From positions 7,499 through 71,498 of the forward strand of contig CAUUFA010000005.1 of the NCBI GenBank assembly GCA_963544395.1: 64,000 nucleotides of DNA, written 5' to 3'. Below, in pieces: positions 1 through 64,000 of the stretch; the first letter of the stretch is position 1; the number at the start of each line of letters is the position of its first letter. This DNA comes from an uncultured Bacilli bacterium (GTDB taxonomy: Bacteria; Bacillota_I; Bacilli_A; RFN20; CAG-288). The notes below the pieces were generated by a model, which was not told the origin of the DNA, made no database searches, and saw only the letters and a list, made by a program, of their open reading frames with translations. The translations under genes were made by a program, and so were the position numbers.

Positions 1-98
1 AGCATCTCTGATTCTGTTTGGCTCAATTGAGAAGAAACCCTGCCAGGCTTTCCCTCGCGGGTCAAAATCGTTAGAATAGTAAGGTACGAGGAGCATCT

Positions 99-3000
99 AT
101 GGATAATTTACTACGCCGTTTCCTAACGAAAATCGGAATTCAGGATCTCTCGCCTTATCAAGGTGGATCCTTTATTGATATCAAGAACGACCGAGATAAC
201 AACATGATTTTCGGGACGCTTTCTTTCCCGACTTATCTGAGCTATCCGTCCTATGAAACTTTTTTCGATACGATCAACACTTTTGTTTCCCGAGGTGGGT
301 TCGGGATCACTTTGAAATTCGTCTATCAGAATGAGGAGGATGAGTTTCCCCGACTCCTTGAAGAATTCAAGGAAGCGCGAGGATGCACGATGCTCGATGA
401 CGTTCAGTTCATCGAGGAAGAGAGGAAGGTTCTCTTTTATTACAACACGCCGGCCGGAGCTTCTCAGATCGCAGATGAGGCGAGGCTTCTTTGCGATTTC
501 CTTGACTCCATCTCCTCCAGCTATCACATCCTGACTCAAGAACGCGTTTACTTCTCTGACGATTTTCAGAACAAGCGCGATGAAGAGAACCTGAAGCGAG
601 GTCAGGAAGCCGCCAAAAAGTTTGCTGAATATGAGAAGATTCAGTCTAATTATCAGCCTTGCCGGATCCACGATATCGAAAAGTTCCGGATGGTAGAAGT
701 TGAAGGCACGATCTTTGCCGTGCCTCCGGAAAAGATAAGGAAGACGAAGAAAGGCACCACCATCGAGACCATCATGTACACCGATGGCTCCGACTCGATC
801 ACTTCGACACTTTTCGAAAGCAAGAAGATGCCTCTGGAAGAGATGGATAAGTTCAAAGTCGGCACCAAGATCAAAGTCAAAGGTCAGACCGAATATGATC
901 GTTATCAGCATAACCGGCTCGTGATCCGCATCGATGAAATCTCCATACTTCCGCCCGATCCTTTGAGAGAGGACACGTATCCAGGCAAGAAAAGAGTCGA
1001 GCTGCACTGTCATACCAAGATGTCGGATTTTGACGGTGTCGCAGACATCACGCAATATATTGAGACAGCCAAGCGCTGGGGACATAAGGCGATTGCGGTA
1101 ACCGATCACGGCGATGTGCAGAGTTTTCCTTCCGCCCAGGCTGCTGCGAAAAAGAACGGCATTAAAGTTCTTTATGGGTGTGAGCTCTATATGATCGATG
1201 ATGCGCCGATCTACATTTACAATCCGTCGAAGAAGCGTCTGAACGATAAGAAGACCACTTATGTTGTCTTTGACCTTGAGACGACCGGATTAAGTGCCAG
1301 ATACGATCGCATCATCGAATTCGGTGCGGTCAAAATGGATGTCACCGGTCAGATTCTGGATGAAGTGGATTTCTTCATCAAGCCCGATATGAAGCTTTCT
1401 TCCTTCTCGATTCAGATTTCCCACATCACTCAGGAGATGGCCGATTCCGGAAGACCGATCCGCCAGGCTCTGAAGCAGATATTGGACTTTTTTGGACCGG
1501 ACAGCATTTTGGTCGGACATAACGTCGCCTTCGACTACGGATTTCTCAATGAGGCGCTGAAGAACAACGGGATGGAGACCATCCACAATCCGGTGATCGA
1601 TACCTTGCCGCTTGCCCGTTATCTGTATCAGGATATGCGACGTCACACCGAAGGTGTCATCGCCCGAAGATTAGGCATCGAATTTGATGATTCCTCTGCG
1701 CACCGCGCAAACTATGATGCTTCTACCTTAGGCAAGATCTTCGAGATCATGCTAGCCACTCTGACTCAGGAAAAACCGGATATGGCGCACGAGGATCTCA
1801 ATCTTGAACAGCTTCCGGTCAGCGTCGATATGATCAAAGGGATGCATCCTTATCATGTGACAGCTTATATTCGTGATAAAGAAGGGGTGAGAGATCTTTA
1901 TCAGATTGTCTCAGACTCCAATATCCGCTATATGTCCTACAACGCGACACCGCTGGTTCCGAAAAGCTATCTCACCGCTCATCGCGCCAATCTGCTTTTG
2001 GGCAGTGCCTGCCTTAACGGCGAAGTCTTTGAGGCTGCGATGACAAAGTCAGCAGAGATCACCAGAGAGAAGATGGCGTACTATGACTTCATTGAAGTTC
2101 AGCCTCCGGAAAACTATATCTATCTGATTCATCGAGGTCAGATTCACGATGAGGATCAGGTGAAGATGATGCTGTCCGATCTCATCCGTGAAGCGAGAGA
2201 GAACGGCAAGATTGTCTGTGCGACAGGTGATTGTCATTACCTCGATCCGAAGGATAAGATCTTCCGCGATATTTTCATCTCTTCGAAAGGCCTGAAAGGA
2301 GCAAGGCACCCGCTCAATCTCGCTCCGAGAGAAGGGCGACCAGAGCAGGAAAAGCAGGCCTGGTATAAACATCCTCTGCCCAATCCTGACCAGCATTTTC
2401 GGACGACGGATGAGATGATGAACTGCTTCTCCTTCCTCAACGATCCGACATTGGAAGAAGAAATTGTCATCGAAAATACCAATCGTATCTGCGATATGAT
2501 TCCGGATGATATAGAGCCGCTTCGTTCCGGCACATACACGCCGGTTGTTCCGGGTGCGCCGGAAAAGCTGAAGAACCTATGCCTTGAGACAGCCAAAGAG
2601 CTTTATGGTGATCCTTTGCCGAAAGAGATTCAGGAGAGACTGGATGCAGAGCTCAAAGGTATCATCGACAACGGATACTCGGTCATTTACTGGCTGTCAT
2701 CCGAGATTGTCCGCTGGTCGAACTCCGAAGGCTATATGATCGGTTCACGAGGCTCTGTCGGTTCTTCCCTTGTCGCGACGATGACTGGGATCACCGAGGT
2801 CAATCCGCTTCCTCCGCACTACCGCTGCCCGAAATGCAAGCATCTGGAATGGGCGGATATCAGCAAGTATGATTCCGGCTTTGACCTTCCGGCCAAGAAG
2901 TGTCCGGAGTGCGGATGCGATATGATCGGCGACGGACAGAACATTCCGTTTGCCACCTTCCTAGGGTTCAAGGCGGAGAAAGTTCCGGATATCGACCTCA

Positions 3001-4472
3001 ACTTCCCCTCTGACTTCCAGTCGAGAGCTCATCTTCACATGAAGAAGATCCTCAACGAGACGGGGAACACCTGCTTCAAAGCCGGGACGATTCAGACCGT
3101 GCAGGACAAGCAGGCCAGAGGCTATGTGTTAGGTTATTTTGAGTCTCTCAACATCGATAAATCTAAAGTCAGGGATGAGGAGATCACCCGCTTGGCGACA
3201 GGATGCATCGATGTCAAGCGTTCAACCGGTCAGCATCCGGGCGGTGTCATCGTCATTCCGAAAGGATACGATGCCTATGATTTCACGCCGGTTCAATATC
3301 CGGCGGGAGACTTGGATTCGGATTGGGAGACGACGCATTTCGACTTCCACGCCATCCACGACAACGTTCTGAAATTCGATATGCTCGGTCACGTAGACCC
3401 TCAGGCGATCCGTATGCAGTGCGACCTCTGCGGGTTCAGCTTCTTGGATATGAAGGAGAAGATACCGATCTCTGATCCGGAAGCACATTCTCTCTTCTGG
3501 TCAGCGGAGGCTCTTCATCTGAAAAACAATGCCCTGGAGCAGGCGACTGGCGCTTTGGGGCTTCCGGAATTCGGAACCGAGAACGGACGAAGAGTCCTTT
3601 TGGAGACGAAGCCTCGTTCCTTCTCCGACCTCGTCAGAATCTCCGGACTCTCTCACGGAACGGATGTCTTTGCTGGAAACGCCGAGACCCTAATCGTTGA
3701 AAAAGGGTTTTCTCTCGGCGATGTCATCGCCTGCCGCGATGATATCATGACCGTGCTTCACGACCGATACGGTGTCGAGAATTCGGATGCGTTCAACATC
3801 ATGGAATTCACCCGTAAAGGCAACTTCGGCAAGAAGGGGAACGATGAGAAGAAAGCAAAGTTCGATCAGATCATGAAGGAGCATAAAGTTCCGGAGTGGT
3901 ATATTGAATCCTGCCATAAGATCGCCTACATGTTCCCGAAAGGACATGCGGTCGCCTATGTTTCCAACTGCATCCGCTGCGCTTGGTTCAAGGTTCATGA
4001 GCCGTTGGCGTATTACGCTACGTATTTCACCTTGCGCTGCGACGCTTATGATATCCACACCATGATGCAAGGCATCCGACCTTGCCTCGAGAAGCGGAAC
4101 GATATTCTGGAAAGAAATTCCCGCCACCTTCCTGTCACCAACACTGAGCTGGCCAGAATCAACGCCTACGAGTCAACCATAGAGATGTATGATCGCGGAT
4201 ACACATTCGCTCCTCTTTCCATCGAAAGAAGCGAAGCCACACGTTTCACAATCGATAAAAAGAACAACCAGGTGATTCCTAGCTTCACCTGCATCGACGG
4301 ACTTGGAATAGCCGTGGCAGAACAGATTGTCAAAGCCAGAGAAGAGCAGCCGTTTACCTCGGTTGAAGATCTGAAATACCGAGCGAAACTCGGCGATACA
4401 ATCATCGCCAAGCTCCGTGAAATCGGCGCTTTGGACAATCTTCCTGACTCCGCTCAGATGACTCTGTTCTGA
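99..4472 (+). CDS. polC: DNA polymerase III alpha subunit, PolC type (Gram-positive replicative polymerase with inserted 3'-5' exonuclease)
   Basis: 1457 aa ORF. PHP-like HCHTKMSDFDG, DEDDh exonuclease motif VVFDLETTGL, PolC-like length. Upstream -10 TAGAAT and RBS GAGGAG 8 nt before the ATG at 99. Confidence 0.93.
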   Translation: MDNLLRRFLTKIGIQDLSPYQGGSFIDIKNDRDNNMIFGTLSFPTYLSYPSYETFFDTINTFVSRGGFGITLKFVYQNEEDEFPRLLEEFKEARGCTMLDDVQFIEEERKVLFYYNTPAGASQIADEARLLCDFLDSISSSYHILTQERVYFSDDFQNKRDEENLKRGQEAAKKFAEYEKIQSNYQPCRIHDIEKFRMVEVEGTIFAVPPEKIRKTKKGTTIETIMYTDGSDSITSTLFESKKMPLEEMDKFKVGTKIKVKGQTEYDRYQHNRLVIRIDEISILPPDPLREDTYPGKKRVELHCHTKMSDFDGVADITQYIETAKRWGHKAIAVTDHGDVQSFPSAQAAAKKNGIKVLYGCELYMIDDAPIYIYNPSKKRLNDKKTTYVVFDLETTGLSARYDRIIEFGAVKMDVTGQILDEVDFFIKPDMKLSSFSIQISHITQEMADSGRPIRQALKQILDFFGPDSILVGHNVAFDYGFLNEALKNNGMETIHNPVIDTLPLARYLYQDMRRHTEGVIARRLGIEFDDSSAHRANYDASTLGKIFEIMLATLTQEKPDMAHEDLNLEQLPVSVDMIKGMHPYHVTAYIRDKEGVRDLYQIVSDSNIRYMSYNATPLVPKSYLTAHRANLLLGSACLNGEVFEAAMTKSAEITREKMAYYDFIEVQPPENYIYLIHRGQIHDEDQVKMMLSDLIREARENGKIVCATGDCHYLDPKDKIFRDIFISSKGLKGARHPLNLAPREGRPEQEKQAWYKHPLPNPDQHFRTTDEMMNCFSFLNDPTLEEEIVIENTNRICDMIPDDIEPLRSGTYTPVVPGAPEKLKNLCLETAKELYGDPLPKEIQERLDAELKGIIDNGYSVIYWLSSEIVRWSNSEGYMIGSRGSVGSSLVATMTGITEVNPLPPHYRCPKCKHLEWADISKYDSGFDLPAKKCPECGCDMIGDGQNIPFATFLGFKAEKVPDIDLNFPSDFQSRAHLHMKKILNETGNTCFKAGTIQTVQDKQARGYVLGYFESLNIDKSKVRDEEITRLATGCIDVKRSTGQHPGGVIVIPKGYDAYDFTPVQYPAGDLDSDWETTHFDFHAIHDNVLKFDMLGHVDPQAIRMQCDLCGFSFLDMKEKIPISDPEAHSLFWSAEALHLKNNALEQATGALGLPEFGTENGRRVLLETKPRSFSDLVRISGLSHGTDVFAGNAETLIVEKGFSLGDVIACRDDIMTVLHDRYGVENSDAFNIMEFTRKGNFGKKGNDEKKAKFDQIMKEHKVPEWYIESCHKIAYMFPKGHAVAYVSNCIRCAWFKVHEPLAYYATYFTLRCDAYDIHTMMQGIRPCLEKRNDILERNSRHLPVTNTELARINAYESTIEMYDRGYTFAPLSIERSEATRFTIDKKNNQVIPSFTCIDGLGIAVAEQIVKAREEQPFTSVEDLKYRAKLGDTIIAKLREIGALDNLPDSAQMTLF

Positions 4473-4948
4473 GACGGATCAGACAGAAACGTCAGCGGTG
4501 TGTAAGCGAATAAGTCAAAGAAAAGACTCTGCAGTATTTGCCTGAAACACTGCAAGTTGGAGAGACGGAAATATGAAGAGAAACTTAGTCTGCTTGAAGC
4601 GGCCTACGATGCTTATGTGATTGAATTCAGGACTTGCTCCGTGCAATCCGATCAACGAAGACAAGAGCAACCAAGAAATCGATCCTCTTTTTGACAAGGC
4701 TGACAAAACCATGCTCGACGCTCTTTTCGTCGACGAGGATGAGACGTACAAGCTTTTGTCAAACGATAATGCATTCAGCTTCCTATATGATTTTTCCCTG
4801 AGAATCAGAAGCATTTCGGATCTAAAAAACTCGCTAAGGCGCTTGTTGATACCTTAGAAAAGCAAGTCGATTACAATCATGATGCTGTCGCTGTGTCAAG
4901 GGAGCGAACAGCTACGTCGAATAACTTTCTGAAAAGGCGTTTCCTGGT

Positions 4949-4979
4949 CAAAAAAAGGCCTAAGGTTTCCCTTAAGCCT
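4949..4979 (-). terminator. Rho-independent terminator for the minus-strand gene ending at 4972; the stop codon lies inside the hairpin
   Basis: Stem aggcctaagg (4956-4965), loop tttc, stem ccttaagcct (4970-4979), 10 bp with one G-U pair. A plus-strand A7 run at 4949-4955 gives a U-tract on the minus strand. Confidence 0.45.
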
Positions 4980-6315
4980 TCAGATTGGCGTTGACTTGTT
5001 TCAGCAGAGATTTCAGTGATTCCTCATTGTTGGTGCTGGCGGAAGTCTTAAGTAAGAAGCTCTCTTTTCCGATGTGATCGTCATCGACGGCGAGGATGCT
5101 GTTTCCGTCAACATCTGCATAACCTTCGCCGGATTTATCGAGGTAACCGGAGAGCTCACGGATTTCGGGATAGCAGTCATAGCCCTTTAGCTCACTTTGG
5201 CTCAGGGCTTTGGCACGGAAGCCGGGATAATAGGAGACGGTGTAGACCGAGGCGAGGTTCTTTGTGATGGAGTCGGAGAAGCCGACGGCAAGAGTCGCCT
5301 TGGTTTTATCTGCTTCCTTAAGGGAAGCGACGGCTTTGATTTTATAGATCTTTTCCGCAGTGACCTGTTCCGCAAGACTGTGATAAGCAGCCTGGCTGTT
5401 GTCATCGATCTGCGGAAGCGGAACAAATCTTGTATCTGTATCTGTATCTGTACCTGTTTTCTGATAGAAGCTGCGAAAGACGACAGCGTCGTAATAATCG
5501 TCAGGCAGAACGGACCCGCACTCTTCCACTCGGATGATAAAATAAGGAGAGAGCTTATTGTTTTTCAGAGTGACACGCTTTCTGTTTCCGGCGCGATCCG
5601 GCAGTGAGTAGAAGCTTTCGTCAAAGCTCTTTTCACTGGAAAGGGAGTAAGGATAGCGGTCGTGGTTAGAGACGGGGATATCCTTCTGAATCGGAAAGAC
5701 GAGGTAATCGCCGGCACTCAGATAAGAGACATCGATCGCATAGCCCGAGGAGAATAAAGTGACATCTCCGGTTGAATCTTGATTGAGATTGTAGAGAGCA
5801 AAACCGATATAGCCATCACCGGAGACGATCTTATCGTTGTGCGCTCCGTCATAGAGAGACGGGGTGATCTTCGACTCGCTTAAGAAGAGACGATTCCCGA
5901 GGACAGCGACATCTTTGAGCTTGCCTCTTCTCGATTTGTTGGCATCTGTCGTTCCGAACTCTCCGTATTTTCTGACCGACTGAGAGTAGGATTTCCCCTG
6001 CAGCGTGATGTAGCCATCCTGCGTCGCCTTGGTCTGATCCCGAAGCAGGAGAGCGACCGAGTAAACAGCCGTACCGAAAACGGCGAGGACGATGGCGGCG
6101 GAGATGACTTTCGCCAAGATGCCGCTGACGTTCCGTTTGACCGGAGGAACTTCGGCGGGTGAAGCGTTGTTGCTGTTGTTGAGGGTGATGTTGATGTTCG
6201 AAGGAGCCGGAGTTGATGCCTCCGGTTTCTCTCTGACGCTGTCCTTTATTTCCTCTGTCGGCTGTGGGACAGGTGCTTGCGGTGCTGTTTCTTTCTGTTT
6301 CCGATGGAAGAACAC
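4972..6315 (-). CDS. Hypothetical membrane-anchored protein with a Pro-rich N-terminus, one TM helix and a large extracytoplasmic domain
   Basis: 447 aa. Hydrophobic segment ILAKVISAAIVLAVFGTAVYSVALLL after a Pro/Ser-rich N-terminus. Start overlaps the asnS stop by 4 nt (translational coupling). No family motif recognised. Confidence 0.55.
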   Translation of the reverse strand: MFFHRKQKETAPQAPVPQPTEEIKDSVREKPEASTPAPSNINITLNNSNNASPAEVPPVKRNVSGILAKVISAAIVLAVFGTAVYSVALLLRDQTKATQDGYITLQGKSYSQSVRKYGEFGTTDANKSRRGKLKDVAVLGNRLFLSESKITPSLYDGAHNDKIVSGDGYIGFALYNLNQDSTGDVTLFSSGYAIDVSYLSAGDYLVFPIQKDIPVSNHDRYPYSLSSEKSFDESFYSLPDRAGNRKRVTLKNNKLSPYFIIRVEECGSVLPDDYYDAVVFRSFYQKTGTDTDTDTRFVPLPQIDDNSQAAYHSLAEQVTAEKIYKIKAVASLKEADKTKATLAVGFSDSITKNLASVYTVSYYPGFRAKALSQSELKGYDCYPEIRELSGYLDKSGEGYADVDGNSILAVDDDHIGKESFLLKTSASTNNEESLKSLLKQVNANLKA

Positions 6316-6318
6316 GAT

Positions 6319-7698
6319 TTAGAACTCCATGTCTTTGTAGCAGCGCGGATAAGGAAGCGTATCGCGGATGTTTGTCATTCCGGTGACGAGCATGACAAGC
6401 CTCTCAAAGCCAAGGCCGAAGCCGGAGTGAGGAATGGATCCGTTTCTGCGGAGATCAAGATACCACTCATAGGCGGGAATGTTCATCTTGAGCTCTTCCA
6501 TGCGGGAGAGAAGCTTCTGATAGTCGCACTCTCTCTGAGACCCGCCGCAGAGTTCGCCGATATTAGGAACGAGGAGGTCACAGGCGCCGACTGTCTTTCC
6601 GTCATCGTTCTGCTTCATATAGAACGCCTTGATATCCTTTGGATAATCCGTTAAGAAGATCGGTCCGTGGAAGACCTGTTCGGTGAGATAACGCTCGTGC
6701 TCTGAGCCGAGGTCCAAGCCGAAATGGATGTCGGAGACATCAAAATGATGACCGGCCTTGACCGCATCGGAGAGGATCTGAATCGCCTCTTCATAGCGGA
6801 CTCTCTTAAAGGGCTTGTCGATGAAGCTGTTGACAGTCTCCATGAGGTTCTTATCGACCCAATGGGTGAAGAACTTCATATCCTGAGCACAGTCTGCCAC
6901 CGTGTTTCTGACGACATATTTCAGGAAATCCTCTTCGATGTTGCAGAGATCGGAAAGATCCGCCCAGGCGATCTCCGGCTCGATCATCCAGAACTCCGCC
7001 GCATGGCGGGTGGTGTTGGACTTCTCGGCGCGGAAGGTCGGACCGAAGGTGTAGACTTTGCCATAGGCTAAAGCGAATGGTTCGACGTGAAGCTGTCCGG
7101 AGACGGTGAGATGGACGTTGTCCTTGCCGAAAAATTCTTCGGGTTTCTTCGGATCGGCGTTGACGTTGAACGTCTGACCTTCGCCTTCACAGTCGTTGGC
7201 GGTGAGGATCGGTGTGTGGATCCAGTAGTAGCCGTGAGAGTGAAAGTACTGGTGAATGTAGTAGGCCAAGGTGCTTCGGACACGGAAGACAGCGTTGAAG
7301 GTGTTGGTTTTCATTCTCCACTGCGGAAGCGTGCGGAGATACTCAAATCCCATCTTCTTTTTCTGAAGCGGATAGGAGTCATCGACATCGCCGATGAGGG
7401 TGATGCTCTCCGCCTGGATCTCAAACGGCTGTTTGGCTTCCGGTGTGACATGAAGTTTCCCTGTCACCTCGAGGGAAGCGCCCATCTTGATGGCGTCGTT
7501 TTTTCTGTCAGAGTAGACGATCTGAAGGTTCTCAAAACAGGATCCATCGTTGATGGTCAGGAAACCGATGTTTCCGCTGAAGCGGTTGAATCGGACATAA
7601 CCGCCGAAGGTGAGCGGGCTCCCCTCTAGCTCGGCGATCGTTTTGTCCTCAGTTTTGTCAAAGAGGTCTTTGACCGTGTATTTTTCAGTCAGTTCCAT
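6319..7698 (-). CDS. asnS: Asparagine--tRNA ligase (class II)
   Basis: 459 aa. Class II motifs, FRAEKSNTTRHAAEFWMIEPE and GLGFERLVM-like C-terminus, typical AsnRS size. Confidence 0.88.
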   Translation of the reverse strand: MELTEKYTVKDLFDKTEDKTIAELEGSPLTFGGYVRFNRFSGNIGFLTINDGSCFENLQIVYSDRKNDAIKMGASLEVTGKLHVTPEAKQPFEIQAESITLIGDVDDSYPLQKKKMGFEYLRTLPQWRMKTNTFNAVFRVRSTLAYYIHQYFHSHGYYWIHTPILTANDCEGEGQTFNVNADPKKPEEFFGKDNVHLTVSGQLHVEPFALAYGKVYTFGPTFRAEKSNTTRHAAEFWMIEPEIAWADLSDLCNIEEDFLKYVVRNTVADCAQDMKFFTHWVDKNLMETVNSFIDKPFKRVRYEEAIQILSDAVKAGHHFDVSDIHFGLDLGSEHERYLTEQVFHGPIFLTDYPKDIKAFYMKQNDDGKTVGACDLLVPNIGELCGGSQRECDYQKLLSRMEELKMNIPAYEWYLDLRRNGSIPHSGFGLGFERLVMLVTGMTNIRDTLPYPRCYKDMEF

Positions 7699-7712
7699 AA
7701 AGATGGCTCCTT

Positions 7713-8750
7713 TCAGTGTTTTCTCTGGCCTTCCGTCTCTAACGGACGGTTGGGTTCGGTTGTGCAGGAGAGCGGTGCAAGCTTTCCCTGCTCAATCATA
7801 TGGTGGGCGGTCTTGGCAATCATCGCTGCATTATCGGTCGTGCACCAGAGGGGTGGAATCATGACTTCGATGCCGCTGTTTTCAAAGCGGCGGATGACTT
7901 CCTGACGGAGATAGGAGTTGGCGCTCACGCCTCCGCCGACAACCACCTGCTTCACGCCTTTATCTAACGCAGCCTGATGGACTTTCTCCAAGAGCTGATT
8001 GATGAAGTTCACCTCGGTGCTTCTCGCATAGCGGCGGACGACATCATCGGGGAGTTTTCCCCCGGCATCCTTTGGCTCCTTGTCGATGAGGCGGACAAGA
8101 TGGGACTTCAGTCCGGAGTAGGAAAGATCGTACCCGCTGACTTTCGGCTTGGGAAGCGGGAAGACCTCGATATTAGGATCCTGACTGACTTTGTCAATCA
8201 TGACGCCGCCCGGATAAGGGAGACCCAGCTCTCTTGCGACTTTGTCGAACGCCTCTCCGATCGCATCATCCTCCGTCTCGCCGAGGATTTCAAACTGCAG
8301 CGGAGAAGGAAGATAGACGATCTCGGAATTTCCGCCACTGGCGACAAGTGCGATTAAAGGATAATGGAATTCGGTGACATATTCGTTAGCGTAGATATGC
8401 CCAGCGAGGTGATGGACGGAGATCAGAGGAACATTCAGGTACTCGGCGATAGTCTTCGCAGCCATATTGCCGATCTGCAAAGCCCCAGGAAGACCAGGAC
8501 CGCCGGTGACGGCAACGTGAGTGATGCTGTGCCAATCGAAGCCTTTGAGGGAGAGGGAATAGGAGAGAACCTTGGTGATGTTCTTGAGATGGAGCCTGCT
8601 GGCAAGCTCAGGATAGACACCGCCGAAACGCTGGTGGTCTTTGATCTGTGTGTTGACGGAATTGACGAGCAGCTCCGTCCCGTTCTTTAAAACGGCGACA
8701 GCGGTCTCGTCGCAGCTGGACTCAATCGCCAGAATCACTTCATCTTTCAT
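7713..8750 (-). CDS. tsaD: tRNA N6-adenosine threonylcarbamoyltransferase TsaD (Kae1/Gcp family)
   Basis: 345 aa. N-terminus ILAIESSCDETAVAV. Sits in the conserved tsaE-tsaB-rimI-tsaD order. Confidence 0.88.
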   Translation of the reverse strand: MKDEVILAIESSCDETAVAVLKNGTELLVNSVNTQIKDHQRFGGVYPELASRLHLKNITKVLSYSLSLKGFDWHSITHVAVTGGPGLPGALQIGNMAAKTIAEYLNVPLISVHHLAGHIYANEYVTEFHYPLIALVASGGNSEIVYLPSPLQFEILGETEDDAIGEAFDKVARELGLPYPGGVMIDKVSQDPNIEVFPLPKPKVSGYDLSYSGLKSHLVRLIDKEPKDAGGKLPDDVVRRYARSTEVNFINQLLEKVHQAALDKGVKQVVVGGGVSANSYLRQEVIRRFENSGIEVMIPPLWCTTDNAAMIAKTAHHMIEQGKLAPLSCTTEPNRPLETEGQRKH

Positions 8751-9180
8751 GAGTTAAAACCTCTTTTTTATAACAGAGCGCATCATCATCGGGATAATAG
8801 TTTTGGCGTTCGCGGTAGAACACAAACCCGGCATGTTCGTAGAGCGTGATGGCTCTCTGATTCTTCTTTCTGACTTCCAGAAAACAGGTTCCCGGATGAT
8901 TCGTTTTTATCTGATTTAAGGTGTCGATAAGCAGCCTCTTTCCGATTCCCTGGCCCTCTCTGTCCTGGCGGATTGCGATCTCATCGATCTCGGTGTCTTC
9001 GCCTTCCTCTCGGTAGAGAATGTATCCGAGGATGGACTTGTCCTCTTCGAAAACGAAGAGGGCGGCGTCAGGATTTTCCAAGCAGGGTCGATAGTTATCT
9101 GCCTTTGCTGTCTCTTGGTGGATTCTCTGAGAAAGAAGGACAATCTGAGGCAGATCGGAGAGCATCGCTTTTCGGATCAT
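8740..9180 (-). CDS. rimI: GNAT acetyltransferase, ribosomal-protein-alanine N-acetyltransferase RimI-like
   Basis: 146 aa. GNAT motif REGQGIGKRLL. Position between tsaB and tsaD. Confidence 0.72.
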   Translation of the reverse strand: MIRKAMLSDLPQIVLLSQRIHQETAKADNYRPCLENPDAALFVFEEDKSILGYILYREEGEDTEIDEIAIRQDREGQGIGKRLLIDTLNQIKTNHPGTCFLEVRKKNQRAITLYEHAGFVFYRERQNYYPDDDALCYKKEVLTHER

Positions 9181-9821
9181 ATCTTCAGCACGTACTCTGG
9201 AAGATACTCTTCTTCTCTGTCGGAGAAGTCTTCAAACGCATCCTTGTTTTCCATCATCTTTGCCATCACATCGATCGGAATGATGTCGAATCCTTCTAGA
9301 GCCTTCATGGCGAGCTTATCTTTCTTTTCCACGACGATCTTCTCGGATTTATCTAACGAGGAAACCTGGTCGCTATCAACTCTAGTGATCGTGATCTCCT
9401 TGTCCTTTCTCTCTGCGACAAAAAGGTTTCCGTTCCGATCAGAGAGAGCGGCTCTCATCGATGCTTCGCCCTCAAGGAAGAGATCCATGGTCTTGATGCC
9501 GTAGATACGGATCTTGGGTTGGAAGGCGTAGATGGTGCGAGGAATGGTGAGCCCTAAGCGGATGCCGGTATTAGAGCCAGGCCCAAGTAAACAATAAAAG
9601 GCATCGACATCCTTCAGAGAGAGGTTCAGTTCCTCAAGCAGCGTCTTAATGCCGAGATTGGTTCTCTCCAAGGCGGCCTTCGGATTTCCCATATCGACGC
9701 GGAGTGTCTGCATCTGATCGATCATGACGCCTAGCTGCAGCGCTTTGGTCGCGGTGTTGATGAACAGGCGGACTGTTTTAGAATCTTTCATCTTCGATGA
9801 CAATCTTTCTCTTATCTTCAT
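9177..9821 (-). CDS. tsaB: tRNA threonylcarbamoyladenosine biosynthesis protein TsaB (YeaZ-like inactive Kae1 paralog)
   Basis: 214 aa. Operon context with tsaE and tsaD. YeaZ-like N-terminus LFINTATKALQLGVM. Confidence 0.78.
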   Translation of the reverse strand: MKIRERLSSKMKDSKTVRLFINTATKALQLGVMIDQMQTLRVDMGNPKAALERTNLGIKTLLEELNLSLKDVDAFYCLLGPGSNTGIRLGLTIPRTIYAFQPKIRIYGIKTMDLFLEGEASMRAALSDRNGNLFVAERKDKEITITRVDSDQVSSLDKSEKIVVEKKDKLAMKALEGFDIIPIDVMAKMMENKDAFEDFSDREEEYLPEYVLKI

Positions 9822-10221
9822 CGAGATAAGTAAATGTTAAGTGGATGACAGGGTGGTAGTGAAGGAGGTATCCGTTTCCGAACGCCGGCCACTCCACATA
9901 GGTGATGATGCCTTTGTCGCCGAGAACCTCGTCTAATCCGAGGTCTTTTCTCTCTTCATCGGCGTTCTCCAGACGATAGCAGTCGACGTGATAGAGCTGA
10001 TACGGCTTTCCCTGATAGATTTTGATGAGGTTAAAGGTGGGTGAATTGATGGTTCTCTCGACCCCTAAGGCTTTCCCTAAGCCTTGGCAGAAGGCGGTCT
10101 TTCCCGCGCCGAGAGGTCCCTCGGCCAGGAGGACTTCACCGCCCTGAAGCGTCTCGGCTAGCTGCGTTGCGATCTCTTTTGTTTCCTCGGCGCTTTCAGT
10201 GATATATTCCGTGGTTTTCAT
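9778..10221 (-). CDS. tsaE: tRNA threonylcarbamoyladenosine biosynthesis ATPase TsaE (YjeE)
   Basis: 147 aa. P-loop GPLGAGKT, YjeE size, heads the tsa operon. Confidence 0.85.
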   Translation of the reverse strand: MKTTEYITESAEETKEIATQLAETLQGGEVLLAEGPLGAGKTAFCQGLGKALGVERTINSPTFNLIKIYQGKPYQLYHVDCYRLENADEERKDLGLDEVLGDKGIITYVEWPAFGNGYLLHYHPVIHLTFTYLDEDKRKIVIEDERF

Positions 10222-10223
10222 AG

Positions 10224-11591
10224 TCAGCTGTCTTTCTTCTCATCGACATAATCGATGAAGCTGAACGCATTGACAATGGCGTTGCGATAGGTGTCATAGC
10301 TTCCGACGCAGGTGATAGACTTGTTCGGCAACCGCATGATGTCATCACTCAAGGTCATCCCAACTCTGGTTCCATACGAGTTGACGGCGACGAAGGCGGA
10401 CTGGAGGACGGTGTTCGTCTCGATGCTATTGATCCTCTTGACACCTTCTTCGTCAAAGAATTTGGCGGAGACTTTCGGATCGGTGGTATAGACGATGATG
10501 TTGCTTCTTAATCCTGGGATGTGAACCGCAGGGAAGCGGGTGATGGAGTCCGGGAGGCAGGTGTTGTTCTTATCGCCCATATAAACGATGATAAACGCTT
10601 CGTGTGAGCTGACTTCCATATCGTAGACGTGGAGACGTCCGAAGAGGCCGGAGACGATTTCTTTTCCGCCCTCCTGACGATTTGCTTTTTCGATGTCGCG
10701 GTTTCGCTTCTCGTTCTCTTTCTGAAAGTTGGCTTCATCGGACAGATCCAGATCGAGGACGGTCATATCCTTGCTGGCGACTTCCTGGGTCCCGGTGACG
10801 GTATCGCTGCTGACCTGAGGAACATAAGGCGTGCCATCCAGAGAGAGAAGGATGGTGGGTTTACGGTTTGCGTCGGCGATGCTTCTAGCGGGAACGATGA
10901 CGGAGATTTCACCCATGCGGAATTCTTTTTCGTTTCTCTTCGCTTCTACGATGCAGCGGGATTCGATGTTGTTGACGTTTTTGAAGTAGTGCGCCTTGAA
11001 GACGTCGAAATCATCGAACTTGGCATCGAGGGCAAGCTGAGGATCCTGAAGCTTCAGTTCAGGAGCGACATAGCCGTTGATCTTGTCCTGGTAGGTCTGC
11101 AGATACTCGCGGGCGATCTTTCCACGCTGTTTCGAGATGAGGGAAGAGAGGATGAAGGAAGCGATGACAAAGACGAGGCCGATGCCAAGCATCGTCCACT
11201 GGATCCAAGCCAAACCGGCTTTCCCCCGCGTGAGGAAGGTGGCGAGAAGGACGGCACCGAAGACGACGAGGATGACGCCCATGCAGAGCCCATTGAGGAC
11301 GGAGTTCTTCTTGAACTTCTGTCCGGTTTCCTTCGCTAAGGCATCGATCTGCTCGTCGATGGTGACGGAATCATCCAAAGGATGGACCGGCTGAAAATAA
11401 GCGGGGACAGACGAGTTGTTTCTTCCTTTTCCGTTGTAGGTTCCTTCCACAAGGTCGAGCTGCTCTTCAACCGTGTCCGTGTCAGAACTTTGGGCATAGG
11501 CAGCTTCGGCGATGATGTTGTGATGCTCGTCTTCCGGCTTTTTATCTTCGCTTTCGGTTGAAGCGAGCGTTTCGTTTTTGATCTCTTCCAT
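10224..11591 (-). CDS. Hypothetical membrane protein with an acidic N-terminus, two TM helices and a roughly 300 aa C-terminal domain
   Basis: 455 aa. Two hydrophobic helices (LCMGVILVVFGAVLLATFL and WTMLGIGLVFVIASFILSSLI). No recognisable catalytic motif. Upstream -10 TATATAAT and RBS AAGAGG. Confidence 0.5.
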   Translation of the reverse strand: MEEIKNETLASTESEDKKPEDEHHNIIAEAAYAQSSDTDTVEEQLDLVEGTYNGKGRNNSSVPAYFQPVHPLDDSVTIDEQIDALAKETGQKFKKNSVLNGLCMGVILVVFGAVLLATFLTRGKAGLAWIQWTMLGIGLVFVIASFILSSLISKQRGKIAREYLQTYQDKINGYVAPELKLQDPQLALDAKFDDFDVFKAHYFKNVNNIESRCIVEAKRNEKEFRMGEISVIVPARSIADANRKPTILLSLDGTPYVPQVSSDTVTGTQEVASKDMTVLDLDLSDEANFQKENEKRNRDIEKANRQEGGKEIVSGLFGRLHVYDMEVSSHEAFIIVYMGDKNNTCLPDSITRFPAVHIPGLRSNIIVYTTDPKVSAKFFDEEGVKRINSIETNTVLQSAFVAVNSYGTRVGMTLSDDIMRLPNKSITCVGSYDTYRNAIVNAFSFIDYVDEKKDS

Positions 11592-11700
11592 GATGAGTAC
11601 CTCTTGGCAGCGTCAAGCTGCAATGTACATAAATTATATAAAAATAATAGTCTTTTTAATAGATAAAGGAAAAGAAATTTTCGTTTTCCGGAAACAGAAA

Positions 11701-11768
11701 AGCGAGGACGTCTTGGTTATCGGTGAGGAGAGAAGAGTGTGTCCTCGCTTGTGGTTTACTTTTTTTTC
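11701..11768 (-). terminator. Candidate terminator or regulatory hairpin downstream of yhaM with an unusually long loop
   Basis: Inverted repeat agcgaggac (11701-11709) / gtcctcgct (11741-11749) with a 31 nt loop. T-rich stretch on the minus strand after it. A plus-strand T8 at 11761-11768 overlaps the yhaM KKK codons. Confidence 0.3.
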
Positions 11769-12733
11769 AGGTCTTCCGGCTTGTAGAACATCTGATTTTC
11801 CATCCAGGGGATGCGGGCGGTGAACTCACCTTCGTTGGTGGTCAGATAGGCGCCCCTCAGGCATTCCATCTTTGCATCGAGATCATCGAGGGAGTGAAGC
11901 ATGTAAGCTTCAGCAGTGGCAGGAAGCTTCGGGGAACCGAACTCATACTCGCCGTGGTGAGCTAAGATCATATGAGTTAAGACTGTCAGCTTCTCCGGAT
12001 CGGTATGAAGTTCAACACCTTTCTCGTGGACCATCATCGCACCGATGACGATGTGGCCGACGAGGTTGCCCTCCGTGGTGTACGAGGCGGCGGTGGCGCT
12101 AGAGAGCTCCCTTGTTTTTCCGATGTCGTGAAGCAGGGCTCCGGAGATGAGATAATCCTTGCTGAGATAAGGGTAATTGCTTTGAATCATGATCGCCATC
12201 CGGCAGATGGAGAGCGAGTGGAAGAGCAAGCCTCCGAGATAGGCATGATGAACGGTGACGGCGGCAGGATAGGTGATGAAATCGGCGTAGTGCTCCCGGA
12301 GCAAAGTCTCGACAAGCTTCCGAAGATCATCATCTTCAATCGCTTGGATATCCTGGGTCAGCTCTTCTTCCATCTTCTCCCGTTGTGTCGGAGCGGTTGG
12401 CACATATTTTGCCATATCGACTTGATCCAGTCTCACTTCATTCAGCTCATTGATCTTGAGCTGTGGATGCCCGCGGTAGTTGCCGGATATGCCGATGACA
12501 TGGACGAGAGCGCCTGGCTGGGCGAGCTCGAGATCGGTATCGTCGATGGACCACATCTTAGCATCGATGGTTCCGGTGACATCCTGAAGTGTCAGGCTGA
12601 GATAGGGCGAGCCGTTTGTTGAGGTGGCTCTGGTCGCCTGCTTGACCATGAAGATCTCGTTGACCGGACCTTCGGAATTGATAATGTCTTTAATCATGGA
12701 ATGAATACCCTTCCCTTTCTGCGATGGATTCAA
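11756..12733 (-). CDS. yhaM: 3'-5' exoribonuclease YhaM (OB-fold plus HD domain)
   Basis: 325 aa. N-terminal OB-fold region and HD-domain metal motifs (HD..H.LAHHGEYEFGSP), YhaM size. Confidence 0.72.
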   Translation of the reverse strand: MNPSQKGKGIHSMIKDIINSEGPVNEIFMVKQATRATSTNGSPYLSLTLQDVTGTIDAKMWSIDDTDLELAQPGALVHVIGISGNYRGHPQLKINELNEVRLDQVDMAKYVPTAPTQREKMEEELTQDIQAIEDDDLRKLVETLLREHYADFITYPAAVTVHHAYLGGLLFHSLSICRMAIMIQSNYPYLSKDYLISGALLHDIGKTRELSSATAASYTTEGNLVGHIVIGAMMVHEKGVELHTDPEKLTVLTHMILAHHGEYEFGSPKLPATAEAYMLHSLDDLDAKMECLRGAYLTTNEGEFTARIPWMENQMFYKPEDLKKK

Positions 12734-13544
12734 TCTCGTCGTAGCGGAATCCTTTCATCTTCATTTTCTGGAAGAACAGTGCTTTCTTCTTATGGGAATC
12801 GATGGTTTTCCGTACGATGGCATTATAGCATTTCTGCGCCTCTTTCTTCAGCAAAACGCTTCGAAGATTCTGGTCTTCTTCTTTTTCTGCCTCTCCTCTA
12901 TTCAGGTAGTAAAGACGGATCGCCTCACGGGCTATAGAGAGGGGATAACCTCTTCGAATCAGAAAGGCCTGGATGACCTCTTTCCGTTTTTCCATGGTGT
13001 TTTGTCTGAGCAGACGGTCTTTCTTTTCGACCAGCAAAGGAAGAGCAGCAGCGGACTTCTCAAACTGCGAGATGATTTTATTCTCTCTTAGGATTGACTC
13101 AGGGATGCCTCTCTTCTTTAATTCAGAGACGATGTAGTTTTCACCATATCCGCCCTCGCTCTTCAAGGTGGCAAAATCTTCAGCATAGGAGAGGTCGTCG
13201 AGGACCCCAGCCTCTTGGTAAGGAACTAAAAACGAATTGATTTTCTCTTCCGGGAAAGAAGGAAAACGATGCCGGATCTTCTCTTTTGCCCCTTGGATGG
13301 TATAGCGGTGCTTTTGTAGAAGCAGAGCGATATAGTCTTTTGCGCTCTTCTCTTTGGAACAGGCTTTCAGACGCTGAAACTCTTCTTTTGATAGCTTCTT
13401 TCCGGGATAGTAAAATCCATCGCTGTAATCAGAGAGCGAGAGACTGAACTTTTCCAAAGGAAAAACGATGGTCACACCGTTTTTCTCTGGGGAGATATCG
13501 ATGATGGTTCTAGAAGCTGTGTCGGATGGTCTTTCGATAGACAT
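12690..13544 (-). CDS. RecX-like regulatory protein (start probably at the internal Met, MSIERPSD)
   Basis: Helical, repeat-containing protein of roughly 280-298 aa with RecX-like size. Low sequence certainty. The ORF 5' end overlaps the GT4 3' end, so a later start is more likely. Confidence 0.35.
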   Translation of the reverse strand: MSIERPSDTASRTIIDISPEKNGVTIVFPLEKFSLSLSDYSDGFYYPGKKLSKEEFQRLKACSKEKSAKDYIALLLQKHRYTIQGAKEKIRHRFPSFPEEKINSFLVPYQEAGVLDDLSYAEDFATLKSEGGYGENYIVSELKKRGIPESILRENKIISQFEKSAAALPLLVEKKDRLLRQNTMEKRKEVIQAFLIRRGYPLSIAREAIRLYYLNRGEAEKEEDQNLRSVLLKKEAQKCYNAIVRKTIDSHKKKALFFQKMKMKGFRYDEIESIAEREGYSFHD

Positions 13545-14691
13545 GCAGCATCCTTTCATAAAATGAAGCTTCAGAATAAAGCTCATCGTTCTTCGCTTTG
13601 GCGCTGTCGATGATCTCTATTCTTATTTCGAAATCCAAGGTGAGGACTTTGTGAATCTGATCGGGCAGAATATTGATGGAATCATAGTAGAATCCTGTTT
13701 TCCCATCCTGAATCAGAGGCTCGAGATTGAAATCGTATTTCACCAGGATCAAGGCACCGGAGGCGATTGCCTCAGAATAGGTAAGGCCTTGTGTTTCCGA
13801 TGTCGAGGCACAGAGGAAGGCATCGCACATCCGATAGAAGAATCCGGTCTCCTCATGGGGAACGGCAGGGATGAAGAGGATGTCTTTCCGCACTGGAGAG
13901 GCTTCTGCCTCCGCCTTCAGTTTCTTCTCCTCAGGGCCATCGCCGACGATCATCAGGACGGTGTCTTCGTCCTGGTATTTGATCTTGTAGGCGGTGAATC
14001 CATCGATCAGTTCTTTGATGTTCTTTTCAAAAGCGAGGCGGCCAAGGGAGAGAAGAATACGTTTTCCGGTGAGCTGATGTTCTTTTCGGAAATTCTCCTC
14101 TTTGATAGGATCCTGTTTGATCTGGAATTCAGAGAAGTCTAAGGCGTTAGGAATCACGTTGATATACTGGCTGACTCCGGAAAGGCGCAGCTTCTTCCTC
14201 GATTTCAGGGAAGGTGTGACGATCTCGCATTTCGGAGGAATGACGAAACGGGTGACGGAGCGGATGGCTTTCTTAGTCAGATGATCGGTGACTTTCGCAC
14301 CGTGAGAGAGGTAGTTCGAATAATCCTCGTAGGAGGTGTGATAAGTGTAAACCATCGGGATGTGAAGCTTCTTTCCACAGAGTCTCCCAAAGAGCGAGAT
14401 GCCGAACTCCTGCTGGATGTGGAACACGTCGAAAGGAATCTTTTTCAGGATCCGATAGGCTTTTTTGTTGAAGAAGAAAGCCATGCGGTAGCCGTAGAGG
14501 AACTTCAGGGTCATGCCGGGAATGCGGAGGATGTCATCCTGAAAGGTGACTTCCCTCTGTCTCGGCAATCCCGTCGTGATGACAATGACGCGGTGACCGT
14601 GAGAGACGAAGATATCATGAAGGGTGCGGCAGGCGGTCGCTACCCCGTTGATGTCCGGGGCATAAGTGTCTGTGAAAACGCCGATGATCAT
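13510..14691 (-). CDS. Family 4 (GT-B) glycosyltransferase, probable glycolipid or diacylglycerol glycosyltransferase
   Basis: 393 aa. N-terminus MIIGVFTDTYAPDINGVA typical of GT4. C-terminal EX7E-like acidic motifs. Overlaps the upstream membrane-protein gene by 4 nt. Confidence 0.78.
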   Translation of the reverse strand: MIIGVFTDTYAPDINGVATACRTLHDIFVSHGHRVIVITTGLPRQREVTFQDDILRIPGMTLKFLYGYRMAFFFNKKAYRILKKIPFDVFHIQQEFGISLFGRLCGKKLHIPMVYTYHTSYEDYSNYLSHGAKVTDHLTKKAIRSVTRFVIPPKCEIVTPSLKSRKKLRLSGVSQYINVIPNALDFSEFQIKQDPIKEENFRKEHQLTGKRILLSLGRLAFEKNIKELIDGFTAYKIKYQDEDTVLMIVGDGPEEKKLKAEAEASPVRKDILFIPAVPHEETGFFYRMCDAFLCASTSETQGLTYSEAIASGALILVKYDFNLEPLIQDGKTGFYYDSINILPDQIHKVLTLDFEIRIEIIDSAKAKNDELYSEASFYERMLHVYRKTIRHSF

Positions 14692-16343
14692 AGCTTTTTC
14701 TCCTTCTCTTCCGGCTCTTCTGAGGTCAGGGTTCTAATCTGATGGAACTCCGGACCGTCGAGTCGGATCCCTTCGTCGCTGACGCTGACCTGTGTACCTT
14801 TGGGCTGATACTCCTCCAACTCTCTTTTCTCCTGCTTGATTCTCCTCTGCTTCTTTTTCTCCAGTTTTGCCAAGCGCTTCTGACGGGATTTCTGTTGGAT
14901 CTTCGCCGAGATCTCAAACTCAGCTTCCGTCGCTGCCTCAATCTCGGGATCCTGTTTCTGTTTCAGGAGGTTTTCGCTCTCCTGCAAGGCTTTAGCAAGA
15001 TCCTTCTTCCTTTCTTCGAGGATGGATTTCAGCTCGGCATCGGTGATCTCAGGCTGCACCGCCTCTTTCGGCTGATTGAGGACACTCTCCTTGATGCGGT
15101 TAAAGGACTCTTCCAACTCCTCGTTGGTGAGGAGCTCTCGATGATGGTGTTCTTTCTCCCCTTTGCTCTTGTACTGCACGGCAGAAAGGAACTCGCTTGT
15201 CGCATCGTCCTTGTTCTCGCTCAAGGCGATGACTTCTAAGTCATAGATGGTCGCTGTATCAGAAAGGAAGGCGTAGGTCCGCTTCTCTTTCGGTCCGCGA
15301 TAAAGGACGATAGTCAGTAGACCCAGAAGGAAAATCAGATAGAAGGTGATGCTTCGCCAGATGATGTTGGTGGCGGAGGCTATTGTGGCAGCATCCTGTG
15401 AAACTGAAGACAGTATCTGTGAAAAGATGGTCTGGAAAGCGATCTCGGGTGCTCCGACGCTGAGATAGGAAGCAATGGTAGAGACATAGCCTGCACCGAT
15501 GAAGGTAGAGAGGAAGGAGACGCTGCGGATATCGATGTTCAGCGACCAGAGGATGATGAAAGGGATGATGCTTAAGAGGAACTGCTTCAGCAGGCTCAGC
15601 AACAAGGAGGCAAAGACTCTCTGCTTATGTCCGAACATCCGCTTGAGCTCGATGCGGTAGGTGACGAAGCGGAGCGTGAGCTTCTTTCTCGTCTTCTCAG
15701 GATCGCGGATGATCTTGATCTTCGCAAGAAGATCGACCACATCGTTGATGACAAAGCGGTGGATACTCGGATTGAGTGCAAGTGCAAGGATGATGAGGAG
15801 GAACGAAGTCTGAAAGACTAAGCCGTAGAGAGCAAACCAGATGATCGGAAGTCCGCCTAAAAAATCCAGATAGACGTTCTGCATCTGTGGCAAGCCTAAG
15901 AGAAAGACGGTGATGATATAGATGACGAGAGAGAACTGAAAGATCAGATAGTTCATCGTCAGCGTGCTGGCTGCCTGACCGGGTTTCACGCCTTGTTTAT
16001 GATAGATGTAGGTCTGAAGCAGCGGGGCGGCTGTCTTGAGATAACAGCCGATCAACCCTCCGCCGGCGACATTGATGACACCTTGATGGAAATGGTAATC
16101 CGGGTTGTGAATCCTCGTCAGCAATGTCAGGGATATTCCGTCGAGCACGATGGAGAGTAGAAGGACCAGGATCGCCAGAATCAACGGAAAGAATCCAGCT
16201 CCTCCAAGGTAGCGGAAGGTCCGGTAAGGATCGTCCTTGAGCACATAGTAAATGCCGATCGCGGTCAGCGTGGCGAAGAAGAGTATCTGCAGCGTCCGCT
16301 TGAGATATTTCTTTCCTTTGCTCTTGTCGGCGGCTCGTTCCAT
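14688..16343 (-). CDS. MprF/LPG-synthase-TM-like (UPF0104) polytopic membrane protein with a roughly 180 aa charged coiled-coil C-terminal tail
   Basis: 551 aa. About 8 TM helices over the first 370 aa, then a Lys/Glu-rich low-complexity tail. Translationally coupled to the GT4 gene. Confidence 0.55.
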   Translation of the reverse strand: MERAADKSKGKKYLKRTLQILFFATLTAIGIYYVLKDDPYRTFRYLGGAGFFPLILAILVLLLSIVLDGISLTLLTRIHNPDYHFHQGVINVAGGGLIGCYLKTAAPLLQTYIYHKQGVKPGQAASTLTMNYLIFQFSLVIYIITVFLLGLPQMQNVYLDFLGGLPIIWFALYGLVFQTSFLLIILALALNPSIHRFVINDVVDLLAKIKIIRDPEKTRKKLTLRFVTYRIELKRMFGHKQRVFASLLLSLLKQFLLSIIPFIILWSLNIDIRSVSFLSTFIGAGYVSTIASYLSVGAPEIAFQTIFSQILSSVSQDAATIASATNIIWRSITFYLIFLLGLLTIVLYRGPKEKRTYAFLSDTATIYDLEVIALSENKDDATSEFLSAVQYKSKGEKEHHHRELLTNEELEESFNRIKESVLNQPKEAVQPEITDAELKSILEERKKDLAKALQESENLLKQKQDPEIEAATEAEFEISAKIQQKSRQKRLAKLEKKKQRRIKQEKRELEEYQPKGTQVSVSDEGIRLDGPEFHQIRTLTSEEPEEKEKKL

Positions 16344-16347
16344 GGGA

Positions 16348-18018
16348 CTAGAGAAGCGCCTCGACCTCTTGGATTCGTCTCTCGATCTCAGGTTTTCCTA
16401 AGATTGTCAGGACATCGAAGAGCTTAGGAGACTGAGTGGAGGCACATAAAGCGATGCGGATTAAGGAGATGACATCGGCATACCAGCCTTTGAAAGCGGT
16501 TGGATCCTTCTTGTAGACTTTCCGGTCATCGGCAAAACCGTGCCTGGTTCCTAACACCTTCATCGCCGCAAACCAGGTGTTCTCATCCTCGCGTTCCAGA
16601 TCTAGGGTCTCGGCAAAATCAGCGAGCACCGCCTTGATGGTGTCGTGGTTGATGAACGCGCTGAAAGGCAGGGGTTCTTTGATCAGCGCATCGAATTTAT
16701 CCGGATAGAAGAAACGGATCTTCGGGGTGACATCGGAGAAGCGGATATAGTCTTTCCTAGGCTTCTCCTGATCTCTCTCGATGTTGATGATCGACTCGAA
16801 ACGATCTCGGTCAGCCTGGATGTAACCGGCGAGCTCGGAGTCGTTGTTCTCTGCCCATTCCAAGGCCAGATCGGTGAATGTCTTCTTGTCGTAGTTGGCT
16901 AACACTTCCTTAGAGATGTTCTCCAGTTTGGGGATGTCGAAGAGGGCGCCATCCAAAGAGAATTTGCTAAACGAAAGCTGGAAATCCTTCATCTGTCCGT
17001 GCGGATTATCCATCAGCCACTGCTCGAAGTTGGAGTTAGCGATGGTGAGCAGGTACTTGATCACGCCTTCGACAGGGTAGCCTTCCGTCAAGAAGTTGGC
17101 AGACGCGGCTTCCGGATCTTTCCGCTTGGAAAGTTTTCTCTTATTCCCGGTCTCCTTGTCGTTGATCATGATGACTGGAAGATGAGCGTATTTCGGAGCC
17201 TTCCAACTCATGGAAGCGAAAAGCTCTAAGTGGATCGGAAGCGAAGAGATCCACTCTTCACCACGGGTGACCAAGGTGGTGTGCATAAAGTGATCATCGA
17301 CGAGATGAGCAAAATGATAGGTCGGAAGACCATCACTCTTCAGGATGACGATATCCTGATCGTTCTCGGTCAGCTCCATATCGCCACGGATCTCATCGTG
17401 GGCCGTGATGTGGTTGAGATGGTTTCCCTTCGACTTGAAGCGGATGACATACGGCTTTCCGGCCTTGATGTTGTCGATGTATTCCTGGACGGAGACATGA
17501 TGCCATTTCGCATATTCGCCATAGTAGCCAGGGATGACTTTGTTGGCTTCCTGAACAAGGCGGAGCTGATCTAGCTCTTCCTTCGAACAGAAGTCAGGAT
17601 AAGCTCTTCCTTTTCGGATGAGCTCTTTGATGCAGATCTTATAGATGTCGGCGCGTTTGGATTGGGTGTAAGGTCCATAGTCTCCCTTCTCATGGTCGCC
17701 AAAATAGCCTTCGTCGAAAGTGATGCCGAAACGCTTGAGCTGCTCAACGAGATCGAGACCGGTTCCGGCAATCTCTCTCTTCTGGTCGGTATCCTCCAAG
17801 CGGAAGAAGGCAACGCCGTCAGACTGCTTTGCAAACTTCCAGGCGACGAGGGCGGTGAATAAGGAACCAGTGTGAAGGAAGCCGGTCGGAGAAGGGGCAA
17901 AACGGGTGACTTCTGCGCCTTCCGGCAGCTTTCTATCCGGATAGCGCTCTTCCAGGCCTTTGACGGTCTCTGTGATCTCCGGGAAGATCAGGTCAGCTAA
18001 TTCTTTGTTTGTTGCCAT
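16348..18018 (-). CDS. gltX: Glutamate--tRNA ligase (bacterial type)
   Basis: 556 aa. Class I motifs RFAPSPTGFLHTG (HIGH region) and KLSKRK (KMSKS). Confidence 0.85.
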   Translation of the reverse strand: MATNKELADLIFPEITETVKGLEERYPDRKLPEGAEVTRFAPSPTGFLHTGSLFTALVAWKFAKQSDGVAFFRLEDTDQKREIAGTGLDLVEQLKRFGITFDEGYFGDHEKGDYGPYTQSKRADIYKICIKELIRKGRAYPDFCSKEELDQLRLVQEANKVIPGYYGEYAKWHHVSVQEYIDNIKAGKPYVIRFKSKGNHLNHITAHDEIRGDMELTENDQDIVILKSDGLPTYHFAHLVDDHFMHTTLVTRGEEWISSLPIHLELFASMSWKAPKYAHLPVIMINDKETGNKRKLSKRKDPEAASANFLTEGYPVEGVIKYLLTIANSNFEQWLMDNPHGQMKDFQLSFSKFSLDGALFDIPKLENISKEVLANYDKKTFTDLALEWAENNDSELAGYIQADRDRFESIINIERDQEKPRKDYIRFSDVTPKIRFFYPDKFDALIKEPLPFSAFINHDTIKAVLADFAETLDLEREDENTWFAAMKVLGTRHGFADDRKVYKKDPTAFKGWYADVISLIRIALCASTQSPKLFDVLTILGKPEIERRIQEVEALL

Positions 18019-18069
18019 AAGAAGTTTTTTCTCTCTTTCTATATTTTTGTCTCTGAAATCATGTTTTTC

Positions 18070-19218
18070 TCACTCATCGATCGGTTTGATGTAGAAGCGG
18101 CCATAAACCTGCTTGAGATCTGTGATGGCGATGAAGGAATAGGGATCGACGGATTTTGATACTTTCACCGCCCGCTTTGCCTCAGAGCGGGAGATGACCA
18201 TGTAGATGACGGTCTTCTTCTTTCCGGTGTAGGCCCCTTTGCCTTCGATGATGGTGGCGGAGTGCGGGAAGGCGCGGATCATGACGGTGGCAAGATCGGG
18301 AACATCGGTGAAGATCTGCAGCTCCTGCTTCTTGTTCTTGGTGTTTAAGAAGTCTAGGACATGGACGGAGACGAAGAGGTAGATGAAGGTGTAAAGCATA
18401 TAGCGGATGGTCTCGTTGTTTTCCTGAGGGTTGACTATCTCGTTGGTGGAGTGGGAAATGGCGGCGAAGAGGACGTAGGTAGCGATGATCGTGCCGTTGA
18501 TGATGAAGGAGAACTTGCCGGCGGCAGAGCCTTTCTTCTCCGCGATGAAGAAGGAGATGACATCCGTTCCGCCAGCGGAAGTTCCGATCATCATGGCCGC
18601 TCCGGAAGCGATGCCGGTGCAGATGCCGCCGAAGATGGCTCTCGCCAGCATGTCGTCATATAAGTTGACGACGTTGTAAATCCAGGAATCAGGGATAATG
18701 GTCTGAAAGAGGGAAACGAAGATGACATTGATCAGAGTGAAGATGGTGAATTGCTTAGAAATTTTGAACCAGCTGAGAATGACGAGCGGAATGTTGAGTG
18801 CGAAGTAGAGGATGGAGATGAGGAGCTTGTCATTGTTCATGACCCAGACCGAGAAATCGCCTGGGAAGATCTCCGCGAACTTGATGATCACCTGAGAGGT
18901 TCCAGAGGCGCCTCCGGATACGAAGTGGGTCACGCCGTGGATTTGGATGTAATCCATTCCTTTGGCGATGGCATCGGCATAGTTCATCGTGTTGGGATCA
19001 TAATGCACAGCGGCGAACTGAGAGGAGTTGGAGCGGATGGCAAATTCAGCGGCGAGCGTGACGTTGGGGTTGACAAAAGCACGGAAGCCCCAGGCGAAAA
19101 GAAAACAGGACGTGATGGTGATGAAGAATTTCCACGCCCAGGTCAGCCATCGCTTCGTCTTCGGATGGTCGATGATGTAATCTCCGGCTTGGTGTTTGAC
19201 TTTATTCAGCCATTGCAT
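18070..19218 (-). CDS. YitT-family membrane protein (DUF161 / DUF2179)
   Basis: 382 aa. Polytopic N-terminus and a C-terminal DUF2179-like domain. Confidence 0.65.
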   Translation of the reverse strand: MQWLNKVKHQAGDYIIDHPKTKRWLTWAWKFFITITSCFLFAWGFRAFVNPNVTLAAEFAIRSNSSQFAAVHYDPNTMNYADAIAKGMDYIQIHGVTHFVSGGASGTSQVIIKFAEIFPGDFSVWVMNNDKLLISILYFALNIPLVILSWFKISKQFTIFTLINVIFVSLFQTIIPDSWIYNVVNLYDDMLARAIFGGICTGIASGAAMMIGTSAGGTDVISFFIAEKKGSAAGKFSFIINGTIIATYVLFAAISHSTNEIVNPQENNETIRYMLYTFIYLFVSVHVLDFLNTKNKKQELQIFTDVPDLATVMIRAFPHSATIIEGKGAYTGKKKTVIYMVISRSEAKRAVKVSKSVDPYSFIAITDLKQVYGRFYIKPIDE

Positions 19219-19423
19219 AATGAAATCTCGGGTAGTGCCTTTCGTTAATCAAATAGTATCGTAAATAATATATATATTTCTTAATTTTTTTCAACAGATT
19301 TTGGGTTTGCGGACAAGGAAATCACAGATGCCTAATTTTTCCCTGAAACCCGGCATTTTGTTTTGAAACCCCATGTCATCTTCACTATAATATTCTTTAG
19401 AAGATCTTTGGGGGATTAACACC

Positions 19424-20593
19424 ATGACGATTGAACAGCTGAAGGACGGATTTGAAAGGAAATTCGGAAAAGGCGGAGACATCCGCGGCTACTTTGCTCC
19501 GGGCAGAGTCAACCTGATCGGTGAGCACATCGATTATAACGGCGGTCACGTCTTTCCTTGTGCTTTGACGGTCGGCAACTACTGCATCGCCCGGAAGAGA
19601 AAAGATCGGAAGATCCGTTTCTACTCCTGGAACTTCCGGCGGGGCGGAATCATCGAGTCGACCCTCGATGACCTCGTTTATCATAAGGAGTCGTTCTGGA
19701 CCAATTACCCCAAAGGCGTAATGTGGGCTTTTACTAATCGAGGGATGAATCTTCCCTGCGGCTTGGATCTCTACATCTACGGCAACATCCCGGGCTCTGG
19801 ACTCTCCTCTTCGGCGGCGATGGAAGTTGTCATCGGGGTTATGCTGAAAGATATGTTCGGCTTTTCTGTTACTTCTCAGGATATTGCATTGATCGGTCAA
19901 TATTCGGAAAACAACTTCAACGGAATGAATTGTGGCATTATGGATCAGTTCGCTTCTGCGATGGGCAAGAAGGATAACGCCATCTTTCTGGATTGCGACA
20001 CCTTGTCCTTCGAATACGTCCCTCTCGTCCTCAAGGGATGCAAGATCATGGTCACCAACTCCAACAAGCCGCACTCTCTGACACAGTCTCATTACAACGA
20101 GCGGAGAGCGAGCTGTGAGTTGGCTGTCAGCGAGCTTAAGGGTTACCGCCCGGAGCTGAAATATCTCTGTGAATTGACGCCGGAAGAATTCGAAGCGAAC
20201 AAGGCTCTTATCAAAGATGAGCTTCGGCAGAAAAATGCCAAGCATGCCGTCTATGAGGAGAAGAGAACAAAAGATGCCGTCGTTGCTCTCAAAGCGAACG
20301 ATCTTGTCAACTTCGGAAGGCTTTTGAATGAATCCGGTGATTCTCTGCGGTATGACTATGATGCCACCTGTCCGGAGATCGATGTGCTCGTCGATGAATC
20401 TAGAAAGCAGAAAGGCGTCTACGGCTCGAGAGAGACCGGCGGAGGTTGGGGCGGAAACACCGTCTCCATCGTCAGAGATGAGGATGTGAAAGCCTTCCAG
20501 GAGAATGTCGGAAGAGCTTATCAGGCAAAGACCGGACTCAAGGCGGATTTCTACGCTTTGGAAGTCGGCGAAGGTGGGAGGCGCCTCTTCTGA
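19424..20593 (+). CDS. galK: Galactokinase
   Basis: 389 aa. GHMP kinase motifs GRVNLIGEHIDYNGG and PGSGLSSSAA. Upstream -10 TATAAT at 19386-19391. Confidence 0.9.
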   Translation: MTIEQLKDGFERKFGKGGDIRGYFAPGRVNLIGEHIDYNGGHVFPCALTVGNYCIARKRKDRKIRFYSWNFRRGGIIESTLDDLVYHKESFWTNYPKGVMWAFTNRGMNLPCGLDLYIYGNIPGSGLSSSAAMEVVIGVMLKDMFGFSVTSQDIALIGQYSENNFNGMNCGIMDQFASAMGKKDNAIFLDCDTLSFEYVPLVLKGCKIMVTNSNKPHSLTQSHYNERRASCELAVSELKGYRPELKYLCELTPEEFEANKALIKDELRQKNAKHAVYEEKRTKDAVVALKANDLVNFGRLLNESGDSLRYDYDATCPEIDVLVDESRKQKGVYGSRETGGGWGGNTVSIVRDEDVKAFQENVGRAYQAKTGLKADFYALEVGEGGRRLF

Positions 20594-22101
20594 TGGAAGA
20601 CATCAGTGTAAGCATCAAAAAGCTCGCCTGTTACGCCAGGGAGAAAGGTCTGATCAGCCAAGAAGAGGTCTCTTATTCGATCAACCTGCTTTTGGATGTC
20701 CTCGATCTGGACGGATACGAGGAACCGAAAGAGGAGTTCCACGATGTCGATCTCGAATCGACGCTGAAAGAACTTCTGGATTTTGCTGCTGAAAAAAGGT
20801 TACTTAAGGAGAATTCTGTCGTTTACCGCGACCTCTTCGATACGAAGATCATGAACTGCTTCTTACCTCGTCCTGACAGCGTGAACGCTGAGTTTGCTGC
20901 CCGCTTGAAAAAATCTCCGAAAGAGGCGACCGACTGGTTTTATCAGTTCAGTAAGGATTCCGATTATATCCGCGATTACCGGGTCAAGAAGGATCTGCGC
21001 TGGCAAGTGACGACCGTCTATGGTGACCTTGATATCACCATCAACCTCTCCAAGCCGGAAAAAGATCCTAAGGCGATCGCTGCGGCGAAGCTGCTGAAGC
21101 AGTCGAGTTATCCTCTCTGCCAGCTCTGCAAGGAGAACATGGGTTATCGGGGAAGAGTCAACCATCCGGCGAGAGAGACGATCCGGATCATTCCGCTTCA
21201 GCTCAACGGAGATAATTTCTATCTCCAGTATTCACCCTATTCCTACTACAACGAGCATTGCATCGTCTTCAACAGCGAGCATGTTCCAATGGTGATCGAT
21301 GAGAAGGCTCTGCGCCATCTCATCGCTTTTGTTGATCAGTTTCCACATTATCTTTTGGGTTCTAACGCCGATCTTCCGATTGTCGGAGGAAGCATCCTCA
21401 CGCACGACCATTATCAGGGTGGAAACTACATCTTTCCGATGTTCCGGGCAGAGATTGTCAAAGAGCTCTCTTTCGCGGGTTTCCCGGATGTGAAAGCTTA
21501 TTATCTCAAGTGGCCTCTCAGCGTGATCCGTTTGGCCTCAAAACAGCAGGAGAGCCTGATTGAGCTTGCGGTGAAAATTTTGAAGTGCTGGCGGTCTTAT
21601 TCTGATCCAAATGCATTTATTTATGCAGAAACAGATGGCGTTCCTCATAATACAATCTCTCCCATCTGTCATAAAGTCGGTGATGACTTCGTCATGGAAC
21701 TCGCCCTCCGCAACAACATCACGACGGAAGCGTATCCCTTAGGCGTTTATCATCCTCATCAAGAGTACTGGAACATCAAGAAGGAGAACATCGGTCTCAT
21801 CGAAGTGATGGGGTTAGCGATCTTGCCTTCCCGGCTGAAGAAAGAGCTCGGTGCTCTTTCCGAACACTTCCTGCATCAGGAAGATCCGCTTGCTGATCCG
21901 CTGACGGAAAAGCACGCTGCCTGGTTTGCTGACGTCCAGCGGAAACACCCTGAGATGAACGGAGATAATATCTCCGAAATTCTGCGCCAGGAAGTCGGTC
22001 TGACGTTCATGGGCGTATTGGAATGTGCAGGAGTTTATAAGCAGAACGAGGAGGGCTTAAGAGGCCTTCTTCGCTTCGTGGAAGCGGTCAATCGTCTTTG
22101 A
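20593..22101 (+). CDS. galT: UDP-glucose--hexose-1-phosphate uridylyltransferase (type 2, Gram-positive GalT)
   Basis: 502 aa ORF immediately after galK (start overlaps the galK stop). Typical size of the Firmicutes type-2 GalT. Confidence 0.8.
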   Translation: MEDISVSIKKLACYAREKGLISQEEVSYSINLLLDVLDLDGYEEPKEEFHDVDLESTLKELLDFAAEKRLLKENSVVYRDLFDTKIMNCFLPRPDSVNAEFAARLKKSPKEATDWFYQFSKDSDYIRDYRVKKDLRWQVTTVYGDLDITINLSKPEKDPKAIAAAKLLKQSSYPLCQLCKENMGYRGRVNHPARETIRIIPLQLNGDNFYLQYSPYSYYNEHCIVFNSEHVPMVIDEKALRHLIAFVDQFPHYLLGSNADLPIVGGSILTHDHYQGGNYIFPMFRAEIVKELSFAGFPDVKAYYLKWPLSVIRLASKQQESLIELAVKILKCWRSYSDPNAFIYAETDGVPHNTISPICHKVGDDFVMELALRNNITTEAYPLGVYHPHQEYWNIKKENIGLIEVMGLAILPSRLKKELGALSEHFLHQEDPLADPLTEKHAAWFADVQRKHPEMNGDNISEILRQEVGLTFMGVLECAGVYKQNEEGLRGLLRFVEAVNRL

Positions 22102-22155
22102 CTCAAAAGGAGGCGCCAGAAGCTCCTCTTTTCCTAGAAGGAAAAGCCAGTTTTG

Positions 22156-22166
22156 TGTGGTATAAT
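22156..22166 (+). promoter_or_regulatory. Extended -10 promoter (TGgTATAAT) for ftsK
   Basis: tgtggtataat at 22156-22166, about 20 nt upstream of the ftsK ATG at 22187. Confidence 0.4.
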
Positions 22167-22186
22167 TCTCAACGGAGCTTCTTCAC

Positions 22187-25141
22187 ATGGCAAATAACGA
22201 AAACAAGAAAAAGGTCACCTTGAAAGAGTGGCTCACCATCTGCACCGGTCTGACGCTTGTAGGCCTCTGCATCATCGGAGCGACGGACGAGACCTTTATC
22301 GGACGGTTTCTGACGTATTCGTCGGCGTATGTCTTCGGTCTGTTCTATCCCGTATTCCTCATCGCAGTGGCCTGTTTTGCCGTACGTCTGATCTACAGCC
22401 GGAAAGGCTTTCCTATCCGACCTTATCTGATGATCTGGATCGGCATTCTTTTCTTCTCGCTCTCTCTGCTTGCTTTCGCTTCCTTCGGTCCGTATCGGGA
22501 AGATAAGATGACGCTTTCTTCCCTCATCAGCGATTATGGCAACCGCATGAAAGGGTTCGCCTCCGTTCCTTTTGTCGTCAACAACTTCGGAACACTGGCT
22601 CACTTGGGCGGAGGCTACATCGGCTTCTTCCTGCTCAGCCTCTTTGGTACGCTTTGGGGATATATCGGCAATGCGATTTTCTTCTCTCTCCTTCTGTTCT
22701 TCTCCCTGTTCTTAATCTGTTTCCGACCAATCGCCGATCAGGTCAACCGCGTCAAGAAGATGAACGCCGACAAGGTCAAATATGTCTCGCCTTATCAGGG
22801 CAAGGAATCTCAGCATCTCACCCGCGGCTTAGCGGAGGAGACACCAAGTCAGACAGCTCCTTTGGATCCGAAGCTTTCCGCGCCTTTGGAAAACGATTGG
22901 AAGAACGCTCCACAGGGCGGATTCACGCAGACACATCTCAGGCTCAGCAAAGAGGACGTGAAACCTCTTGAACCGGTCCATCCTGCTCTTTCTGAAAAGG
23001 GGGAAGAGATTCCGGAACTCCCTGAAGAAAGAAAACAGATTCCTCCTCAGGCTTCTTCTAGCAGCGCCTTCTCTCCGGTCAGCACCTCCTCTGAAGCGCC
23101 GGTTACCTCTGCTCCGAGCGAAAAGCCGATCGTTGCTGAACAGCCTTCTCGTCCTGCTACAACCCCGTTCTCTTCGTCTTATCAGCCTTCTCCTGCACCA
23201 CTTCCGGAAGAGAAAAAGACATTCTCATCCTTTTCTTCTGCTCCGACACCGACAAATACCGCTTCTTTGGAAGCTAGGCGGTTTTCAGAACAGGCGCTCT
23301 CCCCGGAGTCGACAACGTTTGATTTACCTGAACCTGAGCCGGCTCCATCCCGTCCTCAGCCGGCTTCGGACATGGCCTTCAATCCTTTGGAAGAGCAGGC
23401 GGCGAAGAGCGAAGCTTCTTCTCAGGCTTCGCCTTTCCGTGGCCCCTCTGAATTCACCTTCGTTGCACCGGCTCCTGCAACAGAGACAGCGGAGGAGCCT
23501 TCTTCCGATGTCGGTAAGACGATGGCGATGCCTGAACCTCTGAAGGAAGAGGAGACATCCGAAGCTACCGAGATCAGCGATGAGGACCGGGAAGAGATGA
23601 TCGCCGCCCGGTATTTCCAGGAAAGGCGGGATCGGGAAGCGAAAGCCATCCAGAACAAGCGAGCAGAGAAAGAGGCCAAGCGCCGGGAGCTTTACCGTTT
23701 TGTTTCCCCGACGCCGGTGGTCTATCGTTATCCGCTTCCGACCGATGTCATGTTAGAGGACAGAGATGACACTGAGAAGATGTCCGCCAACGTGGAAGCC
23801 GCCAAACAGAAAGGCACGATTCTCAATCAGGTGTTCAACGATTACGGCATCCGTGCCAGAGTCATCTCCTACACGATCGGCGCTTCGGTCACCCGCTTCA
23901 ATGTCGAGACCGAACCCGGAGAGAAATCCGACAAGCTCAATTCCATCGTCGCCGAGCTTCAGAAGGCGCTCAACGGCGATAAATCCGTCCGTGTCGAGAC
24001 CGTCGTCGAAGGAAAATCTACCTCCGGCATCGAAGTCAGGAACGCCGAGAGCATGGCTGTCTCCTTCAAGTCGACCTTCAAGACGATCGAAGCCGACACA
24101 AAAGAAAATCTTTTGCTTCCGATCGGCCAGGATATCTCCGGTCAGAACATCAATTTCCCGTTGAACAAGATGCCGCATATGCTTGTGGCAGGAACGACAG
24201 GATCCGGGAAATCGGTTCTGATCCATGCGATGATCATGACGATGATCATGCGGAATTACCCCAGCCAGCTCAAGCTGATGCTGATCGATCCGAAACAGGT
24301 CGAGTTTGTCCGTTATCAGGGAGAACCTCACCTCTTCTGTCCGGTCATCTCTAAGCCGACTGCAGCCGTCAAAGCGTTAGGAAAGCTCTGCACCGAGATG
24401 GATCGCCGCTTCAGCATTCTCTCTGAGTATCGCTGCTCCAACTACGAGGAATACTCCGATAAGCGGATCGGCAACGAGAACATCATGGAGGAGCTTCCGA
24501 TCGTCGTCTGCATCATCGATGAGTTCGCCGATCTGATGCAGACCGCAAGCCAAGCGGCTTCCTATGTCGCCCGCTTAGCCCAGAAGGCTCGCGCTTCCGG
24601 CATCTATCTGATCGTCGCCACCCAACGTCCTTCCAAAGACAATGTCCCGATGATCATCAAGGCCAACATCCCCTGCCGCATCGGTTTAAGCGTCTCCTCT
24701 CAGGTGGATAGCCGTGTCATCCTCGATGAGAACGGTGCCGAGACACTGTTAGGCAAAGGTGACCTTCTCTTCAAATGCCCAGGCCGAAAGTCCATGATCC
24801 GCTGTCAGTCTCCGTTTGTCTCTAACCGCGATATTGAGTCGGTCCTCGCTTACGACCGAGAGAAGGCCGGAACACCGAATTACAACCCGAACTTCCTGGA
24901 GTTAGACGATGAGGAAGAAGTCGAGGAAGAGGCGAAGGTAGGAAGCGGAGATGAAGTCTACGATATGATCAAGGACTTCGTGGTCCACACGGGACTCACC
25001 TCCAAGACTTCGCTCATGCACAACTTCAATGTCACCTCTGTGAAGGCGGATCAGTACCTTGCCAAATTAGTCAGTGAAAATGTCATCGAACCGAGCATCG
25101 GTGGGAAGTATGTGCTCTCTCCCCATGTCTCTATGATGTAG
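22187..25141 (+). CDS. ftsK: DNA translocase FtsK/SpoIIIE
   Basis: 984 aa. N-terminal TM helices, Pro/Ser-rich linker, Walker A GTTGSGKS, Walker B VVCIIDEFADL, C-terminal gamma winged-helix domain. Confidence 0.9.
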   Translation: MANNENKKKVTLKEWLTICTGLTLVGLCIIGATDETFIGRFLTYSSAYVFGLFYPVFLIAVACFAVRLIYSRKGFPIRPYLMIWIGILFFSLSLLAFASFGPYREDKMTLSSLISDYGNRMKGFASVPFVVNNFGTLAHLGGGYIGFFLLSLFGTLWGYIGNAIFFSLLLFFSLFLICFRPIADQVNRVKKMNADKVKYVSPYQGKESQHLTRGLAEETPSQTAPLDPKLSAPLENDWKNAPQGGFTQTHLRLSKEDVKPLEPVHPALSEKGEEIPELPEERKQIPPQASSSSAFSPVSTSSEAPVTSAPSEKPIVAEQPSRPATTPFSSSYQPSPAPLPEEKKTFSSFSSAPTPTNTASLEARRFSEQALSPESTTFDLPEPEPAPSRPQPASDMAFNPLEEQAAKSEASSQASPFRGPSEFTFVAPAPATETAEEPSSDVGKTMAMPEPLKEEETSEATEISDEDREEMIAARYFQERRDREAKAIQNKRAEKEAKRRELYRFVSPTPVVYRYPLPTDVMLEDRDDTEKMSANVEAAKQKGTILNQVFNDYGIRARVISYTIGASVTRFNVETEPGEKSDKLNSIVAELQKALNGDKSVRVETVVEGKSTSGIEVRNAESMAVSFKSTFKTIEADTKENLLLPIGQDISGQNINFPLNKMPHMLVAGTTGSGKSVLIHAMIMTMIMRNYPSQLKLMLIDPKQVEFVRYQGEPHLFCPVISKPTAAVKALGKLCTEMDRRFSILSEYRCSNYEEYSDKRIGNENIMEELPIVVCIIDEFADLMQTASQAASYVARLAQKARASGIYLIVATQRPSKDNVPMIIKANIPCRIGLSVSSQVDSRVILDENGAETLLGKGDLLFKCPGRKSMIRCQSPFVSNRDIESVLAYDREKAGTPNYNPNFLELDDEEEVEEEAKVGSGDEVYDMIKDFVVHTGLTSKTSLMHNFNVTSVKADQYLAKLVSENVIEPSIGGKYVLSPHVSMM

Positions 25142-25155
25142 AAAAGGAATACAGC

Positions 25156-26232
25156 ATGCAAAAGAACTTTATTCTCCCTAGCGACGATTATGGTCAGAGG
25201 ATCCTGATCAGAAGGACCTTCCTCGGAAAGGAGGCTTCTCCAGAAGCTTTGATGCTCCTTTCTGAGATGCTCTCAATCGCTCCCGCACAGAAGAGAAGGG
25301 AGCACATCTCCTCTCTGGCTGCCGGGGAAGTCACTTTCCGGGTAGAAAACCATGGGGAAGGCTATCTCTTTGTCGGAACGCTCTCTCAGGCTTCTAGCCG
25401 GAAGCTCCACTTCTTGTTCTCTGATCCCTACAAAGCTGGACGGAGATGGTTTGAAAACCTCTATCTTCAGGGTTTCTTGGAGAGTGAAGAACTGTTAAGT
25501 CAAGCAAAGGACCACCTTCTTTCTCATCGGATTTCTTTGGCTTCTCATAATGGCTTCACGTTTGAGGCTCCCGAGTTTGATGCCAGAAAGATTCCTTCTC
25601 TGACGATGGACATGCTTCATGATACACTGAGTGCTGTCCTTGCCTCTCAGGAAGGAAGCCTGATCTATTTCGGACCGAAGAGCAAAGACGATCCCTTCCT
25701 CGATCTGAAGACTTTTGACAAGCCGCTTCCTTTTTTGGAGAGAGGTTACAAGAGATTGGAAACTCTCGATCATCTTCTCATCGCATTCGAAGGAAAGAAG
25801 CTGAGCAATCGAAAAGAGCTGGTCTGCCGGAGCACTGCGCTGAAGACGATCGCTCTGGCCTTAGAAGCTTATTATCAGAAAAACTTTGCACCGGATCTCA
25901 GAGCCTCTCTCTACCTGGTTGATCCGAGGCATTCTATCCTCTCGTTTGATGTTATCCGCGGAGATAGCTGTTTTCTTCAGGATAAGCTACCGACCATCAG
26001 CTCGCTCTCTCTGAATCCCTTCCTTGAAGAAGCGCTTTTAGATACATCTCTTGATGCGGTCAGGAAAGCAAGTTCTGCCGAGGTGATGCTTTCTGAGGTG
26101 GAGATGCTGCTTGATTTTGACATCATGGATCCTCAGGAAAATCTCTTCTTCGTTCCTGTTCTTTCCGCAGAAGAGGTGAAGCAGGAAATCCGCTCGCTGA
26201 AGGTGGTGGACAAGGAGGTCAGCCATGATTAA
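25156..26232 (+). CDS. M16-peptidase-like protein lacking the HxxEH zinc motif (probable non-catalytic homolog)
   Basis: 358 aa. Sits in the conserved post-ftsK position of ymfF/ymfH-like M16 pairs. No HxxEH present. Confidence 0.4.
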   Translation: MQKNFILPSDDYGQRILIRRTFLGKEASPEALMLLSEMLSIAPAQKRREHISSLAAGEVTFRVENHGEGYLFVGTLSQASSRKLHFLFSDPYKAGRRWFENLYLQGFLESEELLSQAKDHLLSHRISLASHNGFTFEAPEFDARKIPSLTMDMLHDTLSAVLASQEGSLIYFGPKSKDDPFLDLKTFDKPLPFLERGYKRLETLDHLLIAFEGKKLSNRKELVCRSTALKTIALALEAYYQKNFAPDLRASLYLVDPRHSILSFDVIRGDSCFLQDKLPTISSLSLNPFLEEALLDTSLDAVRKASSAEVMLSEVEMLLDFDIMDPQENLFFVPVLSAEEVKQEIRSLKVVDKEVSHD

Positions 26233-27472
26233 GAAAGATCTGGGCGGATTAGGTTATCCGTTCTTTGAACAGAAGCTGGAGAACGGATTGATGCTGATTT
26301 TCTTACCGAGGAAGTCCCGCCTGAAATCGGCTCTTGTCTATGTTGGATACGGGGGATATTACCGCAACGAAGAAGTCGATGGCATCAAAACACCCTTTGG
26401 TACGGCCTATTATGCAGAGCATATGCTCATGAATGAACCGTTTAAGAAGGTCTTGGCTTCCCAAGGGATTTTAGGTTCCTCTCATACAGATTTCTCCTAT
26501 TCCTACTTCACGCTGGATACGCTCGGAGATCTCTACAAGGGTCTTGCTTCACTGATGGAGAGGATCTCTTTCCGGAACATTCAGGAAGAAGAGGCTGAAG
26601 CCTTCCGGAAGAGCGATGCTATCGCTAGCCGTAAGAGAGATCAGGATCCGGGAAATCAGGTGGAAGCCAAAGCCCTAGACAACCTTTATTACGCCTCTCC
26701 GATCCGCTTGGGTGTCACTCCTTCCTCCGCTCAGGCGATGATGATCCACGCCTCCGGTCTGAGGAAGTTCTTAGAGGCTTATTACAACCCCGAGAGGATC
26801 ACCGTCATGGTTTCGATGGATGATACCCCAGCTCATTTTCTAGAGGAGATGACAAAGCTCCGTCTGCCTGTCTCTCATCCGGTGAAAGAAAAGCCGATTG
26901 CCTTTACGGAGATCTACGATAAAGTCAATCGGGAATACACCAAGTTCAGCTTTGAATCGCACGCTTCCTATCTTTCCTATGCTGTGAAGATGCCGCCGAG
27001 AAAAGATCTCTATGCCAACTATGGTCAGATGCTCTTCTCCCTTTACGAAGTTTTGGAGAAGGCGCTTTTCACCATGAATTCCTCGTTCCAAAACGGATTG
27101 AATCAGATTCACGCCGAACTTCTTGACACCAAGCTCGAACAGGGATTTGAGGACGCTTATCTGCTCTTGAACGTCAAGACGGATGCGCCTCAGGAAGCGT
27201 TGGGCTTCATCACGTCCTACCTGAGCAATGCGGCGAAGCACGTCGATCATGCTTTGCTGAAAAAAGTTCAGAACCAGTATTTTGCGAATCGCCTCTCTTC
27301 TCTCTCGGTTCCGTCCCAGGCGCTACGCGGCTTTGCCTTAGCGCATGCCAACAACATGCCTTATACCGGTTTGATCAGTCAGACGATGAAGATGAGCTTT
27401 GCCTATTTTAAAAACTACCTGTCTGATTTCCAGACGTTCCGTCGGGCAGCAGCGTATCTGCAGAAGGCGTAA
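26225..27472 (+). CDS. M16 (insulinase/pitrilysin) family homolog with a degenerate YxxEH motif, probably non-catalytic
   Basis: 415 aa. YYAEHMLMNEP aligns to the M16 HxxEH motif with the first His replaced by Tyr. Overlaps the upstream gene by 8 nt. Confidence 0.5.
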   Translation: MIKKDLGGLGYPFFEQKLENGLMLIFLPRKSRLKSALVYVGYGGYYRNEEVDGIKTPFGTAYYAEHMLMNEPFKKVLASQGILGSSHTDFSYSYFTLDTLGDLYKGLASLMERISFRNIQEEEAEAFRKSDAIASRKRDQDPGNQVEAKALDNLYYASPIRLGVTPSSAQAMMIHASGLRKFLEAYYNPERITVMVSMDDTPAHFLEEMTKLRLPVSHPVKEKPIAFTEIYDKVNREYTKFSFESHASYLSYAVKMPPRKDLYANYGQMLFSLYEVLEKALFTMNSSFQNGLNQIHAELLDTKLEQGFEDAYLLLNVKTDAPQEALGFITSYLSNAAKHVDHALLKKVQNQYFANRLSSLSVPSQALRGFALAHANNMPYTGLISQTMKMSFAYFKNYLSDFQTFRRAAAYLQKA

Positions 27473-27483
27473 AGGAGGAGAGT

Positions 27484-29658
27484 ATGGCAGTGCGCAACCA
27501 ACTGTCGGCTGTCGCAAAAAGCGACAATGTCGTCGAAGTCAGTGTCAGCAAAGAGTTCTCGACGAAGACGCTCAAGGTCTTCCGTCTCTATGAGGGTGAT
27601 AATTTCATCCGCAAGCTGAAGGCGGTCTCCCAATCGGAGTCCCATTCCTCCAACATCTACACCTTGATAATAGATGATTTCAACTTCGTTCCTGGTAAGG
27701 AATTCTTCATCGTCACCGAAGATAATTTCTACATTCCGATCGACATCTCCTATCTGGCGAAGACAGATGAATTCGAAAAGAAGTATCGCTTTGATGGGAA
27801 GCTTGGTGCTTCCTACACGAAAGAAGCGACGACGTTCCGCGTCTTCTCTCCCTTCGCTTCGGTCTGCGTCCTCCGCCTGAAGCGGAAAGGATCTTCGAAA
27901 ATCGAAGCTTTTGAGATGGAACAGGATTTGAATGACGGCATGTTCTCTCTGACAGTCGAAGGTGACCTCGATGAGGCTAAATATGTCTACGGTGTTCGTG
28001 TCTTCGGTGTCAGCTATGAGGTCGCCGACCCTTATTCCTATGGGTTAGACAGCAATTCCCGGCATAGCTTTGTCATCGATCCTAACCGGGTTTATTCGCT
28101 CTCTTTGAATGAGGAAAGCCTTCCTTTGTTCAACGATCGGACGAAGGCGATCATCTATGAGTGCCACGTCCGCGACATGACCTCCAAGACTTCTCTTCCG
28201 AACCGCGGAACTTATCAGGCTCTCTCTGAGCCGGGTCTCAAGACGAAGCAAGGCTTACCTTTAGGCCTAGATTATATCGCCTCTTTAGGGGTCACGCACG
28301 TGCAGCTTCTTCCGGTTCTGGATTTTCAGTCGATCAACGATGATGACCCCCGCTCGATGTACAACTGGGGATATGATCCTGAGTTCTACTTCGCTCCGGA
28401 AGGCTCCTATAGCTCTGCTCCCTCTGACCCTTACGCCAGAGTTCTGGAACTGAGGAAGCTCGTTTCCGAGTTCCATAAGCGCGGGTTGAGAGTGGTCTTC
28501 GATGTGGTCTACAACCACGTCTTCTCTCAGGACTACAACCCTCTCTCCATTCTGGTTCCGAACTATTACTTCCGTTTCAACGACAACGGAACGCTCAGCA
28601 ACGGAACAGGGTGCGGCAATGATTTCGAGTCCCGCAAATTCATGGCGAGGAAGCTGATCAAGGAGTCGATGCTGCATGCGATTGACTTCTATGGCGCCGA
28701 TGGCTTCCGCTTCGACCTGATGGGAATTTCAGACATTGAGACCATGAAGCAGGCGTATGAAGAAGCTTCGCAGAAGAAACCGGATCTGATGTTCTATGGG
28801 GAAGGCTGGGATCTGATGACCAATCTTCCTGCGGATCAGAAAGCCAGCTATTACAACTCTGCCAAGCTGCCTTTCGCTTCCTTTTTCAACGACCGCTTCC
28901 GCGACATCACCAAAGGAAAATCGAACGAATCCGAGCTGAGCGTCGCCGGATACCTCTTAGGCGACACCAATTACCGAGATGGGTTCAAGCACGTCTTATT
29001 GGGCTCTTCTGTTGCTCTGTCGTTCGCACCTCTCTTCTCCCAGGCAGGCCAGTCTGTCAACTATGTGGAATGCCATGATAACAACACCCTCTACGATAAA
29101 ATCAAGGCGGTTCGTCCGGAGGATACGCCAGACGAGATCAAAAAGCGCATCCGTCTCATGGATATCGCAGTTTTGATGGCCTCCGGAATCCCCTTCTTCC
29201 ACGCCGGCCAGGAGATCGGCATGAGCAAGGACGGCAAACCGAACACCTACAATGCCGGTGACCGTCTCAACGGGTTCGATTACTCCCTCCTTGAGGATAA
29301 TACGGAACTTTATGACTTCTTCCGAGAAGCCATCAAGATGAAGAAGCTCTTCATGGAGAAAGCCGGAAAAGAATATGATGAGCTCAATCATCATATGTCG
29401 TTTGAGAATTTAGAGCGCGGCGCCTTGAAGATCAACTACGACTTTGAACGCTTCTCCCTCTACATCATCTTCAATCCTTCCAAGGAGTCCTTCATGTATC
29501 CGTTTGACGACTATGTCAATCTCATCTTCAACGAGTCCGGAGGCATCGATGAATCCGGTTTCTTCATCAAGATGGCCATCATCAATGCGCTGTCGGTCAA
29601 CGTCTTCCTCGTCACCAAATTTGTTAAGAGCACGCCCACAATCGAGGTGAAAGCATGA
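27484..29658 (+). CDS. pulA: Type I pullulanase / GH13 debranching enzyme (no signal peptide, probably cytoplasmic)
   Basis: 724 aa. GH13 regions YNHV, GFRFDLMG, EGWD, ECHDN. N-terminal CBM48-like region. Confidence 0.82.
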   Translation: MAVRNQLSAVAKSDNVVEVSVSKEFSTKTLKVFRLYEGDNFIRKLKAVSQSESHSSNIYTLIIDDFNFVPGKEFFIVTEDNFYIPIDISYLAKTDEFEKKYRFDGKLGASYTKEATTFRVFSPFASVCVLRLKRKGSSKIEAFEMEQDLNDGMFSLTVEGDLDEAKYVYGVRVFGVSYEVADPYSYGLDSNSRHSFVIDPNRVYSLSLNEESLPLFNDRTKAIIYECHVRDMTSKTSLPNRGTYQALSEPGLKTKQGLPLGLDYIASLGVTHVQLLPVLDFQSINDDDPRSMYNWGYDPEFYFAPEGSYSSAPSDPYARVLELRKLVSEFHKRGLRVVFDVVYNHVFSQDYNPLSILVPNYYFRFNDNGTLSNGTGCGNDFESRKFMARKLIKESMLHAIDFYGADGFRFDLMGISDIETMKQAYEEASQKKPDLMFYGEGWDLMTNLPADQKASYYNSAKLPFASFFNDRFRDITKGKSNESELSVAGYLLGDTNYRDGFKHVLLGSSVALSFAPLFSQAGQSVNYVECHDNNTLYDKIKAVRPEDTPDEIKKRIRLMDIAVLMASGIPFFHAGQEIGMSKDGKPNTYNAGDRLNGFDYSLLEDNTELYDFFREAIKMKKLFMEKAGKEYDELNHHMSFENLERGALKINYDFERFSLYIIFNPSKESFMYPFDDYVNLIFNESGGIDESGFFIKMAIINALSVNVFLVTKFVKSTPTIEVKA

Positions 29659-30470
29659 TCTGGAAATGGCTGAGAGTCATACCGCAGCTCTTGCCGATGC
29701 TGCTGTTGCAGTATCCTTTCTATCGGCACAGAAGCCGACATCCTGAGCGGCATGAACCCAAGGACGATTTCGCTTATTTCAAGCCGCTGACGGAGAAGTT
29801 TGCCCGCAGACTTCGCTGCTCCTACATCATCCAGGGAAAAGAGAACCTCCCGGAAGGACAGGGCTTTTTTGTCGCTAATCACGTCTCTCTGATCGACCCG
29901 ATCATCGTCTATGCGGTAAGCGACAGGCCCTTGGCTTTCGTGGCCAAGAAGCAGATTCGGAAGATTCCTCTCTTCGGCAAAGCCTGTTTGGCGATGAAAT
30001 GTGAGTTTTTGGACCGTGAGGATCTGCGAAGCGAGATCAAAACCTTCCACGCTGTCGATGAGAAGCTTGCTCAGTATCCAGAGCTCAGCTATTTTGTCTT
30101 CCCGGAAGGGACGAGATCGGTCGGACCGGAATTCCCGTTGGCGAAGTTCCATGCTGGCACCTTCAAGATCGCGGTGCGACGTGCGCTTCCGATCGTGCCG
30201 ATGGCGATGTGGCTTTCGGAGCGCTGCCTTGACCACCGCTACCACTATCATCATTATCCCATTCAGATCACCTATCTGAAGCCGATTCTTCCGGAAACTT
30301 ATCAGACGATGACCAATGCGGAGATCGCCGCTTTGGCCCAGTCGGAGATTGATGAGGAACTCAAGCGGATGAAGGAAAAAGACCGTGAGCTTGTGAAATC
30401 CCTCAATCATTACTCCGATAAGAAGACCGATAAAGTTCTCTTCCACCACCATTACAAGAGCAAAGGTTAA
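29655..30470 (+). CDS. plsC: 1-acyl-sn-glycerol-3-phosphate acyltransferase
   Basis: 271 aa. Acyltransferase motifs NHVSLIDP (HX4D) and FPEGTRS. Overlaps pulA by 4 nt. Confidence 0.8.
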   Translation: MIWKWLRVIPQLLPMLLLQYPFYRHRSRHPERHEPKDDFAYFKPLTEKFARRLRCSYIIQGKENLPEGQGFFVANHVSLIDPIIVYAVSDRPLAFVAKKQIRKIPLFGKACLAMKCEFLDREDLRSEIKTFHAVDEKLAQYPELSYFVFPEGTRSVGPEFPLAKFHAGTFKIAVRRALPIVPMAMWLSERCLDHRYHYHHYPIQITYLKPILPETYQTMTNAEIAALAQSEIDEELKRMKEKDRELVKSLNHYSDKKTDKVLFHHHYKSKG

Positions 30471-30677
30471 CGTCAAAAGAGCGCTTCTTCTCTTCCTTTT
30501 CCGAGAAGAAAAGGCGGAGCGTTCTTTTTTTCTATATAAGATAAATATTTATCTATTTATATTCTGAGGAACGGAAAATCCGCCCATTTTTAGATATGTA
30601 GCAACCAACAGAGTAAAGTTGAAGTTGTTTCCAGTTTCTTTCGAACGTAATTCAAGGTAGATTTATTTCATCTTTTG

Positions 30678-30706
30678 TTGTATTGATCCCGTTTCATGTT
30701 TATAAT
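30678..30706 (+). promoter_or_regulatory. Sigma-A-type promoter for the jetABC-like operon
   Basis: TTGTAT (30678-30683), 17 nt spacer, TATAAT (30701-30706). RBS AAGGAAAAGGG 9-10 nt before the TTG start at 30745. Confidence 0.4.
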
Positions 30707-30744
30707 TCTATTAGTGTTTCTTCGAAGGAAAAGGGTAACTCAAA

Positions 30745-32229
30745 TTGAACCGTTTATTTGATAAAATCCCGGAGGAGCTCTTCTCACCGCTCTCCCGGAA
30801 ATACAAATCCGTCTACGCCTTTGCCTTAGTCTCTCTGTACCACATGCTGAAAATGTACAAGACTGACATCAGAAAAGCCGATTATGTGGCACTTCTGAGA
30901 GGTCAGGGTCAGGAGATGATGACTCTTTTCAGCATCGAGACGGACCGGCTTGACGATAAGGATGACGAGGAGATGATCGAGGCGGAGAAGACGGAGAGCA
31001 CCGAGGATGTCGGTGCACTTTTGGGCGCCAAGGTCAATTACATCGTCAGGAAACTCGCCAAGTGCGGATGGTATATCATCTCCCGGGATCCGAAAAGCAA
31101 CATCGAGTACATTTATATCCCCGCCTATTCCATTCAGCTGCTCAAGCTTATCAACGAGCTTACGTCGGATACCGGAAGCTATCTGCCTCTCGTCCATCAG
31201 ACCTATGCCGAGCTCAAGATGGAGGACGAGAAGGAAGACGATTATATGTTCCGATCTCTGATGAACGCCAAGCAGAACGCAGACACCTTGGAGATGTCCG
31301 TCACGTTGCTCCGTCAGCAGATCTGTGTCTTCGGAAACAAGCTGACGCATGTCCTTGATCCGAACCAGGCTTTAAAACAGCACTTTGACGGATATCGCGT
31401 CGACATCTCGGAAAAGTATTATCACCCGATGAAGACGTTCGATTCTCTGGGCCTTTATGCCCAGCCGACGATCCGCATCCTCAACCGCTGGATCAAGAGC
31501 GAACGCATCATCTCCCTCTTGGTCAAAGAGGCGAAGACGGAACCTTTATATCAGGGCAAAGAAGAGAGCGAGCTCGTCGGCTTCATCATCCGGCGCATCC
31601 AGGATATCATAGACATCTTCTCGCGTCTTTCCTCTGCCTTCAACGAGATCGATAAAGCGAATGCGGATTACACCGAAGCCGTGCAGAAGAAGGTCAATTA
31701 CCTCTCTTCTTCCGATCGCACCGTCAAAGGCAAGGTCGATAAGATCATCCTCTCTCTGGCGACGGAGATCAAAAACAATCCGGCGCTTCGGTATGAGGAA
31801 CTTCCTCTGCTTGGCCGTGCCAACGAGACCCTCGGCTTATACTGCCAAGGCTATCTCGACTCTTTCTCTCTGACCATGCCTTTCCGCCGGAAGCAGATCT
31901 TTGCTTCCGATCCTCTGCCACTCGATGACGATCTGTTTCCGGATGAAGCGGCGGATATGATGAACAGCATCATCGATTCTGAGCTCAACCGCTTCTCCGA
32001 TAGCGCCATCTCGGAATATATCGACCAGAATATGGGAGAGAAGGACCGGATGCTATCTAACGAGATGCAGGTCCTGAATACGGATCAGCTGGTTCTTTTG
32101 ATTCTCGGCATCCTCAAAGCGGTGTTAGGTCTGATTCCTTATCGGGCTCAGAAGCTTGAAGACCGCATCGAATATGCCGGTTACTACATGCCGCTTTATG
32201 AATTCACCAGAAAGAAAGGAGCAAGGTAA
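30745..32229 (+). CDS. jetA: Wadjet JetA / MksF-like kleisin subunit (DUF3375-like), first gene of the 3-gene operon
   Basis: 494 aa, TTG start. Called from size, position and tight coupling to the next two genes (jetA stop overlaps the jetB start: TAATG). No motif certainty. Confidence 0.5.
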   Translation: MNRLFDKIPEELFSPLSRKYKSVYAFALVSLYHMLKMYKTDIRKADYVALLRGQGQEMMTLFSIETDRLDDKDDEEMIEAEKTESTEDVGALLGAKVNYIVRKLAKCGWYIISRDPKSNIEYIYIPAYSIQLLKLINELTSDTGSYLPLVHQTYAELKMEDEKEDDYMFRSLMNAKQNADTLEMSVTLLRQQICVFGNKLTHVLDPNQALKQHFDGYRVDISEKYYHPMKTFDSLGLYAQPTIRILNRWIKSERIISLLVKEAKTEPLYQGKEESELVGFIIRRIQDIIDIFSRLSSAFNEIDKANADYTEAVQKKVNYLSSSDRTVKGKVDKIILSLATEIKNNPALRYEELPLLGRANETLGLYCQGYLDSFSLTMPFRRKQIFASDPLPLDDDLFPDEAADMMNSIIDSELNRFSDSAISEYIDQNMGEKDRMLSNEMQVLNTDQLVLLILGILKAVLGLIPYRAQKLEDRIEYAGYYMPLYEFTRKKGAR

Positions 32230-32945
32230 TGTTCCAGGAAGAAATTGAAAAAATGAGTCGCTCGGACCGTGCGATCTTCTCCGAGACGGTCAACAATCTT
32301 CTCTATCATTGCTTCATCACGAGGAAAATCTACGACCGGAAATCCCATATGTTCAAGGCGAATCCGGATTATCTTTTCCTGGAGAGGTATTTCTCGGTCT
32401 TCGAGGATTATCTTTCCTATATGGAGATGCAGCTCTCCCAGAATGAGGAAGACGGCGTCATCTTCGTCACCAGCGGAGCTGAGCGGAATCACTTCCGCGT
32501 CGATCCGACCACGACCTTGATCGTCTTCGCTCTCCGCTCCTACTACGAGGGGCAGGTGGAGAAAGTTCCTGAGGAATCCGAAGTCATGATGACTTCCGGT
32601 CAGCTCAACGCTTTGGTTCAGGATCTAGGCTTATCCAACATCTCCAAGCGCCTTTCTGCTACCACGATCTCCTCGGTTCTGCACACGCTCGATGGCTTCA
32701 ACATCGTCACGAGAGCCAATGGCACCTACTCGGATCCGACTTATTCCTTCTTCATCCTGCCGACGATCCGCTTCGTCATCTCTTCGGAGAAGCTCAATGC
32801 CCTCTACGCTTTCTTGACCAAGCCGGAAGAGGATGAAGAGTCCTCTTTCCTCAGCCCTTCTTTCCGGGCTGAGAATGATGACGAGAGTGAAAAAGAAGAA
32901 CCTGCACAAGGCGACGATATCCCGTTTGAGGGAGGGAATGACTGA
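32229..32945 (+). CDS. jetB: Wadjet JetB / MksE-like subunit (DUF4194-like)
   Basis: 238 aa with an acidic C-terminus. Overlapping stop/start with jetA and jetC. Size matches MksE/JetB. Confidence 0.5.
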   Translation: MFQEEIEKMSRSDRAIFSETVNNLLYHCFITRKIYDRKSHMFKANPDYLFLERYFSVFEDYLSYMEMQLSQNEEDGVIFVTSGAERNHFRVDPTTTLIVFALRSYYEGQVEKVPEESEVMMTSGQLNALVQDLGLSNISKRLSATTISSVLHTLDGFNIVTRANGTYSDPTYSFFILPTIRFVISSEKLNALYAFLTKPEEDEESSFLSPSFRAENDDESEKEEPAQGDDIPFEGGND

Positions 32946-35900
32946 TGAAATCACTACAGAGACTCAGACTCATCAACTGGCACTACTTTTCCAACACCAC
33001 GACGGAAATCAAGAATATCTCCTTCCTAACGGGTCCTAACGGCACCGGAAAATCGACCATCATCGATGCGCTTCAGGTCATCATCTTAGGTACGACAAGA
33101 CCGGAGAACTTCAACAAGGCCGCCAATGAAAAAGGCCGCACGGGACGAAACCTTCTCTCTTACCTCCGCGGTCAGACCGGCATCGGACCCGATGGCAAGG
33201 CCCTGGTTTTAAGAAACGGAACCTTCACCTCTTATGTCGCCATCGAACTTTTCGATGATGTCAGCTCCTCGACGATCACCCTAGGCGCTGTCTTCGATGT
33301 CGATGATGCCGATAAGATCGACAAACATTACTTCTATCTCGATTCGCCTTTCCCGGAGAACGGATTCACAGATTCCGATACTCAGAAGGCCAAGAGCAAG
33401 GTCCTGCCGATGCGGTACCGAGATCTCTCCGCCTGGGCCAGAAGCACTTATGGCAGCTCTCGCTACCGCTTCTTCGATACCGATACTGATTATCAGTCCT
33501 TCATCAAGGAAGTCTATGGAAACCTTCCGGACAAGTATTTTTCTTTGTTCAAGAAGGCGGTTTCCTTCTCGCCGATCTCCAACATCTCCTCTTTCATCAC
33601 GGAGTATATCTGCGACGCCGATCTGAATGTCGACATCACCCCGATGCAGAAGAACATCGAGCAGTATAAGATCCTCGAGACGGAAGCCAAGAACCTTCGG
33701 AACAAAGTCGAGGCTCTCACCGCGATCCACAGCGCCTATGAAGAGATGTCCGGCTTCGACCGCCAGATCAACATGCTCAACTATGTCAACGCCCGCGTCT
33801 CCTACGAGGAAGCCAAGAAGAAGCTGGATGTCTTCCAGGAGCGATTAGCCAAGGACAACGAGAGACTTGCCTACATCGGCGATTCAATCGCCAAGGCGGA
33901 TTCTCAGCTGGAGGACCTCCGCTCGGATTACAACTCCTACAATGCCAAGCGGCTGCAGTCGGATAAATATTCTCTGACCGAGAAGCTGTCGATGAAGAAG
34001 GACGATATCACCAGACAGATCTCCTCGATTCAGATGCAGGTCAGCAACGTGATCACCTCTCTCAACGGCTATGCGGATTCCTATCTCAGAGTAACGAACA
34101 GCTTCTACAATTATTACAAGGACTTTGATGCCGATAAGCTCGGCGAGGATGTCAAAGACGACTTCGATCATCTCCTTGAGCTCGTCTCCGATGTCGGCAG
34201 AGAAGCTAAGGCTATCTTAGACAGCATCGACCAGAACAACATCGATCTCTCCGAAGTCCATGCCTTCCGCAACGACATGGAAACTTTGCGCAACGATGCC
34301 CTCTCTCTGAAGACTCTGCTCAACAACGGATTCTACCGGGTCTCGGAACAGTTGCAGAGCTTGCAGAACGATCTGATGAACGTCTCCAACGGCAAGAAGC
34401 CTTTCGATAAGCTCGGACCGGTCTATCTCACCATCAAGAAGGATCTCGAGACCGCACTTCAGGCCCGCCATTCCGACGCTTATGTCCACATCTTCTGCGA
34501 CCTTGTCGATGTCAACGATCCTGAGTGGCAGATGGCTTTGGAAGCCGTCATCTTCTCACAGAAGTTCAACTTCTTTGTCAATCCCCGCTATTACATCGAA
34601 GCCAACCGCATCCTCAAGGAACTCACGGATTCCTATCACTATTACCGTGTCTCCATCGTCGATAGCGAAAAACTTTTAAACAGCGACATCCGATCGGATG
34701 AAGGCTCTTTGGCCGATCTCATCGACACTAAGGATGAGGGGGCGAGAGCCTACAGCGACTACCTTCTTGGCCGCATCCGGAAGTGCCGCACCTTCGAGGA
34801 AGCCAGAGATTCCGGATCCGGTCTTCTCTCCGATTGCACGGGCTATCGTGGATTCGCTACCTGGTATCTCAACAAAGCCAACGCCAGAACGTTTTACCTC
34901 GGAACTTCCGTTTCCAATAGCACCAAAGCTACCTCTTCTGCCGATTATCAGGAGATGAACAAGCGCTATTCCCTCTATTCGGAAGCCATCAACAAGATCT
35001 CCGACCTGCTCACCTTGCCGGTCATGTCTGATAATGAACTTGGAACCTATCAGTCGGATATCGACAGGACCAACGCCATCCCCGATCTGCAGAAGCAGAT
35101 CTCCGATCTCGACAGCCAGATGAAGGCGGTCGCCACCGGCGATATGACGGCGATCGATCAGAAGATAGCAGAGATCAACGCCAGCATCAAGACGATCTCG
35201 GAAGATCGGAACAACCTGCTCACCGAGCGCGGTCAGCTTTTAGCGGACACGCAGCGCCTCAACGGTGAGGACATCCCGACGGCCACCAAGACCGCCGAGG
35301 ATCTCCGTCGTCAGCTTGTCAGTTATGATGAGACCCTCGTCAACGAGCAGTATGAGCCATTCTTCGAGAAGCTGCTCGATGAACAGCATCTGACTTTGGC
35401 TCAGATCCGCAACGAAGGCTATCGTGAATTCATTCAGGCTCAGGCCAAGCAGTCTAAGGCAAAGAACATGCTCCTCAAGCTCCGCGGCGATTACTGCGCC
35501 CAGAACTCGGTCAGCTACGATGCCCAGAACTTGCAGTCCAACGCGGAATTTGACCAGGAGCTCGACAAGATCTCTAAAGTCATGCTGCCGGATTATGAGC
35601 AGAAGATCTCCAAGGCTCACGAGGATTCTATCCGCGAGTTCAAGGATGATTTCATCTATAAACTCAGAACCGCTATCGAGACGGTTCAGGCTCAGATTGT
35701 CGATCTCAACCATGCGCTTGAGGACTCCCACTTCGGCCGTGACTCCTATCAGTTCAAGGTCGCGCCCAACAAGGACTACCTCGAATACTACAACATGATC
35801 ATGGATCCGTTTCTTCTCAGGAGCGGTGACGCCGAGTCTCTCTTCATGGAGAAGTACAGGACTACGATGGATGATCTCTTCAATCTCATCTCTTCCTCCA

Positions 35901-36454
35901 CCTCCGCCAGCGGTGAGCAGAAGGAGCAGATCTTGCGCAACGTCGCCCTCTTCACCACCTATACGACCTACATCGTCTTCGACCTTCTCGTCACCAGAGG
36001 CGAGGGTGAGAACAAGAACACCATCTCGTTGGGACGTTCGTTCACCTCGCAGTCCGGCGGTGAGACGCAGACGCCGTTCTACATCGCCATCCTCGCTTCC
36101 TTCGCTCAGCTCTGCCGTGTCAACAATGCCAAGGATAACAACACCCTCCGTCTGGTCATCTTTGATGAAGCTTTCTCCAAGATGGACAGCGCAAGAATCA
36201 TGAAGGCGACCGATCTGCTTCGGAACTTCGGCCTGCAGGCGATTCTCTCTACTCCGAGCGAAAAGCTGCGTGACCTTGTCTCCTACGTCGATCTGATCTT
36301 GGTCACGATGCACGACGATAAGCGGAAACGCTCTTATCTGGATGTTTATCTCGATAAGAACAAGGATCGTCAGGGGACTCCTTCTGAGCCGAGCGTTGAG
36401 CCGGAAGAAGAGGCGGAAGCTCCGGAGATAGCATCACCGGAGATAGAAGCCTGA
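32945..36454 (+). CDS. jetC: SMC/MukB-like ATPase JetC / MksB (N-terminal Walker A head, long coiled coil, C-terminal signature and Walker B head)
   Basis: 1169 aa. N-terminus LRLINWHYF...FLTGPNGTGKSTIIDAL is MukB-like (compare LTLINWNGFF...GGNGAGKST). C-terminal QSGGE signature (36050-36064) and LVIFDEAF Walker B (36152-36175). Long helical middle. Confidence 0.8.
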   Translation: MKSLQRLRLINWHYFSNTTTEIKNISFLTGPNGTGKSTIIDALQVIILGTTRPENFNKAANEKGRTGRNLLSYLRGQTGIGPDGKALVLRNGTFTSYVAIELFDDVSSSTITLGAVFDVDDADKIDKHYFYLDSPFPENGFTDSDTQKAKSKVLPMRYRDLSAWARSTYGSSRYRFFDTDTDYQSFIKEVYGNLPDKYFSLFKKAVSFSPISNISSFITEYICDADLNVDITPMQKNIEQYKILETEAKNLRNKVEALTAIHSAYEEMSGFDRQINMLNYVNARVSYEEAKKKLDVFQERLAKDNERLAYIGDSIAKADSQLEDLRSDYNSYNAKRLQSDKYSLTEKLSMKKDDITRQISSIQMQVSNVITSLNGYADSYLRVTNSFYNYYKDFDADKLGEDVKDDFDHLLELVSDVGREAKAILDSIDQNNIDLSEVHAFRNDMETLRNDALSLKTLLNNGFYRVSEQLQSLQNDLMNVSNGKKPFDKLGPVYLTIKKDLETALQARHSDAYVHIFCDLVDVNDPEWQMALEAVIFSQKFNFFVNPRYYIEANRILKELTDSYHYYRVSIVDSEKLLNSDIRSDEGSLADLIDTKDEGARAYSDYLLGRIRKCRTFEEARDSGSGLLSDCTGYRGFATWYLNKANARTFYLGTSVSNSTKATSSADYQEMNKRYSLYSEAINKISDLLTLPVMSDNELGTYQSDIDRTNAIPDLQKQISDLDSQMKAVATGDMTAIDQKIAEINASIKTISEDRNNLLTERGQLLADTQRLNGEDIPTATKTAEDLRRQLVSYDETLVNEQYEPFFEKLLDEQHLTLAQIRNEGYREFIQAQAKQSKAKNMLLKLRGDYCAQNSVSYDAQNLQSNAEFDQELDKISKVMLPDYEQKISKAHEDSIREFKDDFIYKLRTAIETVQAQIVDLNHALEDSHFGRDSYQFKVAPNKDYLEYYNMIMDPFLLRSGDAESLFMEKYRTTMDDLFNLISSSTSASGEQKEQILRNVALFTTYTTYIVFDLLVTRGEGENKNTISLGRSFTSQSGGETQTPFYIAILASFAQLCRVNNAKDNNTLRLVIFDEAFSKMDSARIMKATDLLRNFGLQAILSTPSEKLRDLVSYVDLILVTMHDDKRKRSYLDVYLDKNKDRQGTPSEPSVEPEEEAEAPEIASPEIEA

Positions 36455-36477
36455 GCTAAGACCGTTTTCATCGTTCA

Positions 36478-36515
36478 AAAAATCCCTCGCACCTAGTCAT
36501 GCGGGGGATTTTACG
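36478..36515 (+). terminator. Rho-independent terminator after jetC
   Basis: aaatccctcgc (36480-36490) / gcgggggattt (36501-36511), 11 bp stem with one G-U pair and a 10 nt loop, followed by a T-rich tail. Confidence 0.55.
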
Positions 36516-36540
36516 TTTCCGGGATGTGCCACTCCGATCA

Positions 36541-37115
36541 GAACGTTTCGGGATAGAGTCCTTCTCTCAGGGTGAAATCCTCGGGTTTTACGGCGCTGTA
36601 ATAGGTAGAAAAAACTGCATCGAAGGAAGCGAGTACCTTCTCATCCGAGGTCTGGTAATACCACTGAGATTCATACTCGCCCTTTTTGTTTTTCTCGAAG
36701 ACGATGGATTGTAACAGTTTCGTGTTTATGCTCAGGTACTCGACCTCTCCTTTATAGCTTCTTAAAAAAGTACGAAGGAGGTGTTTTTCAGCGATAGCTT
36801 CACGACCTGGTAATACCCGCCGTGGATCTTGACCCCGTCATGACCGACGACGCTGAAGCCTTTTTCGTTGGAACGGTATTTCTGCTTGGCAAAAGGAGCA
36901 AACGACTTGATGGCAGCTTCAAGTGATTCGCTTTTGATCACTGAGGCGCTGTAGGCATAGCGATAGCAAGGGGCGAATTCCGGATCAGGAATGGCGTTGC
37001 CGACGGAGACGGATTCTACCATCTTGCTGAAATTGAACGACTTGTGGGTGACATAGGTGCAGGAGGTGAGGCAGAGGAATAGCGGTAAAACGACAAGTGA
37101 TCTCTTCTTGTTCAT
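36541..37115 (-). CDS. Lipoprotein gene. Annotated ORF 36762-37115 (117 aa). A +1 frame stays open for a further 73 codons beyond an A6/T6 tract, so this may be a frameshifted roughly 190 aa gene
   Basis: Signal peptide with lipobox LTSC. The stop at 36762-36764 directly abuts a homopolymer (plus-strand A6 at 36764-36769). The downstream frame has no stop until 36541. Confidence 0.45.
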
Positions 37116-37124
37116 GGTTTACTC

Positions 37125-38155
37125 CTAATTATAAACGACATAAGTAAATCTAATCAGATGCCAGTCTGGATTATTTGAATCTTCTGAAGAAAACGAATTA
37201 TTAACCGGATCCATACGTGTCATCACAATCCCTGGTTCTGTGGAATAGCTGCTTCGGCATTCAATGTAGGATACACCTCTTTCATTCGTATGATAGCCAA
37301 ATCCCAGCATATAATGACCATCGAACATATTCGGATCTTCATGGACAATTCCTACCTGACAATTGTTTAAGAGCCATGTGATGGAAGAAAAGTCATTTGT
37401 AAATGAAACTTTTATGTTTGGAACCCCGGCTTTTAATATGTAAGCCCCGATTTTCTGAATTCCGGTATAAGTTGTTGTCGGCTCTCCATTAAAAGGGTTT
37501 GTGATGACAATATCATTTGCTATTTCGTTAATATGGTAGTTGATTAATGCACGATCGTCATCGTGTTTTAATGGCAATTCCCCCGGAAACAATCTTGATA
37601 ATATCGAACTATACCTATCGTAGTATGAAAGGTATTCTAAGACAGAAGTGGGACCGCAATAGGCGTCATGGATTTTACCGTAATCGCTTTGATAATAATC
37701 TTGATAATATTCTGGAACAGACGAAATTGTCCCCCAAGAGCTACCATACATTGTCCAATAATTCAGTGTAATGTTGGATATTGGAAAAATTCCGGTGTCG
37801 GTGAATCCATCTGGTGGCGCAGTATGGCGGACGCTTTTTTGTTTTCAGCGTAATGACGTGTTCTTACATTGACATCTTCATGATAGAAGGTTACTTTTAC
37901 TACACCTTTTTCATCATATTCTGCGTCACCTTCGATTTTCCCGTTCTTCAACAAATAAACACAATTACAATTCTATGGCGTTGTTTTTCTGAATCTATCG
38001 CCAATCTGATAACCCGGGTATTCAAAAAAGATGCTTTGAAGATCCGAACACAAATAGCGTTCCGAGTTTGAAAATTGACTTGGAATAGATTTGGCAAATA
38101 GAGATGAGATAACTCCTAGTAAGGAAAAAAATTCATTACCTTTTGCTCCTTCCAT
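37125..38155 (-). pseudogene. Disrupted gene for a secreted C39-like (papain-fold) cysteine peptidase. Three ORF pieces are separated by an in-frame TAG (37973-37975) and by a frame change near a T6/A6 tract (37835-37840)
   Basis: ORFs 37973-38155 and 37763-37954 share one frame across a single TAG. ORF 37125-37751 (208 aa, contains a CGPTS-type Cys context like Peptidase_C39_2) is open upstream to 37844 in another frame. Low-GC region. Confidence 0.4.
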
Positions 38156-38385
38156 AATACTTTAACTCTCTGCTACATATTATTGTATCGCATTTAGCAA
38201 AAACAATTCAAAATCATATTTTTTAAATTGCTGTTTGCTAGTTCTGGCGAGTTAAAAAAAGAGAGCAATTAATCCCCAAATCCGATAATCGAAAAAGCCA
38301 AAAATTAGTGAGAAAGCTAACTTTCGTTTAGACATTTGGATTATAATCTATATATCTGAACAAAGGTCCAGGAGGAATGAATGCT

Positions 38386-39498
38386 ATGAAACAGGAATTA
38401 GTCGCCCTGATCTTGGCTGGTGGCAGAGGCACGCGTCTGAAAGCCCTGACTGCCAAGATCGCAAAGCCTGCCGTCTTTTTCGGTGGCAAGTACCGCATCA
38501 TCGATTTTCCGCTCTCGAACTGTGCGAACTCTAGTATCCATGCTGTCGGTGTCGCGACGCAATATGAGTCGACGATCCTTAACAACTACATCGGTACTGG
38601 TCGTAACTGGGGTCTGAACGGAACCGGAGATCTCACCTCCATTCTTCCTCCCAGAGAGACGCCGAAAGGTGCCAGCTGGTATGCCGGAACCGCCGATGCG
38701 GTCTATCAGAACATCGATTGGCTGGACTCCACGCACTGTGAATATGTCGTCATTCTTTCTGGCGATCACATCTACAAGATGGATTATTCCGATATGCTGG
38801 CTTTCCATAAGAAGAACGCAGCCGATGTCTCTATCGCCTGCATCAAGGTTCCGATGTCGGAAGCGTCCCGCTTCGGCATCGTCGTGGCTGATTCCGAAAA
38901 CCGCATCAACGAGTTCCAGGAGAAGCCGAAACAGCCGAAATCCGATTACGCCTCTATGGGTATTTATATCTTTACGTACGCTCTGCTTCGCGAAGCTTTG
39001 ATCACGGATGCAGCTGACAAGAAGTCCGATCATGACTTCGGCAAGAACATTCTTCCGAAGATGCTCAATGACGGACAGAGGCTTTTTGCTTATCCGTTCC
39101 ATGGCTATTGGAAGGATGTCGGCACCGTTCAGTCGCTCTGGCAGGCCAATATGGACCTTCTGGATCCTGACTGCGAGCTGAAGCTTTTCTCGCCGGAATT
39201 TAAGATTTATTCCGCGGATACAGCCTCGAAGCCACAGCGCATCTCTAGCACGGCGAAGATCGACAACGCTGTCGTCAACCAAGGCGCTATTATCAAAGGT
39301 CATGTCGTCCACTCTGTCATCTGCAACGAAGCGGTGATCGAAGAGGGGGCCGAGGTCATCAATGCCGTCCTCTTGCCTAGCGCCCACATCGAGAAAGGCG
39401 TCCGGGTAGAGAATGCTATCATCGGCGCCAAGGAGATCGTCAGCAAGGATGTCGTCGGAGATATCGATGATGTCGCTCTCTTTGCGACGGGAGAATAA
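38386..39498 (+). CDS. glgC: Glucose-1-phosphate adenylyltransferase
   Basis: ALILAGGRGTRL, KPAVFFGGKYRIIDFPLSNCANS. ORF begins at 38377, but the ATG at 38386 has better spacing to GGAGG (38371-38375). -10 TATAAT at 38342-38347. Confidence 0.88.
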   Translation: MKQELVALILAGGRGTRLKALTAKIAKPAVFFGGKYRIIDFPLSNCANSSIHAVGVATQYESTILNNYIGTGRNWGLNGTGDLTSILPPRETPKGASWYAGTADAVYQNIDWLDSTHCEYVVILSGDHIYKMDYSDMLAFHKKNAADVSIACIKVPMSEASRFGIVVADSENRINEFQEKPKQPKSDYASMGIYIFTYALLREALITDAADKKSDHDFGKNILPKMLNDGQRLFAYPFHGYWKDVGTVQSLWQANMDLLDPDCELKLFSPEFKIYSADTASKPQRISSTAKIDNAVVNQGAIIKGHVVHSVICNEAVIEEGAEVINAVLLPSAHIEKGVRVENAIIGAKEIVSKDVVGDIDDVALFATGE

Positions 39499-39512
39499 GG
39501 AGGAAAAGGAAA

Positions 39513-40628
39513 ATGGCTTACAAAGTTTTAGGTCTTGTCGACTGCTTCAACGAACCCGAACTCGGTCTGATGACGAGACATCGCTCTGTCGCATCCACCA
39601 CCTTCCTCTCCCGTTATGCCTTCATCGACTTTCCGCTCTCTAACTTCTTGAATTCCAACATTCCGAGCATCGGTGTTCTCTGCCGCAACCACATTCGTTC
39701 TCTGCAGAAACATGTCGGCAACGGAAGATATTGGATCGGCAACACGAAAATCGGGGATTTCTCCATCCTTTACGATGAACCAAATGTCGCTAACCCCGGC
39801 TATAACACCGATGTTGCTTGCCTTTTGGAGAACCACTGGTATCTGAAGCAGATTCATCCGGATTATGTCATCATCGCCGAACCGCACTTCGTCTTTGAAG
39901 CGGACTATGACCTTCTTCTGAAGGAACACATCGCTTCCGGAGCGAGAATCAGCATGCTCTACACGAAGGCGGACCATCTCAAGACCAGCTTCATCAACGA
40001 TAGGAAGATCTATCTTTCTCCGACCAACAAGATCCTTCGTATGGAAAAGAACAAACTCAACGAGGACGAGGGCAACATCGCCGTTGGTTCTCTGATCATG
40101 GATTATCCGATGCTGGAGAGCCTTTTAGACTATGCTTCTTCCACCTCTTCCTTCTTCGGCTTGATGGACACTCTCAATTACGTCTCTTCCTCCGTTTTGA
40201 TCCGTCCGGTCCTTCTGAACTCCTATGTCCGGTCCATCGATTCGCTTCCGCACTACCTGAAATATTCGCTCGAACTCCTTGATGAGGATGTCTTCCACAG
40301 TCTGTTCAAAGAAGACTGGACCATCCGCACCAGGACCTATGATACCCCGCCGACCTGCTATCGTGATGGTGCGATCGTCGAGAACGCCTACATCGGAAAC
40401 GGCTCCATCATCGAAGGAACCGTCATCAACTCTGTCCTCGGCAGAGGTGTCAGAGTCGAGAAAGGTGCCATCATCCGCAATGCCTGCATCGGCTCCGGTT
40501 CTCTCATCGCGGCGAACACCCACATCGAGAATGCGGTCGTTGATCGGGAAGCTCAGGTCGTCCATATCTCGGAAGTTAAAGGCTCGATGGATGATCCAAT
40601 CTACATCGCCAGAGGAGATATCATCTGA
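39513..40628 (+). CDS. glgD: Glycogen biosynthesis protein GlgD (regulatory ADP-glucose pyrophosphorylase subunit)
   Basis: 371 aa. Degenerate nucleotidyltransferase N-terminus after glgC. Left-handed beta-helix C-terminus. RBS AAGGAGGA. Confidence 0.78.
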   Translation: MAYKVLGLVDCFNEPELGLMTRHRSVASTTFLSRYAFIDFPLSNFLNSNIPSIGVLCRNHIRSLQKHVGNGRYWIGNTKIGDFSILYDEPNVANPGYNTDVACLLENHWYLKQIHPDYVIIAEPHFVFEADYDLLLKEHIASGARISMLYTKADHLKTSFINDRKIYLSPTNKILRMEKNKLNEDEGNIAVGSLIMDYPMLESLLDYASSTSSFFGLMDTLNYVSSSVLIRPVLLNSYVRSIDSLPHYLKYSLELLDEDVFHSLFKEDWTIRTRTYDTPPTCYRDGAIVENAYIGNGSIIEGTVINSVLGRGVRVEKGAIIRNACIGSGSLIAANTHIENAVVDREAQVVHISEVKGSMDDPIYIARGDII

Positions 40629-42046
40629 TGAATATCTTATTAGTAAGCGCAGAAGCTCTTCCTTATTCAAAGTCCGGCGGATTAGCAGATTTCATCTTCT
40701 CTTATGCCAAAGCCTTGGTGAAGAACGGAGATAAAGCCTCCGTCATCACCCCGCTCTATAAATCCATCCGAGACAAGCATCCTGAAGTCATGAACGGATT
40801 CTATGATCAGTTCGATTTCAAGATGAACTGGCGGACTCAGGGCTGTGGCGTCTTCCACACTGTGGTCTCCGGTGTCGACTTCTACTTCACGGCGATGGAC
40901 CGTTTCGACCGAGACAACATGTATGGATATGGCGATGATAACGAACGTTTTGCCTGCTTCATGATGGCGGTCAACACCTTCATCACCCGTCACAACGTCT
41001 ACGATGTCGTCCACTGCAACGATTGGCAGACAGCTGTTCTTCCTCTGCTGCTCACCTATAATCCGAAAAGCATCAAGACTGTTTTGACGATCCACAACCC
41101 GGCGTTTCAGGGCTGGGCGACCCGAGATAATCTGTCCGAGTATTTCAACCTAGACCGGGGTTATTTCGACACCGGCTATGTCAAGATGGGCGATTCCTTC
41201 AACTATCTGAAGACTGGCATCATGTCGGCCGACAAGATCAACACGGTCTCCAAGACCCACGCCAGAGAGCTGCTCTCCGATCATCAGGGATTCGGCGGGA
41301 TCGGCGCAATCTTGGATTGGTGCCGGCATTATGATTTCAGCGGCATCGTCAATGGACTGGATGTCGATATCTGGGATCCTAGGACCGATAAGGAGCTCGT
41401 TGCCAACTACGATGAAAAGACCTATAAGAGCGAGAAGGCGAAAAATAAGAGAGCTTTGCTGAAAAAGCTCGGCATCGCCGAGGATGTCAACGTTCCTCTC
41501 TTCTCTGCTATCACTCGTCTGAGCTCGCAGAAGGGCGTCGATAGGATCATGCAGCTCTTCCCGCATCTCGAAGAGAAGAACGCCAGGCTTGTCGTCATCG
41601 GGACCGGAGAGATGGAGGATGTCTTCCTTCAGGACTCTTTGCGGTATCCGCGCGTCTATTTCGTCAAACGCTACGATGAGAATCTCGCTCATCTTCTCTA
41701 CGCCGCTTCCGACTTCTTCTTGATGCCCTCCTATTTTGAACCCTGCGGAACTTCCCAGCTGATCTCCATGCGCTATGGAACTTTGCCTCTCGTCTCCGAT
41801 GCCGGAGGGCTTAACGACACGGTCAAGGACATCAACTCCGGTTACGGAGCGACAGGATATGTTTTCAACAACCAGGATTACTTCGGCTGCGTGAACAAGT
41901 TCTATTACGCCTGCGATATGTACTGGAGAAAACAGCTTGATCCCTTCATCCTCAACGGCATGCAGGGCGACTACTCTTGGTCGAAGAGTGCTAAGGAGTA
42001 TCTCAACCTCTATCGCTCCATCGACTGGAAAGGCAGAAAGCAGTAA
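40628..42046 (+). CDS. glgA: Glycogen synthase (ADP-glucose type, GT5)
   Basis: 472 aa. N-terminus MNILLVSAEALPYSKSGGLADF. Confidence 0.9.
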   Translation: MNILLVSAEALPYSKSGGLADFIFSYAKALVKNGDKASVITPLYKSIRDKHPEVMNGFYDQFDFKMNWRTQGCGVFHTVVSGVDFYFTAMDRFDRDNMYGYGDDNERFACFMMAVNTFITRHNVYDVVHCNDWQTAVLPLLLTYNPKSIKTVLTIHNPAFQGWATRDNLSEYFNLDRGYFDTGYVKMGDSFNYLKTGIMSADKINTVSKTHARELLSDHQGFGGIGAILDWCRHYDFSGIVNGLDVDIWDPRTDKELVANYDEKTYKSEKAKNKRALLKKLGIAEDVNVPLFSAITRLSSQKGVDRIMQLFPHLEEKNARLVVIGTGEMEDVFLQDSLRYPRVYFVKRYDENLAHLLYAASDFFLMPSYFEPCGTSQLISMRYGTLPLVSDAGGLNDTVKDINSGYGATGYVFNNQDYFGCVNKFYYACDMYWRKQLDPFILNGMQGDYSWSKSAKEYLNLYRSIDWKGRKQ

Positions 42047-42077
42047 AAGCAGCTGTTTTTTACCGAGCAAGAAAATA

Positions 42078-42106
42078 TTTACTTTGCTGACAATTAGTCT
42101 TATAAT
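42078..42106 (+). promoter_or_regulatory. Promoter for rpmF
   Basis: TTTACT (42078-42083), 17 nt spacer, TATAAT (42101-42106). Confidence 0.4.
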
Positions 42107-42157
42107 TACATTTGCTGTTTTACCAAGCGAAATCATAAGAAAGAGAGGGTTAATCAT

Positions 42158-42349
42158 ATGGCAGTCCCAACAAGAAGAAGAGGCCATGCGAAACAGGGTC
42201 AAGTCAGACAGAACACCGCTTTAAAGGCTGTTAATACGGTCACTTGTCCGAATTGCGGCGCCGCGATCAGACCGCATCACGTCTGTCCGAACTGTGGTTA
42301 CTACAACGGCAAGAAAGTTCTTGACGTCAAAACCAAAGACGCTGAGTAG
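42158..42349 (+). CDS. rpmF: 50S ribosomal protein L32
   Basis: 63 aa. MAVPTRRRGHAKQ... plus a CPNCG...CPNCG zinc ribbon. Confidence 0.9.
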   Translation: MAVPTRRRGHAKQGQVRQNTALKAVNTVTCPNCGAAIRPHHVCPNCGYYNGKKVLDVKTKDAE

Positions 42350-42374
42350 TCCTCGTCTGTTCCTTGCAAAATGT

Positions 42375-42397
42375 GCCCACCTGAGTGTGGGCTTTTT
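42375..42397 (+). terminator. Rho-independent terminator after rpmF
   Basis: gcccac (42375-42380), loop ctgagt, gtgggc (42387-42392), then TTTTT. Confidence 0.55.
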
Positions 42398-42415
42398 CTT
42401 TCAAAGGAGGCTAAT

Positions 42416-42868
42416 ATGACTTATCTGGAATCCATCACCTATCAGGCGGGAAGGTTTTTAGAGCTCTCTCAGTATGTGCTGAAGAATGCTTTCCGAGTCG
42501 CTTATCTCTATTGCGGGAGTCAAAAGCTGATGCCTTACACCAAAGGAGAGCAGGCCCTTTACGCTGCCGAGAGCCAGGCACGAGAGGCTCTCTCTTCGAA
42601 GAGAAAAGAAGGAAGCGAAGCCTTACTCTCTTTCTTTCAGAACAAAGGGCTGTCGGAGAAGGATCTTCGTGCTCTGACGAAGATGTTAGCGCAGAGAGAT
42701 TATCTTGAGTCTGGTTTCTTCCTAGATTACGGACCTGAGTTTGCCAAGGAAGAGGTCACCTCTTATGAAAGGGCAATCCACGAGCTTGAAGCCTATTGCC
42801 AAGCGGCTGATGACCTCAATGTCTCCTTAGCTTCTGCCGCCGAGAAACTCTCGTCCAGCTTCCATTAA
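42416..42868 (+). CDS. Hypothetical protein (start reassigned to MTYLES, after the terminator and an RBS AAAGGAGG)
   Basis: The ORF track starts at 42371 inside the rpmF terminator. ATG at 42416 with RBS at 42403-42410. No recognisable family. Confidence 0.45.
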   Translation: MTYLESITYQAGRFLELSQYVLKNAFRVAYLYCGSQKLMPYTKGEQALYAAESQAREALSSKRKEGSEALLSFFQNKGLSEKDLRALTKMLAQRDYLESGFFLDYGPEFAKEEVTSYERAIHELEAYCQAADDLNVSLASAAEKLSSSFH

Positions 42869-42913
42869 GTTCGTGAAGTTGAGGCTTGATTCCGTTATAA
42901 TGTTACAAGGTAG

Positions 42914-44200
42914 GTGATCACTATGTTAGATTTTACGTCCTCTGTCATTGCACTGAAACAGATTCTCTTTGAGCGCAAGAGCTTCAACGATGTTCTTTTC
43001 CATACGTTCCTGATGGAGAAGCTTTCCCGCCAAGGCAAGAAGAATGTCAGGGATATTGTTCTCGGTGTCTTACGGCATCATAACACCTTGGTGTTTGAGG
43101 CGATGAATCTGTTCCATCATAACAAGAAGAGCGAGGAGATCCTGTTAGTCATCGCCGCTTTGTATGAAGCAAGATATTTGAAGATCCTTTCTAAGGAAGA
43201 TCTTTCTCTCACCTATGAGGAGACAATCCGTCGGCTCAGACTCGACAATGTTGCCACTGAAGCGGAAGTCATCTTCGAAAACGCCAAGAAGCCGTTCCAC
43301 ATCCCAGAGGAAGTCAAAGAGTCGCCTTTCCTTTACGATGCTCTTGTTTTGGAGACGCCGGAATTCCTGCTTAAGAAATTCGCCAAGGATTACTCTCCTA
43401 AAGATTCGATTTCTATCGCTCTGTCCCTGCATCAGAAGAGTAAGGATTTTTTTGGTCTTGACGAGCGGATCGGTGATCGGGACAGCCTGATCAGCGACGA
43501 TGGGTTCACCTCCATCGAACTGTCTGATAAGACACTGTTATTCAAATCCGACCGTGCGCTGTCCTCGTCGGAAGCCAAAGCCAAAGGACTTTATCCCTTA
43601 GGTTACTTAGAGGCGCTCGCCTACAGCAAGGTTTCTCTGCCTCAGGTCTCTCCGAAAGTGCTTCTGATCGGTTGCACCACGCAGAGTGTGGCTATCAATC
43701 TCGGTTTAAGGACGCGGGATTCCTTCGAAGCGGAAGTGATTTCTGTTTATGAGAAAGCGGACAAGTATCGCCTTGCCATCGATGCGCTCAAGCGCTTCTC
43801 TCTCTCGAAGAACGTCAAGCCGCTATTGACGACGCCTGAGCTTGTGAAGACGTACCTCAGTTATGACTGCTACGATCTTGCCGTCTGCTTCGGCAAGTCG
43901 ACCGATATCGGTCTCAGCCGCAGGAAGCCGGAGATTCTTCCCTCTTTGGAGGAAAAGGATTTTGCCAAGAACTTCACGCTTGCCCTTCACGACTTAAAGG
44001 AGACCTCAGAATTTGTCAAAAACGGCGGAAAACTTCTCTTCTTAAGCCACGGTCTTGTCAAGGATGAGACCAAGAAAGTGGTCCGCAAGTTCTTATCGGA
44101 TATGCCTTCCTTCGCCATGGTTGAGGAGGCGTTCATCCTTCCGAATATGATGGACAGCGACGGCGGATACTACGCGATTCTCGAAAAACAGCATGACTAG
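42914..44200 (+). CDS. RsmB/Sun-like protein (NusB-like N-terminus) with a degenerate SAM-binding motif and a catalytic TCS motif replaced, probably a non-catalytic 16S rRNA m5C methyltransferase homolog
   Basis: 428 aa. N-terminus DIVLGVLRHHNTLVFEA resembles the RsmB NusB domain. Motif IV-like LAVCFGKSTDIGLSRRKPEI. Motif I GCTTQSVAI is degenerate. Motif VI reads SHG instead of TCS. Gene order rsmB-rlmN-prpC-prkC-rsgA-rpe. Confidence 0.45.
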   Translation: MITMLDFTSSVIALKQILFERKSFNDVLFHTFLMEKLSRQGKKNVRDIVLGVLRHHNTLVFEAMNLFHHNKKSEEILLVIAALYEARYLKILSKEDLSLTYEETIRRLRLDNVATEAEVIFENAKKPFHIPEEVKESPFLYDALVLETPEFLLKKFAKDYSPKDSISIALSLHQKSKDFFGLDERIGDRDSLISDDGFTSIELSDKTLLFKSDRALSSSEAKAKGLYPLGYLEALAYSKVSLPQVSPKVLLIGCTTQSVAINLGLRTRDSFEAEVISVYEKADKYRLAIDALKRFSLSKNVKPLLTTPELVKTYLSYDCYDLAVCFGKSTDIGLSRRKPEILPSLEEKDFAKNFTLALHDLKETSEFVKNGGKLLFLSHGLVKDETKKVVRKFLSDMPSFAMVEEAFILPNMMDSDGGYYAILEKQHD

Positions 44201-45236
44201 CATTTATTCTTATTCTCTTGAGGACCTGACCAAGCTTCTGCTCGGGATGGGGCAGAGTGCCTACCGCGCCAAGCAGATTTATGCCTGGCTTTATAAGCGC
44301 GGGGTGAATTCGTTTGATGAAATGTCGGATATTGCCAAAGGCTTCCGCGAGGAACTGAAAAAGAATTTCGATTTTTCTCTTCCGGAATGCTCCGTGAAGC
44401 AAGAGAGCAGTGACGGCACCATCAAGTGCCTGTTCCGCCTGAAAGACGGCGAGCAGGTCGAAGGTGTCTTGATGCATTATGTCTACGGCTATTCCGTCTG
44501 CGTCTCCTCTCAGGTCGGCTGCAATATGTCCTGCGCGTTCTGCGCTTCCGGACTTCTTAAGCGGAAGCGAAGCCTGACACCGGATGAGATGCTGGGTCAG
44601 GTTTTATATTTCGACCGTCTTCTTCAGGAGAGAGACGGCTCTCTTCATGTCACACATGTCGTCGTCATGGGAACGGGAGAACCTTTCGATAATTACGACA
44701 ATGTTCTCTCCTTTGTCCGGATCATCAACTCTCCTTTCGGTATCAATATCGGAGCGCGCCACATCACGGTCTCGACCTGCGGTATCGTTTCTGGCATTCT
44801 CCGCTTCGGGAAAGAGGGGCTTCAGATCAACCTCGCCATCTCGCTTCATGCTCCGAACAACAAGCTCCGTGATCTTCTGATGCCGATCAACAAAGCCTAT
44901 CCCCTCGAGCAGCTCATCCCTGCCATCATGCAGTACGGCAAGGACAGCGGCGGAAGAAGAGTGACGTATGAATATATTCTGATCAAGGATGTCAACGATT
45001 CTCTCGAGTGTGCGAGGCAGCTCTTTGATCTCATCGCACCGACGTTCGGTTATGTCAATCTGATTCCTTATAACCCTGTAATGGAGAACGGATTTGAGCG
45101 GAGCCCTGACGATCATGTCACTCTCTTCCATCAATTCCTGCTTCAGAAGGGCGTCAAGTCGACGATACGGAAAGAGTTCGGCAGCGACATCGATGCCGCC
45201 TGCGGTCAACTGAGGGCAAAACATGGAAATTATTAA
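44193..45236 (+). CDS. rlmN: 23S rRNA/tRNA adenine C2 methyltransferase RlmN (radical SAM)
   Basis: 347 aa. CNMSCAFC radical SAM cysteine cluster. Conserved position. Confidence 0.85.
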   Translation: MTSIYSYSLEDLTKLLLGMGQSAYRAKQIYAWLYKRGVNSFDEMSDIAKGFREELKKNFDFSLPECSVKQESSDGTIKCLFRLKDGEQVEGVLMHYVYGYSVCVSSQVGCNMSCAFCASGLLKRKRSLTPDEMLGQVLYFDRLLQERDGSLHVTHVVVMGTGEPFDNYDNVLSFVRIINSPFGINIGARHITVSTCGIVSGILRFGKEGLQINLAISLHAPNNKLRDLLMPINKAYPLEQLIPAIMQYGKDSGGRRVTYEYILIKDVNDSLECARQLFDLIAPTFGYVNLIPYNPVMENGFERSPDDHVTLFHQFLLQKGVKSTIRKEFGSDIDAACGQLRAKHGNY

Positions 45237-45969
45237 AAAACATATTGCGGCGCTGAGCGATATCGGCAAGAAGCGCAAGAATAACGAGGATGCTGCCTAC
45301 GTCGCTGAGACGGCGTATGGAACCTTGCTTGCGGCTGCTGATGGCATGGGCGGACACCGCAAGGGTGAAGTCGCTTCGAAGATCGTCATCGACTCTTTTT
45401 CCATCCCCTTCTTTTCCTATCGGAAAGTCTTCAATCTCCGGCGCTCGAAGAAGTTCTTCCGACGTTATCTGAAGAATGCTAACCGTGAAATCTACCGCAT
45501 GTCCTTAGCGGGCGATGAATATAAAGAGATGGGGACGACGGCAGTCTCCGCTCTGATTTATGATAAAGGCGTCTATGTCATCTCGGTCGGTGACAGCCGC
45601 TGCTACACCTTCTCTGAATCGACGGGACTGATGCAGAGAACCAGCGATCAGACCTATGTGGAGATGCTCTTTGAGACTGGGCGGATCAAAAAATCCGAGA
45701 TTGCGACGCACCCTCAGAAGAACCTTCTGCTCAACGCCGTGGGCATCAATCCGGATGTCACAAATGTTGAAGAGCTCATCCTTCCGAAAGAGGAGTGTGA
45801 TGTGATACTCCTTTGCACCGATGGACTCTATAATATGGTGTCGGATCAGGAGATCGCCGAGGTCCTCTGTGATTCAGACGATGCGGAAAGCAAGGCGAAG
45901 CGTCTCATCGATCTGGCGTTAGAACATGGCGGAAACGACAACGTTGCTGTCGTTCTCTGGGTGAAATGA
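45223..45969 (+). CDS. prpC: PP2C-family Ser/Thr protein phosphatase (PrpC/Stp)
   Basis: 248 aa. SDIGKKRKNNEDA and MGGH motifs. Confidence 0.85.
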   Translation: MEIIKKHIAALSDIGKKRKNNEDAAYVAETAYGTLLAAADGMGGHRKGEVASKIVIDSFSIPFFSYRKVFNLRRSKKFFRRYLKNANREIYRMSLAGDEYKEMGTTAVSALIYDKGVYVISVGDSRCYTFSESTGLMQRTSDQTYVEMLFETGRIKKSEIATHPQKNLLLNAVGINPDVTNVEELILPKEECDVILLCTDGLYNMVSDQEIAEVLCDSDDAESKAKRLIDLALEHGGNDNVAVVLWVK

Positions 45970-45970
45970 T

Positions 45971-46960
45971 ATGGAAGCATTTGATTTTGTTCATGACAAC
46001 ACGATTCTCGATGATCGGTATAAGATTTATGACTCCTTAGGGGAAGGAGGCATGGCTATCGTTTACCGCGCTCATGACCTCATCACCGATAAGGATGTCG
46101 CTGTCAAGATGATGAAGCCGGAGACGGCTCAGGATAAGGTCAACTTATCCCGCTTTGAGCGCGAAACTAGGGCTGCGGCCTCTCTCAACCATCCGAACAT
46201 CGTCAAAGTTGTCAATGTGGGTTCTTATCAGGGAATCCCTTATATGGTCAATGAATTTGTCGATGGACAGAACCTCCGTCAGGTCTTAGATGTCCGTGGG
46301 AAGTTCTCCTTCTTGGAAGCCTGCGACATCATGTACCAGCTCTGCCAGGCGGTCATGTACGCCCATGCTCATGGTGTCATCCATCGCGACATCAAGCCGG
46401 CCAACATCTTCCTCACGCAGGATGGATCCATCAAGCTGGGCGATTTCGGCATCGCCACCTTCCGCAACAGCGCTCATGTGACTCGATCCGAAATCGTTGT
46501 CGGTTCCGTTCATTACATCGCTCCGGAGATTTCCAAAGGCAACCCTGCCACGCCGAAATCCGACATTTACTCCATGGGAGTCACCTTCTTCGAGCTGATC
46601 ACGGGCAGAGTGCCTTTCGATGGAGATAACAACATCTCTATCGCTCTCGCTCACGTCAAAGAAAAATTCCCTTCCATCAAGAAGTTCAATCCCAAGACGC
46701 CGGACACCATCTCCCGCATCATCTACAAGGCGGTGGAGAAAGATCCAAATGATCGTTATATTTCGGCCGAGTATATGGGAAAAGATATTGAGAAGATCCT
46801 GAAGAATCCTTCTCTGTTAGAGCAGAAGAGCGGATTCTTCTACAATCTTTTCCATCGTAGTTCCGCCGATGCGCTGCGGAAAAAAGAAGAGCGGAATCAG
46901 AAGAAGATGCTTCAGGAAGCCGCTAAAGAAGCTAAGAAGGAAAAGAGAGATGATCGATAA
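45971..46960 (+). CDS. Hanks-type Ser/Thr protein kinase, short soluble form without TM or PASTA domains
   Basis: 329 aa. VAVK, HRDIKPANI, DFG, APE motifs. Basic C-terminal tail. No hydrophobic segment. Confidence 0.85.
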   Translation: MEAFDFVHDNTILDDRYKIYDSLGEGGMAIVYRAHDLITDKDVAVKMMKPETAQDKVNLSRFERETRAAASLNHPNIVKVVNVGSYQGIPYMVNEFVDGQNLRQVLDVRGKFSFLEACDIMYQLCQAVMYAHAHGVIHRDIKPANIFLTQDGSIKLGDFGIATFRNSAHVTRSEIVVGSVHYIAPEISKGNPATPKSDIYSMGVTFFELITGRVPFDGDNNISIALAHVKEKFPSIKKFNPKTPDTISRIIYKAVEKDPNDRYISAEYMGKDIEKILKNPSLLEQKSGFFYNLFHRSSADALRKKEERNQKKMLQEAAKEAKKEKRDDR

Positions 46961-47852
46961 GACATATCGTGTCTTAGGTTCTGGTTCGCTCGGGTATCAG
47001 CTCTATGATGTAGAGACGAAGGGAATTTCCTCCCATCCTCATCGCCGGGGTAAGCTTTCCTACGAAGACAAAAAGATCATCATCGGGGATTATGTCCGCC
47101 TCGATCAGGATGGCTTGATTGCCGATGTCCTGCAAAGAACAAGCTTTCTTCAGCACCCCCGCCTCTCCAACGTCGATATGATCTATGTCCTGATCAGCGC
47201 AAAAGAGCCGGATTTTTCCTCTTATCTTTTGGATAAGTTCCTGAGCCTGATCACGTTCTCTTCGCTTCGATCCTCCATCGTCATCACCAAGGCTGACCTC
47301 TTGAAACAAAGAGAGAGGAACGTTCTTCAAAAGCGGATGGAGATGTATGAAAAGATCGGTTTTCCTGTTTATTTTGTCGACGCACATCAGGAAAAAGATT
47401 TTGATTTTCCTAAGCTTCATGCCTCCTTGTCTGGCAAGAGTGCAGCTTTTGTCGGACAGACCGGCGTCGGGAAATCGTCTCTGCTCAACACTTTGGACCC
47501 TGAGTATCGGCGCAAGGTCGATGCCCTCTACGTCAATTCCGGACGCGGACGCCATACGACCAAAGAGGTTGCTCTCCTTCCTTATCAAGACGGATTCCTC
47601 TTTGACACACCTGGTTTTTCGGATTTGGAACTTCAGGAGATGAAGAGCGATGATCTCGCACTCAGCTTCCCAGGATATGAGCCTTATTACGGCACCTGTT
47701 TCTTCAAGGACTGCCATCACTTAGAAGGCGCCAAGGGCTGCAAAGTCCTCGAATCGGTCGAAAGTGGCAAACTCAGTGGAGATTCTTACCAGAATTACGT
47801 TAAACTATATCAGGAAGTAAAGGTGAACGACTTATGGAAAAAGAAACTGTGA
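46950..47852 (+). CDS. rsgA: Ribosome small-subunit-dependent GTPase A (RsgA/CpgA)
   Basis: G-motifs VGQTGVGKSSLLN. C-terminal zinc-finger cysteines CFFKDCHH. Start at 46950 overlaps the kinase stop. Confidence 0.8.
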   Translation: MIDKTYRVLGSGSLGYQLYDVETKGISSHPHRRGKLSYEDKKIIIGDYVRLDQDGLIADVLQRTSFLQHPRLSNVDMIYVLISAKEPDFSSYLLDKFLSLITFSSLRSSIVITKADLLKQRERNVLQKRMEMYEKIGFPVYFVDAHQEKDFDFPKLHASLSGKSAAFVGQTGVGKSSLLNTLDPEYRRKVDALYVNSGRGRHTTKEVALLPYQDGFLFDTPGFSDLELQEMKSDDLALSFPGYEPYYGTCFFKDCHHLEGAKGCKVLESVESGKLSGDSYQNYVKLYQEVKVNDLWKKKL

Positions 47853-48514
47853 TCCGTCCCTCTCTTCTCTCGGCTGACTTCTCTGCTTTAGGGAAAGACA
47901 TCGATGAGGCAATCGGGTTAGGTGTTGAACAGCTTCACTTTGATGTGATGGACGGCATCTTTGTCGATCACATCTCTTTTGGAGATTCAGTTTTTGCTTC
48001 TTTGCAGCCTCGCTTTGGGGATAAGATTATCTTTGATGTGCATCTCATGGTGGCCAATCCTCTGAAGCACCTGCGTCAGTTTGCTGACCTCGGCGCGAAA
48101 GAGGCAGCAATCCACATCGAGGCGATGCAGCCTCAGGATTATGATGGCATCGCGGAGATCAAAGCGTCTCATCCTGGACTGAAAGTCGGTCTTGCTATCA
48201 ATCCGTCAACGGAGGTAGAGGCAATCCGCGAAGTTCTGTCCGACTTCGATTTTGTCCTGGTTATGAGCGTCGTTCCTGGAAAGGGTGGGCAGAGCTTCAT
48301 CGCCGGATCCGAAGTCAAGATTCAGAGATTGGCGAAAATCAGAAGAGAAGAGCACCTCTCTTTTCTGATTGGTGTCGATGGCGGAATCAACGGTGTCACG
48401 GGACCGCTCTGCTATCGTTCCGGGGCAGATTATCTGGTGGCAGGTTCCTATTATTTCCGGGCGAACGATCGGGCGATGCTGCTAAACGAGCTGCATCAGA
48501 AACTGGTGAGATAA
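47834..48514 (+). CDS. rpe: Ribulose-phosphate 3-epimerase
   Basis: 226 aa. LHFDVMDG motif. Confidence 0.85.
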   Translation: MEKETVIRPSLLSADFSALGKDIDEAIGLGVEQLHFDVMDGIFVDHISFGDSVFASLQPRFGDKIIFDVHLMVANPLKHLRQFADLGAKEAAIHIEAMQPQDYDGIAEIKASHPGLKVGLAINPSTEVEAIREVLSDFDFVLVMSVVPGKGGQSFIAGSEVKIQRLAKIRREEHLSFLIGVDGGINGVTGPLCYRSGADYLVAGSYYFRANDRAMLLNELHQKLVR

Positions 48515-48515
48515 C

Positions 48516-49181
48516 ATGAAAAAATCATTGTCCGCAACATTCTTCATCATCGGATTTGCCGCCTTCACAATCTATCTGATCCTTTTGTTTGTTTCCAACG
48601 CCAGACTTTCGAAGGAAAAGCGTTCGCATATCACCAATTCCTATCCTTATCAGTTCTATTTGGATCAGTCCGTCTTTCTCCGTGCGGTCTTATATGTGAT
48701 GCTGGGACTTAGCGCCCTCGGCTTAAGCTTAGGGGAGTCGATGTATCTCTATGGTTTCAATGCAGTTTATCTGAATATCCTATCGGTCGCTTTTCCCTTA
48801 GCTCTCATCGCGATGATCTTCAGCAATTTCATCTCCCTGAATCATTACCGGATTCACCTTGCTCTGTCGGCATTCAGCTTCTTTGTCTATCTTTCCTCGG
48901 CGCTTCTATTTGCTTTTACTCCTCTGATACTCGGCCCTGTTTTCTCTACCGGAATCAAGCTTCCGATCTATATCATCATCGGCATTCTGGGCGGCGCCTC
49001 TTTCCTTGCGATGTTCAATCCGAAACTGATGGATTGGGCGAAGATGAACCGAGCGGAAGAGAATGGCAAAGTCTTTTATGTCAAACCGAAAGTGAATTAC
49101 TATCCACTCTATGAGTGGATTTTCCTGCTCTTTATGGTCTTCACCGCCTTCCTGATGTTCCTTGATTTGGTGATTGCTTAG
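48516..49181 (+). CDS. Hypothetical polytopic membrane protein
   Basis: 221 aa with about 6 hydrophobic helices. Confidence 0.5.
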   Translation: MKKSLSATFFIIGFAAFTIYLILLFVSNARLSKEKRSHITNSYPYQFYLDQSVFLRAVLYVMLGLSALGLSLGESMYLYGFNAVYLNILSVAFPLALIAMIFSNFISLNHYRIHLALSAFSFFVYLSSALLFAFTPLILGPVFSTGIKLPIYIIIGILGGASFLAMFNPKLMDWAKMNRAEENGKVFYVKPKVNYYPLYEWIFLLFMVFTAFLMFLDLVIA

Positions 49182-49228
49182 CAGACCTCGGCTATTCGAT
49201 AAACAATATTCTGTTATCAAAGCTAACG

Positions 49229-49270
49229 AAAACAAAAAGAGACCTGCTTCCCGGGAAGCAGGTCATTTTC
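49229..49270. terminator. Bidirectional Rho-independent terminator between the convergent membrane-protein gene and rpmB
   Basis: gacctgcttc (49241-49250), loop ccgg, gaagcaggtc (49255-49264). T-rich on both sides, stronger for the minus strand (rpmB). Confidence 0.5.
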
Positions 49271-49295
49271 AGCGATTGTATCTGAGAAAAGGAGA

Positions 49296-49544
49296 TTACT
49301 TAGCCGCTTCTTCAGCGACAGGAGCAGCAGTCTCAGCAACGGCTTTGGCTTCGTTGGCCTTGGCGTTCTTTCTGAGAGTCCTTAAACCGGCAGCAGAGAC
49401 TCTGACTCTCTTCTTCTTGCCATCGATGATGATGGTGGCATTCTGAAGATTGACATTCCATCTTCTGTTGGTGTGCCTCATAGAATGAGAGACATTCTTG
49501 CCATACTGCGGTTTCTTTCCAGTGACGGGGCAAACTCTAGACAT
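49296..49544 (-). CDS. rpmB: 50S ribosomal protein L28 with an Ala/Lys-rich roughly 20 aa C-terminal extension
   Basis: N-terminus MSRVCPVTGKKPQYGKNVSHSMRHTNRRWNVNLQ is L28-like. 82 aa against a typical roughly 62 aa. Confidence 0.85.
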   Translation of the reverse strand: MSRVCPVTGKKPQYGKNVSHSMRHTNRRWNVNLQNATIIIDGKKKRVRVSAAGLRTLRKNAKANEAKAVAETAAPVAEEAAK

Positions 49545-49744
49545 ATCGATAATCCTCCTAGGTTGACACGGAATGGCGTTTCAATAAAAAACGTGCTTAT
49601 AAATAATAACATAGAACCGATTTGTTCGCAACAAAGAATTTCGCATTCCGAGAGGCGGGGCTTTTCTGAGTATGACATTTTTCTTCTCTTACCTTCTGTC
49701 CAGGGCAAAAGAAAAATGATAACAAACTGCTCATTTCTACCAGC

Positions 49745-49852
49745 TAATGCATTAAATGCGTGAAAAGTGCAAAAGTCATGCGTAAAATGCTGAAAATGTG
49801 TGTTTGTAAATGCTCACTATTATTTACAATGCGCATTTTGATGAGTATAATT
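49745..49852 (+). promoter_or_regulatory. adhE promoter region with palindromes TAATGCATTA (49745-49754) and AATGCGCATT (49828-49837), and an inverted repeat TTGTAAA-N12-TTTACAA (49804-49829). -35 TTTACA (49823-49828), -10 TATAAT (49847-49852)
   Basis: Read directly from the sequence. The palindromes overlap the -35/spacer region, an operator-like arrangement. Confidence 0.35.
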
Positions 49853-49877
49853 ATCTTTGTCAAAGGAGAATGATTAC

Positions 49878-52514
49878 ATGGATCAAAAGAATGAAATCCA
49901 ACCGGATGACTCCCTCACCGATCTCATTGCCAAAGTCCGCAAAGCTCAGGAGACGTACAGCACCTACTCGCAAGAGCAGGTTGACAAGATCTTCCGAGCT
50001 GCCTCCATTGCCGCCAACAAAGCCCGTATCCCTCTTGCGAAGGAAGCTGTTGCTGAGACAGGAATGGGCATCGTTGAAGATAAGGTCATCAAAAACCATT
50101 TCGCTGCCGAGTACATCTACAACACATACAAATACACGAAGACCTGCGGTGTGATCGAGGAAGATGTCGATATGGGTTATCAGCGGATCGCTGAGCCGAT
50201 CGGCGTCATCGCCGGCATCGTTCCGACGACAAATCCGACATCCACAGCGATATTCAAAGCTCTGATTGCCCTTAAGACAAGAAACGGCATCATCTTCTCA
50301 CCCCATCCGAGAGCCAAGAAGTGCACCATCCATGCCGCGAAACTTATTTTGGAGGCGGCAGTGGAAGCTGGCGCCCCGAACGATATCATCGGCTGGATTG
50401 AGGAACCTTCCATCGAAGCTTCTTCCACGCTGATGAAGTCCTGCGATATCATCTTGGCTACTGGTGGACCGGGCATGGTCACGGCCGCTTACTCTTCCGG
50501 CAAACCCGCGATCGGTGTCGGTCCCGGAAATGCGCCAGTCATCATCGACGACACGGCCGATATCAAGATGGCGGTGTCCTCCATCATCCATTCGAAGACG
50601 TTTGATAACGGTATGATCTGCGCCTCGGAAAACTCCGTCATCGCCCTTCCCTCTGTCTATGATGCGATGAAAGAGGAGTTCCGGTATCGGGGCTGTCATT
50701 TCCTCAATGCTTCCGAGCTGGATAAAGTCCGGAAAACGATTCTTATTCACGGATCGACGAATGCGAAAATCGTCGGAAAGAAAGCCTGTGAGATCGCAGA
50801 GATGGCTGGCTTTTCTGTCGATCCTGCCACTAAACTGTTGATCGGTGAAGTCTCGGATTACTCCTTGAATGAAGAGTTTGCCCACGAGAAGCTCGCACCG
50901 GTTCTTGCAATGTATCATGCAGATGATTTCGAAGATGCGATGCTGAAGGCGGAGACGCTCGTCAAGGAAGGTGGCTATGGCCACACGGCTGACATCTATG
51001 CGGATGAGAGCCTCGGCGCCAAGCACATCCAGGAGTTTTCGAATCGGATGAAAACCTGCAGAATCTTAGTCAATTCGCCTTCGGCTTTCGGCGGGCTTGG
51101 AGATATCTACAACTTCCGCTTGAAACCTTCAATCACGCTGGGCTGTGGCTCATGGGGCGGCAACTCCGTTTCGGAGAATGTCGGCGTCCAGCAGCTGCTC
51201 AATATCAAAACCGTTGCGAAAAGGAGAGAGAATATGCTTTGGTTCAGAACCCCGAATAAGATTTTCTTCAAGCCGGGCTGTCTGCGCAATGCCTTAGATG
51301 AGCTGAATCATGTCTATCATAAGAAGAGAGCGGTCGTCGTCACTGACGGATTCCTTGCGACTTCAGGCATGGCGAAGAAGCTGACTGACATCTTGGAAGG
51401 CATCGGTATCATGACGGACGTCTTCTCTGACGTCAAGAGCGATCCAACGCTGAGCTGTGTCCGTGAGGGCGCGAAGATCTGCGAGTCCTTCAAACCCGAT
51501 GTCATCATCGCCTTAGGCGGCGGATCTCCGATGGATGCAGCAAAGATCATGTGGGTGCTCTACGAGCATCCAGAGGTCGACTTTGAAGATCTCGCCATGG
51601 ACTTCATGGATATCCGGAAGAGAATCGTCGAATTCCCCAAGATGGGAGAAAAAGCGATGCTCGTCTGCGTTCCCACCACAGCTGGAACCGGATCGGAAGT
51701 CACACCGTTTGCCATCATCACAGATGATAGCGACGGCACCAAATATCCAATCACCGATTATGAGCTGCTGCCGAACATGGCCATCATCGATTCTGATCTC
51801 ATGCTCAACATTCCGAAAGGTCTGACCAGATCCTCCGGTATCGATGCTCTGACTCACTGCATGGAAGCCTATGTCTCCACCTATGCGACCTCCTTCACCG
51901 ATGGCATCACACTCGAAGGCATCAAAGAGATCTTCGCTTATCTTCCCAGAGCCTACCACTGCGGAGCCGATGACTTAGAAGCCAGAGAGCATATGGCGCA
52001 CGCCGCCACTCTTGCCGGTATGGCTTTTGCCAACGCCTTCTTAGGTATCGATCACTCCACCGGTCACAAGCTCGGCGCCTTCCATCATCTCCCGCACGGA
52101 TACTGTGTTGAGCTGATGCTGGATGAAGTCATGAAGTTCAATGCCGGCGAAGTTCCGACGAAGATGGGTCTCTTCCCGCAGTACAAGTATCCTCACACAC
52201 TGAGAAGATACTGTGAGATCGCTGAAGCTCTCGGCATCCAAGGCAAGGATGATAAGACAAAATTCCAGCGCCTTCTGAAAAAGATCGATGATCTGAAGAG
52301 AGATATCGAGCTTCCTTTGACAATCAAAGAAGCTGGAATCGAGGAGAAAGCGTTCTTAGATTCTCTTGACGAGATGTCTGAGGAAGCATTCAATGATCAG
52401 TGCACGGGGACAAACCCGCGGTATCCGTTGATCTCGGAAATCAAAACGCTTTATCTCAAGGCATATTACGGCGAAAGCGTCTATAATAAGATGCAGGAAA
52501 CAAGCGGAAAGTGA
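49878..52514 (+). CDS. adhE: Bifunctional acetaldehyde-CoA / alcohol dehydrogenase
   Basis: About 878 aa from the ATG at 49878 (RBS AAAGGAGA at 49862-49869). N-terminal ALDH domain, C-terminal iron-type ADH domain (GGGSPMDAAK). Confidence 0.9.
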   Translation: MDQKNEIQPDDSLTDLIAKVRKAQETYSTYSQEQVDKIFRAASIAANKARIPLAKEAVAETGMGIVEDKVIKNHFAAEYIYNTYKYTKTCGVIEEDVDMGYQRIAEPIGVIAGIVPTTNPTSTAIFKALIALKTRNGIIFSPHPRAKKCTIHAAKLILEAAVEAGAPNDIIGWIEEPSIEASSTLMKSCDIILATGGPGMVTAAYSSGKPAIGVGPGNAPVIIDDTADIKMAVSSIIHSKTFDNGMICASENSVIALPSVYDAMKEEFRYRGCHFLNASELDKVRKTILIHGSTNAKIVGKKACEIAEMAGFSVDPATKLLIGEVSDYSLNEEFAHEKLAPVLAMYHADDFEDAMLKAETLVKEGGYGHTADIYADESLGAKHIQEFSNRMKTCRILVNSPSAFGGLGDIYNFRLKPSITLGCGSWGGNSVSENVGVQQLLNIKTVAKRRENMLWFRTPNKIFFKPGCLRNALDELNHVYHKKRAVVVTDGFLATSGMAKKLTDILEGIGIMTDVFSDVKSDPTLSCVREGAKICESFKPDVIIALGGGSPMDAAKIMWVLYEHPEVDFEDLAMDFMDIRKRIVEFPKMGEKAMLVCVPTTAGTGSEVTPFAIITDDSDGTKYPITDYELLPNMAIIDSDLMLNIPKGLTRSSGIDALTHCMEAYVSTYATSFTDGITLEGIKEIFAYLPRAYHCGADDLEAREHMAHAATLAGMAFANAFLGIDHSTGHKLGAFHHLPHGYCVELMLDEVMKFNAGEVPTKMGLFPQYKYPHTLRRYCEIAEALGIQGKDDKTKFQRLLKKIDDLKRDIELPLTIKEAGIEEKAFLDSLDEMSEEAFNDQCTGTNPRYPLISEIKTLYLKAYYGESVYNKMQETSGK

Positions 52515-53293
52515 GGCGCAATATGAAACAGACAAAAGATCTTGGAGAACTTTTCTTAGACAGGCATGGAAAGAAAATCTATGTCCGCGACGGCATTGTC
52601 ACCAAAGTCTACGATCATTTGAAATATTCCGGCTCCGATGTGATGAAGGAAGCGATGAATCAGCAGTACGCCTATGAGTCTGGTTTCGCTGTCCCCAAAG
52701 TGTTTGCCTTCTATCCGCTCGGAGAAGACTGGGCCTTGGAGAGTGAGGAGATCAAAGGCGAGACGATGGAATCCATGATGAAGCGGGATCCGGAGCACAA
52801 GAAAAAGTATATCTGTCAGTTGGTGAAGATTCAGATCTCCGTCCTATCGAAACTCAGCGACAACCTTAAGCTTCCGAAGCTGAAAGATAAGCTTCATGCC
52901 TATATTCAGGATTCCGGTCTTGATGCGACGACGCGCTACGACCTCAATGTCCGCTTAGAGAAGATGCCTAATCACTACAAGATGTGCCACGGCGATATCT
53001 ATCCGAACAACCTGATTCTCTCCGGAGATAAGTGGTATATCCTCGACTGGGCTCATGTCACCAGAGGAAACGCTTCGGCGGATGCAGCGATGACCTATCT
53101 GCTCTTCCTCCTCGATGGAGATGAGAGCGGGGCGAAGATGTATCTGAAGGAAATCTGCAAAAAACTGCTGGTTCCGGAAAGCTATGTCCAGAACTGGATC
53201 TCAGTCGTTTCTGCCACCAAGCTGAAGACGGCCGCCGATGAGAGAAAGAAAGAGCTGTTGATGCAGAATATTGACGTTGTCGAATACTACTGA
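52511..53293 (+). CDS. Aminoglycoside/choline-kinase-like phosphotransferase (APH family)
   Basis: 260 aa. HGDIYPNN and ILDWAH motifs. Overlaps the adhE stop by 4 nt. Confidence 0.65.
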   Translation: MRRNMKQTKDLGELFLDRHGKKIYVRDGIVTKVYDHLKYSGSDVMKEAMNQQYAYESGFAVPKVFAFYPLGEDWALESEEIKGETMESMMKRDPEHKKKYICQLVKIQISVLSKLSDNLKLPKLKDKLHAYIQDSGLDATTRYDLNVRLEKMPNHYKMCHGDIYPNNLILSGDKWYILDWAHVTRGNASADAAMTYLLFLLDGDESGAKMYLKEICKKLLVPESYVQNWISVVSATKLKTAADERKKELLMQNIDVVEYY

Positions 53294-53310
53294 ACGATGA
53301 TCTGTAAAGC

Positions 53311-53342
53311 GCCGGCGAGGAATACCTCGCTGGTGTTTTTTT
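53311..53342 (+). terminator. Rho-independent terminator after the APH-like gene
   Basis: gccggcgagg (53311-53320), loop aata, cctcgctggtg (53325-53335), then T7. Confidence 0.5.
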
Positions 53343-53474
53343 GGTTGAAACAATATAAGACCGACATATGGTTTCCTGCTTTGACCGTTTTGATGTCCGT
53401 TCCGGACTTTGAAAAGCGATTTCGGTTTTAGTAAAATAAAGACACGTACGAATCAGTGAGGTATAAAGACTATC

Positions 53475-54578
53475 GTGGATGATCCTGCGTCGCAACATTT
53501 GATTTGGGGCATGCCCCTCTGGGCATGTTGGATCTGTATAGGTGTTCTGCTGATCATGACCGGTATGTTCTCAGCCAGCGAGAACGCTTTTACTAACTGC
53601 AACAAATATCATTTCCGCGCGGAAGCCGAAAAAGGCAAGCGCTATGCCAAAGTCATCACGTATCTTGTCGATCATTTCGACAACACGTTAGTGACGGTCC
53701 TTGTCTCTTCCAACACTGTGGCGACGATCATGTCCTTCCTTTCGGCGATGATCTGGCTGCAGATTTCGACAATCCATCACTGGGGAAACGGCGTTGAAGC
53801 TCTGTTCTCCACGGTGGTGATGGGCTTTCTCTTCTATGTGATTTCTGACACGATCCCCAAAGTCATCTCCAAAGCGATTTCGGATCAGATGGCGATCGTC
53901 ATGTGCTACCCTTTGGTGACACTTCGATTCCTGCTTTTCCCAATCATTCTGGTATTCCGTGGCCTGCTGAAGATGATTCATCACATCTTTCACCTGAAAG
54001 ATCAGAATCTGCTCTCGAAGGAAAAGATTCTTCTCACGGCATCTCAGGCGGTCAATGATGAGACGATCATCGAAGAGGATACGGGAGCGCCGGAGAAGCT
54101 TTTTGAAGCCGATGAAACGAAGCTGATGAACAATGTTCTGACCTTTGATACCAGAATGGTCCGTCAGGTGTTTACGCCATTAGATAAAGCTTTTGAAATC
54201 AACAAGGAAGGCCTGACGACAGAATCGCTGAATCAAGCGATTCAAGAGATGGAATACAGCCGTATTCCCGTGTTTGAAGACCGCCGTGACAACATCATCG
54301 GAATCCTTGTCATCAAAACGTATTTTGAAGAATATATCAAGGACCGTCATCTTTCCATACCCTCGATTTTAGAAGACGTTGTTTATATCGATGTCAACGA
54401 GAACCTCGATGATGCTTTCGATCACCTCAACCGGGAAAAAGTCCATCTTGGCGTGGTCAGGGATCGGGAGAGGACAATCGGCATCATCTCGATGGACGAC
54501 ATCTTAGAAGAGCTGGTGGATGACCTAGGCGAAGAGGAACAACATGTTCCGCTGAGAAAGGCGGAACAGCATGAATAG
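53475..54578 (+). CDS. CNNM/DUF21 transmembrane domain plus CBS pair plus CorC_HlyC (TlyC/CorC-family) protein
   Basis: 367 aa, GTG start. MFSASENAF DUF21 signature. CBS-pair region. Confidence 0.72.
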   Translation: MDDPASQHLIWGMPLWACWICIGVLLIMTGMFSASENAFTNCNKYHFRAEAEKGKRYAKVITYLVDHFDNTLVTVLVSSNTVATIMSFLSAMIWLQISTIHHWGNGVEALFSTVVMGFLFYVISDTIPKVISKAISDQMAIVMCYPLVTLRFLLFPIILVFRGLLKMIHHIFHLKDQNLLSKEKILLTASQAVNDETIIEEDTGAPEKLFEADETKLMNNVLTFDTRMVRQVFTPLDKAFEINKEGLTTESLNQAIQEMEYSRIPVFEDRRDNIIGILVIKTYFEEYIKDRHLSIPSILEDVVYIDVNENLDDAFDHLNREKVHLGVVRDRERTIGIISMDDILEELVDDLGEEEQHVPLRKAEQHE

Positions 54579-55893
54579 AATCATTCTGATTGTTGTCTAC
54601 AGTTGCCTGCTTCTGATCTTTCTCTCTTTAAGCTTCCTCTTTTCCAGTGCGGATATGGCGTATGGCTCGGTGGATGTGACTCGTTTGGATAAGGCGATTG
54701 CGGATCATCCGAAGCAGACGAAATTTACTATTGCCCGCAAGCTCAGTCTTCAATACGACAAAACCATCTCGACCATTCTCTTCCTCAACGATACGGTGAA
54801 CGCCGGTCTCGACTCCATCTCTACCCTCCTCGGCGTCAATCTCTGTTACTTGGTCCTGACCGAGAGCGCTGAGAATGTGGCTGCTCAGGCTCAGACCTGG
54901 GGTCTTATCGCCTCTATGATCGTTCTGCTTCTGAAGATCACTTTTGGTGAGATTGTTCCGAAATCTGTTTCCAAGATCAAAAACTTCTCTCTCTCTGTCG
55001 CCTATGCCAAGATGATGCGGATTCTGATCTATGCTTTCACGCCGATCACTTATCCGGTCTCTAAGCTTGGCAGCGCCTTCGGCTCACTGTTCAAAAAGAG
55101 CGTTCCTCTGGTGGAAGTCGGGGAAGATGATCTTCATGAGATGATCGACGATATCGAAGAAAACGGCCAGGTCGATGAAGAAAAAGCTGACATGCTTCAC
55201 GACACCATCAAATATACGCATACGGAGGCAGCGGAGATCATGACACCGCGCGTCGATGTCTACGCCATTGACATCGATGATCCGATTGAAGAGGTTCTTG
55301 CGGATTCTAAGCTCTTCAAGCATTCCCGGGTTCCTGTCTATCAAGGAACGATCGACAATGTCATCGGTTTTGTCCGCGCTAAGGATCTGATGCTTCAGAT
55401 TCTGAAAGAGGAACCGGTTCAGCTTCAGAACCTTTTAAGGGAGCCTCTGAGATTTCCGAAATCGGCGGAGATCAATGATATTCTCCGGGCGTTTAAGAAG
55501 ACGAAAAAGCATTTTGCCTTGGTTATGGATGAGTACGGAGGCGTGGATGGTGTCATCACGATGGAAGATGTGCTTGAGGATATCGTCGGCGAGATCTGGG
55601 ACGAGAAAGACAGACCGCTTGATCCGATCGTCGAGCGAAAAGACGGGTCTTATATCATCGATGGAAATGTCACGTTGGAAGACTTCTGCGACCTCTTCGG
55701 TATCGATTTTCAGAAGATCGATACGGAGTATCTCACCATCGGCGGATTTGTCATCGAACTTCTGGATGACCGCTTCGCCAAAGTCGGGGATCAGATGGAT
55801 TTCGAAGGTGTCCATATTGAGATCATTGCGGTGGATGATACCGGGACGGTCGATCGTTTGATCGCCAAAAAGAACGAAGACGAAGAAGAGTGA
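54571..55893 (+). CDS. Second CNNM/DUF21-CBS-CorC_HlyC paralog
   Basis: 440 aa. Overlaps the previous gene by 8 nt. FSSADMAY DUF21 signature, CBS pair, CorC_HlyC C-terminus. Confidence 0.72.
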   Translation: MNRIILIVVYSCLLLIFLSLSFLFSSADMAYGSVDVTRLDKAIADHPKQTKFTIARKLSLQYDKTISTILFLNDTVNAGLDSISTLLGVNLCYLVLTESAENVAAQAQTWGLIASMIVLLLKITFGEIVPKSVSKIKNFSLSVAYAKMMRILIYAFTPITYPVSKLGSAFGSLFKKSVPLVEVGEDDLHEMIDDIEENGQVDEEKADMLHDTIKYTHTEAAEIMTPRVDVYAIDIDDPIEEVLADSKLFKHSRVPVYQGTIDNVIGFVRAKDLMLQILKEEPVQLQNLLREPLRFPKSAEINDILRAFKKTKKHFALVMDEYGGVDGVITMEDVLEDIVGEIWDEKDRPLDPIVERKDGSYIIDGNVTLEDFCDLFGIDFQKIDTEYLTIGGFVIELLDDRFAKVGDQMDFEGVHIEIIAVDDTGTVDRLIAKKNEDEEE

Positions 55894-55903
55894 TCATCGC
55901 TGA

Positions 55904-56806
55904 CTATTCGAGGTAAAGGGAAGAGAGCTGATCGAGTTCTATCTCGTTAAGACCGAGTGCGTTTTTCCAATAGCGATGGATTCCTCCGAAGCGGGTATCG
56001 ACCTCATCGATCGCTGCCCGGATCCAGTTCTCCTGGACACCAGAGAGCATCAAGACGGAAGAGATTAGTTTTTCATCTGTCACACCATGGTTTAACAGAT
56101 ACTCTCTCCGCTGGCTTTTTCGTGCTTGGAAGCAAATCTCGCTTTCCAGATAATCCTGAATGATATCACGATCTTCAACGCCTAACGCTTTCAGAAAGAG
56201 CATCGCAGCGACACCGGTTCTGTCCTTGCCGCTCGCACAGTGGAAAAGCATCGAACCTTCCTTGTGATCGAGAGCAAGGAGAAAGAATTCTCTCCAGCAA
56301 TGTATCGCCTGAGCGGAGTTCACACTCTGGCGATACACAGCCTCCATCGCTTTGCTGCAGTCTCCGTTCGTATCAATTTTATAGAGGTACTCGATTGTCC
56401 TCATCAGGCGGTCGTCCACGTTAAAGACAGGGGTTTTGGGATTGTGTGGCAGGTCACCGTCATGTTCGATCCGGATCGGAAGAGAGAGGTGTTTGACACC
56501 GGGAATCGGTTTATCCTCTGCCGGATTGATCTCATGATTTCCCCGAAGGTCAATGACATAACGGAGATGGTAGACTTCCATCAGCGCACGGATATCTTGT
56601 GCAGTGATGCGGCTGAGGTTATCGCTTCTCAGCATCTTCTGATACTGGGTATGTTTTCCTGCTTTTCCCATAAAACCACCGAGATCTCTCGCGTTGGATA
56701 AGCCTTCAAAAGGCAGGTGTTCTAAGCGTCCATCCATCTCTGTACTCCTTTCTGAATCTTGTTTTGATAATAAAAGCCTCCTCGATCGGGAGAAGGCTTG
56801 AATCAC
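55904..56806 (-). CDS. Protein tyrosine/Ser phosphatase (Tyr_phosphatase_3-like), CX5R active site HCASGKDRTG
   Basis: 300 aa. P-loop HCASGKDRTG. Confidence 0.7.
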   Translation of the reverse strand: MIQAFSRSRRLLLSKQDSERSTEMDGRLEHLPFEGLSNARDLGGFMGKAGKHTQYQKMLRSDNLSRITAQDIRALMEVYHLRYVIDLRGNHEINPAEDKPIPGVKHLSLPIRIEHDGDLPHNPKTPVFNVDDRLMRTIEYLYKIDTNGDCSKAMEAVYRQSVNSAQAIHCWREFFLLALDHKEGSMLFHCASGKDRTGVAAMLFLKALGVEDRDIIQDYLESEICFQARKSQRREYLLNHGVTDEKLISSVLMLSGVQENWIRAAIDEVDTRFGGIHRYWKNALGLNEIELDQLSSLYLE

Positions 56807-57933
56807 TATTTGGTCATCTTGCGTTTGAGCCAGCTGAAGATCCCGCCTTTGCTCTGCTCCGCATCATCGAACTTCTTGACCAGATCGATCTGCTCTTTAG
56901 TCAGGGATTTCGGGAATTTGACATTGACCGTGATGAATTCGTCACCAATTTTTCCGCTCGGAAGCGTGATGCCCTTTCTGCCGAGCTTGAGAATCGTACC
57001 CGATTCACAGCAGGGAGGGATCGTGAGATCGACTTCGCCGTTGACGGTAGGAACAGTGATGACAGCGCCAAGCAGGGCATCGCTGACAGAGACAGGAATC
57101 GTCAGGTAGACATCCGCTCCCTTGCGGATGAACTTCTGCGATGGGGTGACTTCGATCTCAATGATCAGATCGCCGTTTGGACCGCCATTGACACCAGGCT
57201 CGCCCTTTCCGGAAATCTTGATCCGATCGCCGGTATCGACACCATTGGGGATGTTGACGGAGATGGTCTCATCCACGTGCACTCTTCCGCTGCCGTGACA
57301 GCGCATGCATTTGGAGGTGACTTTCTTTCCGGTTCCATGGCAGTCCGGGCAGATTTCCTCACTTTCCATTACACCGAAGATGGTCTGACGGCGGGTGCGG
57401 ACTCTCCCGCTTCCTCCGCAGGTCGGACATGTCTTGATGTCCGCCTTGGACTTCGCACCAGTTCCTTGACAATCCGGGCACGTGTCGACATAGCTTAACG
57501 GAATATCGACTTTCGTCCCTTTCACGGCCTGATCGAAGTTGATCTTGACGGTGATTCCGCGGTCAGAGCCTCGGCGTGGCATATTTCTTCCTCCAGTAGA
57601 TCTACCGCCTCCGCCAAAGAACTGAGAGAAGATATCGCCAAGGTCTCCAAAATCAGAAAAATCAGCTTGCGAATTGAATCCGTTCTGGAAGCCATTCTGT
57701 CCGTTGTTATCAAAAGCGGCCATACCGAATTGGTCGTATTGCTGGCGTTTGTTCGGATCTCCTAAAACTTCGTACGCTTCGGTCGCTTCCTTGAACTTCT
57801 CGGGAGCATCGGCATCATGGTTGATGTCAGGATGATATTTTTTGGCTAATTTTCGGTAAGCAGATTTGATCTCGTCCGGAGTCGCGGTTTTGCTCACACC
57901 CAGGACTTCGTAGTAATCTCGTTTATCGGCCAT
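56806..57933 (-). CDS. dnaJ: Chaperone DnaJ
   Basis: J-domain with HPD. Gly/Phe-rich region. Four CxxCxGxG zinc-finger repeats. Confidence 0.92.
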
Positions 57934-57999
57934 ATGAGCCTCCTATTGAAAGATGCCCGGAGTTTTTGCCGGGCATCACTTTTGCATGAAGAATCGACG

Positions 58000-59868
58000 T
58001 TACTTGTTATCTTTCTTTTCGGTGAAGGTGGCATCGACGACATGAGGATCATTGGCATCAGAAGAGGTGCTCTGCTGCTCGCCGCCGGCGGTTGAGGTCG
58101 ACTGCTGGGCCTGAGCCTGAGCCGAAGCCTGATAGGCCTGATTGGCGGCCTGCTGAAGCTGAGCGATCTTCGCCCGGACCGCATCGAGGTCGTTCTTGTC
58201 GAGATCAGCCTTGATTTCATCTCTGATCTTGGTGACGGAGGCTTTGGTCTGCTCATCCATCGGATGGGCGGTGTCGTTGACCTGTCTGTCGATCTGATCG
58301 ATCAGAGACTGCGCTTCATTTCTGGTATCAGCATCCTGCTTTCTCTTATCATCTTCAGCCTTATGAGCTTCGGCTTCCTTGACCATCTTATCGATATCTT
58401 CTTTGCTTAAGCCAGAGGAGTTGGAGATGGTGATGTGCTGCTCGGCATTGGTGTCGAGATCCTTGGCAGAGACAGAGACGATGCCGTTGACATCGATGGA
58501 GAAGGTGACCTGAATTCTCGGCTCACCGCGACGGGCAGGACGGATACCTTCGAGCTTGAATCTGCCCAAGAACTTGTTGTCCTGAGCCATCGGACGCTCG
58601 CCCTGGAAAACCTGAATCTCAACGCCGGGCTGATTATCCTCCGCGGTGGAGAAAATCTGCTGACGGGTGGTCGGGATGGTGGTGTTCCGAGGAATGAGAG
58701 CGGTCATGACACCTCCTAAGGTTTCGATACCTAAGGTGAGAGGTGTGACATCGAGAAGGACTACATCCTTGACGTCGCCACGGATGACACCGCCCTGAAT
58801 GGCGGCGCCGACAGAGACCGCTTCATCCGGGTTGACGGACTGATTAGGCTTCTTGCCGTTGTTGACTCTGGTGATCATATCGACGACGGCCGGCATTCTC
58901 GTAGAGCCGCCGACCAAGATGATATCGTCAAGATCGGAGACGGAGAGCTTCGCATCCGCTAAGGCCTTGTTGAGAGGCTCTTCGCAGCGTCTGAGCAAGT
59001 CAGCGGTAAGATCCTGGAACTTGGCGCGGGTGAGTGTGGTCTCGAAGTTGACCGGAGCGCCGTCCTTGAAGCCGATGTAAGGCAAGGAGATGATGGTCTC
59101 GGTCTGAGCGGAGAGGTTGATCTTCGCTTTTTCCGCCTCATCGCGAAGTCTCTGCATCGTCGGACGATCCTTCGGATTGGTGTCGCTGATCTCGATGCCG
59201 CACTGCTTGGCAATCTCGGATCTGAGCCAATCCATAATGTGCCTATCCCAGTCATCGCCACCGAGGTTGGTGTCGCCGGAAGTCGCAAGGACTTCAAACG
59301 TGCCATCGCCGATATCGAGGATGGAGACATCGAGCGTGCCACCGCCTAAATCGAAGACCATGATCTTGCCGACCTTCTTGGAATCCATACCGTAAGCCAG
59401 AGCGGCTGCGGTAGGCTCAGAGATGACACGGACGACATCCAAACCGGCGATGGTGCCGGCGTTCTTCGTCGCCTGTCTCTGGTCATCGTTGAAGTAGGCA
59501 GGGCAGGTGATGACCGCCTTCTTGACCTCGTGGCCGATGTACTTCTCGGCGTAGGTTTTCATATAGGAGAGGATCTTAGCGGAAATTTCCTCCGGTGTGA
59601 AGTTCTTGTTTAGACAGGAGATGTGGACCGTTTCTCTGGTTCCCATCTTTCTCTTGATGGAGTGGATGGTGTCAGGGTTGGTCAGAAGCATACGTTTTGC
59701 AGCGTTGCCGACGATCTCATCGCCGTCGGCTTTGAACGAGACGACAGACGGACAGGTGTTGGTGCCTTCCGGTGAGGGAATGACTTTCACCGTCTGATCT
59801 TCCTGCATATAAGAGACGACAGAGTTGGTCGTACCTAAATCGATACCTAAGATTGTTTCTTTAGCCAT
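58000..59868 (-). CDS. dnaK: Chaperone DnaK (Hsp70)
   Basis: 622 aa. IDLGTTNS and DLGGGTLD motifs. Confidence 0.95.
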
Positions 59869-59888
59869 AATAGTTTTTTAACCTCCGT

Positions 59889-60593
59889 TTATTTGGATTC
59901 TTCTTCAGAATTTTCCTTCGTATCTTCTTTCTTCTCTTCTTTCGCCACTTCATTTGTCGGGATGTCAGCCTTCTCCTGTTTCTTTTGGGTGATGGTGACT
60001 CCGGCAGGGCGAAGCATGTGCCCGTGAAGCATGTAGCCTTTGGTGAAGACCTCAGCGACGCGATTATCCTCTTCGCCTTCTATCGTGTCGAAAGCCTGCA
60101 TCCGGTGCGGATCGTATTCATCGCCCCGCTTGGGATCGACAATCTCGACATCGGCTTGCTTGAGGACGTTGAGCAGCTTCGCGTGGATCATCTCGAAGCC
60201 CTGAAGGTAGTTTCTCAGCTTCTCATCCTCTGGTTTCGCCTTGAGGGCGAGATCGAAGCCATCTAGGGAAGGAATCAACTCTTCGATGAAGGACTTGATG
60301 GCGTATTGCTTGAAGTCAGCGTTCTCTTTCTCCACCTGCTTGCGGGTGTTTGCCATATCGGCATAAGCCTGATAGTACTTGTTCTTCCACTGATCTGAGC
60401 TTTTGTCGGCCTCTTCGTATTTATGGTTGGCTTCGGCTAATTTCGCTTCCAGCTCTTTGATCTTTTCTTCAAGAGGATTGACTTCTTTTTTTTTCTTCTT
60501 CTCTTCTTTTTCGGCTTTCACTTCTTTCTTTTTTTCGGGACTGACCTGATCAGCGGTTGCTTCTTCGTTGATTTTCTCGTCTTTCTCGCTCAT
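59889..60593 (-). CDS. grpE: Nucleotide exchange factor GrpE
   Basis: 234 aa with a Lys/Glu-rich N-terminus. Position between dnaK and hrcA. Confidence 0.88.
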   Translation of the reverse strand: MSEKDEKINEEATADQVSPEKKKEVKAEKEEKKKKKEVNPLEEKIKELEAKLAEANHKYEEADKSSDQWKNKYYQAYADMANTRKQVEKENADFKQYAIKSFIEELIPSLDGFDLALKAKPEDEKLRNYLQGFEMIHAKLLNVLKQADVEIVDPKRGDEYDPHRMQAFDTIEGEEDNRVAEVFTKGYMLHGHMLRPAGVTITQKKQEKADIPTNEVAKEEKKEDTKENSEEESK

Positions 60594-61711
60594 GCCTTGA
60601 CTCCTTTCTTCGTTTTGCTTTTCGCTTTAGGCTTCGTTTTGCTATCGACCGTGGTCGGCTGTGAGACCGGAACCAGGGCTTTGCTTCCATCGGATGCGGT
60701 GAAGTAGCGGTCGAGCATATAAGCCACATACTCTAGCGCACTGAGGATCTTCTTGTAGTCCATCCGCTTCGGACCGACGATGGCGATGGAGCCTTCTTTG
60801 CGGTCGATCGGTTTGGATACGATGGCGAAGTCTCCTTTCTGATCGTTGGTGAATCCGACGTTGACGAACCCTAAGTCATCCTGATGGGAGAGATCGTGCT
60901 CGAGGCGGTTCGGATCCTCGAGGGCGCTCATCGCATTGATGAAGGCATTCTTGTCTTCTTGGAATTCAGGAAGAGAGAGGAGGTTTCTTTGTCCGAAGAC
61001 TTTGAACCGCTTCCTGGCGAAGTTAAGAACCGTCTCTAGGAAGGCTTCCATGACGAGGCTTCCTTCTTTACCGAACATCCGTCCGATGAGAGGAGCCAGC
61101 GCTTTCGCTTTGGTCTCCAGCTCACTGATTTTTGTTCCGGTCAGACGGTCATTGAGCGTCTTGACTGTCTCGGAGATGGTCTGGAAGGAGACGTTGGCGT
61201 TTTCCGGAATGACGAAGGTTTTTTTCTCAACGTGTCCGCCATCAGTGATGAGGATGCCCATCGCTGTGTTCTCTGTCAGCCTCAGAAGCTGAATGGAAAC
61301 CAGACATTCCGCATCGGCTTTCGGACCGAGGACGACGGTGGCCATCTTGGTCATTTCAGAAAGCATCTCGCAGGATTTGGCAATCACATCTTCAACCGAT
61401 TTGTTCTTGTCGGAGAGAATCTGCTGGAACTCCCTTTGGAAGTCCATGTCCACCGAATTGGCAAGAGACTGCGAATCGAGGTGATCCAGATAGTACTGAT
61501 AGGCTTTCGCCGAAGGAACGCGACCGGAAGAGACGTGCGTCTTTTCGATCATGCCATCCTTCTCCAAATCCGCCATCGTGTTTCGAATGGTAGCGCTGGA
61601 ACAGTCCAGGCAGTATTTTTCGATGAGGGTTTTGGAACCGACAGGTTCCCCAGTCTTGATGAATTCATCAACGATGCATTTCAGGACTTGGTCTTTTCTG
61701 GCCTGCTTCAT
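60590..61711 (-). CDS. hrcA: Heat-inducible transcription repressor HrcA
   Basis: Start reassigned to MKQARKD (ATG at 61711) with GGAGG 5 nt upstream. Winged-helix N-terminus. The ORF track extends to 61765, across the -10 box and the second CIRCE-like element (61724-61750). Confidence 0.85.
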   Translation of the reverse strand: MKQARKDQVLKCIVDEFIKTGEPVGSKTLIEKYCLDCSSATIRNTMADLEKDGMIEKTHVSSGRVPSAKAYQYYLDHLDSQSLANSVDMDFQREFQQILSDKNKSVEDVIAKSCEMLSEMTKMATVVLGPKADAECLVSIQLLRLTENTAMGILITDGGHVEKKTFVIPENANVSFQTISETVKTLNDRLTGTKISELETKAKALAPLIGRMFGKEGSLVMEAFLETVLNFARKRFKVFGQRNLLSLPEFQEDKNAFINAMSALEDPNRLEHDLSHQDDLGFVNVGFTNDQKGDFAIVSKPIDRKEGSIAIVGPKRMDYKKILSALEYVAYMLDRYFTASDGSKALVPVSQPTTVDSKTKPKAKSKTKKGVKA

Positions 61712-61723
61712 TCTTGCCTCCAT

Positions 61724-61750
61724 TTGGCACTCATAATTCATCAGTGCAAT
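61724..61750 (-). promoter_or_regulatory. Second, degenerate CIRCE-like inverted repeat between the -10 and the hrcA RBS
   Basis: ATTGCACTG-N9-GAGTGCCAA on the minus strand. 6/9 and 8/9 matches to the CIRCE half-sites. Confidence 0.35.
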
Positions 61751-61769
61751 TAGTATTATAGACATCGTT

Positions 61770-61796
61770 TTAGCAATTTCAAGTTTTGAGTGCTAA
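61770..61796 (-). promoter_or_regulatory. CIRCE operator (TTAGCAATT-N9-GAGTGCTAA) overlapping the -35 of the hrcA-dnaK operon promoter. -10 TATAAT at 61755-61760 on the minus strand
   Basis: One half matches the CIRCE consensus TTAGCACTC-N9-GAGTGCTAA perfectly, the other has two mismatches. -35 TTGAAA, 16 nt spacer, TATAAT. Confidence 0.7.
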
Positions 61797-61874
61797 AAAT
61801 TGTTCTTTTCTTCTTACACAACCGTTTCTTTCCTACGGAAAAAGAAAAATCCGCAGCGGTGAGCCGCGGACAAT

Positions 61875-62504
61875 TCATTGACGTTTGGCGATGATCAGAT
61901 GGATATTCATCCCTTTTTCCCGGAACTTCTTTTCGTACTCGGTGGCCGGTAAGAAAGAGGAGTTTTCCGAGTAGAAGGGAGAGATGATCTGCAAATTGGT
62001 GAATCCAGATTGCATGAAGTAGGCGATGGAATCCTCAAACAGTTCAGTGTTGTCGGTCCGGAAGTAGAGCGTTCCCTTATCGGAGAGGATGCGCAGATAT
62101 TCTGCAAGGCGGGAAGGATAGGTGAGGCGCTTCTTTTTCTGCTTTGTTTTCGGCCAAGGATCCGGGAAGTTGATGTAGAGCGCATCGAGCTGGCCATCTT
62201 TCAACAGAGGGAAGATCCGTTCGATGGGAGCGTTGAGGAAGCGGAAGTTTGTCTGCTCATTTTTGACTTTGGCACCGGATTTGACTTCCATGGCGAAGGC
62301 GTTCCTATTGATTTCGACACCGAGGTAGAGGTTTTCCGGATGGAGGCGGGAAAGGGAGAGCAGGAAACCGCCAAGACCGGCTCCGATCTCCATATAGCGG
62401 AATCCGGAAAGAAGGGAAACATCGTCGAGATCTGCAAGGTTTTTCCCGATATCCTTGTTGTTTTCCAGAACCTCATCGGCCCATTTGCGATGGCGCAGAC
62501 GCAT
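61875..62504 (-). CDS. trmB: tRNA (guanine46-N7)-methyltransferase
   Basis: 209 aa. SAM-methyltransferase motif EIGAGLGGF. TrmB size. Confidence 0.8.
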   Translation of the reverse strand: MRLRHRKWADEVLENNKDIGKNLADLDDVSLLSGFRYMEIGAGLGGFLLSLSRLHPENLYLGVEINRNAFAMEVKSGAKVKNEQTNFRFLNAPIERIFPLLKDGQLDALYINFPDPWPKTKQKKKRLTYPSRLAEYLRILSDKGTLYFRTDNTELFEDSIAYFMQSGFTNLQIISPFYSENSSFLPATEYEKKFREKGMNIHLIIAKRQ

Positions 62505-63925
62505 CAGAACGGCTTCTTTCCCGTCTTGATATATTCACCAAGATCATAGATGGCATGAGCGTAGATCTGCATCGAATCATAGAAGTCGGATAACGGGAAG
62601 AATTCATCGTCTCCGTGCATGCGATAGTCTCTGCCGATGAACTGAGAACCGAAAGCAACAGAGTTTTTGCTCTCTCTGGCGTAGGTTCCTCCGCCGATCG
62701 CAAGCGGTTTGGAAGAGAGGTCTCCGGTCTCTTTCTGATAGGCGTTGAGAAGAATTCTGATGAAATCGGAATGGGGATCAGCGACAAAGCCATCGCTTCC
62801 GCCAAGCAGAGTGACCTCCGCTTTGGTTTCGACGCGGACGTTGTCGAGAATATCGGCGATCTTCAGGCTCGCCGGGAAGCGGACGTTGACCGAAATAACG
62901 AGGCGATTTCCATCGAAGGCGATCCTTCCGACGTTGTAGGAAGTCTCTGAGAAGTACTCGTCCTTGAAGTTTCCGCCGAAGGCTTCACCCATGCCGTCAT
63001 TGTAATCGTCGAAAATCTGGTTGAGCTGTCGTACACCATAGACATCGCCTAAGAAATTGAGCATGTACAACCCGGCGTTGACGCCGTTCCACGGCATCGA
63101 TCCGTGGTAAGGATGGCCGATGAAGCGAAGCGTCTTTCCATCGAAGGAGGCTTTGACTTCGGCGTGCATCCTCAGATAGCTCGGCAGCATCTTGGCGACG
63201 ATCTCGCTTCCGAATTGAATCTCGCACTCGGCTTCTGCTGGGACGATGTTCAGTGCGGATCCTAGAGAGAAGGATGAGACACCGGGGAGCTTCAGAGAGT
63301 AAGAGGCGGTGTAGGCATAGATGTTCTTTTCCGCATAGATGAGCGGATAATCAGCATCTGGTGAGAAACCGTATGTCGGAAAAGGTTTCTTCATCGTTTC
63401 AAAATAATGTTTCAGACAGAGGGAATCGTTCTCCTCGTTTCCACCGAAGAGGAAACGGAGCCGGTATCCGCCAAGCATCTGATGATCCATCAGCGCCTTG
63501 ACAGCAAAGAGGCAGGAGAGTCCAGGGCCTTTATCATCGGAGGTTCCTCTTCCGTACATGATGTTTCCATCAACTAAGCGGAGAGAGAAAGGATCTCCGG
63601 ACCAGTTTTCCTTCTTGACGGGAACGACATCTGCATGGGCATAGATGTCCAAGGTCTTCTCGCCTTCCCCGAACATAAGCTCGGTGACGTAGTGATCGCA
63701 GCGATCGACGCTGAAGCCCATCTTCTTACCTAATTCTGCGGTGAACTTCAGTCCTTTTTCAACACCTGTTCCAAACGGAGCCTCAGCGGAGGCACTAGCT
63801 TCATCCAGAAAAGAAGGAATGGCAACAAACTGCTTCAATGTCTCCAAGGCTTCCTTCTGATACGGCTCAACCAGTTTCTTCCACTCGGTCTCCTTGATAT
63901 TCACGGGTTCTGCGTTCTCTCTCAT
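62504..63925 (-). CDS. M20-family dipeptidase (PepV / Sapep-like)
   Basis: 473 aa. HADVVP metal-binding motif. M20A architecture. Confidence 0.72.
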   Translation of the reverse strand: MRENAEPVNIKETEWKKLVEPYQKEALETLKQFVAIPSFLDEASASAEAPFGTGVEKGLKFTAELGKKMGFSVDRCDHYVTELMFGEGEKTLDIYAHADVVPVKKENWSGDPFSLRLVDGNIMYGRGTSDDKGPGLSCLFAVKALMDHQMLGGYRLRFLFGGNEENDSLCLKHYFETMKKPFPTYGFSPDADYPLIYAEKNIYAYTASYSLKLPGVSSFSLGSALNIVPAEAECEIQFGSEIVAKMLPSYLRMHAEVKASFDGKTLRFIGHPYHGSMPWNGVNAGLYMLNFLGDVYGVRQLNQIFDDYNDGMGEAFGGNFKDEYFSETSYNVGRIAFDGNRLVISVNVRFPASLKIADILDNVRVETKAEVTLLGGSDGFVADPHSDFIRILLNAYQKETGDLSSKPLAIGGGTYARESKNSVAFGSQFIGRDYRMHGDDEFFPLSDFYDSMQIYAHAIYDLGEYIKTGKKPF

Positions 63926-64000
63926 GATGAATACTCCTTTCTGATTGGTATTTTTACTTCAGATAAATCTTTTTCAGCCCTTCTAAGACGAGGTTTTCTG

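Follow-up and report, generated by a model that had tools for sequence, protein, structure and literature searches.

The operon considered here raises a simple question: what is a plasmid-cutting machine doing without its nuclease? Plasmid restriction by the characterised Wadjet systems requires the Toprim/TopoVI-like nuclease JetD (PF09983, PF11795), which was not found in the window, i.e. the whole 64 kb stretch of DNA that was analysed, where genes for the three other subunits stand side by side. An earlier note, made from the sequence alone, had proposed three options, namely (a) a chromosomal MksBEF-type complex, (b) a decayed Wadjet and (c) a nuclease-less defence variant, and had preferred the last two on the grounds of an 'islet context'. 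The evidence reported below favours the first option, and we consider it reasonably probable that the operon encodes an active JetABC complex, derived from type I Wadjet by an old loss of JetD, with a role on the chromosome.

An intact jetA-jetB-jetC operon

Open reading frames and profile searches confirmed that positions 30745–36454 hold a genuine SMC operon of Wadjet type, with the three genes jetA, jetB and jetC in this order. The features of the locus are the following:

29655–30470, + strand: plsC-type acyltransferase, upstream flank (Pfam PF01553, 2.6e-25); conserved neighbour, outside the system
30711–30716, + strand: TATAAT, candidate −10 box for a promoter of jetABC, a perfect match read by eye, 29 nt 5' of the jetA start
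30745–32229, + strand: jetA, 494 aa, TTG start; the kleisin of the complex, JetA of type I Wadjet or MksF
32229–32945, + strand: jetB, 238 aa; KITE subunit, DUF4194 / MukE-like; start overlaps the jetA stop by 1 nt
32945–36454, + strand: jetC, 1169 aa; SMC-family ATPase; start overlaps the jetB stop by 1 nt
about 36479–36512, no strand assigned: hairpin after jetC, seen in the sequence, with a 13-bp stem between an A run and a U run
38377–42046, + strand: glgC-glgD-glgA, downstream flank (Pfam annotation on an identical contig); conserved neighbours

The coupling of three genes of these sizes through 1-nt overlaps, claimed in the earlier note, was confirmed by the reading frames: the jetA/jetB junction is TAATG (32227–32231) and the jetB/jetC junction is TGATG (32943–32947), each with one base in common, and a Shine-Dalgarno-like AAAGGAG or GGGAGGG is found immediately 5' of the jetB and jetC starts. 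The claim of an own promoter stood only in part, since the −10 box is present, but no full −35/−10 (sigma-70) pair was called 5' of jetA by a consensus promoter scan; the gap between plsC and jetA measures 274 bp. The claimed terminator was recovered as the hairpin after jetC (RNA fold −22.4 kcal/mol, z = −2.8), which was also called by the scan on the minus strand and is a probable bidirectional intrinsic terminator closing the operon. A 357-aa minus-strand ORF within jetC (35240–36313) was taken as an antisense shadow ORF.

In the profile searches that had been suggested for the three proteins, JetA matched Pfam PF18982 (JetA / DUF5716) over residues 75–490 (8.6e-68, 229 bits against a cut-off of 26.2) and PADLOC JetA1 PDLC00449 over residues 3–493 of 494 (1.2e-89), and JetB matched Pfam PF13835 DUF4194 (1.2e-14, 54.8 bits against a cut-off of 32.7) and PADLOC JetB1 PDLC00502 (1.9e-62), together with a weak PDB match to JetB 9qe0. 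JetC matched PADLOC JetC1 PDLC00519 over residues 1–1141 (6.7e-289) and Pfam AAA_29, SbcC_Walker_B and SMC_hinge; its architecture comprises a head split into N- and C-terminal halves, a coiled coil and a hinge, and it contains the Walker A, signature and Walker B motifs. The motifs on which the earlier note had based its SMC-family assignment (LRLINWHYF, GPNGTGKST, QSGGE and LVIFDEAF) are all present in the translation. The best PDB relatives of JetC are the JetC proteins of E. coli (8as8, 9qxt) and P. aeruginosa (8dk1), aligned over heads and hinge only at about 20% identity. Because of these Pfam, PADLOC and PDB matches, the three proteins can be assigned to JetA, JetB and JetC of type I Wadjet, and the JetABC / MksFEB-type identity proposed before holds.

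The signatures of the other SMC families gave a different picture. None of the three proteins had a Pfam match to MukF or MukE, and the MukB N-terminal family PF04310 reached 19.9 bits, below its cut-off of 23. Pfam found neither ScpA nor ScpB for JetA and JetB, SMC_N scored 30.3 bits on JetC against a 40-bit cut-off and in the N-terminal part only, and NCBIfam yielded no SMC equivalog.

Absence of jetD in the window and in related loci

A JetD HMM built from 84 JetD proteins was run on the six frames of the window and on 83 loci at E ≤ 10, and the positive control was the sole match (2e-169). The sensitivity of this HMM can be judged from the nearest out-of-clade JetDs, which score 1e-114 and 1e-104. 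When the two nearest out-of-clade JetDs were used as queries in tblastn, no match was obtained in the window or in the clade loci at E ≤ 1. The six-frame result agrees with the earlier statement that no jetD is adjacent and, by the two methods, no jetD was found in 80 related genomes to a distance of about 10 kb from the operon, the sequence covered being 64 kb of the source genome and about 23 kb per relative.

The neighbours are those described in the earlier note, the PlsC-type acyltransferase upstream and two small minus-strand ORFs downstream; the latter, unrelated to the system, and the terminator are what lies between jetC and glgC. In many relatives the jetC-to-glgC spacing is merely about 20–300 bp, and the measured 23–300 bp therefore leave no space for a gene between. 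The genes that do occupy the plsC-jetA or jetC-glgC gaps of relatives (an acyl-CoA-ligase-like protein of ~530 aa, membrane proteins, a bile-salt hydrolase, an ABC-transporter solute-binding protein, a GH3 glycosidase and a helicase-domain protein) were rejected as substitute partners, none being a nuclease and none universal. The same was decided for two unannotated upstream proteins of 358 and 415 aa, whose only signal is a weak one to an inactive M16 peptidase and which have two genes between them and jetA. The recurring neighbours of jetABC are plsC, the glg genes, a DUF3137-like membrane protein and, in one subclade, a 150-aa membrane protein, again neither nucleases nor universal, and no conserved extra gene was found alongside jetABC clade-wide. 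In a PADLOC scan the 44 other ORFs of the window were pooled, as a meaningless alignment, and the best 25 of 55 families were mostly kinase false positives.

Sister group and published catalogue

The search for homologous proteins listed at least 120 matches, every one inside the clade, and a search of 50%-identity representatives reached the sister group. All relatives at least 35% identical among the related loci are without jetD, and the nearest out-of-clade relatives, at 33% and 31% identity, carry a PF09983 jetD straight after jetC and overlapping its stop codon. Because of this arrangement in the nearest relatives, the clade can be read from the sequences as a nuclease-less branch derived from JetABCD.

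Operons of this kind have already been catalogued, and the source operon adds another member. Bürmann et al. (Cell 2025, PMC7617805; Data S1, Fig. S1A) list nuclease-less 'FEB' operons of the Wadjet group, about 11% of the operon clusters in their table being without nuclease, and remark that 'Several other Wadjet group members' are without MksG/JetD. The statement of the earlier note that all described Wadjet types carry jetD is thus outdated. According to the methods of that study (PMC7617805), MksF, MksE and MksB must be consecutive and co-directional, with MksB above 890 aa and containing Walker motifs, MksF of 400–1200 aa and MksE of 150–800 aa. The jetABC genes, at 494, 238 and 1169 aa, are co-directional and overlapping, Walker motifs are present, no MksG/JetD gene is found directly on either side, and gene order (F-E-B) and sizes correspond to those of the published FEB operons (PMC7617805). 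Two clade contigs, SVBD01000001.1 and JAFLUZ010000005.1, are themselves catalogued as FEB and group with Clostridium sp. CAG:288 and Treponema rectale with 100% support; in the published tree the clade members are all 'FEB' and the neighbouring branches 'FEBG', i.e. with the nuclease gene, the deep nodes around the clade having low support, 15–21 (PMC7617805). The position within the clade of Treponema rectale, whose complete genome CP031517 carries a clade member, implies that the nuclease-less operon has been transferred horizontally at least once. As far as the catalogue rows, the tree and the general remark on nuclease loss in PMC7617805 go, the lineage itself is not a subject there. The present analysis adds the synteny across the lineage, the co-divergence with flanking genes and the dN/dS at housekeeping level.

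Vertical inheritance and selective constraint

The operon belongs to a lineage of gut Bacilli, Candidatus Enterosoma and its relatives, that is known through metagenomes and of which at least 80 species-level genomes were compared. The order plsC-jetABC-glgCDA is syntenic in species with JetC 35–72% identical to the source JetC, and the locus is syntenic in most of 80 loci: plsC is found 5' of jetA in 35 related loci, and glgC-glgD-glgA 3' of jetC in 56–60 of the 80. JetC identity correlates with that of glgA, glgC, glgD, a glgB-like gene and plsC (rho 0.73–0.92), and the dS of the jet genes is similar to that of the flanking genes. On account of the synteny, the correlated identities and the similar dS, the locus is taken as vertically inherited throughout the lineage.

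The dN/dS values, computed on ten independent close pairs, were 0.00–0.07 for jetA, jetB and jetC in nine of them, and 0.07 (jetA) and 0.14 (jetC) in the tenth; those of the glg genes were about equal, 0.013–0.093. These values show purifying selection of housekeeping level on all three jet genes. Moreover, in 76 clade JetC sequences the motifs GxNxxGKST, SGGE, FDEAF and SKMD vary hardly or not at all, all sequences but one are full length (75/76), and a full-length JetA homologue was found in 73 of 75 related loci.

The GC content of the operon, about 0.50, is the same as that of its surroundings, the remaining annotated genes of the window are all housekeeping, and none of the annotated window genes close by is a defence or mobile-element gene. 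A patch of 1.9 kb with low GC 3' of jetC (36.5–38.3 kb) is strain-specific, and is alone in that. By the company it keeps, the glgC-glgD-glgA flank marks the locus as chromosomal core. The uniform GC, the housekeeping window and the synteny over at least 80 species-level genomes contradict the islet context of the earlier note and, with it, the preference for option (b) or an islet-borne option (c); judged from its sequence surroundings, jetABC is no defence islet in decay but a conserved set of chromosomal genes common to this whole lineage of gut Bacilli.

What the complex may do

We suggest that the operon encodes a complete complex of kleisin, KITE and SMC ATPase, predicted to be active, that would descend from type I Wadjet (JetABCD) after a long-past loss of the JetD Toprim nuclease, and that has been kept throughout the lineage at one chromosomal place, with plsC on one side and glgCDA on the other, within a glycogen gene cluster. 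Like JetABC without JetD, such a complex would load on DNA and perform ATP-driven loop extrusion, and would be unable to cut DNA; loop extrusion without cutting would make a role on the chromosome likelier than plasmid restriction by cleavage. The function under selection is most likely to organise or segregate the chromosome, in the manner of MukBEF and of the MksBEF of Pseudomonas aeruginosa, and we infer it only from conservation, i.e. vertical inheritance and constraint, and from analogy.

Several features are those of type I Wadjet (E. coli GF4-3, PDB 8as8/8bfn/8q72; Bacillus cereus Q1): the JetA, JetB and JetC profiles are matched end to end, the solved structure nearest to the source JetC is that of E. 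coli JetC, and operon order and overlapping stop/start codons are common to both. However, unlike type I Wadjet, jetABC has no Toprim nuclease, so DNA cleavage is not expected, and it lies in the chromosomal core, not in a defence island. In E. coli JetC, F919 is the 'larynx' contact for JetD (10.1101/2023.11.03.565488). MksBEF of P. aeruginosa, a Wadjet-group complex also without nuclease, belongs to another bacterial phylum and would stem from an independent loss event. It coexists with Smc-ScpAB. MukBEF is a further nuclease-less SMC complex of the Wadjet group with F-E-B gene order, and is the main chromosome-folding machine where it occurs (PMC7617805), but its sequences are far apart from those of jetABC, as the sub-threshold MukB score and the lack of a MukF/MukE match indicate.

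The absence of JetD could also be taken to mean that the operon is a Wadjet remnant drifting toward loss. Against this, the genes are intact and full length in nearly all of 80 species, catalytic motifs are invariant, translational coupling is preserved and dN/dS, at about 0.02–0.07, is far from 1; purifying selection together with the invariant ATPase motifs therefore rules out decay, so that option (b) is effectively refuted on these sequence grounds and its probability is close to nil. Still-active restriction by cleavage, with a nuclease (JetD or some unrelated effector) whose gene lies at another place in the genome and which joins JetABC in trans, would escape a search that spanned only the stretches stated above, but we regard it as improbable: the closest JetD-bearing relatives have jetD overlapping the jetC stop codon, about 85 loci gave zero JetD signal, no additional gene is conserved alongside jetABC across the clade and, wherever the published survey records a nuclease gene, it stands next to the operon (775 of 869 rows, PMC7617805).

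A somewhat better, though still low, chance is given to defence independent of a nuclease, in which JetABC would sense small circular plasmids or mobile DNA by complete loop extrusion and, with no cutting, restrain them by compacting or silencing them or by disturbing their replication or partition. Such restraint would resemble the silencing of viral episomes by Smc5/6. The nearest system by protein sequence is in fact type I Wadjet, which senses plasmids, strong conservation fits any useful function, and the Treponema rectale member suggests that the nuclease-less operon can be of use after transfer; horizontal transfer is more typical of accessory genes. On the other hand, defence genes tend to be patchy in distribution, to evolve fast and to sit in islands, while jetABC is syntenic, vertically inherited and constrained like metabolic genes, with no defence or mobile-element genes near it. 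Moreover, the characterised systems need JetD and the JetC-JetD contact for restriction (10.1101/2023.11.03.565488). A role of JetABC in chromosome organisation or segregation is thus the reading that we prefer. That JetABC is the main or only chromosome-folding SMC complex of the lineage, having replaced Smc-ScpAB, as MukBEF has done, seems unlikely. An approximate B. subtilis Smc query had no match in the clade loci, which says little about Smc in the lineage, as these loci all span one and the same region.

Implications

Defence-finder profiles give these proteins the names JetA, JetB and JetC, yet the operon is probably non-restricting, which calls for caution in annotation. If JetABC had indeed replaced Smc-ScpAB, a machine once used in plasmid defence would have taken over chromosome maintenance a second time, independently of MukBEF and in Firmicutes, with the JetABCD sister group still extant for comparison. 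The origin of the chromosome-organising MksBEF and MukBEF from plasmid-cutting Wadjet via nuclease loss has been proposed, not shown (PMC10586767). The lineage described here may provide a clean natural case of this transition, with a type I JetABC fixed at one chromosomal site, vertical across many species and under housekeeping-like constraint, and with JetD-bearing sister operons only a few percent further in identity (33% vs 35%). The pairing of a nuclease-less clade with a JetD-bearing sister would therefore make the passage from defence to housekeeping testable by comparison and subunit swaps.

Organisation of the operon and identity of its products

The operon comprises three genes on the forward strand, followed by a hairpin:

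30745–32229, + strand: jetA (gene 1), 494 aa, TTG start
32229–32945, + strand: jetB (gene 2), 238 aa
32945–36454, + strand: jetC (gene 3), 1169 aa
~36479–36512: hairpin 3' of jetC, 13-bp stem with A and U runs at its sides, −22.4 kcal/mol, z = −2.8

The sizes and tight coupling described in the earlier note were confirmed: the junctions read TAATG (jetA/jetB) and TGATG (jetB/jetC), so that each stop codon has one base in common with the next start codon, and both are preceded by a purine-rich ribosome-binding site. Of the promoter and terminator that the operon had been credited with, the terminator is probably represented by the hairpin; on the promoter side we read a perfect TATAAT 29 nt 5' of the jetA start, inside the 274-bp plsC-jetA gap, but the consensus scan called no complete promoter upstream of jetA. 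A 357-aa minus-strand ORF antisense to jetC (35240–36313), with tblastn matches in 49 related loci, was rejected as a gene, being a shadow ORF of the conserved jetC coding frame.

Profile searches bore out the proposed JetABC/MksFEB-like assignment and, judged from these matches, the three genes encode type I Wadjet JetA, JetB and JetC. JetA matched Pfam PF18982 (8.6e-68) and, end to end, PADLOC JetA1 (1.2e-89); JetB matched DUF4194 (1.2e-14) and JetB1 (1.9e-62); JetC matched JetC1 over residues 1–1141 (6.7e-289) and contains the Pfam domains AAA_29, SbcC_Walker_B and SMC_hinge. In the PDB comparison, the best solved relatives of gene 3 were the E. coli JetC (8as8, 9qxt) and its P. aeruginosa counterpart (8dk1). 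The profile searches gave no ScpA, ScpB, MukF or MukE match for the operon proteins, and the MukB and SMC_N matches fell under their cut-offs.

Absence of a nuclease gene near the operon

The JetD of a Cohnella plasmid, where the canonical JetABCD operon is present in full, served as query to gather 118 homologues, 84 of which were used to build an HMM; this was run on stop-to-stop fragments of at least 40 aa, in six frames, from the window and all related loci (about 23 kb each, around jetABC relatives in other genomes). Nothing was found at E ≤ 10 in either, and the positive control alone scored (2e-169); with that model the nearest JetDs from outside the clade reach 1e-114 and 1e-104. Similarly, tblastn with the two nearest out-of-clade JetDs gave no match at E ≤ 1 in the window or in the clade loci. 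Thus, as previously noticed, no JetD partner lies next to the operon, and neither a jetD gene nor a recognisable remnant is present in the window, or within ~10 kb on either side in the relatives. In many related loci glgC begins 23–300 bp past jetC, leaving no space for a fourth gene. The larger gaps are filled by an acyl-CoA-ligase-like gene, a bile-salt hydrolase, a transporter, a glycosidase, a helicase-domain protein and membrane proteins, which were discarded as JetD stand-ins, being unrelated genes. A distant JetABC (22% JetC identity) on a 252-kb replicon of Agathobacter rectalis, taken from a plasmid collection (NZ_CP143948.1; locus L082, 1759–7351), is also devoid of JetD; the genes right after it encode a carbonic anhydrase and an MFS transporter.

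Genomic context and constraint

The operon was earlier placed in an islet, which its surroundings do not support: GC is ~0.50 across jetABC as in the flanks, and all the other annotatable genes of the window are housekeeping (polC, aminoacyl-tRNA synthetases, tsaB/D/E, galK, galT, ftsK, a glgB-like branching enzyme, plsC, glgC/D/A, rlmN, a PP2C phosphatase with a Ser/Thr kinase, rsgA, rpe, adhE and hrcA-grpE-dnaK-dnaJ). Together with plsC, jetABC sits inside a glycogen gene cluster (27484–42046), with the glgB-like gene (27484–29658) on one side and glgC-glgD-glgA (38377–42046) on the other. In several relatives the jetC-glgC spacing is just 23–100 bp, so that a single transcript could span both jetABC and glgCDA in them.

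Past the terminator, a patch of ~1.9 kb reaching glgC (36515–38330) has a GC of 0.42–0.45, versus ~0.50, and holds:

36762–37115, − strand: 117-aa protein with a lipoprotein-like signal peptide
37125–37751, − strand: 208-aa protein with a weak Peptidase_C39_2 match (E = 0.0018, under cut-off)
37763–37954 and 37973–38155: two short ORFs upstream of the 208-aa ORF, which could be frameshifted N-terminal pieces

Since these ORFs have no counterpart in the best 80 related loci, the patch is a strain-specific insertion.

Elsewhere in the window, a 984-aa FtsK/SpoIIIE protein (22187–25141) has alpha and motor domains and no Pfam gamma-domain match, its C-terminus resembling by eye a divergent winged helix; the sole annotation of the 358-aa and 415-aa genes after it is a weak inactive-M16-peptidase signal. 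At least 19 PD-T4-6 PADLOC models match housekeeping proteins of the window (E down to 6e-103), most likely the Ser/Thr kinase at 45971–46960, although the scan output names no protein, and the mad6, SspH and MkoA models each match one member too; in terms of defence annotation, all these matches are probably spurious.

Taking one genome per species, we retrieved 566 JetC relatives and analysed the best 80, which all come from uncultured gut Bacilli. Their JetC proteins are 35–72% identical to that of the window, and the sources include Candidatus Enterosoma, "Coprobacillus sp. CAG:826", "Clostridium sp. CAG:568" and a range of metagenome-assembled genomes. In these 80 loci jetA was present in 75, jetB in 76 and jetC in all, with glgC, glgD and glgA downstream in 56–60 and the glgB-like gene and plsC upstream in about 35. 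JetC identity to the window protein correlated with flank identity in the same loci (rho: glgA 0.92, glgC 0.84, glgB-like gene 0.81, plsC 0.74, glgD 0.73). JetC ORFs were full length in 75 of 76 cases, and GxNxxGKST, SGGE, FDEAF and SKMD were invariant or almost so in the clade. Among ten independent close pairs, nine gave dN/dS values of 0.00–0.07 for jetA, jetB and jetC, and the tenth gave 0.07 for jetA and 0.14 for jetC; dS of jetABC agreed with that of the neighbouring glgC, glgA and glgB-like genes, whose dN/dS was 0.013–0.093. The co-divergence with the flanks, the intact ORFs and motifs and the low dN/dS indicate an old operon that has been passed on vertically under constraint as strong as that on genes of central metabolism, and that is not decaying.

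Two membrane protein families, both missing from the window, were observed near jetC in relatives. The gene for a ~150-aa multi-pass protein with no Pfam match and a basic-then-acidic tail follows jetC at a distance of 50–100 bp, in the same orientation, in one deep subclade (L054:13423–13857, L055, L056, L058, L061, L063, L065 and L073). A family of 300–375 aa, whose genes directly precede glgC in the clade's deeper half (L060:13421–14335, with a DUF3137 match; L035:13495–14520; 20 other loci), follows glgC and not jetC.

Origin of the nuclease-less branch

Across 1.84 billion representative proteins, JetC identity fell gradually from 68% to 35% and then reached a plateau at 31–33%. The 35% representative has jetABC, glgCDA 23 bp on and no jetD; in those at 33% and 31% a PF09983 JetD gene overlaps the jetC stop. 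By gene content, therefore, canonical JetABCD operons are the nearest relatives of the clade, which is itself a branch without the nuclease.

The claim that all described Wadjet types carry jetD did not hold, as the nuclease-less class has already been published: word counts in the operon table of Bürmann et al. (PMC7617805) give 93 FEB (jetA-jetB-jetC order, no nuclease gene) and 1 BEF, against 609 FEBG, 155 GFEB and 11 BEFG with the nuclease gene, so that ~11% of operon clusters are without it. Two clade contigs are given there as FEB, SVBD01000001.1 (L054) and JAFLUZ010000005.1 (L060), and join those of Clostridium sp. CAG:288 and Treponema rectale in the tree, all FEB, with 100% support; the branches next to this group are FEBG (Acidaminobacter, Fusibacter, Kyrpidia, Thermacetogenium, Desulfitobacterium), with weakly supported deep nodes. 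The position of the operon of Treponema rectale, a spirochaete (QOS39287.1, CP031517.1), inside the Bacilli clade (100% support, PMC7617805 Data S1) implies horizontal transfer of an already nuclease-less operon.

Possible function

In type I Wadjet, JetABC loads onto DNA, extrudes loops and senses shape, and cutting is due to JetD, which must dock on the JetC larynx (10.1101/2023.11.03.565488). With a complete kleisin-KITE-SMC set, intact ATPase motifs and no nuclease gene found nearby, the JetABC of the window would extrude DNA loops without cleavage. That it is kept throughout the lineage, in the core of the chromosome, speaks for a function in the host itself, probably chromosome folding or segregation by analogy with MksBEF and MukBEF. 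A B. subtilis Smc query (an approximate sequence) had no match in the clade loci, a result that carries no information, since these loci all span the same region.

That the same complex, acting without a nuclease, restrains plasmids seems rather unlikely, and a nuclease provided in trans from another part of the genome, in place of the jetD missing around the operon, is less likely still. A Wadjet decayed by loss of its effector, as suggested in the earlier note, is effectively refuted by its intact, conserved and constrained genes.

Rather than the islet-borne operon, decayed or variant, preferred in the earlier note, what is new here is a branch represented in many species by a fixed, syntenic and strongly constrained chromosomal operon, with close JetD-bearing sisters. 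With this combination the lineage lends itself well, as a natural case, to testing how defence may give way to chromosome maintenance.
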